In this document: positions 1 through 64,000 of the stretch, one piece after another
Layout of the letters: every line of letters begins with the position of its first letter
How positions within the stretch are numbered: the first letter of the stretch is position 1
NCBI GenBank assembly: GCA_965248265.1
Contig: CBDFJF010000001.1
Location: 2,272,001 to 2,336,000, forward strand
Direction: 5' to 3'
DNA: 64,000 nucleotides
Source of the DNA: Candidatus Latescibacterota bacterium
GTDB lineage: Bacteria > Latescibacterota > UBA2968 > UBA8231
The notes under the pieces: model-generated
Told to the model about the DNA's origin: nothing
The model's database searches: none
Seen by the model: the letters and a program-made list of their open reading frames with translations, nothing else
Position numbers and translations under genes: made by a program

Positions 1-4
1 GATC

Positions 5-3000
5 GTGAATAGGCCGCCTGGCACTCCCTCAGACCTAATAGCCGGCGACTCGGCAGACCGCGTTACCCTGAGTTGGCAGGCCGGTTCCGACGACGCTGAC
101 CCGCCGGCGGAAAGCCTCACCTACAACGCCCGCGTCGGTACGGTGCCCGAAGCAGACGACGTGCTCTCCGGCGCAATCGCTCTGGGCCATGGGAACATCG
201 GCGCCCGCCTGATGCGCGACCTCTCTGGTCTGACCAGTGGTACCTATTACTGGTCCGTGCAGACCGTCGACGTCGGTGGCGCACGCTCCGCCTGGCGCGA
301 CGGTGACCCTTTCATCATCGACACCGTCAATCCTACGCTCGGCGGCTTCTTGTTGAATAAGGATCAGTTTGGATTGGGCCAGACGGTCACCCTGGGACTG
401 TCGTTTCTGGATGAACACTCCGGAGTCAACGCCAACGCCGAGGTTGCGCCGTTGGTGAAGGCCGAAATAGGTGGTACGCCGTTTCCGTTTTCTCAGTTGC
501 TGTTTAGTGGCCGCACCTGGAGTGGTGAACTGGAGGTCACCGCGGACATGCCTTCCGGCGAAGCTGTGTTGTCCGTATCCGGTCTGGTGGACCTGAAGGG
601 CAACTCTCTGGCCGACACGGTCATCGACACCTTTGTCGTTGACACGGATCTGCCGGTCATCGTCGATCGCCTGCCATCAGAGGATGCCACCGGGGTAGCC
701 CAGAGCGCCACAGAGATTGCGATCGGATTCTCCGAAGCCATCGACCCGGCTACAATCACGGTCGACAACTTCGCCGTGACGCGAGCCAATATCCCCGTCC
801 CGCTGAGAATCGAGCGGCCAGCAGACACGTCGGACACGGTCACCCTGATTTTCGAGGAGACGCTGCGACCGGGATCGCTCTACAACGTCGAGGTGTCGGC
901 GGCGATTCAGGATCTGGCCGCGAACCGGCCGGCCGACGCCATTTCCTGGAGCTTTTCCACCCAGATTCCGCAGCTCACGGCGACGGATCCCATGGCGGAG
1001 AGTACCGATGTCCCCCTTGATGATGGCCGTCTGAGCGCCACCTTCGACTCGGGACTGGATGTGTCTGCCCTCACCGACGCCATCGAAATCCTGCGCGACG
1101 AACAGGCGGTCGATCTGCGCGACGACGCCGTCTTCGACACCGAGACCAACACCCTCTCCTTCGAGATCGACGAAGGCCTGTTGCCCGGGAGCCGCTATCG
1201 CGTCGTCCTCTCCGGCCTTTTGGCCGGACCGCTGGGCGCCGTCAGTCAGGGCGATTTTGACTGGCGCTTCACTACCGCGGTGCCGCAGATCTCGAGCCTG
1301 ACCCCCGCCAACGGCGACACCACCGTGTCCGTCGAAGACGACGACATCAGGGCCATCTTCGACCAACGATTGGATCCTGTGGCCGCCCTCACCGCCAGCA
1401 ATATCCGCGTGACCGAGCAAGGGTTGCCGATCGAGACTGACGACGTAGAGTACAATCCCGACACCGGGTCATTGAGCTTTTCACCTGAAGATGGATTGAA
1501 AGCCGGCACGCGCTATGCCGTGACCATTGATGGATCCGTGGGTGGCCTGCTGCGTCAGGAAATCGGTGACTACTCCTGGGACTTCAGCACGGCCGTGCCC
1601 ATGGTCGAGAGTACCGCCCCTCTGGGCGGCGAGATCGTCAGCACCGCCGATCTGACAGCGGCAACGGTTCAGTTTTCCGTGCCACTCGACGACGACCAGG
1701 TCATTCCAGCGAACTTCATTCTCCTGCGTGAGGGCGCTGCCGTTTCGCTGCGAGAAGGAGACCCCGTTGTCCTGGGCCCAGGCCTGTATGGCTTGGCAGA
1801 GACGGATGGTTGGAAGGTCGGCAGCTCCTACGCCATCAGCATTGCCACGACCGTCCAGGGACCGCTTGGCCCAGGGCAGGTCTTGGGGTGGCAGTTTCAG
1901 ACCACCGTCCCCGATACCATCTCCGTGAGTCCTGCCGCCGGCTCGGACGACGTCGATGTGGGCATCTCCGGCATCACTGCCTTGTTCGATGATCTCATCG
2001 ACGAAGGGGCGTTGCAAGCCGAGGGCAATGTCGTCCTCGCGCGTGAAGGGCGTCCGATCGAGATCACCGATCCAATCGGCTACGATCGCGCCGCCGGGGA
2101 GGTGACGATTCCAGTCAGTGATCTCAGAGCCGGAACACCCTACCAGGTGCTCATTGCCTCTGATGTGGCCGGGCCACGTGCGGCCGGAGAATTCCGTTGG
2201 GGGTTCAGCACCCGCATCCCGACTATAGCGTCGACGGTGCCCCCCGATAACTCGTCGATTGCCGCGGGACCTCGCCGTATTCAGCTCATTTTTTCCAGCA
2301 ACGTCGATGAAAGGCTGGCACGCGACCCCGATAACTACCGCCTGACCAGTGGCGGACAATCAATCGAACTGACCGCCGCCGAATTCCTCTACGATGATGG
2401 CAGCTTCACCGTCAGTCTTCCCGAAATCGAATTTTTGTCTGGAACGGGTTACGACCTGATCGTCAATTCCCGTCTGGGCGGACCGCTGGCTCAGCGCCCC
2501 GATGACGAATTCCGTTTCCAGACAGATTTACCGACGGTTGTTGAGACAGAACCGGTCGCCGCATCTGAGGGAGTCGTGACGAGTCATCCGCCCATCAGGC
2601 TGGTTTTTTCGGGCCCCGTGGCCAATCAGGACGCCACCGGGTTTCAATTGCGGGCACGTCCGCTTGCGCAGGCATTGGCAAACAGCGATGCGCCATTCGG
2701 ACTCCTGTCGATCGCAGGGTTTGGCCTGGATCCGACAGGCTCCGAAGTAAACTTCGCTCCTGAAGGCGGCTTCCGACCCTTCACTGAATATCAGGTTCTT
2801 GTGGATCCCAGCGTATTCGGTCAATTGGCCATAGACGGCTTCACCTTGGCCTTCAGCACGGCAGCGCGGATCGGCAATACGGCAAGCGGCGGCACGATTT
2901 CCAATGCGGACCGATCAGTGGAGCTCTATTTCCCTCCGAACGCGCTCTCTGGAGGTGTGGATGGCGAGGTCGTCATCCAGTCGCTTGAGGCAACTGATGC

Positions 3001-3604
3001 CGGCAAGGTGATCACCGTAAAGCCAACGCAGGCCACGCTCACACAGATTGGTCAGGCTTGGGAGATAGACGGGCTGGGAGCCAGCCTGATGAAACCTGCT
3101 ACCCTGACGATGCGCTACACCGATCAGGAACTCGGCAGCCTCAACGCCGCCCGGCTCGGCATATTCAGGCTCGACGGCACCGATTGGGTCCGGATCGGCG
3201 GCACAGCTGATCCAACCGCGGCTCAGGTCCGAACTACAATAGAAGAGTTCGCCGTCTACGCTCTGTTCGAGGACCTCAGTGCCCAGGTCGGCGCTCTCGC
3301 GATCGCCGGCATCGAAGTGCAACCGCAGGCCTTCGCCCCTTCGGGTGGCCGCGGCAACATGCGGCAGGAGACCGATATCTCCTTCGACTTGTCGGGGCCC
3401 GCTGACGTCACTGTACGCGTTTACAGCGCCTCAGGCAGGCTCGAGCGCGTCATCGCTCGGGATACCCCGATGGGGCAGGGCCGCAACTCCCTGGTCTGGG
3501 ATGGGCGCGACGAAGACCGCAAGACCGTGGGCAGTGGCCTTTACATCGTCGTCGTCAGTACCGGAGACGAGCAGGCCGAGAAAGTAGTCGCGGTGGTGAG
3601 ATGA
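5..3604 (+). CDS. Large surface protein (5' end outside window): FN3-like domain, multiple Big_5/SbsA Ig-like repeats, ZU5-like domain, C-terminal FlgD-Ig (T9SS-like sorting) domain
   Basis: Frame is open at the window edge. Repeated 'P..P.......I...F...LD......F.W.F.T' units. C-terminus 'PQAFAPSG..ISFDL...VTVRVYSASGRLER.....WDGRDE....GSGLYIV'. Stop overlaps next ATG (ATGA). Confidence 0.8.
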   Translation: MNRPPGTPSDLIAGDSADRVTLSWQAGSDDADPPAESLTYNARVGTVPEADDVLSGAIALGHGNIGARLMRDLSGLTSGTYYWSVQTVDVGGARSAWRDGDPFIIDTVNPTLGGFLLNKDQFGLGQTVTLGLSFLDEHSGVNANAEVAPLVKAEIGGTPFPFSQLLFSGRTWSGELEVTADMPSGEAVLSVSGLVDLKGNSLADTVIDTFVVDTDLPVIVDRLPSEDATGVAQSATEIAIGFSEAIDPATITVDNFAVTRANIPVPLRIERPADTSDTVTLIFEETLRPGSLYNVEVSAAIQDLAANRPADAISWSFSTQIPQLTATDPMAESTDVPLDDGRLSATFDSGLDVSALTDAIEILRDEQAVDLRDDAVFDTETNTLSFEIDEGLLPGSRYRVVLSGLLAGPLGAVSQGDFDWRFTTAVPQISSLTPANGDTTVSVEDDDIRAIFDQRLDPVAALTASNIRVTEQGLPIETDDVEYNPDTGSLSFSPEDGLKAGTRYAVTIDGSVGGLLRQEIGDYSWDFSTAVPMVESTAPLGGEIVSTADLTAATVQFSVPLDDDQVIPANFILLREGAAVSLREGDPVVLGPGLYGLAETDGWKVGSSYAISIATTVQGPLGPGQVLGWQFQTTVPDTISVSPAAGSDDVDVGISGITALFDDLIDEGALQAEGNVVLAREGRPIEITDPIGYDRAAGEVTIPVSDLRAGTPYQVLIASDVAGPRAAGEFRWGFSTRIPTIASTVPPDNSSIAAGPRRIQLIFSSNVDERLARDPDNYRLTSGGQSIELTAAEFLYDDGSFTVSLPEIEFLSGTGYDLIVNSRLGGPLAQRPDDEFRFQTDLPTVVETEPVAASEGVVTSHPPIRLVFSGPVANQDATGFQLRARPLAQALANSDAPFGLLSIAGFGLDPTGSEVNFAPEGGFRPFTEYQVLVDPSVFGQLAIDGFTLAFSTAARIGNTASGGTISNADRSVELYFPPNALSGGVDGEVVIQSLEATDAGKVITVKPTQATLTQIGQAWEIDGLGASLMKPATLTMRYTDQELGSLNAARLGIFRLDGTDWVRIGGTADPTAAQVRTTIEEFAVYALFEDLSAQVGALAIAGIEVQPQAFAPSGGRGNMRQETDISFDLSGPADVTVRVYSASGRLERVIARDTPMGQGRNSLVWDGRDEDRKTVGSGLYIVVVSTGDEQAEKVVAVVR

Positions 3605-5067
3605 TGGGGCTTGTGAAGCATCGTCATGTATTCGTTGCCTCGGCGCTCATCGCACTATGCCATGCCCTGCCTCTGCAAGCCCAGACTTTTTCGAGCCCTG
3701 CAGCTGCGGCCAATGTGGCTGATGGCGGAGCCTTCAGCACCAATTCCAGCTGGGGCGATTTTGATGGTGATGGCGATATAGATGCTTACGTGACCAACTG
3801 GGTATCGCTACCTAACCCACTATACCAGAACAACGGCGATGGCTCTTTTATCGACGTTGCAGAGGCCAAGGGTGTCACTGACCTCGGTAACAGTGTGGCA
3901 GCTGCTTGGGGCGACTACGACAACGACGGCGATCTCGATCTCTATGTGGTCGACTTCCGAGTGCAGGATCAACTATTCGAAAACACAGATGGCAGTTTCG
4001 CCGAAATCGGCCGTACCCGCGAGCTCATCAACCTTATTAAGTTGGGCAGTGAAACCTCGGTTGCCTGGGGTGATTACGACAACGACGGCTTCCTCGACCT
4101 CTACCTGGGCAAGTATTACCACGACAACGAGCTGTACCACAATTCGGGCGACGGCAGCTTCGAACCCGTGACCGACCTCGGTGTTGGCGATCGCCGCGAC
4201 ACCAACGGGTTCACCTGGGTCGATTACGACAACGACGGCGATCTGGACCTTTATGTCGTCAATCGCGACCAGGAAAACGGCCTCTACCGCAACGACCTGA
4301 GTGATGACAGTGTCTTCACAGAACGTGCGTGTGCCCTGTCCGTAGCCAACACGGAAATCGGCCAGAACGGCACCTGGGGTGACTACGACAACGACGGCGA
4401 CCTGGATCTGTTCCTCGCCAATGTCGGGGCCAACAACCTCTACCGTAATGACGGCGCCGAGAGCTTCGTCGATGTCGCCGACGCCGCCGGCGTGCGCCAG
4501 GCGTCGTCGGGCTGGATCACGGCGATGGCGGCATGGGCCGACTACGATGGCGATGGGTTTCTCGATCTGTACACAGCCAACGGCGGCGACGAGCTCCAGC
4601 AGGAAGATGTGCTCTTCGCCAGCAACGGCAACGGCACCTTCCGCAACGCCACCGCGGATGCGCTGCTGTCCACGGCCGGCAGCGCGCATTTGTCGACTAC
4701 CTGGGTTGACTTCGATGGCGACGGCGCACCCGATCTCTACAGCACTGATGGCTGGGGATTCGGCAACATCCTTTCACTCAACGAGACACCCGACGAACGC
4801 TTCATCAAAGTGACCGTGCGCGGCAAGGGTGCTGCTGCCGGAGGCAACAACATCTTCGGCATCGGATCGCAGGTGCGGCTCTTCGATGCGGAGACCGATG
4901 CCCTCGTCGCCTACAGGCAAGTGCTGTCGAGCTCCAGCCCGGGGGAGGTGACCTTCGGAGCTCCAGCGGGACCCTACAACGTCCAGGTTCGTTTTCCCGG
5001 CAATGAAATTCCCATGATCGTCGGCAATGTCAGCGGCGGCGAAAGCATCACGATCGAAGAGCCATGA
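3601..5067 (+). CDS. Secreted FG-GAP/CRTAC1 (ASPIC-UnbV) beta-propeller protein
   Basis: Signal peptide; seven W(G/V/A)D(Y/F)D(N/G)DG..D..Y/F Ca-binding repeats; C-terminal 'N.FGIGSQVRL' ASPIC/UnbV-like segment. Confidence 0.85.
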   Translation: MMGLVKHRHVFVASALIALCHALPLQAQTFSSPAAAANVADGGAFSTNSSWGDFDGDGDIDAYVTNWVSLPNPLYQNNGDGSFIDVAEAKGVTDLGNSVAAAWGDYDNDGDLDLYVVDFRVQDQLFENTDGSFAEIGRTRELINLIKLGSETSVAWGDYDNDGFLDLYLGKYYHDNELYHNSGDGSFEPVTDLGVGDRRDTNGFTWVDYDNDGDLDLYVVNRDQENGLYRNDLSDDSVFTERACALSVANTEIGQNGTWGDYDNDGDLDLFLANVGANNLYRNDGAESFVDVADAAGVRQASSGWITAMAAWADYDGDGFLDLYTANGGDELQQEDVLFASNGNGTFRNATADALLSTAGSAHLSTTWVDFDGDGAPDLYSTDGWGFGNILSLNETPDERFIKVTVRGKGAAAGGNNIFGIGSQVRLFDAETDALVAYRQVLSSSSPGEVTFGAPAGPYNVQVRFPGNEIPMIVGNVSGGESITIEEP

Positions 5068-8000
5068 GCGCTCGCGTCAACGGCCATCGCCTTCAACGGC
5101 TCCACGACCGGCGCTTCGGCAGTCTTTTGCCGGGTCTGCTGGCACTCGTCATCGCCTCAGCCCCTTTTGCTGCCGAGGCCACTGCGCGCCAGACGGATGT
5201 GGGCGTGCGCGCGATCAGCATGGGAGGCGCCTTCGTCGCTGTCGGATCCGACGCGACCGCCATCTACTGGAATCCAGCGGCGATCGCCGCCTTACAGCGC
5301 CAGGAACTCGACCTGGATTACGCCGATCACTTCGGCCTGGGTCTGAATGAGGCTCATCTGAGCTACGTCCTGCCTGCGACCGCCAACCACGCGCTGGGAA
5401 TTGATTGGTTCCACCGCGGCTTCGACGATGTCAGCGGCGGACTGGGGCTCAAATCCGGCTTCGACCGCATCTCCTTCGCCTACGGCTACCGCAACGGCAT
5501 CCGGCGGTTGCGTCCCTGGATCGGCAACACCTCCATCGGCATCGCTGGCAAGTACGTGTCGCAGGACACCGACCTCGATGGCCAATCCGTCATGAGCGCT
5601 TCCGGCCTCGGCCTCGACCTGGGAGTACTGGTGCCGCTGCTCCACAACCTGCGTTTGGGATTCTCGATTCAGGACCTGGGCGGCACGTCGGTCGAGCACG
5701 ACAGCGGACTCAACGAACAGATCTTCGACGCCAATTACCGTGTGGGTCTGGCCTACAAACCCCCGATCGAGGGCTTGACCCTTGCAGCCGACATCGATGA
5801 CCATGCGCGAGTCGGCGCCGAGTACTGGATCGCCAGCCAGCTCGCCCTCAGGGCCGGCCTCAAGACCGAGCTGGACACGCCGGAGAGCCAGAGTGATGCA
5901 ACCACGGCGTCCTTCGGAGTCGGGGTCAAGTACCGCTACGCCGAACTTGATTATGCGTATGAACGGCATCCCGTCCTCGACGTCACCCACTATACGTCAC
6001 TGTCGCTTTCCTACAATCCACGGGTGGTGACGATAAAGGATGCCACGGTCCGGCCGAGTCCGATTTTCCGCTCGCTCTACCAGCATTACCAGGAAAACGA
6101 TTTCTTCGACGTCGTCATCGGCAACTCAGCCCCGGAGCCGATCGAGGCGACCGTCGGCATCATGCTGCCGAAGGTGATGACGGTGCCTCATCAGGAAACC
6201 GTCGTACTGCCGGCTCAGAGCACGGAGAAGTACACCTTCAAGGTTACGTTCGACGAAGATCTCTTCAACCAGCCTGAGGCCTACTACGACAATTTCGTGT
6301 TGCCCGTCGTCAGTGTCAGTTATACCCGCGGTCGCCGCGACCAGACCGTCGACAAGCAACTCGAGCGCGTCTACGTCGCCGGCAAGGGCAAACTGAGTTG
6401 GAATGTTGACGGCATGGCTGCCGCCTTCGTAACCCCGGCGGACCTCGCCGTCTCCGGAATGGCTCGCGGCATGATACAGATCTACGACGAGCTCCTGAGC
6501 GGCAAGTTCAACCGCTCCAACATCGGCAAGGCTGCCATCCTCTTCGACGCCATGGGCGTGCACAGTCTGAGTTATCAGGCGGACCAGAAGACGCCTTTCG
6601 CCAATGTTTCCGACGACAAGACGATCTTCGACACGGTGCAGTACCCGAGCGAATTGCTCTACAAGGAAGAAGGCGTCGACACCAAGATCGGCGACTGCGA
6701 TGACCTGACCGTCCTCTATGCCTCATTGCTGGAGAACCTGAGCATCGACACGGCTTTTCTTGAGGCCAATGACCCGGGCAAGGGCCATATCTACCTGATG
6801 TTCGATAGCGGCATCCCCAGCGATCGCGTCGAAGACCACTTTCTCAGCTCGGCGGAATACGTCGCCTGGGAAGGCCGCATCTGGATCCCGATCGAAACCA
6901 CCATGTTCGGGTTCACCTTTGGTGATGCCTGGCGCAACGGGGTGGCCGAATACAAGCGCCTGAAGCCCCTCAAGCTCATCGACGAGGTCTATGTCCAGAA
7001 GTGGATGCAGATCTACAAGCCGGCGGTCTTGCCGCCTGCCATCGTAGAGCTGCCCTCGATGGCAGACGTCGACTCGCTTCTGTCTCGCGATATCGCCTAC
7101 CTGGACCAGCGCACGGACCAGATTGCCCTGAGTGCGGTTACTTCATTGGAGACGGCGGACGGTGCCTACGATGCTGGAGTGGCCTACTTGCGCGCCAACC
7201 ACCTGGAAAAAGCGTTGGGCATGTTCGATCGGGCACTCGGCATGAATCCGAACCACGCGGATGCCATCAATGCCCGCGGCGTGGTACTGACCAAGAGGGG
7301 TTCGTACGACGAGGCGCTGCAACTGTTCAGGCGCGCCCTGGAACTCGACGACAACAACGGCTTCCGCATGAACATCGCCCTCGCCTATTACATGAAGGGT
7401 GAGCGCGAATCCGCCAACCTGATGTTCGAGGGGGTGGTGGCCCTGGATGAATCGTATTCCCAGCTCTTCGACTTCCTCGCTGACGTCGGAGCCGCCGAGG
7501 AATTCTACGAGGTGGGCGTCAGCTATCTGCGCCAGAGCAACCTCGACAAGGCGCTGGAACAGTTCGACCAGGCCGAGGCCGCGGATCCACAGTTCGCCGA
7601 TGCCGTCAATGCCCGTGGCGTGGTGCTGAGCAGAAAGGGGCGTTATCCAGAGGCGCTGGAGCAGTTTGAGCTCGCCGCCCAGATGGATACCGATCAGCTG
7701 GGCTATCGCCTCAATGTCGCCCTGGCTCATCATCTGTTGGGGAACCCGAAGCGAGCCGAGACTCTGTACCGGCAGGTTGTCGCCGTCGATGACGGCTATG
7801 AAGGTTTGTTCGATTTCCTCGAGGCCACTGAGTCGGCTGAGCAGTACTACCAGCTGGCGGCCGGTTACATGCAACAGCGTCGTTGGGACAAGGCGTTGGA
7901 GTATCTCGAGTACGCGTTGAGTGGCGATCCCGAAATGGGGGATGCGCACAACGCCCTCGGTGTGGTGCTGACGCGTCAGGGAGATTACGATGGCGCTTAC

Positions 8001-8174
8001 ACTGCCTTCTCCCAAGCTGAGGCGTTGATGCCGACCAACGCAGGTGTCATGATCAACATGGCGATCGTCCGCTACCTGCAGGGGCGTCGGCACGAGTCGG
8101 CAGTCCTGTACCGGCAGGTTGTGGAGATGGACAGCCGGTACGAGGGTTTCCTCGATTTTCTGACCGTGGAGTAG
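5064..8174 (+). CDS. PorV/UPF0164-like beta-barrel fused to transglutaminase-like domain and C-terminal TPR repeats
   Basis: 'GVRAISMGGAFVAVGSDATAIYWNPAAIA' is a PorV/FadL-type N-terminal motif. 'GDCDD..LYASLLE...GHIYL...WIPIETT' gives a Cys/His/Glu set. About 9 TPR-like helical repeats. Confidence 0.8.
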   Translation: MSARVNGHRLQRLHDRRFGSLLPGLLALVIASAPFAAEATARQTDVGVRAISMGGAFVAVGSDATAIYWNPAAIAALQRQELDLDYADHFGLGLNEAHLSYVLPATANHALGIDWFHRGFDDVSGGLGLKSGFDRISFAYGYRNGIRRLRPWIGNTSIGIAGKYVSQDTDLDGQSVMSASGLGLDLGVLVPLLHNLRLGFSIQDLGGTSVEHDSGLNEQIFDANYRVGLAYKPPIEGLTLAADIDDHARVGAEYWIASQLALRAGLKTELDTPESQSDATTASFGVGVKYRYAELDYAYERHPVLDVTHYTSLSLSYNPRVVTIKDATVRPSPIFRSLYQHYQENDFFDVVIGNSAPEPIEATVGIMLPKVMTVPHQETVVLPAQSTEKYTFKVTFDEDLFNQPEAYYDNFVLPVVSVSYTRGRRDQTVDKQLERVYVAGKGKLSWNVDGMAAAFVTPADLAVSGMARGMIQIYDELLSGKFNRSNIGKAAILFDAMGVHSLSYQADQKTPFANVSDDKTIFDTVQYPSELLYKEEGVDTKIGDCDDLTVLYASLLENLSIDTAFLEANDPGKGHIYLMFDSGIPSDRVEDHFLSSAEYVAWEGRIWIPIETTMFGFTFGDAWRNGVAEYKRLKPLKLIDEVYVQKWMQIYKPAVLPPAIVELPSMADVDSLLSRDIAYLDQRTDQIALSAVTSLETADGAYDAGVAYLRANHLEKALGMFDRALGMNPNHADAINARGVVLTKRGSYDEALQLFRRALELDDNNGFRMNIALAYYMKGERESANLMFEGVVALDESYSQLFDFLADVGAAEEFYEVGVSYLRQSNLDKALEQFDQAEAADPQFADAVNARGVVLSRKGRYPEALEQFELAAQMDTDQLGYRLNVALAHHLLGNPKRAETLYRQVVAVDDGYEGLFDFLEATESAEQYYQLAAGYMQQRRWDKALEYLEYALSGDPEMGDAHNALGVVLTRQGDYDGAYTAFSQAEALMPTNAGVMINMAIVRYLQGRRHESAVLYRQVVEMDSRYEGFLDFLTVE

Positions 8175-8200
8175 AGGATGGCCGGCCGTGGGTGCCGGTT

Positions 8201-8289
8201 TGTGATCTGGGTCATCAGTTTGCTGTGATACCGATCATGTTTGGGCCAGCAAGACAAAAAAAAGTGCGCGGCCTGTGATTTCAATCATA
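8201..8289. promoter_or_regulatory. Three CRP/FNR-family-like boxes (TGTGA-N6-TCATx)
   Basis: TGTGAtctgggTCATC (8201-8216), TGTGAtaccgaTCATG (8224-8239) and TGTGAtttcaaTCATA (8274-8289), versus the CRP consensus TGTGA-N6-TCACA. Confidence 0.6.
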
Positions 8290-8378
8290 TTCAAGGATAG
8301 GGTTGGTGCCGAACTTTAGAGCAAGAGTTGACTACCGCCCTTTCGAGGGCAGCGATGTTCGAGCAGGAGGATAGGAAA

Positions 8379-8888
8379 ATGAGACTGATAACCGGATTGA
8401 TCGTGATCGCATTGGTGGGCTGGACGACGGACGGACTGCTTGCCGAGGAGAGCGCGAGCCAGGAACCAACCACGACCGCATCGACGACCGAGGGTGAGCC
8501 GGATGAGGAGTGGTTGAATACCGTCTGGACCCAGGTTGACGATATGGTCAAGCAGGAGTCCCTGGAGCTGCAGAAGACGGTCACCGTGGCCGGTGTGCGT
8601 GGCGCCGAGGCCGAGGATTCGATCCTCGACAAGCTCTACTACAAGGGTGCCAAACGCTATCCCAGTCAGGACAAACTGCGCAAGGCCGTCGACTCCTTGA
8701 AGCAGGCTCTTGGCAAGGCTCCCAAGGGTCCCAATGCGGCTAAGCAGAAGTTTTTCATCGCGCAGTGCTATGAGAAGCTCGGGCAGACGGAGACCGCCAG
8801 GGATTTCTACGGACAGGTCGCCTCAGATCATCCTGAGAGCAGTTTTGCCGAGAAGGCTGGCAAGAGGGTGAGCGCGCTACAGCCGTAG
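8379..8888 (+). CDS. Secreted TPR protein with 'TVAGVRGAE' motif
   Basis: AGGAGG RBS at 8365-8370; signal peptide; C-terminal CpoB-like TPR 'FFIAQCYEKLG...A...Y..V...HP.S.FA'. Confidence 0.75.
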   Translation: MRLITGLIVIALVGWTTDGLLAEESASQEPTTTASTTEGEPDEEWLNTVWTQVDDMVKQESLELQKTVTVAGVRGAEAEDSILDKLYYKGAKRYPSQDKLRKAVDSLKQALGKAPKGPNAAKQKFFIAQCYEKLGQTETARDFYGQVASDHPESSFAEKAGKRVSALQP

Positions 8889-8915
8889 ATCGCTTCTGCG
8901 AGTAAAGGAAATCTT

Positions 8916-8953
8916 GGGCCGGTTGGAGGAAGTTTCTCCAGCCGGCCCTTTTT
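8916..8953 (+). terminator. Intrinsic terminator
   Basis: GGGCCGGTTGGAG / CTCCAGCCGGCCC stem followed by TTTTT. Confidence 0.75.
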
Positions 8954-8986
8954 GTTAATCTACTTGTCTCTCATGGCAATGAACTT

Positions 8987-11722
8987 ATGGCGATAAGTAC
9001 TGACAGAGACTCACTGATCCAACTGGCGATTGGCCCCCTCGTCGCGCTGGTGATATTCACCCTGAGCTTCACCAAGGCGCTGGAGCGGGCAGAGCTGCTC
9101 AGCTACGACTGGCGCTTGAACGTGCGCAACAACCTGTTCGGGCCGCCCGTCATGGATCCCCGGTTGGGCACCATCGACATCGATGACAAGAGTATCGAAT
9201 CGGAAGGGCGTTACCAGGACTGGACCCGGGACAAGTACAAGGACGTCGTCTCAATCCTCAGCCGCTTCGGGGCGTCGGCACTTGCCTTCGATGTTTATTT
9301 CACCGAGCCCTCGGCTCGGGTGATCTCTGAGAGCCAAGTTGCGGCCTGGTCCTCCATCGACAGCACCTCGTTGAGCAACCTGTTCCGCCAGGAGGACCAC
9401 GATCGCAGCTTCCAACGCTCGATCACGCGAGCCCAGAATGTCTACCTGGCCCAGTTCACGGTGATGGGAGACGATGACGTGCTGCCGCGTACGCCAGACA
9501 AGGAGGCCGCCCTTTCCTGGCTGAGAGACAACGCTCCGCGTATCGCTGATCCCGAGAGCAGTACTCTGTCCCGTATTATCGATTTCACCCCACCCTTCCA
9601 CACCCTGCGCGATGCGGCCCGGGGCTTCGCCTTTGCTCAATCCATCGCCGATGTCGACGGCGCGCGTCGCCGCTACCCACTCGTTTATCAGTACGAGGAT
9701 GTCCCCTTCCCCTCATTGGCGCTGGTGGTGGTGTGCGACTACCTCGGCGTGCCGATGACGAACGTCGTCATCACCCCGGGGTTGAGCGTTCACATTCCCA
9801 ACGCCTCCATCTCTGATGGTGTGCGGCGTGACATCGATATCCCCATCGACGACAGCGGCACGATGATCGTCAACTGGACGGGGTTGTGGGACGAAACCTT
9901 TGTCCATTTCCCGCACATCGGCCTCCGTTGGGCTGCCAAGCAGCTTCTCCTCGACCGCATCAAGGAACTGTTCGGGAGCGGCACGAGGAACCCGGGAAAG
10001 ATAAAAAGTCAGCTGAGGTCCGAAGGACACGAAGACCCCGAGGAGAATGGCAACGCGCTCAGCAGCTTCGGCCGCTCCTACGGAATCGAACGGGCGATAC
10101 AGGGTGGCGCCAGCGACGCAGTGGAATTCTGGCGCTCAAGAGGACTCCAGAACCCGGGTGAGGCCCAGATTGGCATGTTCGAGCAGATCGCCGTCAACAA
10201 CAGAGTCGCTCAGTTGCTGGAGACCGATGCGAAAATGACGTCCCAGAATTTGAGGAGCGCCATCGCCGCGGACTCTGCGCAAATCGCCGAAAGCGAGGCC
10301 TACGTGCGTGGACTCCTCGTCGATGACCGCGTCCCCGCTTCCTCCAGACCGCTCTACTACTACCCGTTCAGCGTCTTCGAGGGTAGCGTTCTCACGATGG
10401 CCGACATCGAGGGCAAGATTCTCTTTTACGGGCTGACCGCGACCGGTACCGAGGATCTCAATGTGACACCGTTCCAGGGGGATTACCCGATGGTGGGAAT
10501 CTACCCCAACGTCATGAACACGATCCTGCTTAGTCAGTTTATCCAGCGCATACCGCCGTGGATCGACGCCTTGCTGACCTTCGCCTTCGGCGTGTTGCTG
10601 TCGCTGGTGATTCCACGGCTACGGGTGCTCCTGGGGGCCAGCTTCGTCCTCGTCGTCGTCCTGCTCTATGCGACCATCGCCTTCCTCGCCCTGTCGCATG
10701 CCGGCTGGTGGCTGGATGCCGTTGGACCGCTGGGGACCCTCGTCGTCGGCTACCTGGCAATCACCATATACGGCTACGTGATCAAAGAGCGGGAGAAGGA
10801 GTTTGTCCAGGGCGCGTTCGGACACTACCTGTCCCCGGCCGTCGTTGATGAGATCATGAACAACCCCGACATGATCAATCAGCTTGGTGGAGAGGAACGC
10901 GTGATGACCTCGTTTTTCTCCGATGTCGCCAGTTTTTCGACGATCTCGGAGTGTCTCACCCCCAGCGAGTTGGTAGCCTTCATCAACGACTACCTCAGCG
11001 AAATGTGCGTCATCATCGAGCACTACGGCGGCACCATCGACAAGTTCGAAGGAGACGCCATCCTGGCCTTCTTCGGTGCCCCTGCCGTCCTCGAGGATCA
11101 CGCCATGAGGGGAACTCTGTCGTGCATCGATCAACAGCGCAAGCTCCTCGAGCTGCGAGAACAATGGGCCACCGATCGCTCGTTGCCACCGGCGCTTTAC
11201 ACGCTGTGGGATAACTGGACCGCCCAGGGCCGCATCTTCGCCCACGTACGCATGGGCATGACAGCCGGTCCGATGGTCGTCGGCAACATGGGCTCGCGCA
11301 CCCGCACCGACTACACCATGATGGGGGACACCGTCAACCTGGCGGCCAGGTTCGAGAGCGGCCAGAAGATCTACGGCACCGGCATCATGGTTAACGGCGC
11401 CGTCTATGAGGCCGTCGAGGACGCGGTCGAGGCCCGCAAGCTGGATCTGATTCAGGTCATGGGCAAGGAAGAGCCGGTGACCGCCTACGAGATTCTGGAG
11501 CGCAAGGGTGAGTTGGATTCCACCAAGTCCGAAGTGCTCGAACTCTATAATCAGGGACTCGCCACCTACGAGCGCTTCGAATTCACTGAGGCCAAGAAAC
11601 TGTTCGACCGCGCTCTGCAGATCGACCCCACCGACGGCCCCTGTGCCCTGTACGCCGATCGCTGTGAAGACTTCGCGATCAATCGCCCCGACGATCTGAT
11701 TTTCCGCGCCGAAAGCAAGTAA
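8987..11722 (+). CDS. CHASE2-domain class III adenylate cyclase
   Basis: N-terminal TM; CHASE2 motifs (LSYDW, IDIDDKS, DVDGARR); three TMs; catalytic FSDVASFS, DKFEGDA and YTMMGDTVNLAARFE (K/T specificity residues indicate ATP). Confidence 0.92.
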   Translation: MAISTDRDSLIQLAIGPLVALVIFTLSFTKALERAELLSYDWRLNVRNNLFGPPVMDPRLGTIDIDDKSIESEGRYQDWTRDKYKDVVSILSRFGASALAFDVYFTEPSARVISESQVAAWSSIDSTSLSNLFRQEDHDRSFQRSITRAQNVYLAQFTVMGDDDVLPRTPDKEAALSWLRDNAPRIADPESSTLSRIIDFTPPFHTLRDAARGFAFAQSIADVDGARRRYPLVYQYEDVPFPSLALVVVCDYLGVPMTNVVITPGLSVHIPNASISDGVRRDIDIPIDDSGTMIVNWTGLWDETFVHFPHIGLRWAAKQLLLDRIKELFGSGTRNPGKIKSQLRSEGHEDPEENGNALSSFGRSYGIERAIQGGASDAVEFWRSRGLQNPGEAQIGMFEQIAVNNRVAQLLETDAKMTSQNLRSAIAADSAQIAESEAYVRGLLVDDRVPASSRPLYYYPFSVFEGSVLTMADIEGKILFYGLTATGTEDLNVTPFQGDYPMVGIYPNVMNTILLSQFIQRIPPWIDALLTFAFGVLLSLVIPRLRVLLGASFVLVVVLLYATIAFLALSHAGWWLDAVGPLGTLVVGYLAITIYGYVIKEREKEFVQGAFGHYLSPAVVDEIMNNPDMINQLGGEERVMTSFFSDVASFSTISECLTPSELVAFINDYLSEMCVIIEHYGGTIDKFEGDAILAFFGAPAVLEDHAMRGTLSCIDQQRKLLELREQWATDRSLPPALYTLWDNWTAQGRIFAHVRMGMTAGPMVVGNMGSRTRTDYTMMGDTVNLAARFESGQKIYGTGIMVNGAVYEAVEDAVEARKLDLIQVMGKEEPVTAYEILERKGELDSTKSEVLELYNQGLATYERFEFTEAKKLFDRALQIDPTDGPCALYADRCEDFAINRPDDLIFRAESK

Positions 11723-11868
11723 AACCACCCTCCTGGCAGGCAGATTCCGCTCGGTGATCATGGCCGAGTCACCTGTCGGTAATATCCGTTTGTCTTTACA
11801 TTTTGACGCGTATCTGACGCTGGCTTGATTGCCTTGGTACCTTCCAGGAAAGTGAACCTGACGACTTC

Positions 11869-12564
11869 GTGAACGGGTCTTTGAAGTGGTTCTTCGCCGG
11901 CCTCGCCCTGGTCTTCGTCGCCTGCGCGGGTCGCAGCCAGGATGCGGTATCTGCGGCGGATGAGGAAACCGAGCTGCGCAGCGAAGTCGAGGACTTGAAG
12001 CGCGCGGTCAACGCTTCCTACGATCGCGAACGAGCCCTGGCGGAACGCCTCCAGAGCACGGAAGAGAGCAACGCTCAATTGCGCCGCGAGTTCGAAAAAC
12101 AGCTCGGCGAGTTGGGATCGCTGAAGGGTAGACTGGATACCCTTTCTGCATCGTCACCGACACCCATGGCCAGGAGATCATCCGCTGTCGGTGTACCACG
12201 ACGATACGAAGCGGCCCGAGCCCTCTACAACGATCGTCTGTACGACAGGGCGGTAAAGGAGTTCGCGACGATCCTGAGCGGTTCACCCGGCAGTGACCTG
12301 GCTGACAATGCCCAGTACTGGATCGGCGAGTGTTATTATGGCATGGGCAGATTTCGTCAGGCACTGACCGAATTCACCAAAGTCTTCGCCTACCGCAACA
12401 CGGAAAAAGACGACGACGCACAACTGAAGATCGCGCGATGTTACCTCTCCCTGGGCGAAAAAGACCGGGCTCTAATGGCATTGCGAAAACTGATCGACGA
12501 GTACCCGGAAAGTGAGTATGTCGCCAACGCCCGCAGAGAAATCCGCTATCTCCAGGGTCCCTGA
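11869..12564 (+). CDS. cpoB: Tol-Pal associated CpoB/YbgF-like TPR lipoprotein
   Basis: Lipobox FVAC; coiled coil; 'ADNAQYWIGECYY', 'DAQLKIARCY', 'LIDEYPES'. Confidence 0.75.
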   Translation: MNGSLKWFFAGLALVFVACAGRSQDAVSAADEETELRSEVEDLKRAVNASYDRERALAERLQSTEESNAQLRREFEKQLGELGSLKGRLDTLSASSPTPMARRSSAVGVPRRYEAARALYNDRLYDRAVKEFATILSGSPGSDLADNAQYWIGECYYGMGRFRQALTEFTKVFAYRNTEKDDDAQLKIARCYLSLGEKDRALMALRKLIDEYPESEYVANARREIRYLQGP

Positions 12565-12622
12565 GCCTGACGATCCAGTTCGGGAACCGCAGGCGGAGTC
12601 GAGCGTGTTTCCGATACCTGAT

Positions 12623-13252
12623 ATGCAACCCCATCTTCTCATCATCGTTGGCCTGTCAGTTTGTGCCTTGTTGTGCGGCCCTGCACGCGCGGCCACGTTC
12701 ACGGTCACGACCGACGTGGACCTGGTCATACAGGCGGCGTCAGCGGCGGTAGAGAGCGGAGTGGCCAACCTCGACGCCAGCCGCGATAGTGTAACCTGGA
12801 AGTCCCCTCTGCTGGTCGTGGCTCAGGAGAAGCACGAGGCTAACTGGATTATCGAGCACCTATTGATTGAACAGATGTTGTCGCGAGGCACGACCGTTGT
12901 ACTGGATTCCACTGCTATCAGCATGTCCGAGTCCAGGTTGTCCTACCGGATCGTCGACCTCAACATCCGAGGCTCGTCCGGGCTGATGGGAAGCTCCGTT
13001 TCCCGCGAATGCCGTATCACCACGGCCCTGCGCTTGAGCAACGAGTCCGATGGCGCCGTGCTCTGGCAGGATGAGTCCAGCGGCCACCAGGACGACCGCG
13101 TACCCAAGACGCACCTCGACGCTCTCAACAATGACGACTACGGATTTGCCGATACCCGAGTCGAAAAACGCAGCTGGGGAAAAGTCGCCGAACCCGCTAT
13201 CGTTTCGGGAGTACTGGGCAGCCTGGTCTATTTCTTTTTTTCCAACCGATGA
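12623..13252 (+). CDS. Hypothetical exported protein with C-terminal membrane anchor
   Basis: Signal peptide; C-terminal 'EPAIVSGVLGSLVYFFFSNR'; stop overlaps the bamD start. Confidence 0.65.
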   Translation: MQPHLLIIVGLSVCALLCGPARAATFTVTTDVDLVIQAASAAVESGVANLDASRDSVTWKSPLLVVAQEKHEANWIIEHLLIEQMLSRGTTVVLDSTAISMSESRLSYRIVDLNIRGSSGLMGSSVSRECRITTALRLSNESDGAVLWQDESSGHQDDRVPKTHLDALNNDDYGFADTRVEKRSWGKVAEPAIVSGVLGSLVYFFFSNR

Positions 13253-14019
13253 CCACGTCTCTCACCAACACAACACCGGTTTTTGCTCTGTTACTGGCCG
13301 CCTTGCTGGTGGCCTGCGGTGGGGACAAGGTGGCCCCCCTCCGAGGGGTCGAATATTTCTACGGTGAGGGTCAGAAGGCGTTCGAGCGCAAACGCTATCT
13401 GGACGCGATTGAGCACTTCCGCCGCGTCGTCAGCAATTTCCCGGGATCCTCGAGAGTCGCTGACGCGCAGTACTACCTGGCAGAGTCCCATTTCCGGCTC
13501 AAGGACTACGTCAACGCTTCCTTCGAGTACCAGCGTCTCGTGGACGCCTATCCGAGCAGCGAGTGGGCGGCCAAAGCCAAGTTTCAGGTCGGGGAGTCCT
13601 ACTTCCTTCAACGACGGCGATCAGAGCTGGACCAGAAGGAAACACTCGAGGCGATCATCCATTTCAGGAACTTCATCGAAGATTTTCCAGATAGCCCGCT
13701 GACTGAGACCGCCCGCGAACGCATCGTCGAGAGCCGCTCGCGCCTGGCCAAAAAGGAATACGACGCCGCCCGCCTGTATGAGAACCAAGACTACTACGAA
13801 GCGGCGAGGATCACCTACGAAGCCACCATGAGGAGTTATCCCGACACCCGTTGGTACTACGAGTCAAAAGCGCGCCTGGGAATAATCTCAAAAGAAGAGG
13901 GCGACCTGGTGACGACTCGTATGCACTGGAACGAGGTGGTCGAAGAGTCAGCCGATGAGAAGCTGAAGGAGCAGGTCCGCGAATGGCTGCGAGAGCTGGA
14001 TCCTCCGGTCCCGGAATAA
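13249..14019 (+). CDS. bamD: Outer membrane protein assembly factor BamD
   Basis: Lipobox LVAC; TPRs; 'ELDQKET..AI..F..FI..FP.S', 'RLAKKEY..ARLY', 'YPDT'. Confidence 0.88.
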   Translation: MTTSLTNTTPVFALLLAALLVACGGDKVAPLRGVEYFYGEGQKAFERKRYLDAIEHFRRVVSNFPGSSRVADAQYYLAESHFRLKDYVNASFEYQRLVDAYPSSEWAAKAKFQVGESYFLQRRRSELDQKETLEAIIHFRNFIEDFPDSPLTETARERIVESRSRLAKKEYDAARLYENQDYYEAARITYEATMRSYPDTRWYYESKARLGIISKEEGDLVTTRMHWNEVVEESADEKLKEQVREWLRELDPPVPE

Positions 14020-14029
14020 TCAGTCGCGT

Positions 14030-14623
14030 GTGAACGACCGACTCGGAATCGTCGGCGGTACCTTCGATCCCATCCACCATGGGCATCTGCTCCTCGCCCG
14101 TTTTGTGAGCGAGAAGATGGACCTCGATAAGGTTCTCTTCATCCCTGCTGCAACACCTCCGCACAAGGATCACCGCGATGACATCGCCCCCAGCGCCTGC
14201 CGCTGGGCCATGGTCGAACTCGCCCTCGAAGGCATCGATGATTTCGAGGCCTCACGCAGCGAACTGGATCGCCCTGGACGTTCCTACACCATTGACACCT
14301 TGCGCCAGTTGCGCGACGACCACCCCGATGACGAATTCTTCCTCATCGTCGGCACCGATAACACCCATGATCTGTCGAACTGGCACGACCCCGAAAGCAT
14401 ACTGGGGTTATGTACAGTTGTGGCCGGTTCACGGACCCTCGACTCGGGCGACCCCGGGCTCGACGTTATCGGCGCACAAGTCCACGTCGTCGACACCCCC
14501 GTCATCGATATCTCGTCTACGCAGATTCGCCAGCGGATCCGGGCAGGACTGCCCGTACACTCGATGATGCCGGACAAGGTGGCCGCCTACATCCGAGAAC
14601 GGAGGTTGTACTCAGACACATGA
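14030..14623 (+). CDS. nadD: Nicotinate-nucleotide adenylyltransferase
   Basis: GGTFDPIHHGH, PPHK, SYTIDTL and ISSTQIR motifs. Confidence 0.96.
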   Translation: MNDRLGIVGGTFDPIHHGHLLLARFVSEKMDLDKVLFIPAATPPHKDHRDDIAPSACRWAMVELALEGIDDFEASRSELDRPGRSYTIDTLRQLRDDHPDDEFFLIVGTDNTHDLSNWHDPESILGLCTVVAGSRTLDSGDPGLDVIGAQVHVVDTPVIDISSTQIRQRIRAGLPVHSMMPDKVAAYIRERRLYSDT

Positions 14624-15810
14624 GCTTTCTCACCCATCTCGAATGCTCCCGTACCGGCGCTCACTACGACGCCGACCAACTCCACAATCTTTCAGATGAG
14701 GGCGCACCCCTGCTTGCTCGCTACGACCTGGATGCCGTGGGCGCCACCGTTAAACCCGGTGACTTTGCCGGGCGCCGTCCGGACATGTGGCGCTACCGCG
14801 AGGTGTTGCCGTTGCGATCTCTTGATGAAGAGGGTGAGAGCGAGATCATTTCGTTGGGAGAGGGCTTCACGCCTTTGCGCTCTACTCCAAGCCTTGGAGC
14901 GGTGCTGGGCCTGCGGCGATTGTTCATAAAGGATGAATCCGTGAACCCGACCGGCTCCTTCAAGGCCCGTGGCCTGTCCGCGGCCGTGACCGGGGCCGTC
15001 GCCCGAGGCGCGCGCAAACTCGCCATCCCCACGGCCGGCAATGCCGGTGGAGCATTAGCCGCCTACGCTGCCGCCGCCGGCCTCGAGGCTTTCGTCTTCA
15101 TGCCGGCAGACACACCGATCGCTTTCCAGATCGAATGCCGATCGTGCGGCGCCCATCTGGAGCTCATCGATGGATTGATCAACGACTGCGGTGCCATTGT
15201 CGGTCAGCGCAAGGAGGCCGAGGGCTGGTTTGATGTGTCGACGCTGAAGGAGCCCTATCGCGTCGAAGGCAAGAAGACCATGGGCTATGAACTGTTCGAG
15301 CAGTTCAACGGAGTGCTTCCCGACGTCATCCTCTATCCGACTGGCGGTGGCACGGGATTGATCGGTATGTGGAAGGCCTTCGACGAGATGGAACAGATGG
15401 GCTGGATCGACAGCCGGCGGCCACGCATGGTCTCCGTGCAATCCGCTGGATGCGCCCCGATCGCTCGCGCTCTGGAGGAAGGCACCGAATCGGCACGTCC
15501 GTGGGAAAACGCTCAGACCAGGGCCTCCGGGCTGCGAGTGCCGGTAGCCGTAGCCGACTTTCTCATGCTGCGGGCGATCCGAGAAACCGGAGGCTGCGCC
15601 GTCATGGTCAGCGACGAGGAGTTGGTCGAGGCCACCCATGAGATCGCCCGTCATACCGGCATTTTCGCCGCCCCCGAGGGAGGCGCGACCTTCGCTGCCC
15701 TGCGCAAACTGCTCGAACGCAACGAAATCGAAGCGGACGAGCGCATCGTCCTTTTCAATACCGGCAGCGGCTATAAGTACCTGGAGTTGTTGGCTGACCC
15801 GCCGGCTTGA
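14620..15810 (+). CDS. thrC: Threonine synthase (fold-type II PLP enzyme)
   Basis: SLGEGFTPL, NPTGSFKARG and PTGGGTG motifs; ATG overlaps the nadD stop. Confidence 0.85.
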   Translation: MSFLTHLECSRTGAHYDADQLHNLSDEGAPLLARYDLDAVGATVKPGDFAGRRPDMWRYREVLPLRSLDEEGESEIISLGEGFTPLRSTPSLGAVLGLRRLFIKDESVNPTGSFKARGLSAAVTGAVARGARKLAIPTAGNAGGALAAYAAAAGLEAFVFMPADTPIAFQIECRSCGAHLELIDGLINDCGAIVGQRKEAEGWFDVSTLKEPYRVEGKKTMGYELFEQFNGVLPDVILYPTGGGTGLIGMWKAFDEMEQMGWIDSRRPRMVSVQSAGCAPIARALEEGTESARPWENAQTRASGLRVPVAVADFLMLRAIRETGGCAVMVSDEELVEATHEIARHTGIFAAPEGGATFAALRKLLERNEIEADERIVLFNTGSGYKYLELLADPPA

Positions 15811-15823
15811 CCGGTGTGGTGGG

Positions 15824-15851
15824 TTGACGAACCGGCGGACCGGCTTAGCTT
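15824..15851 (+). promoter_or_regulatory. Candidate sigma70 promoter of the tRNA gene
   Basis: TTGACG-16 nt-TAGCTT, ending 21 nt upstream of the tRNA. Confidence 0.45.
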
Positions 15852-15872
15852 TTGATTTCGTTGAAATTTATC

Positions 15873-15949
15873 GCACCCATAGCTCAATTGGATAGAGCAC
15901 CTGACTACGGATCAGGAGGTTTGGGGTTCGAATCCCTATGGGTGCACCA
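15873..15949 (+). tRNA. tRNA-Arg(ACG)
   Basis: Cloverleaf with GCACCCA/TGGGTGC acceptor stem, CCTGA-CT-ACG-GA-TCAGG anticodon arm, GGTTCGAATCC T-arm and encoded CCA. Confidence 0.97.
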
Positions 15950-16039
15950 TTTATAAGCAGTAAGAAAACAGGCACTTACGCCGTCTTTTCTGACGAGATG
16001 CAAGTGCCTTTGACCTGCCCCCGTCGTTTGGGCCAAGTG

Positions 16040-16910
16040 TCATGAGAGTAATGTTGTTTTTCGGGTAGCTCCAACAGGCGGCTGCCCCGGTGTGTGGTGC
16101 TGTTGTGCAAACTGCTCTGGTGTGAGATCGTTGAGTCCACTGTGTGGTCGAATGGTATTGTAGTTCTGTCGCCAGTCTTCGAGGGTACGACGAGCATCGG
16201 CCATGCATGAAAACCAGTGTTCGTTGAGGCACTCGTCTCGGATCTTGCCGTTGAAGCTCTCTACGTACGGGTTTTGGGTGGGTTTTCCCGGAGCAATGAA
16301 GTTGAGACGGACGCCATGCCGGTACGCCCACTCGTCCAGCGCTTTGCCACTGAATTCAGGCCCGTTATCGACCAGCAGCGAGATAGGCAGACCATGAGAA
16401 GTGACAAGCTCATCGAGGACTCGGCACACTCGCAAGCCAGGCAGAGACGTGTCTACCTCACTGGCCAGACAACGGCGGCTGAAGTCATCGAGGACGTTGA
16501 GGACGCGAATGCGTCTGCCATCCGCCAACTGGTCGGACATGAAATCCATAGACCATCGCTGGTTGAGGGCGGTTGCTGGCATCGGCTGACGGCCACGTTC
16601 TTTCGACCTGCGCCGTTTTCTCCGATGAGGAATCTGTAAGTGCTCCTGACGATAAACCCGGTAGATGCGCTTGTGATTGTCCGTCCATCCTTCGCGCCGC
16701 AGCAACAACAACAGACGTCGGTACCCCCAGCGTCGCCGGCGCTTGGCCTGGGTCCGCAGAGCCGCTGCCAGTGGCGCATCCGGGCGGTCCTGCGGTCGAT
16801 AGTGATACGTGCTGCGATGGAGTCCAAGAAGCCCACAGACGCGACGGCAGCTGACCTGAAACATCCCCTGGAGGTGATTCACGGCTCGTCTTTGCGCTGC
16901 GGGCGTTACC
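16040..16910 (-). CDS. IS3 transposase OrfB (rve DDE), probably joined to OrfA by a -1 frameshift
   Basis: WSMDF, DNGPEF and [12 protein letters not shown] motifs. The -1 frame at the orfA end reads [12 protein letters not shown] (AAGAAAC site). Confidence 0.9.
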
Positions 16911-17172
16911 AGTTTCTTGAGTTGACTTCCTTGAGCATCTGGATATCTAGTGCCTGGTCGGCGACGATTCGCTTCAGTCGTCGATTCTCATCCTCCGCCT
17001 GTTTGAGGCGCTTAGCATCGCTAACATCCATGCCGCCGAATTTGGCCTTCCAGCGGTAGAATGTGCCTTCGGCAATGCCGTGCTTACGACTCAGATTAGC
17101 GACCGTGACGCCCGCTTCGGCTTCCTTCAGGATGGCGATAATCTGCTCTTCCGTGAACCGCTTGCGCTTCAT
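16906..17172 (-). CDS. IS3 transposase OrfA
   Basis: [19 protein letters not shown]...[14 protein letters not shown] region. Confidence 0.92.
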
Positions 17173-17452
17173 GAGATGTCCTCCTGGCCTCAACGGTAGG
17201 CCGGTGAACTCTCATTGACAATGGGCCAATTTCAGGGGGCAAGGTCATCAACGCCCACCCCAACACGCCATCGTCCGAACACGGCTCGATGTGCTGCTGT
17301 GGCCTGCCCAACAACTGCGACCAGCTACCGTCATCGTGGTAGAGCCACAGTTCGATGGGTGGTCCGGAGATTACGGTGAGTTTGGGGACGCAGCCAGCCA
17401 TGGGACGAGTGTAGTCGGTGGGGGTGGAGCGTCAAGAGGTGGTGCGAGAGTG

Positions 17453-18345
17453 TTATCTGCAGCAGACACCCTTCAAGGACCCCCATGTCACTGCTGATAC
17501 CGTTGTAGTCGGATCTTCTGGAGTGACGGTAAAAGCATGATATATTGTTGTCCAATCTCGGTAGCTAAATCCCGTCCTTACAGGCACATCAAGGAATCCA
17601 AATACCGAATATTCTCCAGGCTTCTCGATGCCATATATCTGAGCTAAGTCTGTCTCAATGGTCATGCTCTCATTTGCCAATACTGTAGTCGCATACTCTT
17701 GTGGAGGTGCCTCGTCGCCACAATACAGGCATCCTCGAGGACCGTTAAAAAATAGGTCGAAACGAAGCTGGTCTGACGGCTGTCGCCATGTATCTCGTTC
17801 AAATACGGACACCGGTACATCCATGTGGTTGGAGACAGTGAGCTGGACACGTATCGGTTTCCCTGCAACAAACTGTGAGCTGCCTTCGATCGAAACTGAA
17901 ACAGGTGCCCTTTCGTGCTCGATGGCATCGTTTACGTAGTCTAAAAAGAGGAGCCCTTCTTCCGACGGCTCTGAATCGAGATTGATAAGCCACGGTGACA
18001 CCACTGGGCATGGTAGTTCCCAACTGGGCTCTCCTCAGGTAGCATCAACAGATACCTCTGGCCGACTTTATAACTGGAGGGAAGGGGGGAATAGCAACTA
18101 CCGGCATCTTCTTTGCTATAAGTGAAAAGCGAGAGTATTTCCGTAGAAAGTTGGCCCTTAAGGAACGCTTCAACGTGAAATTCGGCAGACAGAGTTTCAA
18201 CTTGAGTTGGTGTGCCGATGACAACGTTTCGATGGTTGTTAACCGTTCTGGCTATGCTTTGAGGTAGGTAGGAGCAGGCGTTGAGTTCCGTTCTGAGGAT
18301 CACAACACCTAAGACGCCTATCGCTATGATCATCGATCTACTCAT
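17453..18345 (-). pseudogene. Frameshifted secreted protein (TIMP/NTR-like N-terminus, C-terminal TWGSLK motif)
   Basis: Overlapping ORFs 17941-18345 (signal peptide, ACSY...) and 17453-18004 join into one frame if one base is added near 17998 (WC/SPWL). Confidence 0.65.
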
Positions 18346-18400
18346 CGCACACCGCCCTTAATATTTGCTCTCGACAAAACGTCTGTGGGTTAGTGACCCC

Positions 18401-18907
18401 TCAGTAAAACAGCGCCTTTATCTGACCCCAGAGGGTAGGCTTGACGATGGTGGTGATCAATAGTTCGTCCAGTGTTTTTATGTCTGCAGCTGCTTGACTC
18501 ATGCCCTTGTTTCCGAAACATGAACCCGTAGAGATATCGGCGAGCTCTTGCCAAGGATCGGAAGAAGTGAAACGTCCGAATACCAAGTAGTCTCCATCTG
18601 TCCTGAAGCGATACCCGCACATTCCATCTTCTTCATGTGTAACGAGAGTAACCTCGTCTCCTCCAACTCCTTTCCATGACTGATCGACTTTGAACTTTAC
18701 GACAACGAACGGTAACTCAAATTTATCGCCGTCACCCATATCTATCTCTCGGGGGTGGCTTTCTTTCTCAATCACCTTTCCCGTAAACGCTACGTCGGCC
18801 TGATCCAAGTACTCCAGCACAGGCTGTGCTATACACGAGCAGGCTGAAGCAGCTTGGGGCGCACCGATGCAAAAAGTGACCACGAGGACGAAAACAAGAT
18901 TACGCAT
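18401..18907 (-). CDS. Secreted bacterial TIMP/NTR-fold protein with C-terminal LWGQIK motif
   Basis: Signal peptide, then CSC...ADVAFTGKV...WKG...CGYRF...YLVF. Confidence 0.75.
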   Translation of the reverse strand: MRNLVFVLVVTFCIGAPQAASACSCIAQPVLEYLDQADVAFTGKVIEKESHPREIDMGDGDKFELPFVVVKFKVDQSWKGVGGDEVTLVTHEEDGMCGYRFRTDGDYLVFGRFTSSDPWQELADISTGSCFGNKGMSQAAADIKTLDELLITTIVKPTLWGQIKALFY

Positions 18908-19239
18908 GATGGTACCCTCCTTCGTTGGCTGTACGATACAATTATTCAAGGGACATGCCAAGAAGGGAGGAATGAGTCCAAGATGGTGCTAACTCATTGC
19001 AGATGTTGGTGATTGGGACAGCGGACGGATGCGGCTCAGAACCCGCTCACATTGGCCTCAGTCCAGCTTTTCGGACAGATCGAGGCTGTGATTGGATGGA
19101 TTTCGAGGGCAGAAGTGTCGTGGGTGTCTGCCTATCCCCACAGGCGCGTTTCAAGGGTAGATATGTCACTGCTCTCTCTTTCTTCTTTCTCTCATTCTCT
19201 CTAACATTTTTACCCTTCAAATCATCTGTACGCGACTGA

Positions 19240-19539
19240 TCACATATACGGTTCCGGCATGAACTCCGGGTAGTAGTTGGCGACGTAGGCGGCGAGAATG
19301 CAGACAATCGTCAGAAAGAGTAGTGCTTTAATAGCCATCCGTCTGTCGTCGGGATCACGCCACCTGAATGTTTTCGTAGCGAAGGGGGCTCCAGTGTCCG
19401 CGCTGATTAACGATCCGAAAGGTACGGGCATTCTTGGGGGCATGACCCGTCGCCGTCTGATGTCCCGGATCAGCCGCCACAGACTATAGACGCCTCCCAC
19501 GGCTAACACCAAGACCACCAGTAGGTATCTGTAATCCAT
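19240..19539 (-). CDS. Small hypothetical two-TM membrane protein
   Basis: 99-aa ORF with two hydrophobic segments, 10 nt downstream of the previous gene. Confidence 0.55.
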   Translation of the reverse strand: MDYRYLLVVLVLAVGGVYSLWRLIRDIRRRRVMPPRMPVPFGSLISADTGAPFATKTFRWRDPDDRRMAIKALLFLTIVCILAAYVANYYPEFMPEPYM

Positions 19540-19548
19540 TTCGAGCCG

Positions 19549-20121
19549 CTATCCGATACCTGCCACGTCCTGACACCGCTCAAGTATCTTCGCTCCCTGT
19601 GGCGGCATGAGGAACCGAAAACCACTGTCGGCGTGGTCCTGCCAGCGGTAGTGTGTGCCGCACCTAACGCAGCGAATGTCCTCATTGTCCGGATCACAGT
19701 CTTGCATCAGTGCGTTGCACACCTTGCAGAACGTGCGGGCCACCCCCATGTCTATGTCCATCGAACGCTTCTCGCCGGAGAAATCATCGTGGACCGTCAT
19801 GCAATCCACACAAACGAACACTGCACTCGTGTCCGGATCCCTGCCTTCGTGCGATCGGAAATAGCCGAGGATCGGCCGCCGTTTCGACGAAGGTAGCTGG
19901 CCGAAGCGCGTGAGCTTCCGATTCTCACAAAACTGACACGGAGCGCCAACAACTCGCACCGCGATCTTGCCGACCGCGATCAAGACTCCCAGGACTGCCA
20001 AGAAAACAAGCCCGATTTTGATGAGGTCCACTATCGCAAACTCCTTATGTCCAGCCAACCACTGGCGTCGGCGTTTGACACATCGCTCGCACGAGGCCAC
20101 CAGACGGCCCAGAATAGCCAA
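19549..20121 (-). CDS. Hypothetical membrane-anchored Zn-finger protein (start uncertain)
   Basis: TM segment followed by four CxxC pairs (CQFC, CVDC, CKVC, CVRC). Confidence 0.6.
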   Translation of the reverse strand: MAILGRLVASCERCVKRRRQWLAGHKEFAIVDLIKIGLVFLAVLGVLIAVGKIAVRVVGAPCQFCENRKLTRFGQLPSSKRRPILGYFRSHEGRDPDTSAVFVCVDCMTVHDDFSGEKRSMDIDMGVARTFCKVCNALMQDCDPDNEDIRCVRCGTHYRWQDHADSGFRFLMPPQGAKILERCQDVAGIG

Positions 20122-21654
20122 TCGTCACTCGTGTGTTAAAGGGGGGTGGTAGACAGTTTAGAGCGTCAGGGTGGCTGTGAGAACGCCTGAACGCTGCAAT
20201 GCCATCGTGTCCATCTTAACTCGTTTCCTCTAGTGACACACTGACAGAGTCCGACACAGAATCAGGAAAGGTTTTCATAGTGAGGTGAGATGCTGTATGG
20301 GAAGCTTACCCGAAAACCGTGTCGGGGTGCGTCAGTGTGTCAGTTGAAGCAGCATTCACGCATTCACCCGCATTGCCAAACCGCAACGCCGTCGCCTTGC
20401 GGAAACGATCCCAGTGAAGGTCGAAACATGACTCACCTCATTTCGCCGCCAGCTTTACTTCCGTCTCCACAGCCGCCATCGCTTCCAGTTTCCGCACTGC
20501 AGCCGTTATCGCTTCCAACTGCATTCGCAGCTCATCATTGTTCCGAGCCAGCTCTTCCTTCTCGGATCGCAGGTCCGACAACTCCGCCTTCACCCGATTC
20601 AACTCCACATTCCCAGGGTCTTGCGCTGACTGTATTGCGTGATTCACCGCAAAACGCTCGAACAGCACCGATATCCGTCGATGCTTGCGACCATCAACTG
20701 ATTCCTCGATCTCGTCCCAGTCCACGGCCTGGACAGCGATACCTACGATGTGACTGACCGGAAACTCACCGGTGTCCCTCATGGCGTGTCCGGCCATATC
20801 GGAGGAGATCAGATGATCGCCGATCTCAACGTTCTGGCCATCCTCAACCACCCACATCACGCCGTTGCCCACGGCCATTACGAGGTGGGGGTTGTCAGGT
20901 CCGGCTGGGTCTTGGGACTCCTGCAATCCGAGATAGGCACCGAGGATCTTCGGATCGTTGGGAATTGACGATGGGTTGACACCGTAGATGATCTCGGAGT
21001 CAGCGTTGTCATGGAGTCTGTGGTTGTCGCCGGTAAGGGTTACGAGTGCACCCCGTTCGATCGTGCGATCGGTCCAGCCGTAGTGAGAGCCGGTGAAGGC
21101 ATTGTAGGAAGTAGTAGCACCGGACACGGAGATGCTTCCCTGTTCGATGCCGGCGACTTGAATAGAGATAATGGTGCCGTCGTTGGTTGTGCGGTTGAAC
21201 CCTGCGACGGTGGTGCCGGACGCCTCTACGTCCAGTTTTTCGCCCGGCGTCGTCGTGCCGATGCCGACGTTGCCGCCGTCTTGCATCACATTCAGCGCCC
21301 CTCCAGTGGACTCGAATCTCAGCGCACCGCCGGGCATAATGCCTTGATTCCACTCCAATGCGCCTGACGTAAAGCGAATCCCACCGGCGTTGGAGGTATC
21401 ACCATTTATTGTCAGCTTGGCTCCAGGACTCGCCGTGCCGATACCGACGTTTCCGTTCTGGTTAACCACCATCCTGGTCGTCCACGTTATCTCATTATCT
21501 TGCCCGGGTTGATCTCCACTTTCGAAGTGGATGGCGTTGTCGTTGCCATCGGCATCTCCGATGATCCGGGCGGGATAGAGACCTGCGCCGCCGGTCGCAC
21601 GCTGGGTATTCGCGTTGTTCGAGTGGTATGCAAGGAATGTTAGATAAGGCGCTC

Positions 21655-22968
21655 GGTACAAACCGGGTAGATTGGTAACACATCTGACCGGGTTGATGGG
21701 TGACACTCCTTCTACTTTTTGACCAACCCCAATTGGGAGGTTGGTCGATGCCCTGGATGGAGACAGCACCCATGGAACAACGTAAGCGATTTATCGCCGA
21801 CGATCAGCGCGGGCACTACTCGAGAGCGGAGCTGTGCGAGCGATACGGGATCAGCCGCAAAACCGGATACAAGTGGCTTCAGCGGCACGCCGAAGAGGGG
21901 GTGCCCGGGTTACAGGACCGCAGTCACGCGCCCCACACCTGTCCGCATCGCATGGCGCCAGAGATTGCCGAGCTCATTCTCGGAGCGCGCACACGGCACC
22001 CCGATTGGGGACCGAACAAACTGTTGGACTGGCTGGCGCCTCGACATCCGCACATCTGCTCCTGGCCGGCGGTCAGTACGGCAGGCGATCTGCTGGTGCG
22101 CGAAGGCCTGGTGAAGAAGCGACGACGACGACGCCCACGTCAGCACCCCGGAGCCGTGCCGCCGACCACCGACAACCCCAACGATCTGTGGACGGCCGAC
22201 TTCAAAGGCCAATTTCCTACCAAGAACGGAGTTTGGTGTTTCCCTCTCACCATCAGCGATCAGCACACTCGCTATCTCCTGACCTGCCGCGCCCTGCCCG
22301 ACATCAAGACCTTGCATGCGCGTCCGGTCTTCGAGAGAGCCTTCCGCGAATTCGGCCTGCCTCAGGCCATTCGCACCGACAACGGCGTTCCCTTTGCTTC
22401 CAGAGGATTGCATGGGCTATGCCGACTCAACGTTTGGTGGATGAGGCTCGGCATCGTGCACCAGCGGATCCGCCCGGCATCGCCGCAGGAAAATGGCGCC
22501 CACGAACGCATGCATCGCACCTTGAAGGCCGCTACCTGTCGGCCACCCGCCGCCAACAAGGCCGCCCAGCAGCGATCCTTCCAGCGCTTCCGACAGCTCT
22601 ACAACGACGAGCGTCCCCATGACGCCCTCAACGGCAAGACTCCTGGCTCCCGGTACCACCCATCACCCCGGCCCTATCCCGGCCGCATGCCGACCATTGA
22701 GTACCCCGGTCACTTCGTCATCAAGCACGTCACCCGAGCCGGGACCATACGCCTCGGCCACAAGCTCATCTTCATCGCTCAGTCTCTCAAGCATCTCGAC
22801 ATCGGTCTCGAGGAGATCGACGACGGCGTCTGGGCCATCTACTTCAACACCGTCCTCCTAGCCACCGTCGACGAGAGGGACATGATCGTACGGGAGTGAA
22901 TTCAATCAAAACAATAGTGTCACCCATCAACCCGGTTTAGACTGTTACCTATCAGCCCGGTTGCTGCA
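21655..22968 (+). mobile_element. IS481-family element, 1314 bp
   Basis: ~53-bp imperfect inverted repeats (21655-21707 and 22916-22968); GCTC duplicated at 21651-21654 and 22969-22972. Confidence 0.9.
21748..22899 (+). CDS. IS481 transposase
   Basis: MPW start; ISRKTGYKW HTH; WTADFKG, RTDNG and ENGAHERMHRTLK DDE motifs; GGAGG RBS. Confidence 0.93.
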   Translation: MPWMETAPMEQRKRFIADDQRGHYSRAELCERYGISRKTGYKWLQRHAEEGVPGLQDRSHAPHTCPHRMAPEIAELILGARTRHPDWGPNKLLDWLAPRHPHICSWPAVSTAGDLLVREGLVKKRRRRRPRQHPGAVPPTTDNPNDLWTADFKGQFPTKNGVWCFPLTISDQHTRYLLTCRALPDIKTLHARPVFERAFREFGLPQAIRTDNGVPFASRGLHGLCRLNVWWMRLGIVHQRIRPASPQENGAHERMHRTLKAATCRPPAANKAAQQRSFQRFRQLYNDERPHDALNGKTPGSRYHPSPRPYPGRMPTIEYPGHFVIKHVTRAGTIRLGHKLIFIAQSLKHLDIGLEEIDDGVWAIYFNTVLLATVDERDMIVRE

Positions 22969-23381
22969 GCTCCACTGGTATTGAGGGAACCCAGCGAGCC
23001 AGAGTGGTTTGTGTTCAAGTTCCCGAACAGGAGCGCGTCCCCGGAATTGTAGGCTTCGATGTTGGCGACGCGGGTGCCAGCGCTGGAGGGGATTCCCGGT
23101 CCGGCAACATCGAGCGATTGACCTGGAGAGGTGGTGCCGATGCCGACGTTGCCTCCATTGGGATTCAGAGTCAATGGCTTGACCCCTACTCCAGTCTCTT
23201 GGCTCTGTAACACAGTAAAATCACCTACAGCGCTGTACCCAATACGGAGCATCTTGGCCGGAGTCGTGGCATCGCTGAGACGCAATTGAGTGAAACCACT
23301 GCCAACCCAATCAACATCCTTTTTTATGAGCACCTCCTCAGTAGCTCCCGTGAGATCGACCTGAAACTTGTTGGTTGGACT

Positions 23382-23915
23382 CGTCGTGCCGATTCCGACA
23401 TCCCCCTCGCCCGTCATGACCAGATTCTCAGTTCCGCCCCACCCTTCAGTAGTCCCGATTGTAAGGGAGCGGCTCGCATCTGCTGCGTTGTAGGTCCCGA
23501 TCATGGTGAAACCCTCATTGGCCCCAGAGCTCTTGCCCAATGTGAGATACGTGTACTGGCCGTTTGTCAATCCGGAATTGAGGATGTGAACTCCGTTGTT
23601 TGCCGCCGGTTTGACATCCAGGATTGCACCCGGTGACGTCGTGCCGATTCCGACATCCCCCTCGCCCGTCATGACCAGATTCTCAGTTCCGCCCCACCCT
23701 TCAGTAGTCCCGATTGTAAGGGAGCGGCTCGCATCTGCTGCGTTGTAGGTCCCGATCATGGTGAAACCCTCATTGGCCCCAGAGCTCTTGCCCAATGTGA
23801 GATACGTGTACTGGCCGTTTGTCAATCCGGAATTGAGGATGTGAACTCCGTTGTTTGCCGCCGGTTTGACATCCAGGATTGCACCCGGTGACGTCGTGCC
23901 GATTCCGACATCCCC
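23382..23915. repeat. Perfect in-frame 255-bp tandem duplication (about 2.1 copies)
   Basis: Units start at 23382, 23637 and 23892; no mismatches seen. Confidence 0.92.
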
Positions 23916-26145
23916 GTTCACTGTCAACCCACCCGCTCCGGCGATATCAACCGCCCCGTTGTCCGCGGTGATGGTACGACCAGCTCCCGCAGTGGGCTCG
24001 TCGTAAGCTCCGTCGAGCGTGTTCTGGGTGTCGGTATCAGTGTCTGTGTCCGTAGCGTTGAAGGTCAGGGTGTTGCCCGAAGGTGTAATGGCCATGTTGG
24101 TACCGGCAGCCAGGGTCACGGCATCCGTGAGGCTGTTCAATGTCTTGACCACGGCCCCTGCGGCCACATCACCGGCCACTATGGTCGCATTGGCAATCTC
24201 AGCCGAAGTGACGGCATTCGCGGCGATCTTTGCCGTCGTGACCGCACCAGCGGCCAGTTCCGTACTGCCGACTCCGCCTGCAGCGATATCGAGGGTTACA
24301 TCACCGGTGGTGCCGCCATTGGCAAGGCCTGTACCTGCCGTTACGCCAGTAATATCACCCCCAGCCGTGGCGTCGATGGTAAGCGTGTTACCGGCCGGGG
24401 TGATGTTGATATTAGATCCTGCCGCCAGGGTGACGGCGTCAACCAGGGTATTAACACTGGTGACCACCTGACTGGTCGCCAGGTCGGCCGCCACGATGGT
24501 GCCATCACCGATCTTAGCCGAAGTGACTGCATCAGCGGCCAGCTCGGCATTGCCGACGGCACCAGCCGCGATTTCATCGGCATCCACGGAATCAGTCGCC
24601 AGGTCGGCTGCCGAAATGGTGCCATCGGCGATCTTGGCACTCGTTACGGCATTGGTACCCAGATCAGCCTCCGCGATCGCGCTGTCGATGATCTTGGCAC
24701 CTGTGATCGAATTGTCTGCTATATCGCCAGTACCCACCTCATTTCCGCCGGTGGTCGAGATCGTGATGTTCTGGCCGACTTGAACGATGTCAATGTTGGC
24801 ACCCTCAAGCAGGGTTACGTCGTTGGTGGCCGAGTTGAGACTCAATACTGCTGTGTCGGTGGCCAGCTTAGCTGCCGTCACCGCGGCGTCTTGGATCTTG
24901 GTATTGGACACGGCGCCATCTGCCAGTTCGGAATTGCCCACCGCATCAGTGGCTATCTGCGTCGCCGTTACCGCGTCGGATGCCAGGTCAGCCGCAGCAA
25001 TCGTGCCGTCCGTGATCTTTGCAGAGGTCACCGCATTGTCAGCCAATTCAGATCCGGCTGCAGTGATCGTCACCGTATTGCCTACAGTGGCCACGGTAAC
25101 GTTGTCACCACCCGCGATGGTTACGCCGTCGGTGACGGTGTTGACGCTCGTCACCACTGCTCCCGCTGCAATGTCGGCCGAGCCTATGCTGCCATCGGCG
25201 ATCTTGGCTGCAGTCACGGCGTCGTCGGCAAGCTCTTCTCCCGTGATCGCTGCATCGGCAATCTTGGCGTTGGTTACTGAGTCTTCCGCAAGCTGCTCCG
25301 TACCCACGGCGTTGGCAGCGATCTTATCCGCAGTCACCGCGCCGTCTTCGACACTCTTGGCGTAGAGGCTGTAGGGAGCCGCTACCAGTGCAATGCGCGG
25401 CGACAACTCATCACCGACACCTATCGAGATGCCCAGGTAGTAGGGCCGGTCAAAGGGCACCGAATCCAAGGACTCGGTCGCTCCCAGTACCACGCTGAAG
25501 AGCCCCTTGCTCGTCGTCACCGTCCGCGTCGTCTCCCATACCCCAGTGCCCCCTGTGGATTGTTCGTACAGGCTGAAAGTGATCTCATGATCGCCATCTG
25601 CGACCACATCGCCAGCGGCGTCAGTCAGGTAGCCCATATAGGAGACGGTCTTGGGCACGGGCTCCTGGGCGTGGGCGATCGATAGCGAAATTGCAAGGCA
25701 AAGTGAGATAGCAAGCAGGGGTTTCATCACAACATCTCCTGGGTGAGATTCTTCTTGCGAGCATTTACAGGCTGGTGCCGACACCACACCATAGTGACGG
25801 GGGTGATGGTACGGAGATTGTGAGAGAGGACCAAGCAGAGGATAGGACAGGAGCTACAGGCTATCTGGCTGTTACAGTGCGAGGTAACACGCCATATAGA
25901 TATGGGTCCCCACTTTCACGCGATCGCGGAGAAGGGGTACGGGCTTGGGGGGCAGGCACTGGTGTCCACCTGGTGCCTTATTCTATATTAATGGGTGTTA
26001 ATCGAATTGAATGAGGGAATCGCCCCTCCAGAGGTAGGCTCCTAAATCAGTACTGCGCATAGGGATACGAAACCAGTCTGGTCTGACTACGGATCAGGAG
26101 GTTTGGGGTTCGAATCCCTATGGGTGCACCAGAAATACTGGTCGG

Positions 26146-26177
26146 GAGTCCCCGGGTCGCCGATTCCGGGGACTTCC
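26146..26177 (+). terminator. GC-rich hairpin between att and tRNA-Arg(UCG)
   Basis: GAGTCCCCGG / CCGGGGACTT stem followed by a pyrimidine tract but no clean T-run. Confidence 0.4.
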
Positions 26178-26198
26178 CTCCTTCCTTGCCTGCCGTTC

Positions 26199-26272
26199 GC
26201 ACCCATAGCTCAATTGGATAGAGCATCTGGCTTCGAACCAGAAGGTTGGAGGTTCAAGTCCTCCTGGGTGCA
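26199..26272 (+). tRNA. tRNA-Arg(TCG), CCA not encoded
   Basis: GCACCCA/TGGGTGC acceptor stem; TCTGG-CT-TCG-AA-CCAGA anticodon arm; GGTTCAAGTCC T-arm. Confidence 0.95.
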
Positions 26273-26277
26273 CGGTT

Positions 26278-26772
26278 TTATTCTCCAGCCCCCGCCTTCA
26301 CCGTCGCCACTATTCGCATCGTGCGCACATCGTCGAGACGCAACTCCGCAGAACGGATCTCGAACTCTCCGGACTCGACCAGAGCCTGTTCTGGCTCAAA
26401 CACGACAGGCAGCCCGAATGGGATGAAGCGATCGAAAAGAAAGCCGTCGCGGTCCAGAAACCGCAGGTCGTAGTTCATTTCCAGGGTTTCATCCACGACG
26501 CTACGAAAGTGAATCTCGAAGGGGCCGACGACCTCTAGCGCACCGGAGGCAGAGAAGTCGAATGCGGTCGGGATCCAGCGCACACTGTCGACGACGACGG
26601 CTTGAGCCAGATCATCATCTTCCCCCGCACTCAGAACGAACTCAGAGGTGAACACGGAATCCCGTGGACCCGTGCTCCCGGATCCACAGCCGCTCAGGAA
26701 CAACAGCATGCCGGCCGCGGCGATTCCCCCACGCCAACAACGTTGCCCTGGCCCGTCGTGTGTCACCCTCAT
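26278..26772 (-). CDS. Hypothetical lipoprotein (start uncertain)
   Basis: AGGAGG-rich RBS; lipobox LSGC; beta-rich mature part. Confidence 0.6.
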   Translation of the reverse strand: MRVTHDGPGQRCWRGGIAAAGMLLFLSGCGSGSTGPRDSVFTSEFVLSAGEDDDLAQAVVVDSVRWIPTAFDFSASGALEVVGPFEIHFRSVVDETLEMNYDLRFLDRDGFLFDRFIPFGLPVVFEPEQALVESGEFEIRSAELRLDDVRTMRIVATVKAGAGE

Positions 26773-26918
26773 CCTCCTCCTCCTTGTCAGACTCTTTCTC
26801 CGCCGTTGACCTTGCTCCCATGCGGCAGCGCAGAGTAAGATATGCACTGATGACTTCCCGCTCAGTTCACTACATAATCCCGCAACCGCCGCACATAAAC
26901 CCACCGTCACCGTCTTTC

Positions 26919-29171
26919 ATGCGCAAGGTCCGGTACTGCGTGAGTCGGTGGACGGTGCTTGGCGCCTCGTCGACCCTCATGCTGACTGCATCCGCCGGCG
27001 CTGACGGCATCGCGGACCCGGATTCCTCCACGTCAGGGACCTACACCCTCGATCCACATGTCGTCACGACGACCCGTTTGCCGCGTAACATCGAAAAGAT
27101 TCCGTACTCCATCGACGAAATCTCATTCGATGATCTTGCGCCGCGAGAGAGTGGCGTGTCCATCGATGAGTCCCTGCGCCGTTTGCCGGGTCTGTTCGTC
27201 AGTAACCGGCAGAATCTGTCACAGGGCGATCGCCTTTCAATCAGGGGCATCGGCAGCCGGACCAGCTTCGGCGTCCGTGGTGTCCGCGTGCTGCTCGATC
27301 ATATCCCGCTGACCATGCCGGATGGACAATCGCAGTTGAGCAACGTCGACCTCAGCTCGATCGGCCGCATCGACATCATGCGCGGCGCCACCTCCGCCCT
27401 GTACGGAAACGCCGCTGGCGGAGTCGTTCACCTGCACACCCGGGACCCCGGCGCGCCGGGAACCATGGAGATCGAACCCCGCCTGGTGCTAGGATCGTAC
27501 GGTCTTGCCAAGTGGCAGGTGGGGCTCAGACGCAACTTCGTCGAGCACTCCCTGGTAGCGAGCGCCAGCAGGCTGGATCGCGACGGCTACCGCGACCACG
27601 CCGACTCGCGCTCCATCAACCTGAATGCCGTGGGCCGTCATCATATTGGAAAGCACCTGAGGGCGACGACGATCCTCAACATCTATGATGCCCCCTATCT
27701 GCTCAATCCCAGTTCGCTCTCGCGCACGGTTGCGGACGCGGATACGACACGGCGCACGGCACGCATCTTCGTGCGCTCGCAGGGCGCGACCAAGCAGGTA
27801 CGCCAGTTGCAGAGCGGTGCCACCGTCGACTACGACCGGCCTGAGTTCGGACGGCTGCTGTTGACGGCGTACGGACTGACTCGTTCGCTGTCCAACCCGA
27901 TCCCCGGCCGCATCATTGAATTGGAACGCTCCGCGGGCGGATTGCGCTCCGCTTTCGAGCCAACGCGGATCGGCTCGCTGCCGATTCATGCGATTCTCGG
28001 CATCGACCTGGAAGCTCAGAGCGACGACCGCCAGGAATTCGCCAATGGCGGCCTGCCCTCCGAACTCGTCGATGCCCTCGATGCGGACGACGTCCTGGAT
28101 CAGGTCGTCTATGGTAATCGACAGCTCGACCAGCAGGAGCGCGTTTTCGGGATTGGACCGTTTTACGAACTCCAATGGACAACCCACGGAAGCGTAACCT
28201 TCACGACCGGTGGACGCTACGATCGCTACCGCTTCGAGGTCGACGACCGCCTGGCGACCGACGGCATTGATCGCTCCGGCAACCGCACCTTGTCGCGCTT
28301 CAGCCCCATGTTCGGCGCAACCTTCAACCCACGTCCGCAGCTTACCCTGTTCGCCAATTACACCACCGCCTTTCAGACGCCGTCGACCGTCGAACTCGGC
28401 AACAGCGCCTCCTCGGAGGGCGGCTTCAACGATGATCTGGACCCGGAAACCATCCACAGTGTCGAGTTGGGCGCCCGGGGGACTTTCCGAGTTCGTTCAA
28501 GCCCGCTCGATTTCGGCGTCAGTTTTTACCGCTTCGCGATCGACGACATCCTGGTGCCCTTTCAGGTCGCCGACAGTGGGGAGGTGTTTTTCCGCAATGA
28601 GCTCCGCGCGACCAACCTGGGTCTCGAGGTCAATGCGAGTTGGGCGCTGACACGGGTACTGCGAACGGATGTCTCCTACACCAGGTCCAATTTTGAGTAC
28701 GATTCTTTCATCGAGTGTCCCGGAGGCGGAGCTGACTGCCTCACGCATGAAAACAATGACGTACCCGGCATGCCGCAGAACCATGGCTTCGCTCGCCTGG
28801 CCTACGACCGAATCGGCTCTGCCAGCGACGCTGTTGGCGGAGGCGATGTTACTCGAGGCGCTTTCGCTTCCGTTGATCTACGTTGGGTAGGAGAGTACTT
28901 CGCCAATGATTTCAATGGACCCAGTATCGCCAGCGACAAGCCCGTCAGTGACTTCCTCAATCCGTCCTACTGGACCTCGGACGTGAGACTCGGCACCCGC
29001 GGTGCGCTCGCCGGCATCCCACTCCGGCTCACAATCGGTATCGACAACCTTTTTGACGAGCGCTACCACGGTTCCGTCGTCCCCAATGCCTTCGGAGATC
29101 GCTTCTTCGAGCCGGCGCCGGGCCGAACCTTCTTCCTCAGCCTCAGTCTTCCGTACTCTCGCACTTCCTGA
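26919..29171 (+). CDS. TonB-dependent receptor
   Basis: TonB-box-like VVTTTR; plug motifs SIRGIG and RIDIMRGATSALYGNAAGGVV; C-terminal DNLFDERY...PAPGRTF. Confidence 0.92.
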   Translation: MRKVRYCVSRWTVLGASSTLMLTASAGADGIADPDSSTSGTYTLDPHVVTTTRLPRNIEKIPYSIDEISFDDLAPRESGVSIDESLRRLPGLFVSNRQNLSQGDRLSIRGIGSRTSFGVRGVRVLLDHIPLTMPDGQSQLSNVDLSSIGRIDIMRGATSALYGNAAGGVVHLHTRDPGAPGTMEIEPRLVLGSYGLAKWQVGLRRNFVEHSLVASASRLDRDGYRDHADSRSINLNAVGRHHIGKHLRATTILNIYDAPYLLNPSSLSRTVADADTTRRTARIFVRSQGATKQVRQLQSGATVDYDRPEFGRLLLTAYGLTRSLSNPIPGRIIELERSAGGLRSAFEPTRIGSLPIHAILGIDLEAQSDDRQEFANGGLPSELVDALDADDVLDQVVYGNRQLDQQERVFGIGPFYELQWTTHGSVTFTTGGRYDRYRFEVDDRLATDGIDRSGNRTLSRFSPMFGATFNPRPQLTLFANYTTAFQTPSTVELGNSASSEGGFNDDLDPETIHSVELGARGTFRVRSSPLDFGVSFYRFAIDDILVPFQVADSGEVFFRNELRATNLGLEVNASWALTRVLRTDVSYTRSNFEYDSFIECPGGGADCLTHENNDVPGMPQNHGFARLAYDRIGSASDAVGGGDVTRGAFASVDLRWVGEYFANDFNGPSIASDKPVSDFLNPSYWTSDVRLGTRGALAGIPLRLTIGIDNLFDERYHGSVVPNAFGDRFFEPAPGRTFFLSLSLPYSRTS

Positions 29172-30156
29172 GCTTTGCCGCGAAGAAGGCCTCCATGATC
29201 CCGTCGGGAAGGATGCGGACGCCGCGTTCAACCCGCTGGTCGTACTCAGCTTTCTGCCATCGCGTCAATCCGGCGCTGACATTGTGTACATCCGGCAATG
29301 CGATCTCCTCCACTTCGAGGGCTGGCCCAAATTGCTCCAGAGCCCGGTCAATGACCGCCTCGTTTTCCTCGGGAGCAAAGGTGCAGGTGGAGTAGACGAG
29401 AACACCGCCGGGTTTGAGGCAGCGCACCGCCGAGTACATCAGCCGTCGCTGCTTCCGGTTCATTTCGCGAATCTTCTTCTCGCTCCAGTAAGCATGGCCA
29501 GCGGGATCTTGCGCGTGGAACCTGCCCTCCGACGAGCAGGGAGCGTCCAACAGAACGCGGTCGAACTGTTCAGGGCACTGCCGCCATACTTTGGTTCCAT
29601 CCTTGAGATAGGTCTGAACGTTGCTGACCCCATTGCGCTCCAGGTTTGCCCGCATCCGGTGGAAGCGCGAGCGCACCGATTCGACCGCCGAAATCCGACC
29701 CGCGTTCGCCATCAATCCTGCCAGATGGGTCGTCTTGCCGCCGGGGGCAGCCGCCAGATCCAGGACCCAGTCCTCGGCCTGGGGGTCGAGGAGGACAGGT
29801 GGTATCATGCTCGAGGGATTCTGCACATAGATGCGTCCTTCCACGCAAGCGGCGCAACGGGTCAGCGCTGAGCGCTGCGAGTCCGGCACGAAGTAACTGC
29901 CCTCGGGCCATGACATGGTCACGACCTCGAACCCATCGGCCGCCAGTTCTGCCAGAACGCTGTCGCAGGCGCCCATGAGGACGTTCACCCTGAAGGTTCC
30001 CCGAATGGGCCTGGTGAAAGTCTCGAGGCAGGTGTCTACCCTGTCGGCTGGCAGGATTCGTGATAGTCTATCAAGAAACAGCGGTGGAATCGCACCATCA
30101 CTGAGATCGCCAGTAACCCTACTCATTGAGATCAATCGTTCGCGAGAAAGGGACAA
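29143..30156 (-). CDS. RsmB/RsmF (NOL1/NOP2) RNA m5C methyltransferase
   Basis: LDLAAAPGGKT, DRVLLDAPCS and VYSTCTFAPEENE motifs. Confidence 0.93.
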   Translation of the reverse strand: MSLSRERLISMSRVTGDLSDGAIPPLFLDRLSRILPADRVDTCLETFTRPIRGTFRVNVLMGACDSVLAELAADGFEVVTMSWPEGSYFVPDSQRSALTRCAACVEGRIYVQNPSSMIPPVLLDPQAEDWVLDLAAAPGGKTTHLAGLMANAGRISAVESVRSRFHRMRANLERNGVSNVQTYLKDGTKVWRQCPEQFDRVLLDAPCSSEGRFHAQDPAGHAYWSEKKIREMNRKQRRLMYSAVRCLKPGGVLVYSTCTFAPEENEAVIDRALEQFGPALEVEEIALPDVHNVSAGLTRWQKAEYDQRVERGVRILPDGIMEAFFAAKLRKCESTED

Positions 30157-30243
30157 ATAGGCTGATCAAAGGCCAAACACTCCCGATGTGATCCGGACCG
30201 TGCACTTGATATCGCTCCCATATTCACCGATATATAGTATTGG

Positions 30244-31137
30244 GTGCGGAACCGAAACTCATTGAAAGGCATCACCTTGCGCCACTTTCGCTGGTCTCTG
30301 GTTGTCCTTCTGTTGCCGAGTTTGCTGGATGCCCAGTATGTCAAACAGCATGAGACCGACCTTGGGAGTGCGGCCTGGCTTCTATACGTCGTACTGGCCG
30401 CGATCATCCTCATACCTGGCTTCTATCTACTGAAAAGCCGGAACGCCGCCACCCGTCCGAGCAAGGCATCCCGACAGAAGAAGGCCAAGGTTTCCGAGGA
30501 TTTCAAACAGCGCGCCGCCGCGCTCGGTTTCACGGTCGGAGAATCCCGCACCCTGGAGCGCATCGCAACACGCCTGACCCCGAAAACGCCACACAATCTG
30601 CTGGTCACGGGAAGCGGCCAGGATTACCTGATTGCCGATCTCGACAAGCGCATCGCCCAGCGACAGCGCGAAGCGAGACTACTCGAGCGCATCAAAGGCA
30701 AAATCCAGAAGATGCAGGGACGAGATGTACACGAACGCGAAAGCATTCGCGTGGAGGCCGATATGCCTATTTGGGTGGTCAAGAAAGGCAGCCAGGCTTC
30801 GCTGGAGCCCGAGGCGCTGGTAGAGGATGAGGAAGCCGCCGAGGAGGAGGAGGATTTTTTCTCCAACATCGAGTCTGTTTCCGGCCGGCTCGTCGATATC
30901 AGCGAGGGTGGCGCCGCCCTCAGGGTGAATCTGGGTCTGAAGAAGGGAGACCGCCTCACCTTCTGGTCTGCCGACAACCAGATCGTACTGGCCGAGTTGA
31001 CAGGTGGGGTCATAACCGTGAACACCGACGGCGGCGAGACCCCCATGATCCACGTGTACTTCATCGATCCGGATTTACGCGAGTTGCGGCTGGCCCTGGC
31101 CGACATCAGGGAGCGATTTCCCCAAACGTCCGCTTGA
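30244..31137 (+). CDS. Membrane-anchored PilZ-domain protein
   Basis: N-terminal TM segments; RESIR (RxxxR) and DISEGG (DxSxxG) c-di-GMP motifs. Confidence 0.75.
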   Translation: MRNRNSLKGITLRHFRWSLVVLLLPSLLDAQYVKQHETDLGSAAWLLYVVLAAIILIPGFYLLKSRNAATRPSKASRQKKAKVSEDFKQRAAALGFTVGESRTLERIATRLTPKTPHNLLVTGSGQDYLIADLDKRIAQRQREARLLERIKGKIQKMQGRDVHERESIRVEADMPIWVVKKGSQASLEPEALVEDEEAAEEEEDFFSNIESVSGRLVDISEGGAALRVNLGLKKGDRLTFWSADNQIVLAELTGGVITVNTDGGETPMIHVYFIDPDLRELRLALADIRERFPQTSA

Positions 31138-31148
31138 CCACTCTTCCG

Positions 31149-32171
31149 TCACGCAGCTACTGACTCCATCGCCGGCGTGTAGTCTCCGGAACGCGCCGCG
31201 CCGTTGCAACGGGCGCGATGGTAGAATGCTTTCTGCGCAGCCTCGGCGTTGGCCATCTCCCCTGACCATTCCTTTAGCGCCGGTTCCAACAACGCCCGGC
31301 CATAGGAAAAGCTGAGCTGCCACGGGCAACCGCCGATCGCATTCATGGCGTTGAGATGCTCCGTCGCCTCCTCCGGGCCTTGGCCTCCGGACAGAAAAAC
31401 GATCCCAGGGACGGCCGCCGGAACACTCCTTTTGAAACACCTGACCGTGGCCGCGGCGACCTCCTCCACACTGGCCTGCCTGGGGCAATCCTTCCCCGCC
31501 AGTACCATATTCGGTTTTAGCAGGGATCCTTCCAGATAGACCCGGTGCTCCATCAACTCCGTGTACATGACACTGAGCATGGTTTCAGTCACTTCTTCAC
31601 ATCGCTCAATGTCATGATCGCCAGCCATGAGAATTTCGGGCTCGACGATTGGGACGATGCCGGCTTCCTGCGACAGCGCCGCGTTGCGCGCCAGAGCATG
31701 GGCATTGGCCCGCATGCAGAACGCGGTCGGAATCCCCTCGCCAATGGCGATGGTGGCCCGCCACTTCGAGAACCGGGCCCCGAGTCGACCCCACTCAGCC
31801 AATCGGTCAGCCAGACCGTCCAACCCGCCCGTCACCTTTTCTTCCGGAAAACCACTCAGATCGACGACACCGCTATCCGACTTGATGCCGGGAATCACCC
31901 CGCGTTCGGAAAGTATCTGCGGAAGCGGAGTGCCATCCGCCGCGGACTGCTTGATGGTCTCGTCGTACAGGATGACGCCGCTGATGAACTCTTCCATGCC
32001 GGCGGTTCGAAACAGCAATTCCCGGTACGAGCGCCGGTTATCCTCCGTCGCTTGCAGGCCGATACTGTCAAACCTGTTCTGGATGGTCTTACTGCCCTCG
32101 TCCGCCGCCAGAATGCCCTTTCCCGGGGCAACGAGGGCCTGCGCCGTCGACGCCAGTTGTTCCTTGTCCAT
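31149..32171 (-). CDS. Class I fructose-bisphosphate aldolase (animal/plant-type family)
   Basis: KGILAADE, VPIVEPE, LLKPNM, FLSGGQ and FSYGRAL motifs. Confidence 0.95.
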   Translation of the reverse strand: MDKEQLASTAQALVAPGKGILAADEGSKTIQNRFDSIGLQATEDNRRSYRELLFRTAGMEEFISGVILYDETIKQSAADGTPLPQILSERGVIPGIKSDSGVVDLSGFPEEKVTGGLDGLADRLAEWGRLGARFSKWRATIAIGEGIPTAFCMRANAHALARNAALSQEAGIVPIVEPEILMAGDHDIERCEEVTETMLSVMYTELMEHRVYLEGSLLKPNMVLAGKDCPRQASVEEVAAATVRCFKRSVPAAVPGIVFLSGGQGPEEATEHLNAMNAIGGCPWQLSFSYGRALLEPALKEWSGEMANAEAAQKAFYHRARCNGAARSGDYTPAMESVAA

Positions 32172-32221
32172 GCCTTGGGCCTCCTTGTGCCGCACCAAAA
32201 TGTAGTGCGGTCTCCCCTTCA

Positions 32222-32381
32222 GTCCAGAGGCGGCTCAACTGCCTTTCATAAGAGATTCCGCGTCAGGCGCCTCCACTAGACTTTTTCATGTAAGATACCA
32301 CCGCAAGCCCTTCAGCTAGATTTCTTCATATAAGATTCGGCGTCAGGCGCTTCCTCTAGATTTTTTCATGTACGATTCCGC
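32222..32381 (-). repeat. Degenerate 40-bp tandem repeat (about 3.7 copies) of the fbp 3' end
   Basis: Units 32342-32381, 32302-32341, 32262-32301 and 32222-32261 share (GAA)TC...ATGAA. Confidence 0.8.
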
Positions 32382-33350
32382 CTCCTGGACATCCTCCCGA
32401 CTGCCGATGACGAGGGGGACTCGCTGGTGCAGTTCAGTGGGCTGAATGTCGAGGACTCGGGAGGTGCCGGTCGATGCCAGGCCGCCGGCCTGTTCGACGA
32501 TGTATGCCAGCGGGGAGGCCTCGTAAAGCAGCCGCAACTTGCCTTCTGGGGCTTTGACGTGCGCTGGATAGAGAAAGACCCCTCCCTTGAGCAGATTGCG
32601 ATGAAAATCGGCAACCAGTGAACCCACGTAACGCGCCGAGTAGGGTTGACCAGAATCTGGCTGTTTCAAATGGTCGATGTAGCGCTGTACGCCAGCATCC
32701 CAGCCCCAGTAATTGCCCTCATTCACCGAGTAAATACTGCCCCGCTCCGGGATGCGAATATCCTCATGTGACAGTAGAAACTCGCCGACGCTCGGATCCA
32801 GCGTAAAGCCGTGCACTCCCCGGCCGGTGGTGTAGACGAGCATCGTGCTGGAACCGTATATGATGTACCCGGCAACAACCTGCTCACTCCCTTTTCTGAG
32901 AAATTCACTCAGACCAGCGGCTGTGCCGTCATCATCCTTGCGCCGGTAGATTGAGAAGATGGTGCCGATGCTGACGTTGACGTCGATGTTGGAAGAGCCG
33001 TCGACTGGGTCGAACAGCAGGACGTACTTGCCACGTGGATGTTCGTTCGGTATGGGATAGATCTCCTCTAATTCCTCCGAAGCCATCCCCACCAGGTGCC
33101 CGGTGTGCTCGGCCGTACGAATGATCAACGTATTGGCGACCTCATCGAGCTTTTGCACGTCCTCACCGTGCACGTTGGTATGGCCGGTAAAGCCGAAAAC
33201 ATCAGCCAGGCCGGCTTTGTTGACCTCCCTTGAGATGATCTTTGCCACCGTCAGCAGGTGCACGACGAGCTCCGTGAACTCTCCCGTGGCATCCGGATAG
33301 CGGCGCTGCTCTTCGATCAGGAATCGGGTGAAATTGGTGCCTAAATCCAT
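32343..33350 (-). CDS. fbp: Class I fructose-1,6-bisphosphatase
   Basis: FDPVDGSSNID, RYVGSLVADFHR and GKLRLLYE motifs. Confidence 0.96.
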   Translation of the reverse strand: MDLGTNFTRFLIEEQRRYPDATGEFTELVVHLLTVAKIISREVNKAGLADVFGFTGHTNVHGEDVQKLDEVANTLIIRTAEHTGHLVGMASEELEEIYPIPNEHPRGKYVLLFDPVDGSSNIDVNVSIGTIFSIYRRKDDDGTAAGLSEFLRKGSEQVVAGYIIYGSSTMLVYTTGRGVHGFTLDPSVGEFLLSHEDIRIPERGSIYSVNEGNYWGWDAGVQRYIDHLKQPDSGQPYSARYVGSLVADFHRNLLKGGVFLYPAHVKAPEGKLRLLYEASPLAYIVEQAGGLASTGTSRVLDIQPTELHQRVPLVIGSREDVQEAESYMKKSRGSA

Positions 33351-33442
33351 ATTGCCTCCCTGCGGCCAGACGGAAAAAAACCGTTGCTGGCGATGATGCA
33401 GCCAGCAACGGCGGGAGTCAAGGTCCCGGCGTAATGTTCAGC

Positions 33443-33850
33443 TCAGCTTTCGTCCCCATCGGAACCGCCGCCTGCGCTCAGGATGGCGCAGTAACTCGAG
33501 CGGTAGACCACCAGGCCTAGGTAGAGCTCGAGGATGAGAACGAGAATCGCCAGGGGAAAACCAGCATCCGGGGACAGAAAAGCATGAAACAGGAAGATCT
33601 GCAGCACGATCGGCGCGAGAAACAGCAGCGCCAGGGGCACGAAGCGACCGGACAGCAGCAGAGCTCCGCTGACGATCTCGAAGATCTTGAGAACGGGAAA
33701 GAAATAACCCGTCGCGCCGAGCGCACCCATGAAAGCCATCGCTTCCTCCCCCATGGGTGGCGGCTGGATGAAATGGAAGAAACCGTTGAGGCCGAAAACG
33801 AAAAGGATGAGCCCGAGAATGATGCGGGCGATGAGCGCCACTTTTCCCAT
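33443..33850 (-). CDS. DoxX family membrane protein
   Basis: RIILGLILFVFGLNGF...E...G.LLL...PLA pattern; four TMs. Confidence 0.8.
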   Translation of the reverse strand: MGKVALIARIILGLILFVFGLNGFFHFIQPPPMGEEAMAFMGALGATGYFFPVLKIFEIVSGALLLSGRFVPLALLFLAPIVLQIFLFHAFLSPDAGFPLAILVLILELYLGLVVYRSSYCAILSAGGGSDGDES

Positions 33851-33977
33851 TGTGACTTCTCCTTGGGATTTAGGCACGTGCCGGTCTGACCCGTACCGAT
33901 GGGTGAAGGGTGGGATACCCGAAATATAGCGACGGACCGCCCATTTCGGGGGACTGGCCTTGCGCCCAGCTCCAGGA

Positions 33978-34027
33978 TTGACGAGGTTTTAGCCTTGGCT
34001 AATTTTTACTGCAGCCAAAGCTAATTT
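33978..34027 (+). promoter_or_regulatory. Promoter with DtxR/MntR-like operator
   Basis: TTGACG (33978), then the palindrome TTAGCC-TT-GGCTAA (33989-34002) and a second degenerate copy AGCCAAAGCTAATTT. Confidence 0.5.
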
Positions 34028-34081
34028 TCAACCTGACTAGGCACTAACTTTTCCTGCCCAAATCCTGGAGGCGCAACTCGT

Positions 34082-35308
34082 ATGAACTGGACAATTCGCA
34101 CGAATTGGAGAAGGTCCCTTCGGTCGTTGGCGATGATTCCCTGCCTCATGCTCTTCGCTTGCGACACCCTGATGACGGAGGCTCCCACTGCTGGAGATGA
34201 CTTCGAGTCGCCATTCGATGGAATGTCTCATGACCTGAATGCGCTGTTTCTCGAGGGCGACGAGAACTTCGAGCGCGCGTTCACAATCGAAGACGGCCTC
34301 GGCCCCATTTTCAACAACGTCGGCTGCGAGGGTTGTCACCCCGGCGACGGACGGGGCACTGCCGAACTCGGGTTTTTCCGTTTCAGCGTCGGCAGTGATC
34401 TGGTAGAGGGCGAAGGCGGCCCACAACACCAGGACAAGGCCATCCCGGGCGTTCCACTGGAGACCATCCCGGCGGGCGTCGATCGCTCCTTCAGAATGCC
34501 GCCACCGGTATTCGGCGTCGGCCTGATCGAGGCCATTCCTGAGGCCACGATCCTGGCTCTCGCTGATGAGGACGACGAGGACTCCGACGGAATATCGGGT
34601 CGGCCCAACTGGGTTCAGGCGGACACCTACGTATCTGAGGCAAACATCGGCGGTGGCAGTGGGCAGGTGCTGGGCCGGTTCTCGCGCAAAGCCCAGGTTT
34701 CGTCCTTGCTGCAGCAGGTAGTCGAAGCCTATCACGGGGACATCGGCATTACCAGTGACTTCAAACCGGAGGAAAACCCGCATCCGCAGGCGGGCAGTGT
34801 CGCCACGGGTGATCAAGTACCTGACCCCGAGATTCCCGCATCGACGGTCCTGGAAACCGTCATGTACGTACGGCTGCTGCAACCTCCGGCACGAGGTGAG
34901 ATCACGGCACAGGTGCAGCAAGGTGACGGACTCTTCACTCAGATTGGCTGCGCCACTTGCCACGTTCCGACGCTGACTACGGACGTCAGTGACATTCCAG
35001 CACTCAGTCAACAGCAGGCGAACATATACTCCGACCTGCTGCTGCACGATATGGGAGATGATCTGGCAGACTACCGCCCCGATGGGGATGCCACCGGCAC
35101 GGAGTGGCGCACGGCGCCGTTGTGGGGGACGCGGCTGGTCGGCGATTTCCTCAACGGAGGGGAATTCTACCTCCACGACGGCCGCGCCCGATCTCTGCAC
35201 GATGCCATCGTCCTGCACGGAGGAGAGGCTCAGGGTTCAACGGATCGCTACAACAACCTGGACGCCTCCGAACAACAAGCCCTCGTCGCCTTCTTGAAAT
35301 CGCTGTGA
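34082..35308 (+). CDS. Di-haem oxidoreductase (DHOR) family lipoprotein
   Basis: Lipobox LFAC; GLGPIFN..CEGCH, CATCH, YSDLLLHDMG, WRTAPLWG and YLHDGRAR motifs. Confidence 0.9.
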   Translation: MNWTIRTNWRRSLRSLAMIPCLMLFACDTLMTEAPTAGDDFESPFDGMSHDLNALFLEGDENFERAFTIEDGLGPIFNNVGCEGCHPGDGRGTAELGFFRFSVGSDLVEGEGGPQHQDKAIPGVPLETIPAGVDRSFRMPPPVFGVGLIEAIPEATILALADEDDEDSDGISGRPNWVQADTYVSEANIGGGSGQVLGRFSRKAQVSSLLQQVVEAYHGDIGITSDFKPEENPHPQAGSVATGDQVPDPEIPASTVLETVMYVRLLQPPARGEITAQVQQGDGLFTQIGCATCHVPTLTTDVSDIPALSQQQANIYSDLLLHDMGDDLADYRPDGDATGTEWRTAPLWGTRLVGDFLNGGEFYLHDGRARSLHDAIVLHGGEAQGSTDRYNNLDASEQQALVAFLKSL

Positions 35309-35328
35309 TCGGGAGAATGGAGCAAGTG

Positions 35329-36498
35329 ATGATGAACAGATCTATACTGATGGTATTGCTGGCCTTTTTGATTACCCCCGTGATCGCGTTTGCCGAAGGA
35401 AACGACGATGCGGATGATGCTGGTCGTCCGTTCGTCGCAGGTGGCATCACCGACAAACCGTTCATAACCGGTATCGCCCGCACCAGTATCGGCGGCTACA
35501 CGGAGGCGCATTGGCGTTGGGAACGCGGAGATGGCCTCACGGAAGAGCTGGGCTTCGAGATGAAGCGTTTCAACCTGTTCGCCTATTCCCCGGTTTCCGA
35601 CCGGGTCAAGGTGGCGGCCGAGCTCGAGTTTGAGGAGGGCGGCGAGGAAATCAAGATCGAGGTCGCCCAGGTGGATTTCGAGATCCATCCCTCGTTGAAT
35701 TTTCGCGGCGGCATCATCCTGGCGCCGCTGGGCCGCTTCAATCTGGCCCATGACAGTCCAGCCAATGATCTCACGGACCGGCCTCTGGTGAGCACCCAGA
35801 TCGTGCCGACGGCACTCTCTGAAGCCGGTATGGGCTTCTACGGCGCATTCTACCCTTCGCCGGACATGCGCATCACGTACGAGGCCTACGGCGTGAACGG
35901 TTTCGGTGACGGCGTTATCGGTGACCCTGATGGGACCCGAATCGCTGCGGGCAAGGGCAACCTGGAGGACAACAACAACAGGCCTTCCTTCGTCGGCCGC
36001 GTTACCGTATCACCGAACACAGCCTGGGAGGTCGGCGCATCCGTTCACACCGGACCCTACAACACCTGGCAGATCGAGGAGCTGGAAATTGACGAGCGCC
36101 GTAGCTTGACGTTGTTCGTCCTCGATGCCGACGTGGCCTGGCGCCGTTTCGAACTGCAAGGCGAATACGCCCGAGCGTCCATCGACGTACCGACGCAGAG
36201 CGCCATATTCGCCGAAAGCCAGTCGGGCTACTACCTGCAGCTCAACTCGCACTTCGGTCACGGTTGGTTTGCTGAAATGCCGGGTTCTCAGTTCACTGGA
36301 ATAGTGCGCTACGGCCTGGTGGATTTCGACACCGACACGGACGGGGACAGCCACCGGCGGCTGACACTGGGGGTCAACTTCCGGCCGCTCGAGGATTCGG
36401 TGTTCAAACTGGACTATCAGCGCAACTGGACCCGGGATGCATTCGAAAACCAGGGCAAGGGCGCCGCATTGATCTTCAGCGTGGCGACCTATTTCTAG
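35329..36498 (+). CDS. Outer-membrane porin-like beta-barrel
   Basis: Signal peptide; ELEFEEG motif; amphipathic strands; terminal ATYF. Confidence 0.75.
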   Translation: MMNRSILMVLLAFLITPVIAFAEGNDDADDAGRPFVAGGITDKPFITGIARTSIGGYTEAHWRWERGDGLTEELGFEMKRFNLFAYSPVSDRVKVAAELEFEEGGEEIKIEVAQVDFEIHPSLNFRGGIILAPLGRFNLAHDSPANDLTDRPLVSTQIVPTALSEAGMGFYGAFYPSPDMRITYEAYGVNGFGDGVIGDPDGTRIAAGKGNLEDNNNRPSFVGRVTVSPNTAWEVGASVHTGPYNTWQIEELEIDERRSLTLFVLDADVAWRRFELQGEYARASIDVPTQSAIFAESQSGYYLQLNSHFGHGWFAEMPGSQFTGIVRYGLVDFDTDTDGDSHRRLTLGVNFRPLEDSVFKLDYQRNWTRDAFENQGKGAALIFSVATYF

Positions 36499-36506
36499 CC
36501 GGAGCT

Positions 36507-36567
36507 TCGGAGCGGTTGTCGGAACGGTTTCCAGAGCGGTTGTCGGAGCGGTTGTCGGAGCGGTTGC
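36507..36567. repeat. 12-bp tandem repeat (CGGAGCGGTTGT) x5, degenerate
   Basis: Directly visible downstream of the porin stop. Confidence 0.8.
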
Positions 36568-36685
36568 CTACTCGAGTAGAAGACCCTATTTTTGCTCGTT
36601 TGGCTTTACTGCGGCCGCTTTAGAGGAGGCGTCCGTTACAAACCCTCCGACCTGGTGGGTATTCGTTGTGTAAAAGGAGCTCCAG

Positions 36686-37024
36686 ATGGTGAATTTCAGC
36701 GTCGAGGTGTACGACGACGAGCATTTCGAAAGGGCCCTGCGCCGGTTTTCCGTCAAGACCAAGAAAACCGGACTGATGCGGGATCTCAAACGCAAACGCT
36801 TCTACACCAAGCCTTCTGTGCAGAAGAAGATTGATCGCCAGAAGAGCATCAGGCGTCAGAAGAAGGCCGAGCGGCTCGCCGAACTGGCTGCCGGAGGCAA
36901 GGACCTGCGCAAAGGCAGAGGCAGAGGCGCCAAAGGCCGTGACGATCAGAGATCGGGACCACCCAGATTTGGTTCGGGTGGCGGCTTTGGTGGCGGTGGC
37001 GGCTTTGGCAGCGACTCCAGGTAA
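36686..37024 (+). CDS. rpsU: 30S ribosomal protein bS21 with Arg/Gly-rich C-terminal extension
   Basis: FERALRRF...G...KRKRFYTKPS motif; AAGGAG RBS. Confidence 0.88.
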   Translation: MVNFSVEVYDDEHFERALRRFSVKTKKTGLMRDLKRKRFYTKPSVQKKIDRQKSIRRQKKAERLAELAAGGKDLRKGRGRGAKGRDDQRSGPPRFGSGGGFGGGGGFGSDSR

Positions 37025-37025
37025 A

Positions 37026-38138
37026 TTATCGGGCCTGCGCCATCTCCTCGAGTTCGTTTCCGAGGAATTCCCTGCGCCAGCCCTGTAGCAGTTTTCCGTC
37101 GACTGATGCGCCGGAACCCCTCCCCCGCATCAGCTGACGTACCTCCGACCGCGTCGCCACGAGCTCGTGGTCGATCCCACGCTCCGCACTGCGCTCTTCC
37201 AAAACTTTTATCGCTTCCGCGGAACGTTTTTCAGCGCGTTCGTCGTACCGCGACCTCGGCATCGATTGTGGGCAATCCTCATCGCTCACTTCGAGGCCGG
37301 CACTGACCGCAGACAACAGACCTGCTCCGTAGCGCTCAACCCTGTTCTCTCTGAACCCCTTGACTTTCCTGAGGTCGTCGGCGGTCCTGGGTTTCAGCGA
37401 CGACAACATCAGCAGCGTCTTGTCGGCAAGGACGCGACTGCGTGGACGGTCTTGTTCCCTGGCCACCAGATCGCGCCACGCAGCGAGTTCGCGCAACACC
37501 GCCAGTCCTCGCCTGTTGAGCTTTCCCGAACCCTTGATGCGATCATACTGGCATCGAGGGTCACGCTCTTCGTAGAGTTCGGCATCATCCAATGACGCCA
37601 ATTCCTCTTCCAACCAGAGCTCCAGTCCGCGAGCACGCGCTCTTTCGAGCAAACGTTCGCGCAATTCGATCAGAAAGCACACGTCTCCTTTGGCGTATTC
37701 TATCTGCATCGTTGACAGCGGCCGTTGCAGCCAGTCCGTGCGGGTCTCCGTTTTCTCCAACTCCACGGAGAGCACTTCCTGCAGCAGGCCCCTCAACGAG
37801 ATTCGACAACTGAGGCCGGCGAAACCCGCGGCCACGCGCGTGTCAAAAACTGATTTGGTAGAAGCCCCGGTAGCTCGCCGCAAAACTGTCAGATCCTGTA
37901 CGGCGTCGTGAAGTATCTTGACGTGCGGCCCGCCCAGGAATGAGCCCAACGCCGACAACCCGTCGCCGATGGCTGGAACGTCTATGAGGATGCAGTCATC
38001 CGGAGGAAGTGCGACCTGGATGATGCCGAGTTTGGGATAGAAGGTCCGCTCCCAAACCATTTCGGTGTCGATGCCGGCGATGCCGGCCTCGCTGAGGTCG
38101 GATAGGAGAGCCTCCAGGTCGCCGAGATTGTCGATCAT
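37026..38138 (-). CDS. rnd: Ribonuclease D
   Basis: DTE, KILHDAVQD, FDTRVAA and TDWLQRPLS motifs; HRDC domain. Confidence 0.92.
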   Translation of the reverse strand: MIDNLGDLEALLSDLSEAGIAGIDTEMVWERTFYPKLGIIQVALPPDDCILIDVPAIGDGLSALGSFLGGPHVKILHDAVQDLTVLRRATGASTKSVFDTRVAAGFAGLSCRISLRGLLQEVLSVELEKTETRTDWLQRPLSTMQIEYAKGDVCFLIELRERLLERARARGLELWLEEELASLDDAELYEERDPRCQYDRIKGSGKLNRRGLAVLRELAAWRDLVAREQDRPRSRVLADKTLLMLSSLKPRTADDLRKVKGFRENRVERYGAGLLSAVSAGLEVSDEDCPQSMPRSRYDERAEKRSAEAIKVLEERSAERGIDHELVATRSEVRQLMRGRGSGASVDGKLLQGWRREFLGNELEEMAQAR

Positions 38139-38172
38139 GCGCCCGGAATCCGGGAATGACGTAGGCTCAACG

Positions 38173-38523
38173 TCATTCGGCGTCGAGCGTTTGGAACGGC
38201 GCAGGGTGAACGAACTCGTCGACGACCTTTCCGCCAATCAGGTGCTCCTGAATGATCCGTTCCAGCTTTTCAGGCGTAACCGAACGATACCAAACCCCTT
38301 CCGGGTAGACGACGGCAGTGGGACCGCTGTCGCACACCCGCAGGCAATCCGCCTTGGTGCGGTGGATTCCGCCGCGTGGATCCCCGTGCCCGAGTTCGCG
38401 CAACCTTTTCTTCAGAAAGTCCCAGCATCGAGCGCCGGTGTCATCGCTGTGACACTTCGGCTTGGTCGGAGTGGCGCACAAGAATATGTGACGCTCGACC
38501 CCCGTGCTTGTGTTGTCAGTCAT
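38173..38523 (-). CDS. Thioredoxin-like [2Fe-2S] ferredoxin
   Basis: RHIFLC...C...CLRVC..GP...VYPEGVWY pattern. Confidence 0.9.
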
Positions 38524-39932
38524 CAGTCTGTGCCATCCTCTCCTTCAGGCGCCGCTCCGTTGCCCGCTCCATTACCATGTGGCGGCAACCACTGACCGTC
38601 CAGGGGACGATGGGTGTAGGGTCTGCGGCTCGCACCTTCGTAGTCATCGACGATCTGGCCGTCTCCCTGGAGGAGGTACTTGTAGGTCGTCAATCCCTCC
38701 AGACCAACGGGACCGCGACCGTGCAGTCGCCCCGTGCTGATCCCGACTTCGGCGCCCAAACCGAAACGAAAACCGTCCGCGAATCGAGTGGAGGCGTTGT
38801 GGAACACGGAAGCCGAGTCCACGGTGCGCAGGAAAGCGGCGGCCGTATCCGCGTTCTCGGTGACGATAGAATCCGTGTGGTGGCTGCCGTAGCGATTGAT
38901 GTGCTCGATGGCCTCGTCAAGGCTGTCGACGATCTTGATCGAAAGCACGTAGTCGAGGTACTCGGTGCTCCAGTCCTCGTCTGTCGCCGGAACGACCGTG
39001 CCCATAGTGGCCGTTGCCGCCCTCGTACGCTCGTCGCCACGCAGGACAACCTTGTGGCCCTCCAATTGCGCGATGGCCTGGGCGAAGAAGCGCTCCGCCA
39101 CCTGGGCGTGCACGAGCAGCGTCTCGGCCGCGCAGCAGGTTGTCACTCCCTGAATCTTGGAATCCACGGCCACGCGAACGGCTTTGGTCAGGTCGGCGTC
39201 GGCATCCACGTAAACGTGGCACAGGCCGTCGGCATGTCCCATGACCGGGATCTTGGTGTTGTCCATGATGTAGCGGACGAATTCGTTCGACCCGCGCGGG
39301 ATGATCAGATCGATCGATTCCTCTTCTGCCAGCATGGCACGGACATCCTCTCGGGTCTCCAGTAGGGTGATCCAACCCTCCGGGATGCCGCCGCCAGCCG
39401 CCGCATCGGCGATGATCTGGGCGAGAGCCTGATTGGTGGCCGCGGCTTCCCTACCGCCCTTGAGCAGCACCGCGTTGCCGGATTTGAGACAGAGTGAGGC
39501 AATCTGAACCAGGGCATCCGGACGCGACTCGAAGATGACCCCCAGAACACCGATCGGCACCGAAACCCGGTAGAGTTCCAGCCCGGCGTCGAGTTCGGTA
39601 GCGCTCTGGGTGCGACCCAGAGGGTCCAGTTGCGCCCGCACGCTGCGTACCATCTCCACGGTGGCTTCGAACTTGGCGCCGCCCAGATTGAGCCGCTCCA
39701 AGAGCGGCTGGGTCAATTCTCCCTGAGCGACCAGGTCCCGGCCATGTTCGAGATCGCCGGCATTGGCCTGCAGGATCTGATCCCTGCGGGCCTCGAGCGC
39801 GCTGGCGATTCGATCCAGAGCGGCATTTCGATCGGCCGCGGAACTCGTCGCCAGCAGCCGGGCCGCCTCACGGCCCGATCGCGCACGGGTACCGACATCG
39901 TCGCTCAATACACTGACTGCCGTCATCGTCAT
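38523..39932 (-). CDS. proA: Gamma-glutamyl phosphate reductase
   Basis: VIFESRP, IPRGS and [22 protein letters not shown]...RGPVGL motifs. Confidence 0.96.
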
Positions 39933-41911
39933 GCCTTGCTGAGAGCGTGGTCGCTTGCCGCGCTCATCATCTTTTGGATGGTATCCGTTATGCGCTGCGG
40001 ATCTTCGATGCTGCCTTCACCCAGCAATACATAATCGACAAGGAACTGCGCCCACTCCTTCAACTGGGCAGAATCCCGGTCCTTCTTCAACAGCTCACCC
40101 ATGTTCACGAGGGTGGCATGACTGGGATTGATCTCGAGGATGCGCTTGGTCGGAGAGAACTCCTGATCGCTCATGCGCATCAAGCGTTCCAGGTTCTGAC
40201 TGATACCGCCCTTGGGTGTCACCAGCACACATGGACTGTCTGTCAGTCGCGACGACTCCCTGACGTCAGCCACCCGATTCTCCAATTCCTTCTTGAGGAA
40301 GCTGACGAGCTCTATCGTGCGTTCTTTGTCTTCAGTCGCCTCCGCTCCCTCGATCTTAGCCTCATCCTCCTCCAACTCGACGTCTTCGGCGTCAATGGCC
40401 TGAAACTTCTTGCCGTCAATATCCTGCAAAGTGTTGACGACCCACTCGTCGACGGGCTCGGCCATGTACAGGACCTCGAGCTGCCGCTTGCGGAAGGCCT
40501 CCAACAGCGGACTCTTGGCTATCGCGTCGAGGCTCTCACCGGTGACGTAGTAGATGACTTCCTGATCCACCTGCATCCGGTCGACGTAGTCCTGCAGCGA
40601 GATCAGTCCTTCTGCAGCCATCGGATCGGTATCACCGCCCTCGCTCTCAGACTCCCCTTCCTTCTGCGCCTCAACCTTGAAGTCATCCGACAGCGAAGAG
40701 TGATAGCGCAGCAGCTTGGTGATCTGGTCCTTGTTGTCGAAATCCCGCGCGATGCCCTCCTTGAGGACGATGCCGAACGAATTCCAGAAGGTCAGGTAGT
40801 TGTCAGGTCTCTTCTTCGACATGTCCTCGAGCATGCTCAGGATCCGCCTGACCAGCGTGGAGCGAATCTTGGCCACCACCGGATTGTTCTGCAGTGATTC
40901 CCGTGCAACGTTGAGTGGCAGGTCGTCGCAGTCCACGACACCCCGAACGAAGCGCAGGTACAATGGGAGTAAATCCGGGCAGTCATTTTGGATAAACACG
41001 CGGCGCACGTGCAGGTCCAGGGAAACCTTCGGCTCGGAGGCGAACAGCAGCTCCATCGGGGTCTGCCGCGGCAGGTAGAGGAGCGCGTAGAACTGGATGG
41101 GTACATCGACGGCGATATGCTCCCAGCTCAGCGGCTCCTGATGATCGCCAGTGAGATGGGTAAAGAACTCCTTGTAGTGCTCGTCCGTGAGCTCGTTGCG
41201 CGGACGCGCCCACAAAGCGGAAGCTTCATTGGCCTGCTTCCCCGCCACCTTGATCGGATAGGCGACGTAGTCGGAGTGTTTGCGGATGATACCCTCCAGC
41301 ACATGGGCATCCAGATACTCCTCGCTGTCGCTGCGCAGGTAGATGACGATCTCGGTGCCTCTCTGGGTGCGGTCCTTCGTCGTCGACACGGTATAGCTGC
41401 CTGTCCCCGTCGACTCCCACATCACGGCCTCGGCGTCCGCCTCGGCGCTTCTCGTAGTCACGACGACACGCTCGGCGACCATGAAAACGGAATAGAAGCC
41501 GACGCCGAAACGGCCGATCAGCTGCAGCTTCTCCTGTTCGTCACCCTCGGAGAGCGCCTTGATGAACTCGGCGGACCCTGAATGGGCGATGGTGCCGATG
41601 TTTTCGTTGACTTCATCTCGCGTCATACCAACGCCGGTATCCGCGATCGTCAGGGTCTTGGCGCTGGCGTTGACCTGTATGTCGATTTCAAGCTCGGCGT
41701 CTGGATCGACGATGTCACGATCTGTCAGCGACCGAAAGCGAATCTTGTCGAGGGCGTCGGAGGCGTTGGAGATCAATTCACGAAGAAAAACTTCCTTATG
41801 GGTGTAAAGGGAATGAATCAGAATCTGGAGAACCTGTTGGACCTCCGTCTGAAACTGCCTTTCCTCCGCGTGTGCTTCCTCTGATGTAACTGTGGCGCCA
41901 GACTCCGCCAT
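39929..41911 (-). CDS. htpG: Hsp90 chaperone HtpG
   Basis: FLRELISNASDALDK, IGRFGVGFYS, DLPLNVARE and LEINP motifs. Confidence 0.97.
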   Translation of the reverse strand: MAESGATVTSEEAHAEERQFQTEVQQVLQILIHSLYTHKEVFLRELISNASDALDKIRFRSLTDRDIVDPDAELEIDIQVNASAKTLTIADTGVGMTRDEVNENIGTIAHSGSAEFIKALSEGDEQEKLQLIGRFGVGFYSVFMVAERVVVTTRSAEADAEAVMWESTGTGSYTVSTTKDRTQRGTEIVIYLRSDSEEYLDAHVLEGIIRKHSDYVAYPIKVAGKQANEASALWARPRNELTDEHYKEFFTHLTGDHQEPLSWEHIAVDVPIQFYALLYLPRQTPMELLFASEPKVSLDLHVRRVFIQNDCPDLLPLYLRFVRGVVDCDDLPLNVARESLQNNPVVAKIRSTLVRRILSMLEDMSKKRPDNYLTFWNSFGIVLKEGIARDFDNKDQITKLLRYHSSLSDDFKVEAQKEGESESEGGDTDPMAAEGLISLQDYVDRMQVDQEVIYYVTGESLDAIAKSPLLEAFRKRQLEVLYMAEPVDEWVVNTLQDIDGKKFQAIDAEDVELEEDEAKIEGAEATEDKERTIELVSFLKKELENRVADVRESSRLTDSPCVLVTPKGGISQNLERLMRMSDQEFSPTKRILEINPSHATLVNMGELLKKDRDSAQLKEWAQFLVDYVLLGEGSIEDPQRITDTIQKMMSAASDHALSKA

Positions 41912-42119
41912 TGCTCATAAACTCCGTCGTTTTTGGTATTTAGTTGGCAACCAGGGGCGTGCGAGTGGGTCTTGATGAGCATGTAAATCTACATAAGAGG
42001 ATCTGATTGGCAAGACGGGGCACCCCCACTATGTTCACGAGGGCCTGTCCGAGTATTCGCTTTGATAGGCGATGACACCCCCGCAGCCCGAATGGGATAC
42101 TCGGACAGGCACCTAAAGC

Positions 42120-43385
42120 ATGATAGACAACTCCACATTCGACCTCATCATCGTCGGCGGCGGACCGGCGGGAGCCGCTGCCACGCTCTACGCCGACCGG
42201 CAAGGGCTGCGTACTCTCCTCGTCGACAAAGCCTCCTTTCCCCGGGATAAGATCTGCGGCGATGCGCTGTCAGGGAAATCGATCTCCGTTCTGGATGAAC
42301 TGGGGTTGGTGGATGAAATCCGCCAGCTTCCCGGAGCACTCATCAAGGAGATCGTGTTCGGCAGTCCGAGTCACGTCGACGCCCGTATCGACCTGAAGCG
42401 GCACGACCATCGGGATCCGATGACAGGCCGGGTGTTGCCGGGCGGGGGATTCGTGATCCGCCGGAAGATCTTCGACCACTTTCTGTTCGACAAGGCACGG
42501 GTCGCAGCTGATCGATGCATCCAGGGCTTTACGGTGCGCGATCTCATCTTCGACCATGGAGCCGTGTGCGGCGTGCGCGGCGAAGCAGCGGGCAAGGCCA
42601 CTGAATTTCACGCTCCCGTCATCCTGGGATGCGACGGTTTCAGTTCGGTCGTAGCACGCAAGACCGGCCTCTACCAGCATGACAGCCGCCACGGCGTCGT
42701 CGCCCTGCGCCGCTATTACGAGAACGTCAAAGGCCTGACCAACCAGATCGAGCTGCACTTCGTCGAGGAAGCCCTGCCGGGGTATTTCTGGATTTTTCCG
42801 CTCGAGAACGGCTGCGCCAATGTCGGCATCGGCACCCTGCATCAGCATATCAAGAAACGTCACTCCAAGCTCAAGACGGCCCTGGACGCGGTAATCCATC
42901 GAGACCCGTTTCGCGAGCGCTTCGCCGAAGCGTCAGCCCTCGAAGAGCCTGTCGGCTGGAACCTGCCATTGGGCAGCAAGCACCGGCGCTCTTACGGAGA
43001 CGGTTTCATGTTGTTGGGAGATGCCGCCGGCCTCATCGATCCGTTCACTGGAGAGGGCATCGGCAATGCCCTCTACTCAGGAAGGGTGGCCGCCGAGGTG
43101 GCAGCGCAAGCGGTCGCTGCCGGTGACAGCAGCGCCGCCGTCATGCGACAATATGACGAGCGCCTCTGGGCGACCATTGGCAGTGAGTTGACCACCAGCA
43201 AGCGCCTGCAGCAACTGGGACACTGGCGTCCATTGCTCAACTACGTCATCCGCAGAGCAGCCCGTGATGAGACCGTCAGTGACCACATCTGCGGCATGAT
43301 CGCCAACGTGGTGCCCAAGCAGGAACTCACCGGCCCGCTCTACTACCTGAAACTGCTGATGTCAACTTCGCGCCGCGAATCGTAG
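42120..43385 (+). CDS. Geranylgeranyl reductase family FAD oxidoreductase
   Basis: VGGGPAG, FPRDKICGD, YFWIFP and GDAAGLIDPFTGEGI motifs. Confidence 0.9.
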   Translation: MIDNSTFDLIIVGGGPAGAAATLYADRQGLRTLLVDKASFPRDKICGDALSGKSISVLDELGLVDEIRQLPGALIKEIVFGSPSHVDARIDLKRHDHRDPMTGRVLPGGGFVIRRKIFDHFLFDKARVAADRCIQGFTVRDLIFDHGAVCGVRGEAAGKATEFHAPVILGCDGFSSVVARKTGLYQHDSRHGVVALRRYYENVKGLTNQIELHFVEEALPGYFWIFPLENGCANVGIGTLHQHIKKRHSKLKTALDAVIHRDPFRERFAEASALEEPVGWNLPLGSKHRRSYGDGFMLLGDAAGLIDPFTGEGIGNALYSGRVAAEVAAQAVAAGDSSAAVMRQYDERLWATIGSELTTSKRLQQLGHWRPLLNYVIRRAARDETVSDHICGMIANVVPKQELTGPLYYLKLLMSTSRRES

Positions 43386-43392
43386 CTGGGAA

Positions 43393-44193
43393 TCATATGG
43401 TCGTCGCTAGAAACCCGCCATCCACGACGATATCCGTGCCGGTGACGAAGCTGCTGGCCTTGTCAGAGGCCAGAAACACGGCCGCGCCAACCAGCTCCTC
43501 AGGGTCGCCGTAGCGGTCCATCGGTGTGTGCCCGAGGATCTGGCCGCCACGCTCCGTCGGACTGCCATCCTCATTGAACAACAATCGCCGGTTCTGTTCG
43601 GCCGGAAAGAAACCGGGTGTGATGGCGTTGACGCGCACCCCGCGTGTCGCCCACTCACGCGCCAGAAAACGCGTCAGGCTGAGCACGCCGGCCTTGGCCG
43701 CCGAATAGGCGACGACTCGCGAGATGGGCAGATTCGCGGCGGCTGAGGCGATGTTGATGATGCTGCCGCGACCACGCGATACCATGCCGGCACCGAACTC
43801 CTGACACGGCAGCAAGGCGCCGCCTGCCAAGTTGAGGTCGAAGCAGGCATTCCAATCCTGCAGAGCAATTCCCTCGAAACTCAGATCGTCGGAGAGCGTC
43901 ACCGTCGGCATGTTGCCGCCAGCGGCGTTGACGAGAATGGTGGCAGGTCCGTAGTCGGCTTCGACCTGATCCCTCGCTTTCACAAGAGATTCCCGGTCCG
44001 TGGCGTCACAGGCGACGAATGTCCCGTCGCCTCCTGCTGCGATGATCTGCTGCACCCTGGCCTCGCCACGCTCTGCGCTGCGACCCAGCACAGCGATACG
44101 CGCGCCGGCTCCTGCCAGGCCGCTGGCTATGGCGCCGCCCAGGACTCCGGTGCCGCCGATGACGATGGCGATATCGTCCTTCAAGTCGAACAT
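43393..44193 (-). CDS. SDR oxidoreductase (UxuB/gluconate 5-dehydrogenase-like)
   Basis: GGTGVLG, NAAGGN, YSAAK and PGFFPAEQN motifs. Confidence 0.88.
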   Translation of the reverse strand: MFDLKDDIAIVIGGTGVLGGAIASGLAGAGARIAVLGRSAERGEARVQQIIAAGGDGTFVACDATDRESLVKARDQVEADYGPATILVNAAGGNMPTVTLSDDLSFEGIALQDWNACFDLNLAGGALLPCQEFGAGMVSRGRGSIINIASAAANLPISRVVAYSAAKAGVLSLTRFLAREWATRGVRVNAITPGFFPAEQNRRLLFNEDGSPTERGGQILGHTPMDRYGDPEELVGAAVFLASDKASSFVTGTDIVVDGGFLATTI

Positions 44194-44267
44194 GCCTTCA
44201 TCTCCTTGGAATCAAGTCGGGCGCCGCCTCTCGTGCTCGTTGCCCCGTTGTATTGTTGTGACCACCT

Positions 44268-45050
44268 TCACGGAATCTCGGCCAGGCCCCAGTATGAAGC
44301 GACCGCACGCGACACCAGTCCGATCGAGCCACCGAAGACATTACCCCAAACGATGAGCCAACCCAGATGCTCCCGCATCACGTGCTCCATCATCTCCTTG
44401 ACGGTTTCCGGTGTCAGCTCCTGCAGCTTCCTCTCCAGCAGAGCATCCACCTGCTCGCGCACCGCAGTGGGATCTATTTTGGAGAAGAGCTTGCCCTGCA
44501 GTTGTGGCATCAGCTCGGCGTTCAAACCGGTGAGGAATTCCTTGACCACCAGTTTGAGGATGTCTGTCCCGGCCATGCGGACCATCATCCCGAACGGCCC
44601 TTCCTTGAGTTTTTCGAGTTGTCGTTCTATCGCCTTGTCGGCTTCCTCCGACTGCAACAGCTCAGTGACCTGAGCCTGCAGGTCAACGCCGGGAAACAGC
44701 TCGGTGCCGGCTTCTTCAAAAAATCGGCGGAGATAGTCCTCTTCGAAGAAATGGGCCATGATCAGGTTCTTGATCGTCGCCCGGATCTCCTCGAACCGAT
44801 TGGGAATTACCCCCGACCCGTACAGTAGCGGAACCCGGTCGAAGAGCATCTTGACGGCCAGCCAGTTGGTGATACCGCCTGCGAAACCGAAGAGTCCGAC
44901 GGCCAGCAGCCACGGAGCCGCCGAATCCAGAGCCACCGGCAGCGCCTCCTCCCCGCGCTCCCACATCAGGGTCAGCACCAGGCCAATGACCAGGACGGCA
45001 GCGGAGATCAGATTGCTGACCGTGCCTTTTTCAAAAGTGAATGGCTTCAA
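44268..45050 (-). CDS. DUF445 family membrane protein
   Basis: GGITNWLAVKMLF...GVIP and EHLGWLIVWGNVFGG motifs. Confidence 0.85.
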   Translation of the reverse strand: MKPFTFEKGTVSNLISAAVLVIGLVLTLMWERGEEALPVALDSAAPWLLAVGLFGFAGGITNWLAVKMLFDRVPLLYGSGVIPNRFEEIRATIKNLIMAHFFEEDYLRRFFEEAGTELFPGVDLQAQVTELLQSEEADKAIERQLEKLKEGPFGMMVRMAGTDILKLVVKEFLTGLNAELMPQLQGKLFSKIDPTAVREQVDALLERKLQELTPETVKEMMEHVMREHLGWLIVWGNVFGGSIGLVSRAVASYWGLAEIP

Positions 45051-45072
45051 GAGAGAACGTTCGGTCGGAGGC

Positions 45073-46179
45073 TTATAGGGAGGTCGTGCTGTCGCTGCGG
45101 TCGCGATGGCGTTCGACGGCCAATTCCAACAGCCGGTCGATCAACTCGGGATAGGAGATACCGCTGGCTGCCCACAGCTTCGGGTACATGCTGATCGGCG
45201 TGAATCCGGGGATGGTGTTGATCTCGTTGACAATCATGGTGCCATCCTCGCGCGCGAAGAGATCCACCCGTGCCATTCCGGCAGCATCCACGGCCAGGAA
45301 GGTCTGCTTCGCCAGTTGCTGCGCTCGCGCCGTCGTGGCTTCATCCAGATCTGCCGGGATGATCAGCTCAGAGTTGCTTTCCTTGTACTTAGCTTCGTAG
45401 TCGTAGAATTCGCCATCCGGCCGAATCTCTCCAACCACGGACACGATCGGATTTTCGTAACCGAGAACCGAACACTCGAACTCCCTGCAGCCCTGCCCGG
45501 CATCAGCCTCTATGATGATCTTGCGGTCGTAGCGAGCCGCCGCATCCATGGCCGTTGAAAACTCCGACCCATCGTGGACCTTCGAGATGCCGACGCTCGA
45601 TCCCAGGTTGGCCGGCTTGACGAACAGGGGATAGGCGAAATCGCGCTCGATCTCCTCTTGCACAATCGTCGCGTAGGCTCGCCAGCGGCTGCGCAGCACG
45701 GTGGCGTGCGCCACCTGGGGAATGCCGGCCGTCTGCAGCACCCGCTTCATCATGTCCTTGTCCATGGAGACGGCCGATCCGAGCACGCCGGAGCCGACGT
45801 AGGCGACGTCTGCCAACTCCAAGAACCCCTGAACCGTGCCGTCCTCGCCGAAGGGGCCGTGCAGGAGCGGGAAGACGACGTCCAGCTTGCGGCCGCTGTT
45901 TATCTGTGAAGCACCGGACCTCATTACCAGATCCTGACCACCGCAGTAATCGAGCGCCACCGGGCGGGCAGACTCGTCGCCCTCCACCTTGCCCGCACTC
46001 AGCATCTTGCCGGCGTCGCCGGGCAGTAGCCATCTCCCCTCGCGATCGATGCCGATGAGGATCACTTCGTACTTGTCCCGGTCGATGGCCTCGACCAGGG
46101 AGTGCGCTGAAGCCACGGACACCTCGTGCTCCGCGGACCGTCCGCCGAACAGAACGCCGACTCTGATTTTCTCGACCAT
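45073..46179 (-). CDS. ddl: D-alanine--D-alanine ligase
   Basis: GGRSAEHEVS, HGPFGEDG, KPANLGSSVG, YDYEAKY and NEINTIPG motifs. Confidence 0.97.
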   Translation of the reverse strand: MVEKIRVGVLFGGRSAEHEVSVASAHSLVEAIDRDKYEVILIGIDREGRWLLPGDAGKMLSAGKVEGDESARPVALDYCGGQDLVMRSGASQINSGRKLDVVFPLLHGPFGEDGTVQGFLELADVAYVGSGVLGSAVSMDKDMMKRVLQTAGIPQVAHATVLRSRWRAYATIVQEEIERDFAYPLFVKPANLGSSVGISKVHDGSEFSTAMDAAARYDRKIIIEADAGQGCREFECSVLGYENPIVSVVGEIRPDGEFYDYEAKYKESNSELIIPADLDEATTARAQQLAKQTFLAVDAAGMARVDLFAREDGTMIVNEINTIPGFTPISMYPKLWAASGISYPELIDRLLELAVERHRDRSDSTTSL

Positions 46180-46319
46180 ATCGATTCTTACCGGCGTAGT
46201 GCCTCTGGGAGGGTGACCTGGGGGTTGATACGGATAACCGCCGTTCGAATATAGGGATATTCACGTCATCGACAGTCCCAGGCTTGAGTCCAGCACCGCC
46301 CGTGCGTAGCCTTCCCGGT

Positions 46320-48425
46320 ATGACCCCACCCACTCACCGCGTCCGCATCGCCGCCGACGTCGGCGGCACCTTCACCGACGTCGTCCTCCTGGATAAATCC
46401 GGTCGTGTCCACGCCCACAAAGTCCCGTCGACGCCGCCGGATTTCGAGCGCGCCGTCGGAGACGCCGTCGGCTTCCTGCTGCAACAGACGCACGTCCCAG
46501 GCGCCAGCGTCGATGATGTCGCCCATGGAACGACGGTGGCCACCAACGCCGTCCTCGAGCGCACTGGGGCCCTCTCCGCCTTGATCACCACCGAGGGGTT
46601 CCGGGATGTGCTCGAATTGCGGCGCATTCACTGTCCGCAGCTCTACAATCTATTCTTCCAGAAGCCGCCTCAACTCGTTGAGCGAGAGCGCCGCTTCGAA
46701 ATCACCGAGCGCATGTCGGCCACGGGCGAAATCCTCAAGCCGCTGGACGAGTCCGTGCTCCCTGCCATTGTCGATCGACTACGGGCGGACGGGGTCGAAT
46801 CGGTGGCCGTCGCGCTGTTGCATTCCTACGCTTTTCCTGAGCATGAGAGGTTGATCGGGGATTATCTCAAGACCCAGATGCCCGACCTGTTGGTTTCCCT
46901 GTCCTGCGATGTCCTGCCCGAACGACGCGAGTACGAGCGTACCGCCACGACCGTCGTCAACGCCTACATAAGGCCGGTCATGGACCGTTATGTGAGCGCC
47001 CTGAGCCAGCGTCTGGAACAATTGGATGTCAGGGCTCCCTTGCTGATCATGCAGTCGGCCGGAGGGTTGACTCCCGCCGAGGACGCCACCAATCGACCGG
47101 TCTTCGTGCTCGAATCCGGGCCGGCGGCCGGTGTGCTGGCCTCTCGCTACGCGGCGCTCGAGCTGGGCATCGACAACCTCATCACCCTCGACATGGGTGG
47201 GACAACGGCCAAGGCCTCCATGATCGAAAATGGCAGCGTCGGCTACAGTGCCGAGTACGAGGTCGGCGCAACTCTGTCTTCGGGAGCAGGACTCATGGGA
47301 GGTGGCGGCGAACTCATCCGCGCGCCCAGCATCGACATCGCTGAAGTCGGGGCCGGCGGTGGCAGCATCGCCTATCTGGACGGAGCTGGTGGACTGCGTG
47401 TGGGGCCACGCTCAGCCGGCGCCCTGCCGGGGCCGGTCTGCTATGGGCGGGGCGGCAGTGAACCGACCCTGACCGATGCCAACGTCGTCCTCGGATTCAT
47501 CCGTCCCGGAGCGCTTGCCGATGGCGAGGTCCAAATCGATCTCGAAGCGGCTCGGCAGGTCATCGACGAGCGCATCGCCGCCCCTCTGGGGCTGGAGTTG
47601 GCCGCAGCCGCCGAGGGCATTCATCGCATTGCCAACGCGCGGACTCTCAGGGCGTTACGGTCCGTTTCCTCCGAAAGAGGCAGGGACCCGCGAGAGTTCT
47701 CCCTCATCGCCTTCGGAGGCTCGGGACCGATCCATGCCGCCGCGCTCGGTTTGGAGTTAGGCGTCCGGCAAGTGCTGATTCCGCCGCTACCGGGCCTGTT
47801 CAGTGCCGTCGGCCTGCTGTGTTCTGGGGTGGAGCATCACGGGGTACGCAGCTGCTTGTTATCCGAAGAACGGCTGTGCGCGGATGAGTTGGAGCGCCTT
47901 CGCCTGGAGATCGAGACCGAGATGCTGGCGCAGTTCGCGGCCGAAGGCATTGCCGCATCCGAGGTGGAGTTGAGTTGCAGTGTCGATGTGCGCTTCCGTG
48001 GCCAGACTTCCGAGATCCGCGTGTCCTGGCCCGCTGGCGACCTAAACGATGCTGTGACCACGATAAAGGAGGGTTTTGCCGATGAACATGAGCGGCTCTA
48101 CGGCCATCGCTCCGACCCCGACAATCCGGTCGAGGTGCGCGCGGTACGCCTCATCGGCACGGCGGCGAATGCCGGCATGCTGGGGACGGACGGACCATCC
48201 GGTGACGTGAGATCAGTCGACACAACCGGTTCACGGCGGCAGGTATATTTCGGTCAACAAGACGGCTATCTGTCGACACCCGTCATCGAGCGCGTCGATC
48301 TGGATAGCCCCCAACGTGGCCCACTGTTGATCGACGAGTTCGATACAACCATAGTCATTCCGCCGCACGCATACAGCCACATCGACGACCGCGGCAACCT
48401 CATCATGACCCTCGGGGGTGAATAA
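46320..48425 (+). CDS. Hydantoinase/oxoprolinase subunit A
   Basis: DVGGTFTD, HGTTVATN, SGPAAG, DMGGTT and GAGGGS motifs. Confidence 0.93.
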   Translation: MTPPTHRVRIAADVGGTFTDVVLLDKSGRVHAHKVPSTPPDFERAVGDAVGFLLQQTHVPGASVDDVAHGTTVATNAVLERTGALSALITTEGFRDVLELRRIHCPQLYNLFFQKPPQLVERERRFEITERMSATGEILKPLDESVLPAIVDRLRADGVESVAVALLHSYAFPEHERLIGDYLKTQMPDLLVSLSCDVLPERREYERTATTVVNAYIRPVMDRYVSALSQRLEQLDVRAPLLIMQSAGGLTPAEDATNRPVFVLESGPAAGVLASRYAALELGIDNLITLDMGGTTAKASMIENGSVGYSAEYEVGATLSSGAGLMGGGGELIRAPSIDIAEVGAGGGSIAYLDGAGGLRVGPRSAGALPGPVCYGRGGSEPTLTDANVVLGFIRPGALADGEVQIDLEAARQVIDERIAAPLGLELAAAAEGIHRIANARTLRALRSVSSERGRDPREFSLIAFGGSGPIHAAALGLELGVRQVLIPPLPGLFSAVGLLCSGVEHHGVRSCLLSEERLCADELERLRLEIETEMLAQFAAEGIAASEVELSCSVDVRFRGQTSEIRVSWPAGDLNDAVTTIKEGFADEHERLYGHRSDPDNPVEVRAVRLIGTAANAGMLGTDGPSGDVRSVDTTGSRRQVYFGQQDGYLSTPVIERVDLDSPQRGPLLIDEFDTTIVIPPHAYSHIDDRGNLIMTLGGE

Positions 48426-48427
48426 AA

Positions 48428-50161
48428 TTGTCCGCGGATACTGTAGACCCCATCACCCGTGAGATCATGCAGCACGCGCTGGCTTCGGCGGCTGACGAGA
48501 TGGCACTGGCCCTCTACCGGACGGCGTACTCCACCATCGTCCGCGACTGCCTCGACTACTCCACGTCACTTTGCGATGCCGACGGAGACATGATCGCCCA
48601 GGGAGTCACCATTCCCCTCCATTTGGGTACAGTGCCGTTCGCTATGGAAGCCCTCTTCGCCAAGTACGGTGACGACATGGAGGAAGGCGATCTGTTCATC
48701 CTCAATGATCCGTTCGATGGCGGCATGCATATCCCCGACATCTACATCGTGCAGCCGATCTTCTGGGAAGGACAACGCGTCGCCTTCGCCGTCACCACCG
48801 CCCACCATCTGGATCTGGGAGGACGGCTTCCCGGCAGCTCGGCCTGTGACAACACCGAAATCTTCCAGGAAGGGCTGCGTATTCCCTGGCTCAAGCTCTA
48901 CCGCCGGGGAGAGCCGGACGAATCCTTGTTCGCATTGCTGCGGGCCAACGTACGGGTGCCATCCGTGACCCTCGGCGACCTGCGCGCCCAGATCGCCGCC
49001 TGCCACATCGGCCGTCAGGCCATACACGATCTGATTGTCCGTTACGGGCTGGAAACCTTCACAACCTGTGCTGCCGACCTGATCGAGTACACGGAACGAC
49101 TGATCCGCTCCGAGATTTCCTCGTGGCCGGACGGCAGCCACTCCTTCACCGATTACATGGACAGCGACGGGGTCGGCGGTCCACCGGTGAAACTGCATGT
49201 CACCCTCACCGTTGAGGGTGACACGCTGACGGCCGATTTCACCGGGACCGACCCGCAGGTTCCCGGCGCCATCAACAACACCCTCTCTTTCACCGCTTCC
49301 GTCGTCGCCCTGGGCATGCGGTCCGTGCTTCGTGAAGACGTTCCCAACACGGCCGGTATTTTCCGTCCGCTCGAGATCATCGCCCCGAAGGGGACCGTCG
49401 TCCACGGCGAGATGCCTGCTGCCTCGTCCATGCGCGGTATAACCGGGTTCCGCCTCGCCGACACCGTTTTTGGCGCCCTTGCCGGCCTGCTCCCCGGCAG
49501 GGTCCATGCCGCCGGTGAGGGAGGCAATTCCCTCGTCGTCATCGGCGGCCAGCATGCGGATCGATCACACTACGTCTACTACGAGTTGATGTCGGGAACG
49601 TGGGGTGGACGGCCTGACCGGGATGGCAACGACGGTCTGTGCAATCCGGCCAATGTGGCCAGCAACATCCCCATCGAAGAGGCCGAATCCCAGTACCCGG
49701 TGAGAATCAGTCGCTACGGCCTCGTCGATGACAGCGGCGGAGCCGGCAAGTACCGTGGTGGACTCGCCATCGAGCGTGAATGGGAGCTGCTGGAGGGAGA
49801 AGCCCACCTGGCGATCCGTTCTGATCGCCGCGATCATTTACCTTATGGTCTTGGTGGTGGCCGCCCCGGGACTCCGTCGAATTCGATTCTACACGGCGCC
49901 GGCGGCGAGGAAATCTTGCCGACGATGATCTCGACCCGCATGAAGGCGGGCGAGCAGCTCTACCACAGACAGGCAGGCGGTGGTGGCTGGGGTGATCCGC
50001 TGGAGCGCGATACCAGCGCTGTCGAACGGGATGTGCGCGACGGCAAAGTCTCCATCGAAGCCGCGCGGATCGAATACGGCGTTGTTCTTGATCCACACTC
50101 CCTGGAGGTTGATGGAGACGCTACAGAATCGCAACGAGCACGGATGCGTTCCGTTCGATGA
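48428..50161 (+). CDS. Hydantoinase/oxoprolinase subunit B
   Basis: NDPFDGGMHIPD, HHLDLGG, EIFQEG and GGGGWGDP motifs. Confidence 0.93.
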   Translation: MSADTVDPITREIMQHALASAADEMALALYRTAYSTIVRDCLDYSTSLCDADGDMIAQGVTIPLHLGTVPFAMEALFAKYGDDMEEGDLFILNDPFDGGMHIPDIYIVQPIFWEGQRVAFAVTTAHHLDLGGRLPGSSACDNTEIFQEGLRIPWLKLYRRGEPDESLFALLRANVRVPSVTLGDLRAQIAACHIGRQAIHDLIVRYGLETFTTCAADLIEYTERLIRSEISSWPDGSHSFTDYMDSDGVGGPPVKLHVTLTVEGDTLTADFTGTDPQVPGAINNTLSFTASVVALGMRSVLREDVPNTAGIFRPLEIIAPKGTVVHGEMPAASSMRGITGFRLADTVFGALAGLLPGRVHAAGEGGNSLVVIGGQHADRSHYVYYELMSGTWGGRPDRDGNDGLCNPANVASNIPIEEAESQYPVRISRYGLVDDSGGAGKYRGGLAIEREWELLEGEAHLAIRSDRRDHLPYGLGGGRPGTPSNSILHGAGGEEILPTMISTRMKAGEQLYHRQAGGGGWGDPLERDTSAVERDVRDGKVSIEAARIEYGVVLDPHSLEVDGDATESQRARMRSVR

Positions 50162-50191
50162 GGGCATCGGTTCAGCAATCAGAGGATCTAC

Positions 50192-50956
50192 ATGGCACTG
50201 AGTGAATCACAGATCGTGCAGTTCGAAGAGACCGGTCACCTGGTCGTCGAGTCCTTGATCTCCCAGGCGCAGCTGGACAAAGTGCGCGAACACATGAGTG
50301 CGATCGCGGAGGGCCGCGTCGACTTTCCCGCCGCCCAACTTGAGTACGAACCAGGTACTGGTGACGACCGGCCGGCTATCGAGCGACTGCGAAAGATCAA
50401 TAAGGGAGCCGCGCATGACCCCGTGTTCATGGAGCATGCCCTCAACTCGGCCATCGTCGACGTCATCGAGGACCTGCTGGGGCCCGATCTAAAGCTGTTC
50501 GGCGACCAGATGTTCGTCAAACCACCAGGTGGCCTGGAAAAGACCTACCACCAGGACTCGGCCTATTTCTTCATCGAGCCCATGGCCATCATCACCGCCT
50601 GGGTCGCCCTCGACGACGCCACCCTTGAAAACGGCTGCCTGTGGGTCATTCCCGGTTCTCATCGTCAGGGGGTACTCGACCACAGCGAAGTCTGGATGGT
50701 CGGAGACCGACAGGACCGGAAAATTCCCGATGCGGCCCTCGACCGCAGCAAGGAGGTCCCCGTCCTGCTCAATGCCGGGGACTGCTCCTTCCATCACAGT
50801 CTGTTACTGCACCGATCCGGGCCTAACAACACTGCTCAATTTCGCCGCGGACAGGCGTCCCACTACATGAGTGCCCGCTCGCGCTGGACCGGGAAGCCGG
50901 AAGACAAGCCCGATTACCCGCTGATCAGAGGCCGGGAGCACGCCGGGTGCGCCTGA
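50192..50956 (+). CDS. PhyH-family Fe(II)/2OG dioxygenase
   Basis: HQD, WVALDDATLENGCL..IPGSH and H.SGPN motifs. Confidence 0.9.
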   Translation: MALSESQIVQFEETGHLVVESLISQAQLDKVREHMSAIAEGRVDFPAAQLEYEPGTGDDRPAIERLRKINKGAAHDPVFMEHALNSAIVDVIEDLLGPDLKLFGDQMFVKPPGGLEKTYHQDSAYFFIEPMAIITAWVALDDATLENGCLWVIPGSHRQGVLDHSEVWMVGDRQDRKIPDAALDRSKEVPVLLNAGDCSFHHSLLLHRSGPNNTAQFRRGQASHYMSARSRWTGKPEDKPDYPLIRGREHAGCA

Positions 50957-51882
50957 TCACGGTCGGCGCCGCCCAATCCGGGCCGGTGACCTGTGCCGAA
51001 AGTCGTGCAGACGTCATCGAGCGCCTGATCGCCCTCATGCGGTCCGCCCATCAGCGCGGCTGCGATCTCGTCGTCTTCACCGAGATCGCCCTCACCCCCT
51101 TCTTCCCGCACTGGTACATCGAGGATGAAGATGAGATCGACGCCTACTTCGAACACGAGGTACCGGGCCCGGGTACGCAGCCCCTGTTCGATGAGGCTGT
51201 CCATCTGGGCATCGGCTTTCACCTCGGATTCGCCGAACTCGTCGTCGAGGACGGCCACAAACGGCGCTACAACAGCTGCGTCCTGGTCGGCAAGGACGGC
51301 CGCTTGATCGGCAAGTACCGCAAAATCCACCTTCCCGGCTTCGCTGAATTCCAGGAAGGACATCACTACCAGAATCTGGAGAAGTACTACTTCACCTCCG
51401 GCAATCTCGGTTTCGGCACCTGGCCCGCGTTCGGTGGCATCTTCGGCATGTGTATCTGCTACGATCGGCGATGGCCAGAGTCGTACAGGGTTCTGGCGTT
51501 GCAAGGAGCAGAGATGATCCTGCTCGGGTACAACACACCTGACTCCCCCGGCGACCGCGACGGCTCCAATCCGCTGGCCAACTTCCACAATCTGCTGAGC
51601 ATGCAGGCCGGCGCCTATCAGAACGGATGCTGGGTGGTCGGTGTCGCCAAGGCGGGCGTCGAGGAGGGCGTCAGCCAGATCGGACAGAGCTGCATCATCG
51701 CGCCCTCAGGTGAGATCGCTGCCATGGCGACTACCCTGGAGGACGAACTGGTGGTGGCCGAATGCGACCTGGACCGGACCCTGGAGTACCGCGAACACTC
51801 GCTGAACTTCGATGAGAATCGACATATAGAGCATTACCGGCTGATCACCGAACAAACCGGATCGATCCCGCCCGAGGGCTGA
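50947..51882 (+). CDS. N-carbamoyl-D-amino acid hydrolase (nitrilase superfamily)
   Basis: E-K-C triad motifs FTEIAL, YRKIHLPG and ICYDRRWPE; GYNTP. Confidence 0.88.
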   Translation: MRLITVGAAQSGPVTCAESRADVIERLIALMRSAHQRGCDLVVFTEIALTPFFPHWYIEDEDEIDAYFEHEVPGPGTQPLFDEAVHLGIGFHLGFAELVVEDGHKRRYNSCVLVGKDGRLIGKYRKIHLPGFAEFQEGHHYQNLEKYYFTSGNLGFGTWPAFGGIFGMCICYDRRWPESYRVLALQGAEMILLGYNTPDSPGDRDGSNPLANFHNLLSMQAGAYQNGCWVVGVAKAGVEEGVSQIGQSCIIAPSGEIAAMATTLEDELVVAECDLDRTLEYREHSLNFDENRHIEHYRLITEQTGSIPPEG

Positions 51883-51941
51883 TACCGCGCCGTACTTACC
51901 TCAGACGCGAGCACGCTGCCGGACGAACCCGAGGATTCCCT

Positions 51942-53233
51942 GTCGACACAGCGGCGCGCGCTGTCAAACGTCCGCTGGAACGCTTGGTTCGACCTTTTCT
52001 CCGATCCTGGCTTGCTCGTAGAGTCGGGCCATAGCCAGTAGAGGATTGTGTCCCAGGTAGTCACTGCACGGGCGATTGAACTCTGTGTCCGGCTTGCGCT
52101 GGATATCCTCCGGTCTTCCTCCCTGCGGATGGTAGAACTCCCATATGGTGCCGGTCCGTTCGAATTGCGCCGCGGAGTCGTCAAGGGCCTGTTCCAACAG
52201 CAAGGCGGCGTCGTCGTACGCACCGTAGTTCATACATCCTCTTGCCGCCCAGTAGGTCATGCTGTTCCATGCCGGACCTCGCCACAGGCGCAATTCGAAT
52301 CGCGGATCATCCAGAGCTACCGTTGCAATCGGATGCTCACAGAAAAACTTTTTCGGGTTCATGAGGTTGCTTCCAATCACGCGGCGTGCCTGGTCTGGTG
52401 TGGCTGCGCCAACAACGAGAGGCCACAATCCCTCAAAGGACAGGCAGCGTTGTGAGGGATCACCAACGGCCCAGATGTCGTGGAAGAAGTCAGTATCCTG
52501 GACAAACAACTGTTCTTGAATAAAGGACTTGAGATCGTCGGCTTTCTCTGCGTATTCAGATGATTCTTCGCCAAGTGCTTGCCCCCACCGACTGGCGCAG
52601 ACATACATGGCGAACACATGGGACGTCGCATCGACGCAGGCAAACGATCCGGGCTGTTTCTCAAAAAAACGAATACCCTCGTCAATGCCGCTCTCCCCGG
52701 TGGGACTCAAGATGTCGATGTAGAAGAATCCGTTCCCGGTAGCCTTGCGTTCTTGCTCGAACCAGGAGATCTGTCGAACGAGTGCCTTGTAGGCCAGGGG
52801 CAGTATGTCCGAGCCGTGCTCGTCAGCGTAATCCTGGACGGCGATAGGCCAGACAGGAGGATGCCCCGTTTCAGCCCTCCAGTCCGCTTTTCCCTCGCGA
52901 ACATAGATGACTCCAGGAACCAGTCCGTTATCCTGCTGTCCGGCAAGGTTGTTCTCGATTTGGTGGCGCGCATGTTCGGCATCGAGTGGCAGGATATCCA
53001 GGATAGCATGCACGATGTCCCAATGCCCAAACGCGGGGCCGTAGCAGTAACCCGGGCCAATCTCTTCCCACGGATGCGGGAATGGAGCCACTGCAGGCCT
53101 GACGCTTCTGCGGTGGAGATCCGCCACGTAGTTCAGCATGCGTTCCCATTCTGCTTTGCCCGGCATCTGCATCTTGCTGGTATCATTCTTCATTCTGGTC
53201 TGCTTTCTGTGGTCGAACGCAGGGATGACCTGC
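51942..53233 (-). mobile_element. Solitary integron-cassette-like unit around the glycosidase gene
   Basis: On the minus strand, GTTCGACC lies before the gene (53218-53211) and its complement GGTCGAAC at the gene end (51994-51987), followed by an attC-like arm. Confidence 0.55.
51964..53193 (-). CDS. GH63/MGH1-like (alpha/alpha)6 glycoside hydrolase
   Basis: HWD, PPV, ESGID, WRGPAW and WEFY motifs; lower GC than its neighbours. Confidence 0.8.
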   Translation of the reverse strand: MKNDTSKMQMPGKAEWERMLNYVADLHRRSVRPAVAPFPHPWEEIGPGYCYGPAFGHWDIVHAILDILPLDAEHARHQIENNLAGQQDNGLVPGVIYVREGKADWRAETGHPPVWPIAVQDYADEHGSDILPLAYKALVRQISWFEQERKATGNGFFYIDILSPTGESGIDEGIRFFEKQPGSFACVDATSHVFAMYVCASRWGQALGEESSEYAEKADDLKSFIQEQLFVQDTDFFHDIWAVGDPSQRCLSFEGLWPLVVGAATPDQARRVIGSNLMNPKKFFCEHPIATVALDDPRFELRLWRGPAWNSMTYWAARGCMNYGAYDDAALLLEQALDDSAAQFERTGTIWEFYHPQGGRPEDIQRKPDTEFNRPCSDYLGHNPLLAMARLYEQARIGEKVEPSVPADV

Positions 53234-53552
53234 TGGCGGAATCACCAAAGGATTTAGTCCGCCGATCTATGGAATCTACCTGGCAGGCGTCGGCCTTCCG
53301 CGCCTGACCGAGTAACGATAACCTATTTTGTAGCAACTATGCATCGTATTTACAGACCCGGGCACCTCGCCCTGTGCGGCGAGCCCATCGGCATGGCCCT
53401 CGTCATCGTCCGCGACTTGGGCAAAGACAGCAGGTAGAATCGACGACTGATCGAGATAACCTCCGTACATACCTCGAACGCGAGTATCTTCGTATTTTCT
53501 TCAGCTGATCCCTGAATGCTGTTCCACGACTACCGGAAAGAGACAGGCAACG

Positions 53553-54566
53553 ATGGCTGGAAGTAAGAAGACGGCACTGATAACGGGTGTAACGGGCCAG
53601 GACGGGTCCTACCTGGCTGAGCTCCTGCTGGACAAGGGGTATGAAGTGGTCGGAGTCTCTCGCCGCTCGACACATTACCGGCATGAAAACATCGATCACC
53701 TGGGTGGTAGACTGAAACTCGAGTACGGTGACCTCATAGACCCCACCAGCATCGAGCGTTTGGTCGCTGAGTACCAGCCGGATGAGGTCTACAACATCGC
53801 GGCCCAGTCGGTCCCGGCCGACAGCTGGACCCAACCGGTGGTCACGGCTGAGATCACCGCCGTGGGGCCAGTTCGGGTGCTGGAAGCCGTGCGCAAGTAC
53901 AAACCGGACGCCCGCTTCTATCAGGCCACGAGTAGAGAAATCTACGGCGGCATCCAACAAGAGGTGATCGATGAGAGCGCCCCGCTGGGCGCCAACAACC
54001 CATATGGCGTGGCCAAGCTCTACGCTCACCTCATGGTCGAGACCTACCGCCAATCCTACGACATGTTCGCTTGTGGTGGCATCCTCTTCAATCACGAGAG
54101 CCCTCGACGATCTCTGCATTTCGTCACCCGCAAGGTCACGATGGCCGTGGCCTGTATCAAATGTGGCATCGACAATCCCCCCTTGAATGAGGCCGGCGAA
54201 CCACTCGTAAGAGACGGAAAGCTGCGTATGGGCAACCTCGATGCGGTACGTGACTGGGGCCATGCCCAGGAATACGTCGAGGCCATGTGGCTGATGCTGC
54301 AGCAGGATGAACCCGAGAACTACGTCATCGCCACCAACCGCTCGAACACCATCCGCGAGCTCTGTGAGGTCGCCTTCTCGCATGCCGGCCTGGATTGGCA
54401 AGAGCACGTTGACACCGATGAGCGCTTCATACGCCCGACGGAGATCGCGGCTTCTCGAGGCGACTTTTCCAAGGCCAAGGCGCAGCTGGGCTGGTCGCCG
54501 AAGGTCAGCTTCGAGGAATTGATTCACCTGATGGTCGACGCCGACATCGCCCGCCTGTCTGAGTGA
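53553..54566 (+). CDS. gmd: GDP-mannose 4,6-dehydratase (divergent)
   Basis: ITGVTGQDGSYLAE, PYGVAK, FNHESPRR, FVTRK and GNLDAVRDWG motifs. Confidence 0.88.
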   Translation: MAGSKKTALITGVTGQDGSYLAELLLDKGYEVVGVSRRSTHYRHENIDHLGGRLKLEYGDLIDPTSIERLVAEYQPDEVYNIAAQSVPADSWTQPVVTAEITAVGPVRVLEAVRKYKPDARFYQATSREIYGGIQQEVIDESAPLGANNPYGVAKLYAHLMVETYRQSYDMFACGGILFNHESPRRSLHFVTRKVTMAVACIKCGIDNPPLNEAGEPLVRDGKLRMGNLDAVRDWGHAQEYVEAMWLMLQQDEPENYVIATNRSNTIRELCEVAFSHAGLDWQEHVDTDERFIRPTEIAASRGDFSKAKAQLGWSPKVSFEELIHLMVDADIARLSE

Positions 54567-55966
54567 TGGCTACTGCAACTGAAGATGCCTTGACTGATAC
54601 CGCCGCCGCCGGGGCCACAGGAAGCAGGGTCCCTGAACACAGGATCTTCCACCGGGTCAAGAAAGAGCGCTGGCCGCTGATTTCACACGCCGAGGGTCTC
54701 TACCTCTACGATGCGGCCGGCAACTGCTACCTGGACGCCTGCGCCGGCGTCCACGTCGTCAGCATCGGCCATGGAGTGAAAGAGGTAGTCGAGGCCATGC
54801 ACCAGCAGGCCGGCAAGGTCACCTTCGCCTACGGCAAGTTCATCTCCGAACCCCAGATCCAGCTGGCGGAGAAGATTGCCACGATGACGCCGGCCGGGTT
54901 GTCTCGCGTGTTCTTCGTCTCCGGCGGTTCTGAAGCTACCGAGTCAGCGATGAAGATGGCGCGCAAGTACCACGTCGAGACAGGCAACCCCTCCAAGTAC
55001 AAGGTGATCAGCCGGTGGCAGAGCTGGCACGGCAACACCATCGGCGCGCTGTCGATGTCGGGGCGTAGTCCCTGGCGACAGGACTATGTCCCCTATCTGC
55101 TCGATTTTCCGCACATTTCTCCCTGCTACCCCTACCGTTGCGCCTACTGCAAGAATGAGGAAGGCGGATGCCAACTCTCCTGCGCCGAGGAACTCGAGCG
55201 CGTGATCAAGCAGGAGGGCAGTGATTCCATCTCCGCCTTCATCGCCGAGCCGGTAATGGGAACGTCTGCCTGCGGAGTGGCGCCGCCGCCGGACTATTTC
55301 CCCATGATCCGCGACATCTGTGACCGTCATAACGTGATAATGATCGTAGATGAGGTTGTCACCGGATTCGGCCGCACGGGCCTCGACTTCGGCATACAGC
55401 ACTGGGACGCGGTCCCCGACATCATGTGCACGGGAAAGGGGCTCAGCAGCGGATACACGCCTATCGCGGCCACGATCGCTCACGAGCGCATCTACGACGC
55501 CATTTACCAAACGGCACCCTCGTTCGTCCACGGCCATACCTATGGCGGCAACCCGCTCAGCTGCGCCACCGCGCTGGCGGTCCTCAACTATGTCGACGAG
55601 CATGATCTCGTCAAACGCTGTGCCGAGATGGGAGAACTTATGTTGGAAAAACTGCTGCCGTTGCAGGAACTGCCCATCGTCGCCGAGGTGCGTGGCAAGG
55701 GCCTGCTCATCGGCGTGGAGTTCGTGGCTGACAAGAACACGCGGGCACCGTTCGATGCATCGCTCGGGGTCACCAATCGTGTCGTCGAGGGCGTATTCGA
55801 CAAGGGCGTCGCCATCATGCCGGGCGCTCCCGGGCTCATCGACGGGGTCGAGGGCGACCACATCGCCATCAGCCCGCCGTTTACGATAACCTCAGAGGAA
55901 GTCGACATCAGCGTCGACGCGGTTGTGGCTACCGTGCGCGAGCTTTCGGCGGAGCTGGCGCCATGA
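54566..55966 (+). CDS. Class III aminotransferase
   Basis: SGGSEA, WHG, DEVVTGFGRTG, GKGLSSGY and HGHTY motifs. Confidence 0.92.
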   Translation: MATATEDALTDTAAAGATGSRVPEHRIFHRVKKERWPLISHAEGLYLYDAAGNCYLDACAGVHVVSIGHGVKEVVEAMHQQAGKVTFAYGKFISEPQIQLAEKIATMTPAGLSRVFFVSGGSEATESAMKMARKYHVETGNPSKYKVISRWQSWHGNTIGALSMSGRSPWRQDYVPYLLDFPHISPCYPYRCAYCKNEEGGCQLSCAEELERVIKQEGSDSISAFIAEPVMGTSACGVAPPPDYFPMIRDICDRHNVIMIVDEVVTGFGRTGLDFGIQHWDAVPDIMCTGKGLSSGYTPIAATIAHERIYDAIYQTAPSFVHGHTYGGNPLSCATALAVLNYVDEHDLVKRCAEMGELMLEKLLPLQELPIVAEVRGKGLLIGVEFVADKNTRAPFDASLGVTNRVVEGVFDKGVAIMPGAPGLIDGVEGDHIAISPPFTITSEEVDISVDAVVATVRELSAELAP

Positions 55967-56757
55967 CGCGATTCAGCTACATGGTCATCGACACACCCAC
56001 CGTCTTCGCGGACGATGCGGCCGCCCGCGGCTGTTTCGAGCTGGTCAAATCATGCGGCTACGAAGGGCTGGAGTTGAATATTTCCAACGCCATTCTGGAA
56101 AAGCAGGACTTACTGACCTCCCTGATCGAAGAACACGACCTGCCGATCCCCTCTTTTCTGACCGGCGCCGTCTACTCCCAGGGTCTGTGCCTGAGCTCGC
56201 CCGACGAAGCCTCCAGGCAGGGAGCGATTGATTGCCTCATCGGATATCTCGACTTGGCCGAGCGCTTCGGGGCCATCCTCGTAGTCGGCCTGCTGCAAGG
56301 ACTCACCCGCGACGAACCGGATACGGAGACGGCGCTGGGTCGAATCGTGGCTTCGATGAAGGAAGTCACTGCCAGGGCCCAGGTACGGGGTGTCCAGCTT
56401 GTGATGGAGCCGATCAATCACCTCCAGGTCGGCTTCAATAATTCAGTCGCTGAGGTGCGCCAACTGGCGCGGGACGTCGGCTCAACGGCGCTCAAGCCTA
56501 TGGTCGACACCATTCATATGAACATCGAGGACCAGTCGATCACGCAGCCGATATTCGATTGCGGCGCCGATTTGGCCCACGTCCACCTGTGTGAGAGCAA
56601 TGGCGGGCCGTTCGGGAGCGGCCACATCGACTTCGGTTCAGTACTCGATGCTTTGAACAAGATCGGCTACGACGGATTCGCTTCGGTCAAGATCTACCGC
56701 AAGGCCTCGATGGCTGAAGCGACCAGCTCCAGTATCGAGTTCTTGCGCAAACTCTGA
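55963..56757 (+). CDS. Sugar phosphate isomerase/epimerase (TIM barrel)
   Basis: EPINH, DTIHMNIE, HVHLCESN and GSGHIDF motifs. Confidence 0.85.
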   Translation: MTRFSYMVIDTPTVFADDAAARGCFELVKSCGYEGLELNISNAILEKQDLLTSLIEEHDLPIPSFLTGAVYSQGLCLSSPDEASRQGAIDCLIGYLDLAERFGAILVVGLLQGLTRDEPDTETALGRIVASMKEVTARAQVRGVQLVMEPINHLQVGFNNSVAEVRQLARDVGSTALKPMVDTIHMNIEDQSITQPIFDCGADLAHVHLCESNGGPFGSGHIDFGSVLDALNKIGYDGFASVKIYRKASMAEATSSSIEFLRKL

Positions 56758-56813
56758 GCGTACCTGCTCACCTCAAACCTGCCCCGGCAACGGGCTGGAA
56801 GCGCTGAATTGTC

Positions 56814-58547
56814 GTGATCTATCGCGTATTCCCGTTCCTGCTATGGCTGCCCGAACTTCGCAAGGCGTCCATCCTGCGAGGCGACGTGATCGCCGGAATC
56901 ACGGTGGCAGCCGTGCTGATCCCGCAGTCGATGGCCTACGCCAGGTTGGCTGGATTGCCGGCGGTGTTTGGTCTGTACGCCGCCTTCCTGCCGCCTGTGA
57001 TCGCCGGCCTGTTCGGTTCCTCGCGCCAACTGGCCACGGGACCCGTCGCCCTGGTTGCTCTGATCAGTGCCGCGACGGTCGGTAAGATCGCTCCCCCTGG
57101 CTCGGCTGATTTCGTTTCCTATTCCATCCTGCTTGCCCTGATGGTCGGCCTCTTCCGGTTGACACTCGGACTGTTGCGCTTCGGCATGCTCGTCAACCTA
57201 CTGTCCGGTCCGGTCGTCGTCGGCTTCACCAATGCGGCCGCCCTCATCATCGCTTCATCGCAATTGCCGGCGATTCTGGGCGTGGATACCCCACCAGCTG
57301 CTGAGCGCCACCTGCAGATGGTCCTTCAGACGGTGCGCTCGGCTATAGCAGGAGTGCATTGGGCCTCCATCGGCATGGCGACTCTGACTGGCCTCATCCT
57401 GTTGGTGTTGCGTTTCCGATTCGAGAAGATACTGGTGGCCGTTGCCGTGACCACGGCGGTATCCTGGTTTTTCGGGTACCAAGGCGCGGTGGTCGGCAGC
57501 GTGCCCAGCGGTCTGCCCTCCGTAGTGGTACCACACTTTGACGGTGATGTTGCCTCTAGCTTGGCTGTCGGAGCGGCCTTCATCACCATCATCGGCCTGA
57601 TGGAAGCCATGTCAATCGCCAAAAGCATCGCCACCAAAACCCGTCAACAACTCGACGTGAACCAGGAACTGATCGGCCAGGGTTTGTCCAACATCATCGG
57701 AGGTCTGTTCCAGAGTTTTGCCGTCTCCGGATCCTTTTCACGCTCGGCCATCAACTACGAGTCCGGGGCACGCACCGGGTTTGCGACCGTCGTATGCTCA
57801 GGCGTCGTGATGGCTACACTGTTGTTCCTGACACCACTCTTGTATCACCTGCCACAGGCCACGCTCGCCGTCATCATTGTTTTTGCCGTGCTCAGCCTCG
57901 TCCGCCTGGATCCGGTGCTGGTCGCCTGGCGCGTCACTCCCAAGGACGGCGCCATCGCCGTCGTCACCTTCTTGGCCACGCTGGTGCTGGCACCCCAGCT
58001 CCATTTCGGCATCGGCATCGGTGTCAGCCTGACGCTGATTCTGTACCTGCACCGATCGATGCGACCGCACGTGGCCTACCTGTCTCGCCACCCTGACGGT
58101 CCGCTGGTCGATGCCGAAGCCAATGATCTGGCCCTCGACAAGTACATCGCCCTCATCCGCTTCGACGGCCGGCTCTATTTTGGCGACAGCAGCTACTTCG
58201 AGAGCAAGGTCCTAGAAGCGGTCACGCGCCTGCCCGAGCTCGTCTACGTCGTCATCGACGCTGGCAGCATCAACGAGATAGATGCCACCGGCGAACGCAC
58301 CTTGCGCGATACCGTCACCAACCTGCGCGGCGTCGGCATAGACATCTATTTCACTCGAGCCAAGACCCAATTCGTCGACGTGCTGGAACGAACCGGCTGT
58401 CTCGATCACATCGGTAGAGATCATTTTTTCGACTGGAACCAGCATGCCCTTGACCATCTCTGGGAGCAGATGGATCCGGCTAAAAGAACCCGCTCCCCCC
58501 TTCACGTGCCAACCCCCGGGGGCAAGGGTGGCATCTGGGCCATATAG
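56814..58547 (+). CDS. SulP family anion transporter with STAS domain
   Basis: PQSMAYA.LAGLP, FGSSRQL.TGP, NQELIGQG and GSFSRSA motifs. Confidence 0.93.
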   Translation: MIYRVFPFLLWLPELRKASILRGDVIAGITVAAVLIPQSMAYARLAGLPAVFGLYAAFLPPVIAGLFGSSRQLATGPVALVALISAATVGKIAPPGSADFVSYSILLALMVGLFRLTLGLLRFGMLVNLLSGPVVVGFTNAAALIIASSQLPAILGVDTPPAAERHLQMVLQTVRSAIAGVHWASIGMATLTGLILLVLRFRFEKILVAVAVTTAVSWFFGYQGAVVGSVPSGLPSVVVPHFDGDVASSLAVGAAFITIIGLMEAMSIAKSIATKTRQQLDVNQELIGQGLSNIIGGLFQSFAVSGSFSRSAINYESGARTGFATVVCSGVVMATLLFLTPLLYHLPQATLAVIIVFAVLSLVRLDPVLVAWRVTPKDGAIAVVTFLATLVLAPQLHFGIGIGVSLTLILYLHRSMRPHVAYLSRHPDGPLVDAEANDLALDKYIALIRFDGRLYFGDSSYFESKVLEAVTRLPELVYVVIDAGSINEIDATGERTLRDTVTNLRGVGIDIYFTRAKTQFVDVLERTGCLDHIGRDHFFDWNQHALDHLWEQMDPAKRTRSPLHVPTPGGKGGIWAI

Positions 58548-58575
58548 TCGAACCCGACTCCGATAGACCGGCTCT

Positions 58576-58666
58576 TGTAGCCGGTGTCGTTTTCCGTACT
58601 TTAGCGACCCGCTGCGACGATCCGCTGTAGCGAGCTGTTTTGTTACGATCTGCCGTTTCGGCTACA
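58576..58666. repeat. Short intergenic element with TGTAGCCG/CGGCTACA inverted ends (REP-like)
   Basis: Only an 8-bp inverted repeat supports it. Confidence 0.3.
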
Positions 58667-58697
58667 CCCTTTTCCCTCTCCAGGGAGCACCCCACTC

Positions 58698-59786
58698 GTG
58701 AGCGATTCCGATCAAGGCACAATCCCCGTCTTCATTGGCAGCTACTGTGCCGCTGAAGAAGACGGCGTCTACGTGCACCGCCTGGACATGAGTTCGGGCG
58801 CCCTGGAGCCCGTGAGCGCTATCGGAGGGTTACAGAACCCGAGCTTTCTCGCTCTGCACCCGACCAAGCCGGTGTTGTATGCGGTCATCGAAACCGATGA
58901 AGGTGCGGTTACCGCCCTCTCCTATGACGAGGACTTCGGTCTGACGGCACACAGCAGCTGCTCGACCGGCGGCAGCCCTTGTCATCTTGTCGTAGATGCC
59001 ACGGGTAGGTACGTCCTGGCTGCCAATTACGGTGGCGGCAGCGTCTGCATGATTCCGCTACGCGCTGATGGCAAGGTGGAAGAGGAAGCCAGTGACTTCG
59101 TCCAGCATCAGGGCTCCAGCGTGCATGACCGGCAAACCGAACCCCATGCGCACTCGATCAATATCGATCCTGGAAATCGCTTCGCCCTCGCGGCCGATCT
59201 GGGGCTCGACAAGATCATGATGTATGCGCTCGATTTCGAGGCCGGCAAACTCCGAACACATGCGACCCAGCCGTTCGCCCGGACTCCGAGCGGCGCCGGA
59301 CCCCGGCATCTAGCGTTCTCGCCAAACCGCCAACTGGTTTATGTGATCAATGAAATCGACAACACCATAACGTCGTTCAACTTCGACGAGTCTGGTGCGA
59401 TGGAGACTCTCGAGACCGTCTCTACCCTGCCAGACGACTTCGACGGTGAGAGTGGTACCGCCGATATCCACATCGAGCCCTCAGGCCGTTTTCTCTACGG
59501 CTCGAATCGCGGCCACGACAGCATCGCCATCTACGCCATAGACCCGGACTCCGGGCGGCTGCAGACGCGTGGTCACACACCCACCGGTGGCAAGAATCCT
59601 CGCAGTTTCGGCATCGATCCCACCGGGACGTTTCTGCTGGCTGCGAATCAGAGCACGAACGACATCCACACATTCCGCTTAGACCAGCAAGACGGCAGCC
59701 TGGCGTCGACAGGCCACGTCGTCGAGGTCCCAGCACCGGTTAGCATGCAATTCCACACATCCCCGCGGCCGCCAGACAGGTCGTAA
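58698..59786 (+). CDS. pgl: 6-phosphogluconolactonase (lactonase beta-propeller)
   Basis: NPSFL, ANYGGGS, PHAH, ADLGLD, GAGPRH and SNRGHDS motifs. Confidence 0.85.
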   Translation: MSDSDQGTIPVFIGSYCAAEEDGVYVHRLDMSSGALEPVSAIGGLQNPSFLALHPTKPVLYAVIETDEGAVTALSYDEDFGLTAHSSCSTGGSPCHLVVDATGRYVLAANYGGGSVCMIPLRADGKVEEEASDFVQHQGSSVHDRQTEPHAHSINIDPGNRFALAADLGLDKIMMYALDFEAGKLRTHATQPFARTPSGAGPRHLAFSPNRQLVYVINEIDNTITSFNFDESGAMETLETVSTLPDDFDGESGTADIHIEPSGRFLYGSNRGHDSIAIYAIDPDSGRLQTRGHTPTGGKNPRSFGIDPTGTFLLAANQSTNDIHTFRLDQQDGSLASTGHVVEVPAPVSMQFHTSPRPPDRS

Positions 59787-59802
59787 CCAGGAGGCAAGAC
59801 CT

Positions 59803-60591
59803 ATCAGACCGAACAAGCTTCGTGAAATGATGAAGGCGGGAACCCCGACCATGGGCACCCACATCCATGCCACCTGGCCGACGGTGACCGAAATCGTCGG
59901 TCATACCGGGGTCTTCGACTACGTCGAGTTCGTCGAGGAGTACGGCCCCTGGGATCTGTTCGCCTTCGACGACATGTGCCGGGCCGCCGAGTTGCACAAG
60001 CTCGGGTCGATGATCAAGGTGGAAGCAGAGGCGCGCGGCTTCATCGCCCAACGAGCCATTGGCTCGGGTTTCGAGAGTGTGTTGTTTTCGGATTGCCGTT
60101 CCGCTGAAGAAGCCCGGGAATGCGTCAACATTTGCCGCGCCGACACGGGCGAGGGTGGGGGCACCTATGGCGTTGCCACGCGGCGCTTCACCTACATGGG
60201 GTACGGAGGCGCCGCCGAGTACGTCGACATGGTAAACGACACCGTCGTCGTGCTGATGATTGAAAAGGCCGGAGCCGTCGAAGAGCTCGATGAGATCCTC
60301 GCCATCGATGGTGTCGACATGATCCAATGGGGGCCGGGCGATTATTCCATGAACACGGGCCGGGCCGGCCAGTACGCCTCACCAGAGATCAAAGCGGTCG
60401 AGCGCGATGTCATCGCCAAGGCCTTGGCCGCCGGCGTACATCCACGCGCCGAGATCAGCACGCCCGACGACGCCAAGTACTACCTCGATCTCGGGGTACG
60501 CCACTTCTGCATGGAAACGGATATCATGATCCTTTTCAACTGGCTCAAGACCAACGGCGAAGAACTCAAAAAAGCACTCGACGGATTATAG
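59803..60591 (+). CDS. HpcH/HpaI aldolase family protein (probable ATC start; first ATG at 59827)
   Basis: MIEK..AV and GPGDYS motifs; AGGAGG 8 nt upstream of an in-frame ATC. Confidence 0.85.
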   Translation: MRPNKLREMMKAGTPTMGTHIHATWPTVTEIVGHTGVFDYVEFVEEYGPWDLFAFDDMCRAAELHKLGSMIKVEAEARGFIAQRAIGSGFESVLFSDCRSAEEARECVNICRADTGEGGGTYGVATRRFTYMGYGGAAEYVDMVNDTVVVLMIEKAGAVEELDEILAIDGVDMIQWGPGDYSMNTGRAGQYASPEIKAVERDVIAKALAAGVHPRAEISTPDDAKYYLDLGVRHFCMETDIMILFNWLKTNGEELKKALDGL

Positions 60592-60685
60592 AAGCTCGTT
60601 GATAGACGGGTTGCTCCGCGCGGACGCACCGACGCCAATGTCTGATTAACCCCAACCAGCGTATGAGCAGGGCGAGTGAGGCCGA

Positions 60686-61720
60686 ATGAACGAAATCGCG
60701 ACCAGAAAAGTCGGCAAATCAAATCAGTCCGTTACCGAGCTGGGTTTCGGTACAGCCCCGCTTGGAGACCTGTTCGTCCACATCCCTGAAGTGGATGCCC
60801 AGCAGATCCTGCAGGCGGCCTGGGATGGCGGCATCCGTTACTACGACACATCACCGTTCTACGGCTATGGCAAGTCCGAGCACCGGCTGGGCACCTTTCT
60901 CCGGCAACAGCCGCGGGACGAATTCGTTGTCTCAACCAAAGTCGGCCGCGTGTTCCGGGCGCCAGCAGACCCACGCCAGGTCGATCCCACCTTCTGGGCT
61001 GATCCGCTGCCGTTCGATTTCTCCTTCGACTACAGCTACGATGGCATCATGCGGTCCTTCGAGGACAGTCTGCAACGGCTCAGCCTGAACCGCGTCGACA
61101 TGTTGCTGATCCACGATCTCGATGACCTGTTCCATCTATCAGAAGAAGCCATCGCCGCCTGCCTGGCGCAGCTCTACAGCAGTGGTTGGCGCGCCCTGGA
61201 TGAGATGCGACGTGGTGGCGTCATTCAGGCCATCGGCGCCGGCATCAATCGCGCCCACATGATGCCGCGTTTTCTGGATCTCGTCGACCTCGACTTCTTC
61301 ATCGTGGCGATGCCCTATACCCTGCTCGATCAGGAGGTACTGGATGGGATTTTTCCACGCTGCCAGGAAGAGAACGTCGGCGTTGTCGTGGGTGCTCCCT
61401 TCGCCTCGGGCATCCTTGCCACAGGCCCGACTGCGGATGCGCGTTATGCCTACGAACCGGCAACCGAAGACATCCTGGAGAAAACACGCCGGATCCAGAC
61501 GCTATGCCAGCGGCACGACACACCCCTGGCTGCAGCGGCCCTGCAATTCCCACTTGCCCACCCGTTGGTCGCGGCGATCATTCCGGGCGCGCTGGAGGCC
61601 GGGCACGTAACTGCCAATGTGGACTGGGTCGACCGCGAGATCCCGAGTGCCCTGTGGTCGGAGCTGAAATCGGAGGGATTGATCCGGGAGGATGCGCCCT
61701 CGCCGAAACTGGGCGTGTGA
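60686..61720 (+). CDS. Aldo/keto reductase (D-threo-aldose/L-fucose dehydrogenase-like)
   Basis: DTSPFYGYGKSE, STKVGR and FDYSYDG..RS.E.SLQRL motifs. Confidence 0.88.
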   Translation: MNEIATRKVGKSNQSVTELGFGTAPLGDLFVHIPEVDAQQILQAAWDGGIRYYDTSPFYGYGKSEHRLGTFLRQQPRDEFVVSTKVGRVFRAPADPRQVDPTFWADPLPFDFSFDYSYDGIMRSFEDSLQRLSLNRVDMLLIHDLDDLFHLSEEAIAACLAQLYSSGWRALDEMRRGGVIQAIGAGINRAHMMPRFLDLVDLDFFIVAMPYTLLDQEVLDGIFPRCQEENVGVVVGAPFASGILATGPTADARYAYEPATEDILEKTRRIQTLCQRHDTPLAAAALQFPLAHPLVAAIIPGALEAGHVTANVDWVDREIPSALWSELKSEGLIREDAPSPKLGV

Positions 61721-61730
61721 GCGTGCCGCT

Positions 61731-62342
61731 TCAGCCCAAAAGCAAGAACGCGGCGAACATCGACAGCCACACCAATTCCAGAAAATGCCAGTACGTAGCG
61801 CACCCGCGCACGTCATACAGGTGCCGCGATGTCATCTGATGTTTCCAGGCCTGTACGGCTAACATGTTCAGGGGAATCAGGCCGCCAATGATGTGAGCTG
61901 CGTGGATCAGCATCAGCACCAGGGTCAGACCGTAGACGCCAATGTCATGGGTCTGCAAAGCTTCGTTGTGCTGTCCCAACAGCTGGGACATGGCCGCTGC
62001 TTGGGTGATCACGAACGCGATTGACAGACCTGAAGCTGCCAGCAATGCTCTCCGTTGGTCAATGAAACCCCACCTTCCTCGTTGCGCCGCCACTTCGATG
62101 GCAATGCCGGCGAACAACAACAGCAGAGTGGAAAACCAGGAGATCGCCGGCAAACTGGCCGCCGATTGGCCTATCGAGGGGGGTCGCGACAGACTGGTCA
62201 ACACATAGACCACCATGCTGCCGGTGAAAAACACGCCGAGAGATACCAAGAAAAGACGCAGGCCGAAACGGCGCATGGTAGTCGTCCGCGGAAGCTGTAC
62301 TGCCTCGTCCCAAGCTTCATCGTGTAGGCTTGATTTCTTCAC
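61731..62342 (-). CDS. Haem-copper oxidase subunit III family protein
   Basis: [17 protein letters not shown] and YWHFLELVW motifs. Confidence 0.85.
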
Positions 62343-62416
62343 CTGGCCATCCCAAGTTCACAGTACGTGTCACTGAAATCTATCGGGGTGTCATGACAAT
62401 AGAGAGAGATAGAGCA

Positions 62417-62887
62417 ATGGCCATAGAAAAAGCAACCTTCGCCGCCGGGTGCTTCTGGGGTGTTGAGACCACCTTCCGGCAACTCGACGGGGTAACCGAT
62501 GCCGTCGTCGGCTATACCGGTGGCACCAGCCCGGACCCGACCTACCAGATGGTCTGCACCGGCCGCACGGGGCATGCCGAGGCAGTCCAGGTGGAGTATG
62601 ACAGCGAGCGCATCAGCTACGACCAGCTGGTCGAGGCCTTCTGGGCAGCGCATGATCCCACCACGGCCGATCGGCAGGGCCCGGACATAGGGACACAATA
62701 CCGCTCCGCCATTTTCTGTCACAGTCCCGAACAGGAAGAGGCCGCCACGGCTGCCAGAGCCAACATGGATAGCTCAGGCCGCTTCGCCCGTCCGATCGTC
62801 ACGCAGATCCTACCGGCCACACAGTTCTATCCGGCCGAAGACTACCACCAGCGCTACTTCGAGAAACGCGGAATCGTTCATCACTAG
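62417..62887 (+). CDS. msrA: Peptide methionine sulfoxide reductase A
   Basis: GCFWG, GHAE, QYRSAIF and AEDYHQRY motifs. Confidence 0.96.
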
Positions 62888-62916
62888 AGGATGACGGCCT
62901 AGGGTAGGGAGGAGCC

Positions 62917-63080
62917 AGTGTCCTGTCTCAGAAATAGGTTGACGAAATTCGGCCGGCGAGGCGCGCTGCTCGCAAGGCGCCTGAACGAGTCGTACTGGCG
63001 GAGTACGGCGAGCGAAGGCAACACAGCGAGCAGGGATGGATCGGCGGAGGAATGTCGACATATTTCTGAGACAGGACACT
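62917..63080. mobile_element. MITE (164 bp) with perfect 20-bp terminal inverted repeats
   Basis: AGTGTCCTGTCTCAGAAATA (62917-62936) and TATTTCTGAGACAGGACACT (63061-63080); nested internal palindromes. Confidence 0.8.
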
Positions 63081-63086
63081 AGGTCG

Positions 63087-63371
63087 ATGGGAATCTTGCA
63101 GCGTCTGTTCGGTAAGGTACCCGCGAAACCACCTGTAGTTGACGGCGACCTTCTCGACGGAATCGACGACGAAGGGCTGGGGGCAGTCGCCGTCACCGAC
63201 CTGAGCGTCAAATCCTCACCCAAGCAGGTTTGCCGCTACATCTTTCAACAAATGGTGGCCGGACGGTCCGCCGCGCAGCTTCAGACCGAGCTCCAGGAAC
63301 GCGGTTTCAAGGCCAAGGTCGCCGATACCTATATCCAGCTTATCCGTGTGACCATGTTCAAAGGTAGATGA
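63087..63371 (+). CDS. Hypothetical protein
   Basis: [10 protein letters not shown] start; host-like codon usage; lies just upstream of hemL. Confidence 0.6.
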
Positions 63372-63394
63372 AGGAGGAGGAGCGCTCTCCGATA

Positions 63395-64000
63395 ATGAAA
63401 GATTCGCAAGCCGCACGTCAGCAGTCGCGAGCACTCTACGAACGCGCCACACAGCGCATCCCGGGTGGCGTCAACAGTCCGGTACGTGCGTTCAAAGCGG
63501 TGGGCGGAGATCCACTGTTCATCCAGGAGGCGGAGGGCGCCTTCGTCACCGATGCCGACGGGAATCGGTTCATCGACTACGTCGGCTCCTGGGGGCCGAT
63601 GGTTCTCGGGCACCGCCCACCCGTCGTCATCGAAGCCCTGCACCAGGTGTTGAGCCGAGGAACCAGTTTCGGTGCACCGACGGATATCGAGGTCGAGCTC
63701 GCCGAACTCATCACCCAGACCGTCCCCTCGGTCGAGATGGTGAGGATGGTCAACTCCGGAACGGAAGCGGCGATGACGGCGATCCGCCTGGCTCGAGGAT
63801 TCACCAAGCGCGATCACATCATCAAGTTCAACGGTTGCTATCACGGACATTCGGACAGCTTGTTGGTGGCCGCCGGCAGTGGCGTCGCCACCTTCGGCAT
63901 CGCCGGCAGCCCCGGTATCCCAGAAAGTGTAGCCCGCCTGACGTCCAGTATCGAGTTCAATGATGTTGCTCTGTTAGAACAGACCATCGATTCGATCGGA
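63395..64000 (+). CDS. hemL: Glutamate-1-semialdehyde 2,1-aminomutase (3' end outside window)
   Basis: Manual translation gives [27 protein letters not shown] and GCYHGHSD. Confidence 0.95.

Follow-up and report, generated by a model that had tools for sequence, protein, structure and literature searches.

A candidate CHASE2 trans-envelope signalling module with a barrel-anchored, transglutaminase-like enzymatic core

Four genes of a Latescibacterota bacterium, encoding a cargo, a barrel-enzyme fusion, a small secreted partner and a CHASE2 adenylate cyclase, very probably act as one functional unit, and this module is real and apparently an undescribed form of trans-envelope signalling through CHASE2, built around a new enzymatic core. 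The reading that we favour, at a probability of roughly 0.52, is outside-in cAMP signalling across the envelope through an enzymatic step, with the partner as tethered substrate; that the module runs outside-in along the particular course set out below has about even odds. The genes lie in the window G000:C1:2272001-2336000, the whole 64,000-nucleotide stretch of DNA that was analysed, within a 7.3-Mb genome that is 92% complete. A literature search, with subscription papers and supplements outside its scope, found no published description of the module; the sole paper found to mention both CHASE2 and transglutaminase does so, in its accessible text, in unrelated contexts (PMC8195603). The features, in window positions, are:

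1..3604, + strand: 3' part of the putative cargo gene (~2100 aa whole), from domain profiles and genome context
2876..3274, + strand: ZU5-like cargo domain, with Pfam ZU5 matched by 20 of 30 aligned members
3293..3601, + strand: cargo CTD, of a subtype that only the paralogous cargo at G000:C2:1784895 also has
3601..5067, + strand: secreted FG-GAP propeller protein, 488 aa, from domain profiles and locus comparison
5064..8174, + strand: barrel-enzyme fusion, 1036 aa, from profiles, an alignment-based model and structure searches
5172-6014, + strand: PorV/FadL-type 14-strand barrel, after the fusion's signal peptide
6021-6398, + strand: Ig domain of the fusion
6399-7133, + strand: transglutaminase-like domain of the fusion
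6696, 6786 and 6894, + strand: triad codons C545, H575 and E611
7146-8171, + strand: three TPR super-repeats of the fusion
8201..8289, no strand assigned: three CRP-type boxes (8201, 8224, 8274) upstream of the partner gene
8379..8888, + strand: secreted partner, 169 aa, from alignment and a complex model
8589-8609, + strand: AGVRGAE loop of the partner
8634-8648, + strand: LYYKG anchor of the partner
8916..8955, + strand: intrinsic-terminator-like hairpin and T run, a consensus match only
8987..11722, + strand: CHASE2 class III adenylate cyclase, 911 aa, with C-terminal TPR, from profiles and motifs

The initial annotation had described five ORFs on one strand, the first three coupled by ATGA overlaps, and the ORF list bears this out, with the overlaps at 3601-3604 and 5064-5067. 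Its start for the first gene, at position 5, was wrong: the frame stays open for 2155 codons from about window position -2863, and the true start lies ~2.7-2.9 kb upstream of the window. The whole product runs from a signal peptide, judged by eye, through FG-GAP repeats, Big_5 Ig repeats and a ZU5-like domain (best PDB match ankyrin ZU5, E 5e-5) to a FlgD-like T9SS-type CTD, which scored 29.7 bits with FlgD_ig (cut-off 27) and, marginally, 23.6 bits with TIGR04183 (cut-off 23). It thus carries both the signal peptide and the C-terminal sorting domain expected of T9SS cargo, and is a putative surface cargo. The genome has the SprA translocon gene and three PorU sortase genes over profile cut-offs, two of the components expected in a complete Bacteroidota-type T9SS, together with 13 PorV-family matches at 11 places and 111 FlgD_ig matches. 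GldL, GldM and GldN gave nothing over cut-offs in this 92% complete genome, and control genomes were equally silent. We infer that the cargo is exported by the cell's SprA-type translocon. The 488-aa FG-GAP protein had also been proposed as a surface protein that docks on the barrel; as CTD cargo it does not stand: a profile search found no CTD match in it, and the gene is missing from many loci, being present at 31 of 35 Latescibacterota loci and 6 of 31 elsewhere. It is an accessory gene. The cpoB-like, bamD and nadD genes downstream were considered as module parts and rejected; they follow the module only in family f1.

The fusion begins, as had been proposed, with a PorV-like barrel: the NCBIfam PorV/PorQ profile NF033709 matched residues 37-317 with 92.7 and 98 bits (cut-off 90). 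In a model of residues 37-809 built from an alignment of 137 sequences (pLDDT 93.7), the predicted barrel has 14 strands by DSSP count and a FadL-like fold, and its top structural match, first in both searches, is PorV (6h3i_F, Z 30.6, rmsd 2.9, 274 aligned). It is not PorV proper, for which the equivalog NF033710 gave 36.6-43.2 bits against a required 250; PorV proper is a general, stand-alone type A shuttle, whereas the window barrel is fused, and a better PorV family match lies elsewhere in the genome beside a PorU gene at C1:1897901. PorV-type barrels have their N-terminus in the periplasm, and an even number of strands returns the C-terminal fused arm to that same side, so that the enzyme arm is predicted to be periplasmic.

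The transglutaminase and TPR parts assigned earlier to this arm were recovered as TPR matches and as transglutaminase-like matches among aligned family members. Across 49 aligned enzyme regions, DUF553 matched 28 and Transglut_core 22, weakly (E up to 1; best values 3e-6 and 6e-6, respectively); the window's own enzyme domain alone matched neither. A paralog at C2:1789829 exceeds the cut-off of a transglutaminase-like profile, and ESM neighbours agree with the assignment. C545, H575 and E611 are conserved in 49, 48 and 49 of the 49 members, and 259 of 266 further proteins have the complete Cys-His-Glu triad. A PDB sequence search found no relative of the enzyme domain, and fold searches with the multi-domain fusion model returned two match lists filled by barrel and TPR structures. 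With a transglutaminase-like superfamily profile and the triad both present in the family, the arm is predicted to be an active Cys-His-Glu enzyme of the transglutaminase fold.

Cargo and barrel appear to belong together. A profile of the cargo CTD matched 110 proteins in the genome, the two ZU5 cargoes with 125 and 130 bits and the next C-terminal matches with at most 62; the ZU5 domain and this CTD subtype coincide in only 2 of the 110, each encoded directly upstream of a barrel-enzyme gene, a pairing that is partly circular because the profile was built from such ZU5 cargoes. The earlier suggestion of a barrel dedicated to one cargo type looks right to this extent, and the pairing fits a dedicated shuttle. 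Dedicated PorP/SprF shuttles are described for type B CTD cargo in the accessible text of PMC12618676. The window barrel resembles the T9SS shuttles PorV and PorP/SprF in being a PorV-family 14-strand barrel whose gene adjoins that of its cognate cargo; it differs from them in its fusion to an enzyme and TPRs, and its cargo in the ZU5 domain that precedes the CTD.

At the other end of the module stands the genome's only CHASE2 gene. Its product combines a CHASE2 domain, at about residues 30-523 and between membrane helices, with a cyclase domain bearing the metal-binding Asp pair, Lys, Asn and Arg; D646, K686, D690, T777, N784 and R788 are all present, and we take their roles to be those assigned in class III cyclases generally. 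The catalytic motif set reported earlier as intact (FSDVASF, DKFEGDA and DYTMMGDTVNLAARF) is indeed there.

Between fusion and cyclase lies the partner gene, whose start is most likely 8379, behind a GGAGG site. The protein consists of a signal peptide, a Trp helix, the AGVRGAE loop, the LYYKG anchor and a TPR hairpin. A71, R74, G75 and E77 are invariant in 123 of 123 aligned partners, an alignment that leaves out the variants of genus g10 and of families f8 and f14, the last two of which read VAARR at the motif. A possible link of the GVRG motif to SH3/M48 or FecR operons was dropped; the partner gave no FecR domain match.

A complex model of enzyme residues 320-809 with the partner scored 0.71 (best control 0.00), which supports the interface between the TPR region and the small protein that the initial annotation had proposed. 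Of 157 solved pairs 116 reached the mark used, as did 2 of 215 mismatched ones; this calibration is roughly applicable here, where our own alignments were used. TPR-peptide complexes are common among solved structures, and the pass may therefore come from likeness to them. Runs agreed in at least 82% of contacts, with partner pLDDT of at least 73. In the model, the first TPR groove receives partner residues L86-K89, which rest on N736 and N770; 118 and 126 of 137 sequences, respectively, keep these two Asn. R74 makes contacts near residues 560-587; none of the confident contacts involves C545, H575 or E611, nor is placement of the AGVRG loop in the active site confident in this model. The modelling thus supports binding of the partner by the enzyme, with LYYK in the first TPR module.

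The region upstream of the partner gene contains three CRP-like boxes with 1-2 mismatches each, confirming an earlier observation; 0.046 are expected per 210 bp at genome frequency, and 0 of 5000 shuffles reached three. Conserved TGTGA-N6-TCACA sites occur in this position at other loci: with at most 2 mismatches, they were found at 36 of 85 distinct loci, all within the 53 loci whose gap is at least 98 nt, against a genome background of 96 in 1387 gaps (6.9%), and in 17 of 23 partner-upstream regions where 1.8 were expected. In Marinisomatota the gaps before the partner are ~25 nt and hold no CRP box, and the boxes are not enriched upstream of NHL-type enzyme genes (5 of 35 against 3.9 expected). 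Three CRP-family genes exceed the cut-off in the window's genome. A terminator-like hairpin with a 15-pair stem (8916-8948) separates the partner gene from the cyclase; a sigma-70 promoter scan gave nothing on the + strand. In this lineage the partner gene looks like a separate cAMP-responsive unit, probably induced by CRP.

Conservation binds the module together. We fetched 60 regions from 88 matches and used 40 of 80 non-Latescibacterota loci, counting synteny only where there was enough flank and leaving out two split pieces of G105. At the 36 Latescibacterota loci of class I, the enzyme class of the module, the partner was found at 34 of 34, ZU5 cargo at 33 of 33 and CHASE2 at 30 of 32; for the 40 loci of other phyla these figures were 31 of 34, 29 of 30 and 17 of 18. 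Gene order is kept in KSB1 and Zixibacteria, and Marinisomatota put the cyclase first. We sampled 120 genomes of the phylum. The class I enzyme is present in 46, of which 45 also have the partner (the single miss lies near a contig end) and 44 a CHASE2 gene; none of the 120 has the partner without the enzyme, and in 21 there are other CHASE2 genes but no class I enzyme. The module is patchy within genera, some single-contig genomes lacking enzyme, partner and CHASE2. As kin are not independent, these counts are descriptions rather than statistics. The initial annotation had staked its proposal on co-occurrence of the fusion with CHASE2 cyclases or the small gene, and on a confident predicted interface. 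Both were found, the former across four phyla and also after reordering.

The two enzyme-bearing genomes without CHASE2 both belong to genus g10 (loci L055 and L056 in G078 and G087, 92-93% complete), and a genome search found no CHASE2 gene anywhere in either. Their enzyme has the catalytic His replaced by Arg and one TPR super-repeat rather than three, their partner reads SAGVPPARQEI in place of VAGVRGAEAED with the aromatic anchor kept (LFFRG/LYFRG), and their loci have no CRP box. The only other His-less full-length proteins among the 266 are three similar 800-aa proteins. A quick tree, in which long branches meet and which we used only for class separation and for placing g10, sets class I apart from NHL-type and class II enzymes and has g10 branching within family f1, so that g10 represents a loss. 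This co-decay, one evolutionary event seen in two genomes, ties catalysis, loop and cyclase together. Against this, any shared pathway would relax all its parts together. The number of TPR super-repeats was considered as a determinant of cyclase coupling and rejected, as KSB1 and f8 enzymes of ~800 aa keep the cyclase.

The enzyme also occurs without the barrel. Its Ig-enzyme module forms 3930 clusters at 50% identity. Of the best 150, 56 carry a barrel, and among the others are enzymes with Reg_prop/Y_Y_Y or NHL propellers, with FN3, or with an nSTAND2 NTPase and a membrane helix. An AG[VIL]RG protein follows the barrel-less NHL-type enzyme at 60 of 76 metagenome loci (4 of 80 were dropped for short flank), and a cyclase is present at 16 of the 45 such loci of at least 7 kb. 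On these neighbourhoods, the small protein appears to be linked more closely to the enzyme than to the cyclase. Enzymes outside class I often have a flexible C-terminal tail of their own; one such enzyme is encoded at G000:C2:1788356. Of 146 enzyme representatives, 39 show the pattern [KR]x11[FYLN]W within their final 45 residues (2.3 expected from shuffles). It is present in 11 of 24 class II enzymes and lacking in the other 13, and none of 120 class I or of 40 NHL-type enzymes has it. The tails have Arg or Lys at the partner's Arg position, and flanks that were not selected for match the partner's G-V-R-G, with G at -2 in 23 of 39 and A/G at +1 in 33 of 39. With a profile of 15 barrel-type tails, partners took the first 12 ranks among 325 ORFs of one locus set and mixed ranks in another; the window's partner was not among the top 12 of 27,566 genome ORFs. 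Tail and partner align over a short match with an hhalign probability of 60%. The cis tail is probably, with moderate confidence, a fused form of the partner's element. A paralog in the window's genome, L003, has both tail and partner gene and no cyclase nearby. Together with the modelled binding, these loci and tails make the partner look like a substrate or inhibitor tethered to the enzyme, and less like a passive relay.

In the reading that we favour, the large CTD-tagged protein would be exported and serve as a surface sensor, retained by the PorV-like barrel dedicated to it, and the barrel's periplasmic arm would act as a Cys-His-Glu thiol enzyme. The partner would bind the first TPR module via LYYK and present its invariant G-x-R-G loop as substrate; the likeliest chemistry is cleavage next to the loop's Arg, since cis tails carry Arg or Lys there. 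The processed partner would alter the activity of the CHASE2 cyclase, a step to which the co-loss points, and cAMP-CRP would drive the partner gene's own promoter, closing a feedback loop that the conserved boxes suggest. In favour of this reading, propeller-Y_Y_Y sensors are fused directly to the module's enzyme type, an arrangement in which the propeller would be the input and the enzyme the output.

Alternatively, the partner could be a pseudosubstrate inhibitor and the cis tail autoinhibitory, with cargo engagement releasing the enzyme to act elsewhere, for example on the CHASE2 domain, and CRP induction of the partner serving as negative feedback. The binding model, the co-decay and the cis-tail data also fit this, and a feedback inhibitor might well have its own promoter, with CRP boxes, and a terminator. 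We nevertheless hold it to be unlikely, no other conserved enzyme target having been identified; the Arg invariant in 123 of 123 partners with its flanking Gly and Glu, and the loss of the loop alone together with the catalytic His, fit either role.

Distinctly unlikely is an inside-out arrangement, in which the cyclase answers some other cue, cAMP-CRP sets the partner, the partner sets the enzyme, and the enzyme determines whether the surface protein is retained or released. The precedent is LapG/BTLCP, described in the accessible text of PMC3032545 and PMC4359373 as a soluble C-H-D protein, c-di-GMP-controlled via LapD, that cuts a T1SS adhesin. Like LapG, a periplasmic transglutaminase-like protease, the window enzyme is a predicted periplasmic transglutaminase-like thiol enzyme linked both to a second messenger and to a large surface protein; LapG cleaves the adhesin LapA before AG (PMC3032545, accessible text), xAG occurs also within the partner motif, and cargo and barrel always adjoin. 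Against this, enzyme and partner, often with a cyclase, occur without barrel or CTD cargo, and an exported cargo would be across the barrel from the enzyme. Unlike LapG, the enzyme is C-H-E and barrel-anchored, has DUF553/Transglut_core matches and a TPR-tethered partner; Peptidase_C93 is absent from the 24 Pfam families matched by any of the 49 enzyme regions, and no LapD or T1SS gene was recognised at the locus.

The initial annotation had proposed a non-catalytic relay, with the TPRs passing a conformational signal via the small TPR protein to CHASE2. In the model, confident contacts do lie between the TPR and LYYK, and g10 has a single TPR super-repeat instead of three. However, the triad is kept in 259 of 266 proteins, its His is lost where the cyclase is lost, and KSB1 and f8 enzymes of ~800 aa keep the cyclase. 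Decay of the catalytic His together with the partner motif argues for a catalytic step, and the small protein's closer tie to the enzyme likewise speaks against a passive TPR relay, which we now judge very unlikely. That the cyclase is a mere co-regulated neighbour of a sortase-like system anchoring or cross-linking the surface protein can draw on class II barrel-enzymes, which adjoin Reg_prop cargo with no cyclase within ~10 kb, and on the 21 sampled genomes with CHASE2 and no class I enzyme, but is highly improbable, as the linkage outlasts reordering, enzyme, partner and CHASE2 are jointly present or absent within genera, three PorU sortases are already in the genome, and the partner's invariant residue is an Arg, which cannot serve as a transglutaminase amine acceptor.

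Outside-in signalling of the kind we favour has a known analogue in the Sinorhizobium meliloti NsrA - CyaK/CyaD1/CyaD2 - Clr pathway (PMC7529298, PMC13001267, accessible text), where, as appears to hold for the module, an outer-membrane barrel is upstream of an inner-membrane CHASE2 cyclase and a CRP-family reader downstream. The layout given in the accessible text of PMC7529298 sets NsrA apart, its barrel being the C-terminal half (residues 600-1200) of a receptor that senses a foreign protein. Unlike NsrA, the window barrel is N-terminal and PorV-type, with an encoded cargo, a thiol enzyme and a dedicated secreted partner, and the fusion is not an NsrA-type receptor with a C-terminal barrel. 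The accessible accounts of the NsrA pathway (PMC7529298, PMC13001267) name no step between NsrA and the cyclase; the module offers two candidates for such a receptor-to-cyclase step, the enzyme and the 169-aa partner. Burkholderiales LysM-FecR operons with a CHASE2 histidine kinase (PMC5192318, accessible text) similarly place a gene for a secreted or periplasmic protein beside a CHASE2 receptor; the module differs in a partner without a FecR domain, a cyclase as output, and the addition of enzyme and barrel. In Porphyromonas gingivalis PorA - PorXY, a T9SS cargo is involved in signalling to an inner-membrane receptor, as proposed for the module; there the receptor is a two-component kinase, with no mention of CHASE2, cAMP or a barrel-enzyme fusion in the accessible text (PMC12152298).

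What CHASE2 domains sense is described as unknown in the accessible text of PMC5192318, and the module provides a testable lead on what these poorly understood sensors detect. It further suggests a signalling role for T9SS-type cargo and PorV-like barrels beyond the Bacteroidota, and it would give a role to the unnamed family of 3930 enzyme clusters. C545, H575, R74, Y87/Y88 and N736/N770 are open to mutation alongside the natural loss-of-function lineage, and the parts could be expressed in E. coli although the hosts are uncultured.

More tentatively, and with the odds somewhat against it, the module may belong to a widespread and undescribed class of periplasmic switch, in which an Ig-transglutaminase-TPR enzyme keeps a G-x-R/K-G…YW peptide in its TPR groove and processes it once a sensor fires, the product being the CHASE2 ligand. 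CHASE2 would then read an enzyme-made protein signal, with T9SS cargo as a surface receptor. On this broader reading the peptide is either the enzyme's own tail or a separate cAMP-induced protein, and the sensors are many and swappable: T9SS cargo on a dedicated barrel, or NHL or Reg_prop propellers.

The enzyme module and the cyclase of the window both have counterparts elsewhere in the source genome (G000), at the following positions:

G000:C2:1781867-1790719 (locus L003), second module-like locus: a partner paralog, two other genes, a Reg_prop cargo and a barrel-enzyme
G000:C2:479831-482515 (region L004:9834-12545), nSTAND2 NTPase followed by one membrane helix and an Ig-enzyme-TPR module of the window's type, bearing a cis tail
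G000:C2:3897145-3899157 (locus L007), second membrane cyclase

At L003, the Reg_prop cargo has the same ZU5 and CTD end as the window's cargo, and the barrel-enzyme is ATGA-coupled and itself bears the cis tail; no cyclase was seen in the neighbourhood of this locus. In the L004 protein, the Ig-enzyme-TPR module is coupled to a cytoplasmic NTPase. The catalytic domain and TPR tail of the L007 cyclase are closely related to those of the window's cyclase (404 bits), whereas its sensor is different and is not CHASE2.

Variants also occur in relatives. On one contig of genome G105 (G105:C1; L073, L074), the class I enzyme gene lies in two pieces ∼37 kb apart, the 3′ piece still adjoined by the partner and cyclase genes. 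The loci of families f8 and f14 (L069-L072) have a diverged partner, reading VAARR where others read AGVRG, together with longer or tandem CHASE2 cyclases, and are without the 488-aa gene. At L145:858-2174 and at similar Marinisomatota loci, the gene immediately preceding that of the cyclase encodes a secretin.

Genome G000 encodes SprA, three PorU and more than 100 CTD-type proteins, and a profile search for GldL/M/N gave none over the cut-off in this 92% complete genome, the control genomes being silent too. Its T9SS therefore possibly has a different or diverged motor.

Cargo gene 1 is directly adjoined upstream by a NusG paralog:

G000:C1:2268549-2269136 (L001:16549-17136), NusG paralog, nearest profile UpxY

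The UpxY match (61 bits) is below the cut-off of 100. By eye, a tRNA-like sequence precedes the paralog, which may act by antitermination on the long operon.

Annotation of the window, covering positions up to 36.5 kb, also gave:

11869-15810, CpoB-like TPR lipoprotein, unknown 246-aa gene, bamD, nadD-like gene and PLP enzyme
16040-16882 and 21700-22899, integrase-core transposase genes
26664-29171, TonB-dependent receptor

The genes at 11869-15810 are tied to the module in family f1 only. Aldolase and FBPase genes lie past the transposase genes.

Near-perfect intergenic CRP-type palindromes elsewhere in G000 mark candidate regulon members:

C1:1496704
C2:548488
C2:1899945
C2:2629557

Follow-up and report, generated by a model that had tools for sequence, protein, structure and literature searches.

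A conserved fusion of a PorV-like barrel, a cysteine-enzyme domain, and tetratricopeptide repeats in uncultured bacterial phyla

The gene at positions 5064 to 8174 of the window, the whole 64,000-nucleotide (64-kb) stretch of Candidatus Latescibacterota DNA analyzed here, begins with an ATG and encodes a protein of 1036 aa in which a signal peptide, a PorV-like barrel, a beta-sandwich, a transglutaminase-fold domain, and an array of tetratricopeptide repeats (TPRs) follow one another. This domain architecture is demonstrated, and the first-pass annotation is upheld in describing a PorV-family barrel fused to TPRs and to a domain of the papain/transglutaminase type whose Cys-His-Glu triad is intact. 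The barrel-enzyme fusion is a large unannotated family and not a one-off. The enzyme-domain family comprises 1910 cluster representatives at an E value of ≤0.001, and family members are distributed across Latescibacterota, Marinimicrobia, Zixibacteria, KSB1, Eisenbacteria, and others; in public records their sole label is "tetratricopeptide repeat protein." A literature search found no published account of the fusion or of the gene set to which it belongs. The conservation of this gene set in several uncultured phyla points to an undescribed cell-envelope system. Our main reading of the system, to which we assign a probability of about 35%, is that the barrel would dock the C-terminal domain (CTD) of a secreted protein, that a LapG-like cysteine protease in the periplasm would act on a small secreted protein, and that a nucleotide cyclase would probably provide the output.

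Domain architecture of the fusion protein

All features described below are encoded on the + strand, and the AlphaFold2 model of the full-length protein has a mean pLDDT of 90.2. The PorV/PorQ-family outer-membrane barrel, including its N-terminal hatch motif, spans residues 46 to 318 (positions 5199 to 6017). An N-terminal region of the PorV/FadL type had been claimed previously, and both family and structure databases bear this out. The NCBIfam PorV/PorQ family model NF033709 scored 92.7 bits against a cutoff of 90, with residues 46 to 316 aligned to profile positions 11 to 325 of 326, and when a profile of the barrel was compared with the PDB, PorV of Flavobacterium was matched (6h3i_F; E = 3.4e-13), the next match being a FadL-like protein at an E value of 0.29. 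The equivalog models all scored below their cutoffs (PorV, NF033710, 36.6 versus 250 bits; PorQ, 31.8 versus 220 bits; PorV2, 57.7 versus 325 bits). In the AlphaFold2 model, a helical N-terminal segment precedes residues 80 to 317, where 16 strand elements were predicted at pLDDT above 90; a PorV/FadL-type barrel has 14 strands and an N-terminal hatch. A weak match to Pfam UPF0164 (E = 0.055) was also recorded for the protein.

The barrel is followed by a beta-sandwich (residues 320 to 446; positions 6021 to 6401), in which the strands, from residue 322 to residue 445, were modeled at high pLDDT. This linker accompanies the catalytic domain in 252 of the 270 proteins examined. Its earlier designation as Ig-like holds insofar as the region is confidently beta-rich, but no Pfam name could be attached to it, as zero families matched residues 321 to 693 even at an E value of ≤10.

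The catalytic domain itself, for which a transglutaminase-like (papain-like) fold is predicted, occupies residues 447 to 693 (positions 6402 to 7142; model pLDDT, 92.4; pTM, 0.91). Its three motifs are present in the open reading frame (ORF), and their active-site codons lie exactly where the first-pass annotation had placed them. GDCDD (residues 543 to 547; positions 6690 to 6704) contains the nucleophile Cys545 (codon TGC at 6696) between acidic flanks, GHIY (residues 574 to 577; positions 6783 to 6794) contains His575 (codon CAT at 6786), and WIPIETT (residues 607 to 613; positions 6882 to 6902) contains Glu611 (codon GAA at 6894), the third residue of the triad. According to part of PMC4866520, Glu is accepted at this third position in the transglutaminase-like superfamily. 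In the AlphaFold2 model, Cys545 is the first residue of a helix (residues 545 to 558), His575 begins a strand (residues 575 to 581), and Glu611 comes directly after another (residues 605 to 610).

Conservation of the Cys, His, and Glu residues, on which the proposal of an enzyme depended, was evident: the triad was kept in 258 of 267 homologous domains, with exceptions that were mostly fragments, and the motifs were conserved far above chance. Among barrel-bearing relatives, Cys-His-Glu was found in 150 of 155. Within GDCDD, the Gly, the first Asp, and the Cys were each present in 265 of the 267 domains, and the second and third Asp residues were present in 264 and 266, respectively. The position of His575 was occupied by His in 261 domains, and that of Glu611 was occupied by Glu in 261 and by Asp in 1.

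Foldseek searches with the full-length protein returned TPR proteins only, and the catalytic domain was therefore modeled alone. The top PDB match of this model was LapG (4u65_E; E = 0.022; probability, 0.89), and further matches included Rad4/XPC, PNGase, 3isr, CPR-C4, PeiW/PeiP, and vasohibin, all at E values of at least 0.022. The best matches were nearly all proteins of the transglutaminase fold, with TM-scores of about 0.3 to 0.4 and none at an E value of ≤0.001. By sequence, no match between the catalytic region and the PDB was obtained with the single protein, and a 10-row profile gave spurious matches to PPR designs only. Sub-threshold matches to Transglut_core (PF01841) or DUF553 (PF04473), centered on the Cys helix, were present in 22 of 30 distant relatives, 1 of the 30 (P0167; DUF553, 26.0 versus 20.5 bits) passed a curated Pfam cutoff, and Atlas neighbors of the domain carry PF01841 or PF04473. 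On the basis of the sub-threshold Pfam matches in relatives and the weak Foldseek matches led by LapG, the catalytic domain can be assigned, weakly, to the transglutaminase fold class.

The remainder of the protein is a TPR array (residues 696 to 1036; positions 7149 to 8171) in which three tandem blocks of about 105 aa each are readable in the sequence. The presence of C-terminal TPRs, also claimed earlier, was confirmed by matches to TPR_2 (E = 5e-39; residues about 696 to 1030) and TPR_1 (E = 6.2e-35) and by helical pairs over residues 698 to 1022 in the AlphaFold2 model. TPR families also dominate Pfam scans of whole relatives. The C39 PA2778 peptidase family was considered and rejected, as its NCBIfam match was confined to residues 919 to 1020 of the TPR region and scored 41.2 bits against 150.

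Genes accompanying the barrel-enzyme gene

Upstream of the barrel-enzyme gene lie two genes. The first (positions 2 to 3604; its 5' end is cut by the window) encodes a giant secreted protein, presumed to be a cargo or partner, with Big_5 Ig repeats (E = 3.8e-61; five stretches) and a C-terminal sorting domain recognized by FlgD_ig (29.7 bits; cutoff, 27) and by the TIGR04183 Por_Secre_tail model (23.6 bits; cutoff, 23). The second (positions 3601 to 5067) encodes an FG-GAP/VCBS repeat protein of 488 aa with a signal peptide (FG-GAP_3, E = 8.5e-47); in 18 loci, a homologue of this protein is encoded ahead of the barrel. The three genes overlap by 4-nt ATGA sequences at positions 3601 to 3604 and 5064 to 5067. 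The CTD of the giant protein (positions 3314 to 3601) is of the type ..QPxxFxPxGG..GRLERV..WDGRD..G..V.SGLYIVV... Using a CTD model built for this analysis, it was matched at residues 1105 to 1200 of the giant protein (E about 1e-36); 29 CTDs were aligned, and this one was the single such domain in the window. Homologues of the giant protein are located directly upstream in related loci. Of 49 testable loci, 37 had a CTD-bearing gene among the first two ORFs upstream on the same strand, frequently with 4-nt overlaps; several of the 12 loci in which no CTD protein was seen have short upstream sequence or miscalled ORFs. None of SprA/Sov, PorU, PorZ, or GldKLMN was detected in the 64-kb window, and the barrel-enzyme protein itself gave no match to PorU. 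The only PorU-model match in the neighborhood was the sorting-domain tail of the giant protein (E = 0.02). The locus is also present on complete Latescibacterota chromosomes, and the Marinimicrobia loci contain a secretin, which could be an alternative export path for the cargo if a T9SS core were absent.

The link to a cargo, which had been proposed earlier, is supported for a CTD-bearing protein by structure prediction as well as by gene order. Complex models of the barrel with the CTD gave ipSAE values of 0.86, 0.86, and 0.85, against 0.00 for the best control; when the tool was calibrated, 116 of 157 solved complexes attained the mark used, as did 2 of 215 mismatched pairs. At least 93% of contacts were common to the runs, and the partner was modeled at a pLDDT of at least 85. 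Custom alignments were used, and the pass may mirror resemblance to solved PorV-cargo structures. In the complex model, the CTD contacts on the barrel are the hairpins between strands 1 and 2, 3 and 4, 5 and 6, and so on. Hairpins joining these strand pairs are, by convention, extracellular loops.

Immediately downstream, a small secreted protein of 169 aa with a YbgF/CpoB-like TPR tail (matches to YbgF/CpoB are sub-threshold only) is encoded at positions 8379 to 8888, starting from an ATG at 8379 that is preceded by AGGAGGA. In a six-frame profile search of loci with at least 700 bp of downstream sequence, a homologue was identified shortly after the enzyme gene in 37 of 47 loci of the barrel type and in 12 of 18 without a barrel, and was missing from 10 and 6, respectively. 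No other partner accompanies the enzyme module as constantly as this small protein. It carries the motif AGVRGAE (positions 8589 to 8609), a candidate recognition or cleavage site, and the pattern at ≥80% conservation is VAGVRGAEA.D. The motif G[VIL][RK]G[ASG] was present in 44 of 50 small-protein homologues, and of 34 occurrences of the stricter G[VI]RG[AS] among the 916 ORFs of the loci, 33 fell in small-protein clusters. The looser option raised in the first-pass annotation, that the enzyme processes a neighboring protein, fits this constant partner, although the partner had not been singled out at that stage.

The next gene (positions 8987 to 11722) encodes a 911-aa protein with a CHASE2 sensor (E = 4.8e-35), a class III nucleotide cyclase domain (Guanylate_cyc, E = 1e-14), and TPRs. 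Of 52 barrel-type loci, 31 contain the cyclase and 21 lack it; among the 23 with at least 4 kb on both sides, it is present in 15. True barrel-less loci almost never have it. In 86 of the 270 proteins examined, the linker-enzyme-TPR module is accompanied by neither a barrel nor a CTD cargo. These barrel-less forms carry signal peptides, and they also occur fused to cargo-like propellers.

Placement and possible roles of the enzyme

Because an even count of barrel strands (16 elements) precedes the extension, the convention for outer-membrane proteins would put the linker, enzyme, and TPR array in the periplasm. On the modeled structure the enzyme and TPR array are thus probably at the periplasmic end of the barrel, and the docked CTD is predicted on the opposite loops. 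A comparable placement is given in part of PMC8407342, where the C-terminal TPR extensions of Treponema FadL-like barrels are presumptively periplasmic. With the enzyme in the periplasm and the cargo domain docked on the other side, the arrangement speaks against a surface sortase of the PorU kind, in which the fused enzyme would replace PorU by removing the CTD of barrel-captured cargo or would cross-link the cargo to a surface anchor. Several observations are compatible with such a replacement: the barrel is PorV-like, 37 of 49 loci encode a CTD cargo upstream, the complex model of barrel and CTD outscores its controls, the triad is intact, and no PorU-like gene is present within the window. 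However, given the even strand number, the extension should exit the barrel into the periplasm, the CTD contacts fall on hairpins that are extracellular by convention, nearly a third of the enzyme modules (86/270) exist without barrel or CTD cargo, and the conserved AGVRGAE motif resides in a small periplasmic protein and not in the cargo. The idea of the enzyme as a surface stand-in for PorU, inherited from the first-pass annotation, is thus not sustained, and we regard this role as unlikely.

Under the main reading, which we hold tentatively, the barrel would be the dedicated docking partner for the CTD of the giant propeller/Ig protein from the nearby upstream gene, and the linker, enzyme, and TPR array would project into the periplasm. 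The enzyme would most likely be an active LapG-like cysteine protease, possibly calcium dependent, with a TPR array that would bring in its substrate. The best candidate for this substrate would be the small secreted protein immediately downstream, acted upon at or near AGVRGAE, and in many lineages the outcome would probably feed the periplasmic CHASE2 sensor of the adjoining nucleotide cyclase. The gene partnerships are observed directly, and the barrel-CTD interface is predicted in silico with controls; we infer the periplasmic location, protease over cross-linking chemistry, which protein is the substrate, and a connection to the cyclase. Protease is put forward as the candidate activity, although the sequence would fit transglutaminase, transpeptidase, or amidase chemistry as well. 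Against the main reading stand the lack of Pfam and PDB sequence matches for the catalytic domain, the loci without the small protein, the cyclase, or the CTD protein, and the fused barrel-less forms, which keep propeller and enzyme in one compartment, whereas in the split form the outer membrane would separate the two.

The predicted periplasmic location would also suit an enzyme that tethers to or remodels the cell wall, with endopeptidase or transpeptidase activity toward the peptides of peptidoglycan, and that would thereby anchor, or make room for, the barrel-cargo assembly in a PorE-like manner. There is a precedent in part of PMC9143113, where PorP-like barrels bind cognate cargo and periplasmic PorE ties the barrels to peptidoglycan, and the pseudomurein endoisopeptidases PeiW and PeiP are among the Foldseek matches (E about 0.5). 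LapG, Rad4, and PNGase nevertheless match better than PeiW/PeiP, no peptidoglycan-binding domain was detected with Pfam or NCBIfam, and the co-conserved AGVRGAE protein and cyclase would be left unexplained; we consider a cell-wall role unlikely.

A true transglutaminase, which might link copies of the small protein into polymers or attach either this protein or the cargo to a further envelope protein by covalent bonds, could be argued from the fold, the Cys-His-acid triad, and the nearest Pfam families, Transglut_core and DUF553. The AGVRGAE core, however, is without Gln or Lys, the best structural match is a protease, and superfamily members perform several chemistries, which include those of proteases, transglutaminases, and N-acetyltransferases according to part of PMC4866520; cross-linking activity appears distinctly unlikely. 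Finally, a noncatalytic scaffold that only binds partners, with the triad as a relic of the fold as in Rad4/XPC, whose transglutaminase-like domains are among the best fold matches, is very improbable: a small subclade (P0087, P0088, and P0090) has lost the triad His, but Cys, His, and Glu are each retained in 261 to 265 of 267 domains across phyla and architectures, together with GDCDD and W.P.ETT, and conservation of the triad with its surrounding motifs marks an active-site signature.

The main reading can be extended to an envelope-spanning relay that would sense the cell surface and end in a cyclic-nucleotide signal, a proposal that is speculative and that we consider unlikely. In such a relay, the giant propeller/Ig protein would stand outside the cell, plugged by its CTD onto the PorV-like barrel, and the barrel, crossing the outer membrane, would join it noncovalently to the enzyme-TPR module in the periplasm; in bacteria that lack the barrel, this propeller would be directly fused to the module. 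Ligand or surface contact would activate the cysteine protease, which would cleave the small AGVRGAE protein, and the CHASE2 domain of the cyclase would read the product, so that an outside event would become a cyclic-nucleotide signal. The gene set could offer a first handle on the stimuli of CHASE2 sensors.

Comparison with known systems

The known role of PorV-type barrels is that of a passive shuttle or anchor for secreted cargo. A barrel of this type equipped with a conserved cysteine enzyme and a TPR platform would bring catalysis into this picture. PorV of Flavobacterium johnsoniae (6h3i) is matched by the barrel profile over nearly its whole length, and the predicted position of the cargo CTD on the barrel loops is a second likeness. 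PorV is, however, without the 720-residue C-terminal extension found here, and it serves many cargos, whereas this barrel is encoded with one particular cargo. PorP/SprF-like systems, as presented in part of PMC9143113, also have a FadL-family barrel adjoining and dedicated to one large CTD surface protein and, in PorE, a TPR-containing periplasmic component attached to the barrel. In the present proteins, the barrel instead forms a single polypeptide with the periplasmic component, which includes a cysteine enzyme, the cargo CTD is FlgD_ig/type A-like and not type B, and the barrel is of the PorV/PorQ family, not PorP. The FadL-like proteins of Treponema pallidum, for which part of PMC8407342 describes a FadL/PorV-type 14-stranded barrel followed by a presumptively periplasmic TPR extension, have no beta-sandwich or catalytic domain between barrel and TPRs.

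The enzyme-domain family escapes current Pfam and NCBIfam models. Distant relatives match Transglut_core/DUF553 from the Cys helix to the His strand, but the family is set apart from these by its own signature of GDCDD, GHIY/F, and W.P.ETT and by an obligatory N-terminal beta-sandwich. The giant CTD cargo, the barrel-enzyme, the small-motif protein, and the CHASE2 cyclase together make up a system open to testing in phyla of which few or no representatives have been cultured.

In structure, the catalytic domain is matched best by LapG (4u65 and 4fgo), a periplasmic calcium-dependent protease of the transglutaminase fold. The resemblance is structural only, as membership in the LapG/BTLCP family was not recovered by Pfam or by PDB sequence searches, even with a profile. 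Likenesses lie in the periplasmic location, which is probable here, and in the acidic residues beside the nucleophile. LapG binds calcium beside its triad, according to part of PMC4359373, and part of PMC4866520 identifies the acidic residue two positions after the Cys as a calcium ligand. By analogy, the corresponding position would be Asp547 (266/267), which flanks Cys545 together with Asp544 and Asp546, the three being kept in 264 to 266 of 267 domains. The third triad residue is Asp in LapG but Glu here, and LapG is soluble and held by LapD, whereas the enzyme described here is fused to an outer-membrane barrel and TPRs. As in the Lap system, the genes lie alongside those for a giant surface protein and a cyclic-nucleotide signaling protein, but the Lap signaling partner is a c-di-GMP receptor, in contrast to the CHASE2 class III cyclase here, and the Lap cargo has an N-terminal retention module in place of a C-terminal sorting domain. 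If the main reading is true, a structural and logical parallel to the release of the adhesin LapA by LapG, assembled from unrelated parts, would be an instructive case of convergence.

Architecture of the barrel-enzyme protein

The ORF at 5064-8174 (plus strand, ATG start, 1036 aa) shares four bases (ATGA, 5064-5067) with the gene before it, and a second 4-base overlap at 3601-3604 joins the two genes on its 5' side; the genes at 2..3604, 3601-5067, and 5064-8174 look translationally coupled. The three motifs named in the first-pass annotation, with their Cys, His, and Glu codons, were recovered by script on the window sequence at exactly the positions claimed, namely, GDCDD (residues 543 to 547; TGC at 6696), GHIY (residues 574 to 577; CAT at 6786), and WIPIETT (residues 607 to 613; GAA at 6894), all on the plus strand.

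That annotation had also proposed a PorV/FadL-type N terminus, an Ig-like linker, and C-terminal TPRs; the first and last were borne out, and the linker was modelled as a beta-rich region. The NCBIfam PorV/PorQ family model scored 92.7 bits over residues 46 to 316 (cutoff, 90), with the equivalog models PorV, PorQ, and PorV2 scoring far under their cutoffs. A barrel profile built from six family members matched the solved Flavobacterium PorV, 6h3i_F, at an E value of 3.4e-13 (residues 5 to 395 of 402), the next match being a FadL-like protein at 0.29; by sequence, the N-terminal third of the ORF is thus assigned as a PorV-type barrel. A full-length AlphaFold2 model from a 64-row alignment (mean pLDDT, 90.2) contained 16 strand elements (residues 80 to 317), a beta-rich linker (322 to 445), a mixed alpha/beta domain (451 to 650), and paired helices (698 to 1022), the last in the region where Pfam confirmed TPRs. 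Read from the translation, the TPR region (7149-8171; residues 696 to 1036) comprises three tandem blocks of ~105 residues, each closed by the motif (L/F)(F/L)DFL.

Distribution, conservation, and fold of the catalytic domain

A word-indexed search with the middle region identified 213 relatives, mostly ~1000 aa and, where named, labelled 'tetratricopeptide repeat protein', most of them in Latescibacterota or Gemmatimonadetes-labelled bins. An exhaustive HMMER search returned 1910 cluster representatives at E <= 0.001 (1510 at E <= 1e-10), and a GDCDD-based scan of reference genomes gave 469 confirmed relatives. Using analysis-built profiles on 270 proteins, it was found that 166 carried barrel, linker, and enzyme, 86 carried linker and enzyme without the barrel, and 15, largely fragments, carried the enzyme only. 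Barrel-less forms, most with signal peptides, have N-terminal two-component-regulator propellers plus Y_Y_Y, or NHL repeats, and C-terminal TPRs. According to record titles, barrel forms are present in Latescibacterota, Neomarinimicrobiota, Zixibacteria, KSB1, Eisenbacteria, a Brevinema bin, and a Cytophagia-labelled bin, and barrel-less forms in Gallionellaceae, Nitrospirota, Gammaproteobacteria, Mariprofundaceae, and a Spirochaetes bin. At locus L038 (~9000-11700), an enzyme gene without its barrel part is immediately preceded by a transposase of the same cluster as the IS3 element in the window, and in the complete chromosome carrying L019 (10121-12049 and downstream) the barrel-enzyme and cyclase genes each appear to be divided between two ORFs; these arrangements may be disruptions or assembly errors.

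A lack of conservation of Cys545, His575, and Glu611, which would have spoken against a catalytic role, was not observed. The triad is present in 258 of 267 homologous domains (150 of 155 among barrel-bearing proteins), each GDCDD position is kept in 264 to 266 of the 267, and all 26 full-length relatives compared have the Cys and the Glu, with 25 of them also having the His. Contig-end fragments account for most of the nine exceptions; there is also a His-less subclade (P0087, P0088, and P0090; ~800 aa) with Arg or Gly for the catalytic His and with Cys and Glu kept (Gln in one), whose sequences suggest possibly inactivated paralogues. One superfamily study accepts Glu as a third triad residue and aligns the acid two residues past the nucleophile with a LapG calcium ligand (PMC4866520), and another paper describes calcium held beside the triad in LapG (PMC4359373). 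Asp547, two residues after Cys545, occupies the position of that acid.

Residues 321 to 693 matched zero Pfam families even at E <= 10 and no PDB sequence, whether searched as a single sequence or as a profile. Sub-threshold Transglut_core or DUF553 matches were found in 22 of 30 distant relatives, with one match above the curated cutoff (one of the eight relatives without a match was judged on the best 25 of 43 families), and the GDCDD cysteine fell within all 12 of the matched stretches inspected. Among ESM Atlas language-model neighbours, Transglut_core and DUF553 occurred on 12 to 28% of members. Modelled alone, residues 446 to 695 (pLDDT, 92.4; pTM, 0.91) gave Pseudomonas LapG 4u65_E as the top PDB structure match (E value, 0.022; probability, 0.89), with Rad4/XPC, PNGase, the Cytophaga protease 3isr, CPR-C4, 3kd4, further LapG entries, RavJ, PeiW/PeiP, vasohibin, and a transglutaminase among the other best matches, most of which are transglutaminase-fold proteins. 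No match in this search reached E <= 0.001, and TM-scores were ~0.3 to 0.4. In the models, Cys545 opens a helix and His575 and Glu611 lie at strand ends, a placement classic for the transglutaminase/papain fold. Because of the relatives' Pfam matches, the Atlas neighbours, the structure matches, and this residue placement, residues 446 to 695 are tentatively assigned that fold, the fold statistics being weak.

Gene partners and the predicted barrel-CTD interface

The upstream giant protein, truncated by the window edge, contains five Big_5 repeats and a C-terminal sorting domain (CTD) that passes both the FlgD_ig and Por_Secre_tail cutoffs and is the sole domain of its type detected in the window by the CTD profile. 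In other phyla, the corresponding proteins carry FG-GAP or regulator propellers along with Big_5, and this distinctive CTD again forms their C terminus; an FG-GAP protein (3601-5067 here) is part of the gene set in 18 loci. Among 49 barrel-enzyme genes with >400 bp of upstream sequence, 37 had a CTD protein in the two nearest upstream same-strand ORFs, frequently with a stop/start overlap, and in several of the 12 loci without a match, the flanks are very short or ORFs have been merged. At L071, a barrel-type locus, the separate upstream protein aligns from residue 1 with the N-terminal 580 residues of an enzyme protein that lacks the barrel (37% identity; E value, 8e-98), and many such pairs were found. 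Some bacteria, then, have a one-chain form, propeller-linker-enzyme-TPR, and others a split form, propeller-CTD followed by barrel-linker-enzyme-TPR, in which the CTD-barrel pair occupies exactly the place of the covalent junction of the fused form.

Complex prediction between barrel residues 40 to 320 and the C-terminal 100 residues of the giant upstream protein gave ipSAE values of 0.86, 0.86, and 0.85 (best of three controls, 0.00); when the tool was calibrated, 116 of 157 solved complexes attained this mark, as did 2 of 215 mismatched pairs. At least 93% of contacts were common to the runs, and partner pLDDT was at least 85; the alignments were analysis built, and a pass can mirror likeness to solved complexes. 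The PDB contains PorV assemblies. Predicted CTD contacts involve the mature N terminus and the hairpins between strands 1 and 2, 3 and 4, 5 and 6, and so forth, which face outward in the usual orientation of outer-membrane barrels; the CTD would then dock on the external face. The linker-enzyme-TPR extension should exit to the periplasm because, in the AlphaFold2 model, an even number of strands precedes it. Precedent for this location comes from three Treponema FadL-like proteins, whose TPR extensions are called presumptively periplasmic in PMC8407342.

Downstream of the enzyme gene lies a gene for a small secreted protein (8379-8888), found by six-frame profile search in 37 of 47 loci of the barrel type and 12 of 18 without a barrel, counting those with at least 700 bp of downstream sequence, usually ~180 bp or less past the enzyme stop (displaced in L001, L019, L036, L067, and L068). 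No curated family names it, and its tail is weakly YbgF/CpoB-like. G[VIL][RK]G[ASG] is present in 44 of 50 homologues, reading VAGVRGAEAED in barrel lineages, and a stricter pattern occurred 34 times across the 916 ORFs that the loci contain; 33 of these occurrences fell in small-protein clusters. In L041 to L043 the small protein is present with a degenerate motif (e.g., AARRHGD in L041), and the Eisenbacteria loci L050 and L059 instead carry a different TPR protein (226 to 234 aa) with LGIR(T/S)D.

Next is a CHASE2 class III cyclase (8987-11722), present within the retrieved flanking sequence at 31 of 52 barrel-type loci (15 of 23 with at least 4 kb on each side) and at just two truly barrel-less loci, both Gallionellaceae. 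In six Marinimicrobia loci (L020, L022, L024, L029, L030, and L034), the cyclase gene comes after genes for an STN-domain secretin (430 to 450 aa) and a T2SSB-like protein and is followed by those for the giant CTD protein, barrel-enzyme, and small protein; the secretin could provide an alternative cargo export route. Beyond the cyclase, a YbgF/CpoB-like TPR protein (11869-12564, plus strand; 83.4 bits; cutoff, 90.1), an unnamed ORF of 246 aa (12512-13252, plus), and a BamD homologue (13249-14019, plus; 145 bits; cutoff, 81.4) are kept in 11 closely related loci. Synteny with related loci stops after 14410-15810, the last gene in common, just before an IS3-family transposase (16040-16882, minus; 244 bits). 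The ~10 kb past it (roughly 16000-26000) has a G+C content of 0.52 to 0.59, against about 0.60, its ORFs match no family above cutoff, and the region is possibly an inserted island. A 297-aa protein at 30244-31137 (plus) with a C-terminal PilZ domain (E value, 8.3e-8) suggests a c-di-GMP receptor, apparently unrelated to the barrel-enzyme locus as far as is visible.

Proposed mechanism and comparison with known systems

From the architecture, conservation, gene partnerships, and in silico barrel-CTD interface, we infer a compartment, chemistry, substrate, and signalling link. The barrel would be the cognate docking partner of the giant protein, and the periplasmic module an active LapG-like cysteine protease, perhaps calcium dependent, whose TPR array would recruit the co-encoded small protein for cutting at or near AGVRGAE, an event that may be coupled to the CHASE2 cyclase in many lineages. 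A probability of about 0.35 is given to this mechanism as a whole. Against it stand the weak fold statistics, the absence of each partner gene from a sizeable minority of loci, and topology: propeller and enzyme would lie across the outer membrane in split forms and on the same side in fused forms.

The first-pass annotation suggested that the fused enzyme could cleave or cross-link cargo, or process the relay protein; the cargo link speaks for such a PorU-like surface sortase or cross-linker, but it is unlikely given the inferred periplasmic topology, the forms that lack a barrel, and the partnership with the small protein. That the enzyme tethers or remodels peptidoglycan in a PorE-like manner is similarly doubtful, and a true transglutaminase cross-linking proteins is less probable still. 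A non-catalytic scaffold, contradicted by the conservation pattern, is very improbable.

The literature searched, mostly at listing level, nowhere describes the fusion or the four-gene set; what is rated as new is a widespread, unannotated transglutaminase-fold subfamily together with its PorV-type architecture, and the conserved gene set hints at an undescribed envelope system. By sequence matches, the barrel-enzyme protein is placed in the broad PorV/PorQ family and among TPR proteins, and it has no relation to PorU. The proposed protease would work like the LapG/BTLCP proteases and the Pfam transglutaminase-core families, although it is a sequence member of neither. The proposed docking of the giant protein on the barrel parallels PorP/SprF-like barrels, which hold their own type B cargo (PMC9143113).
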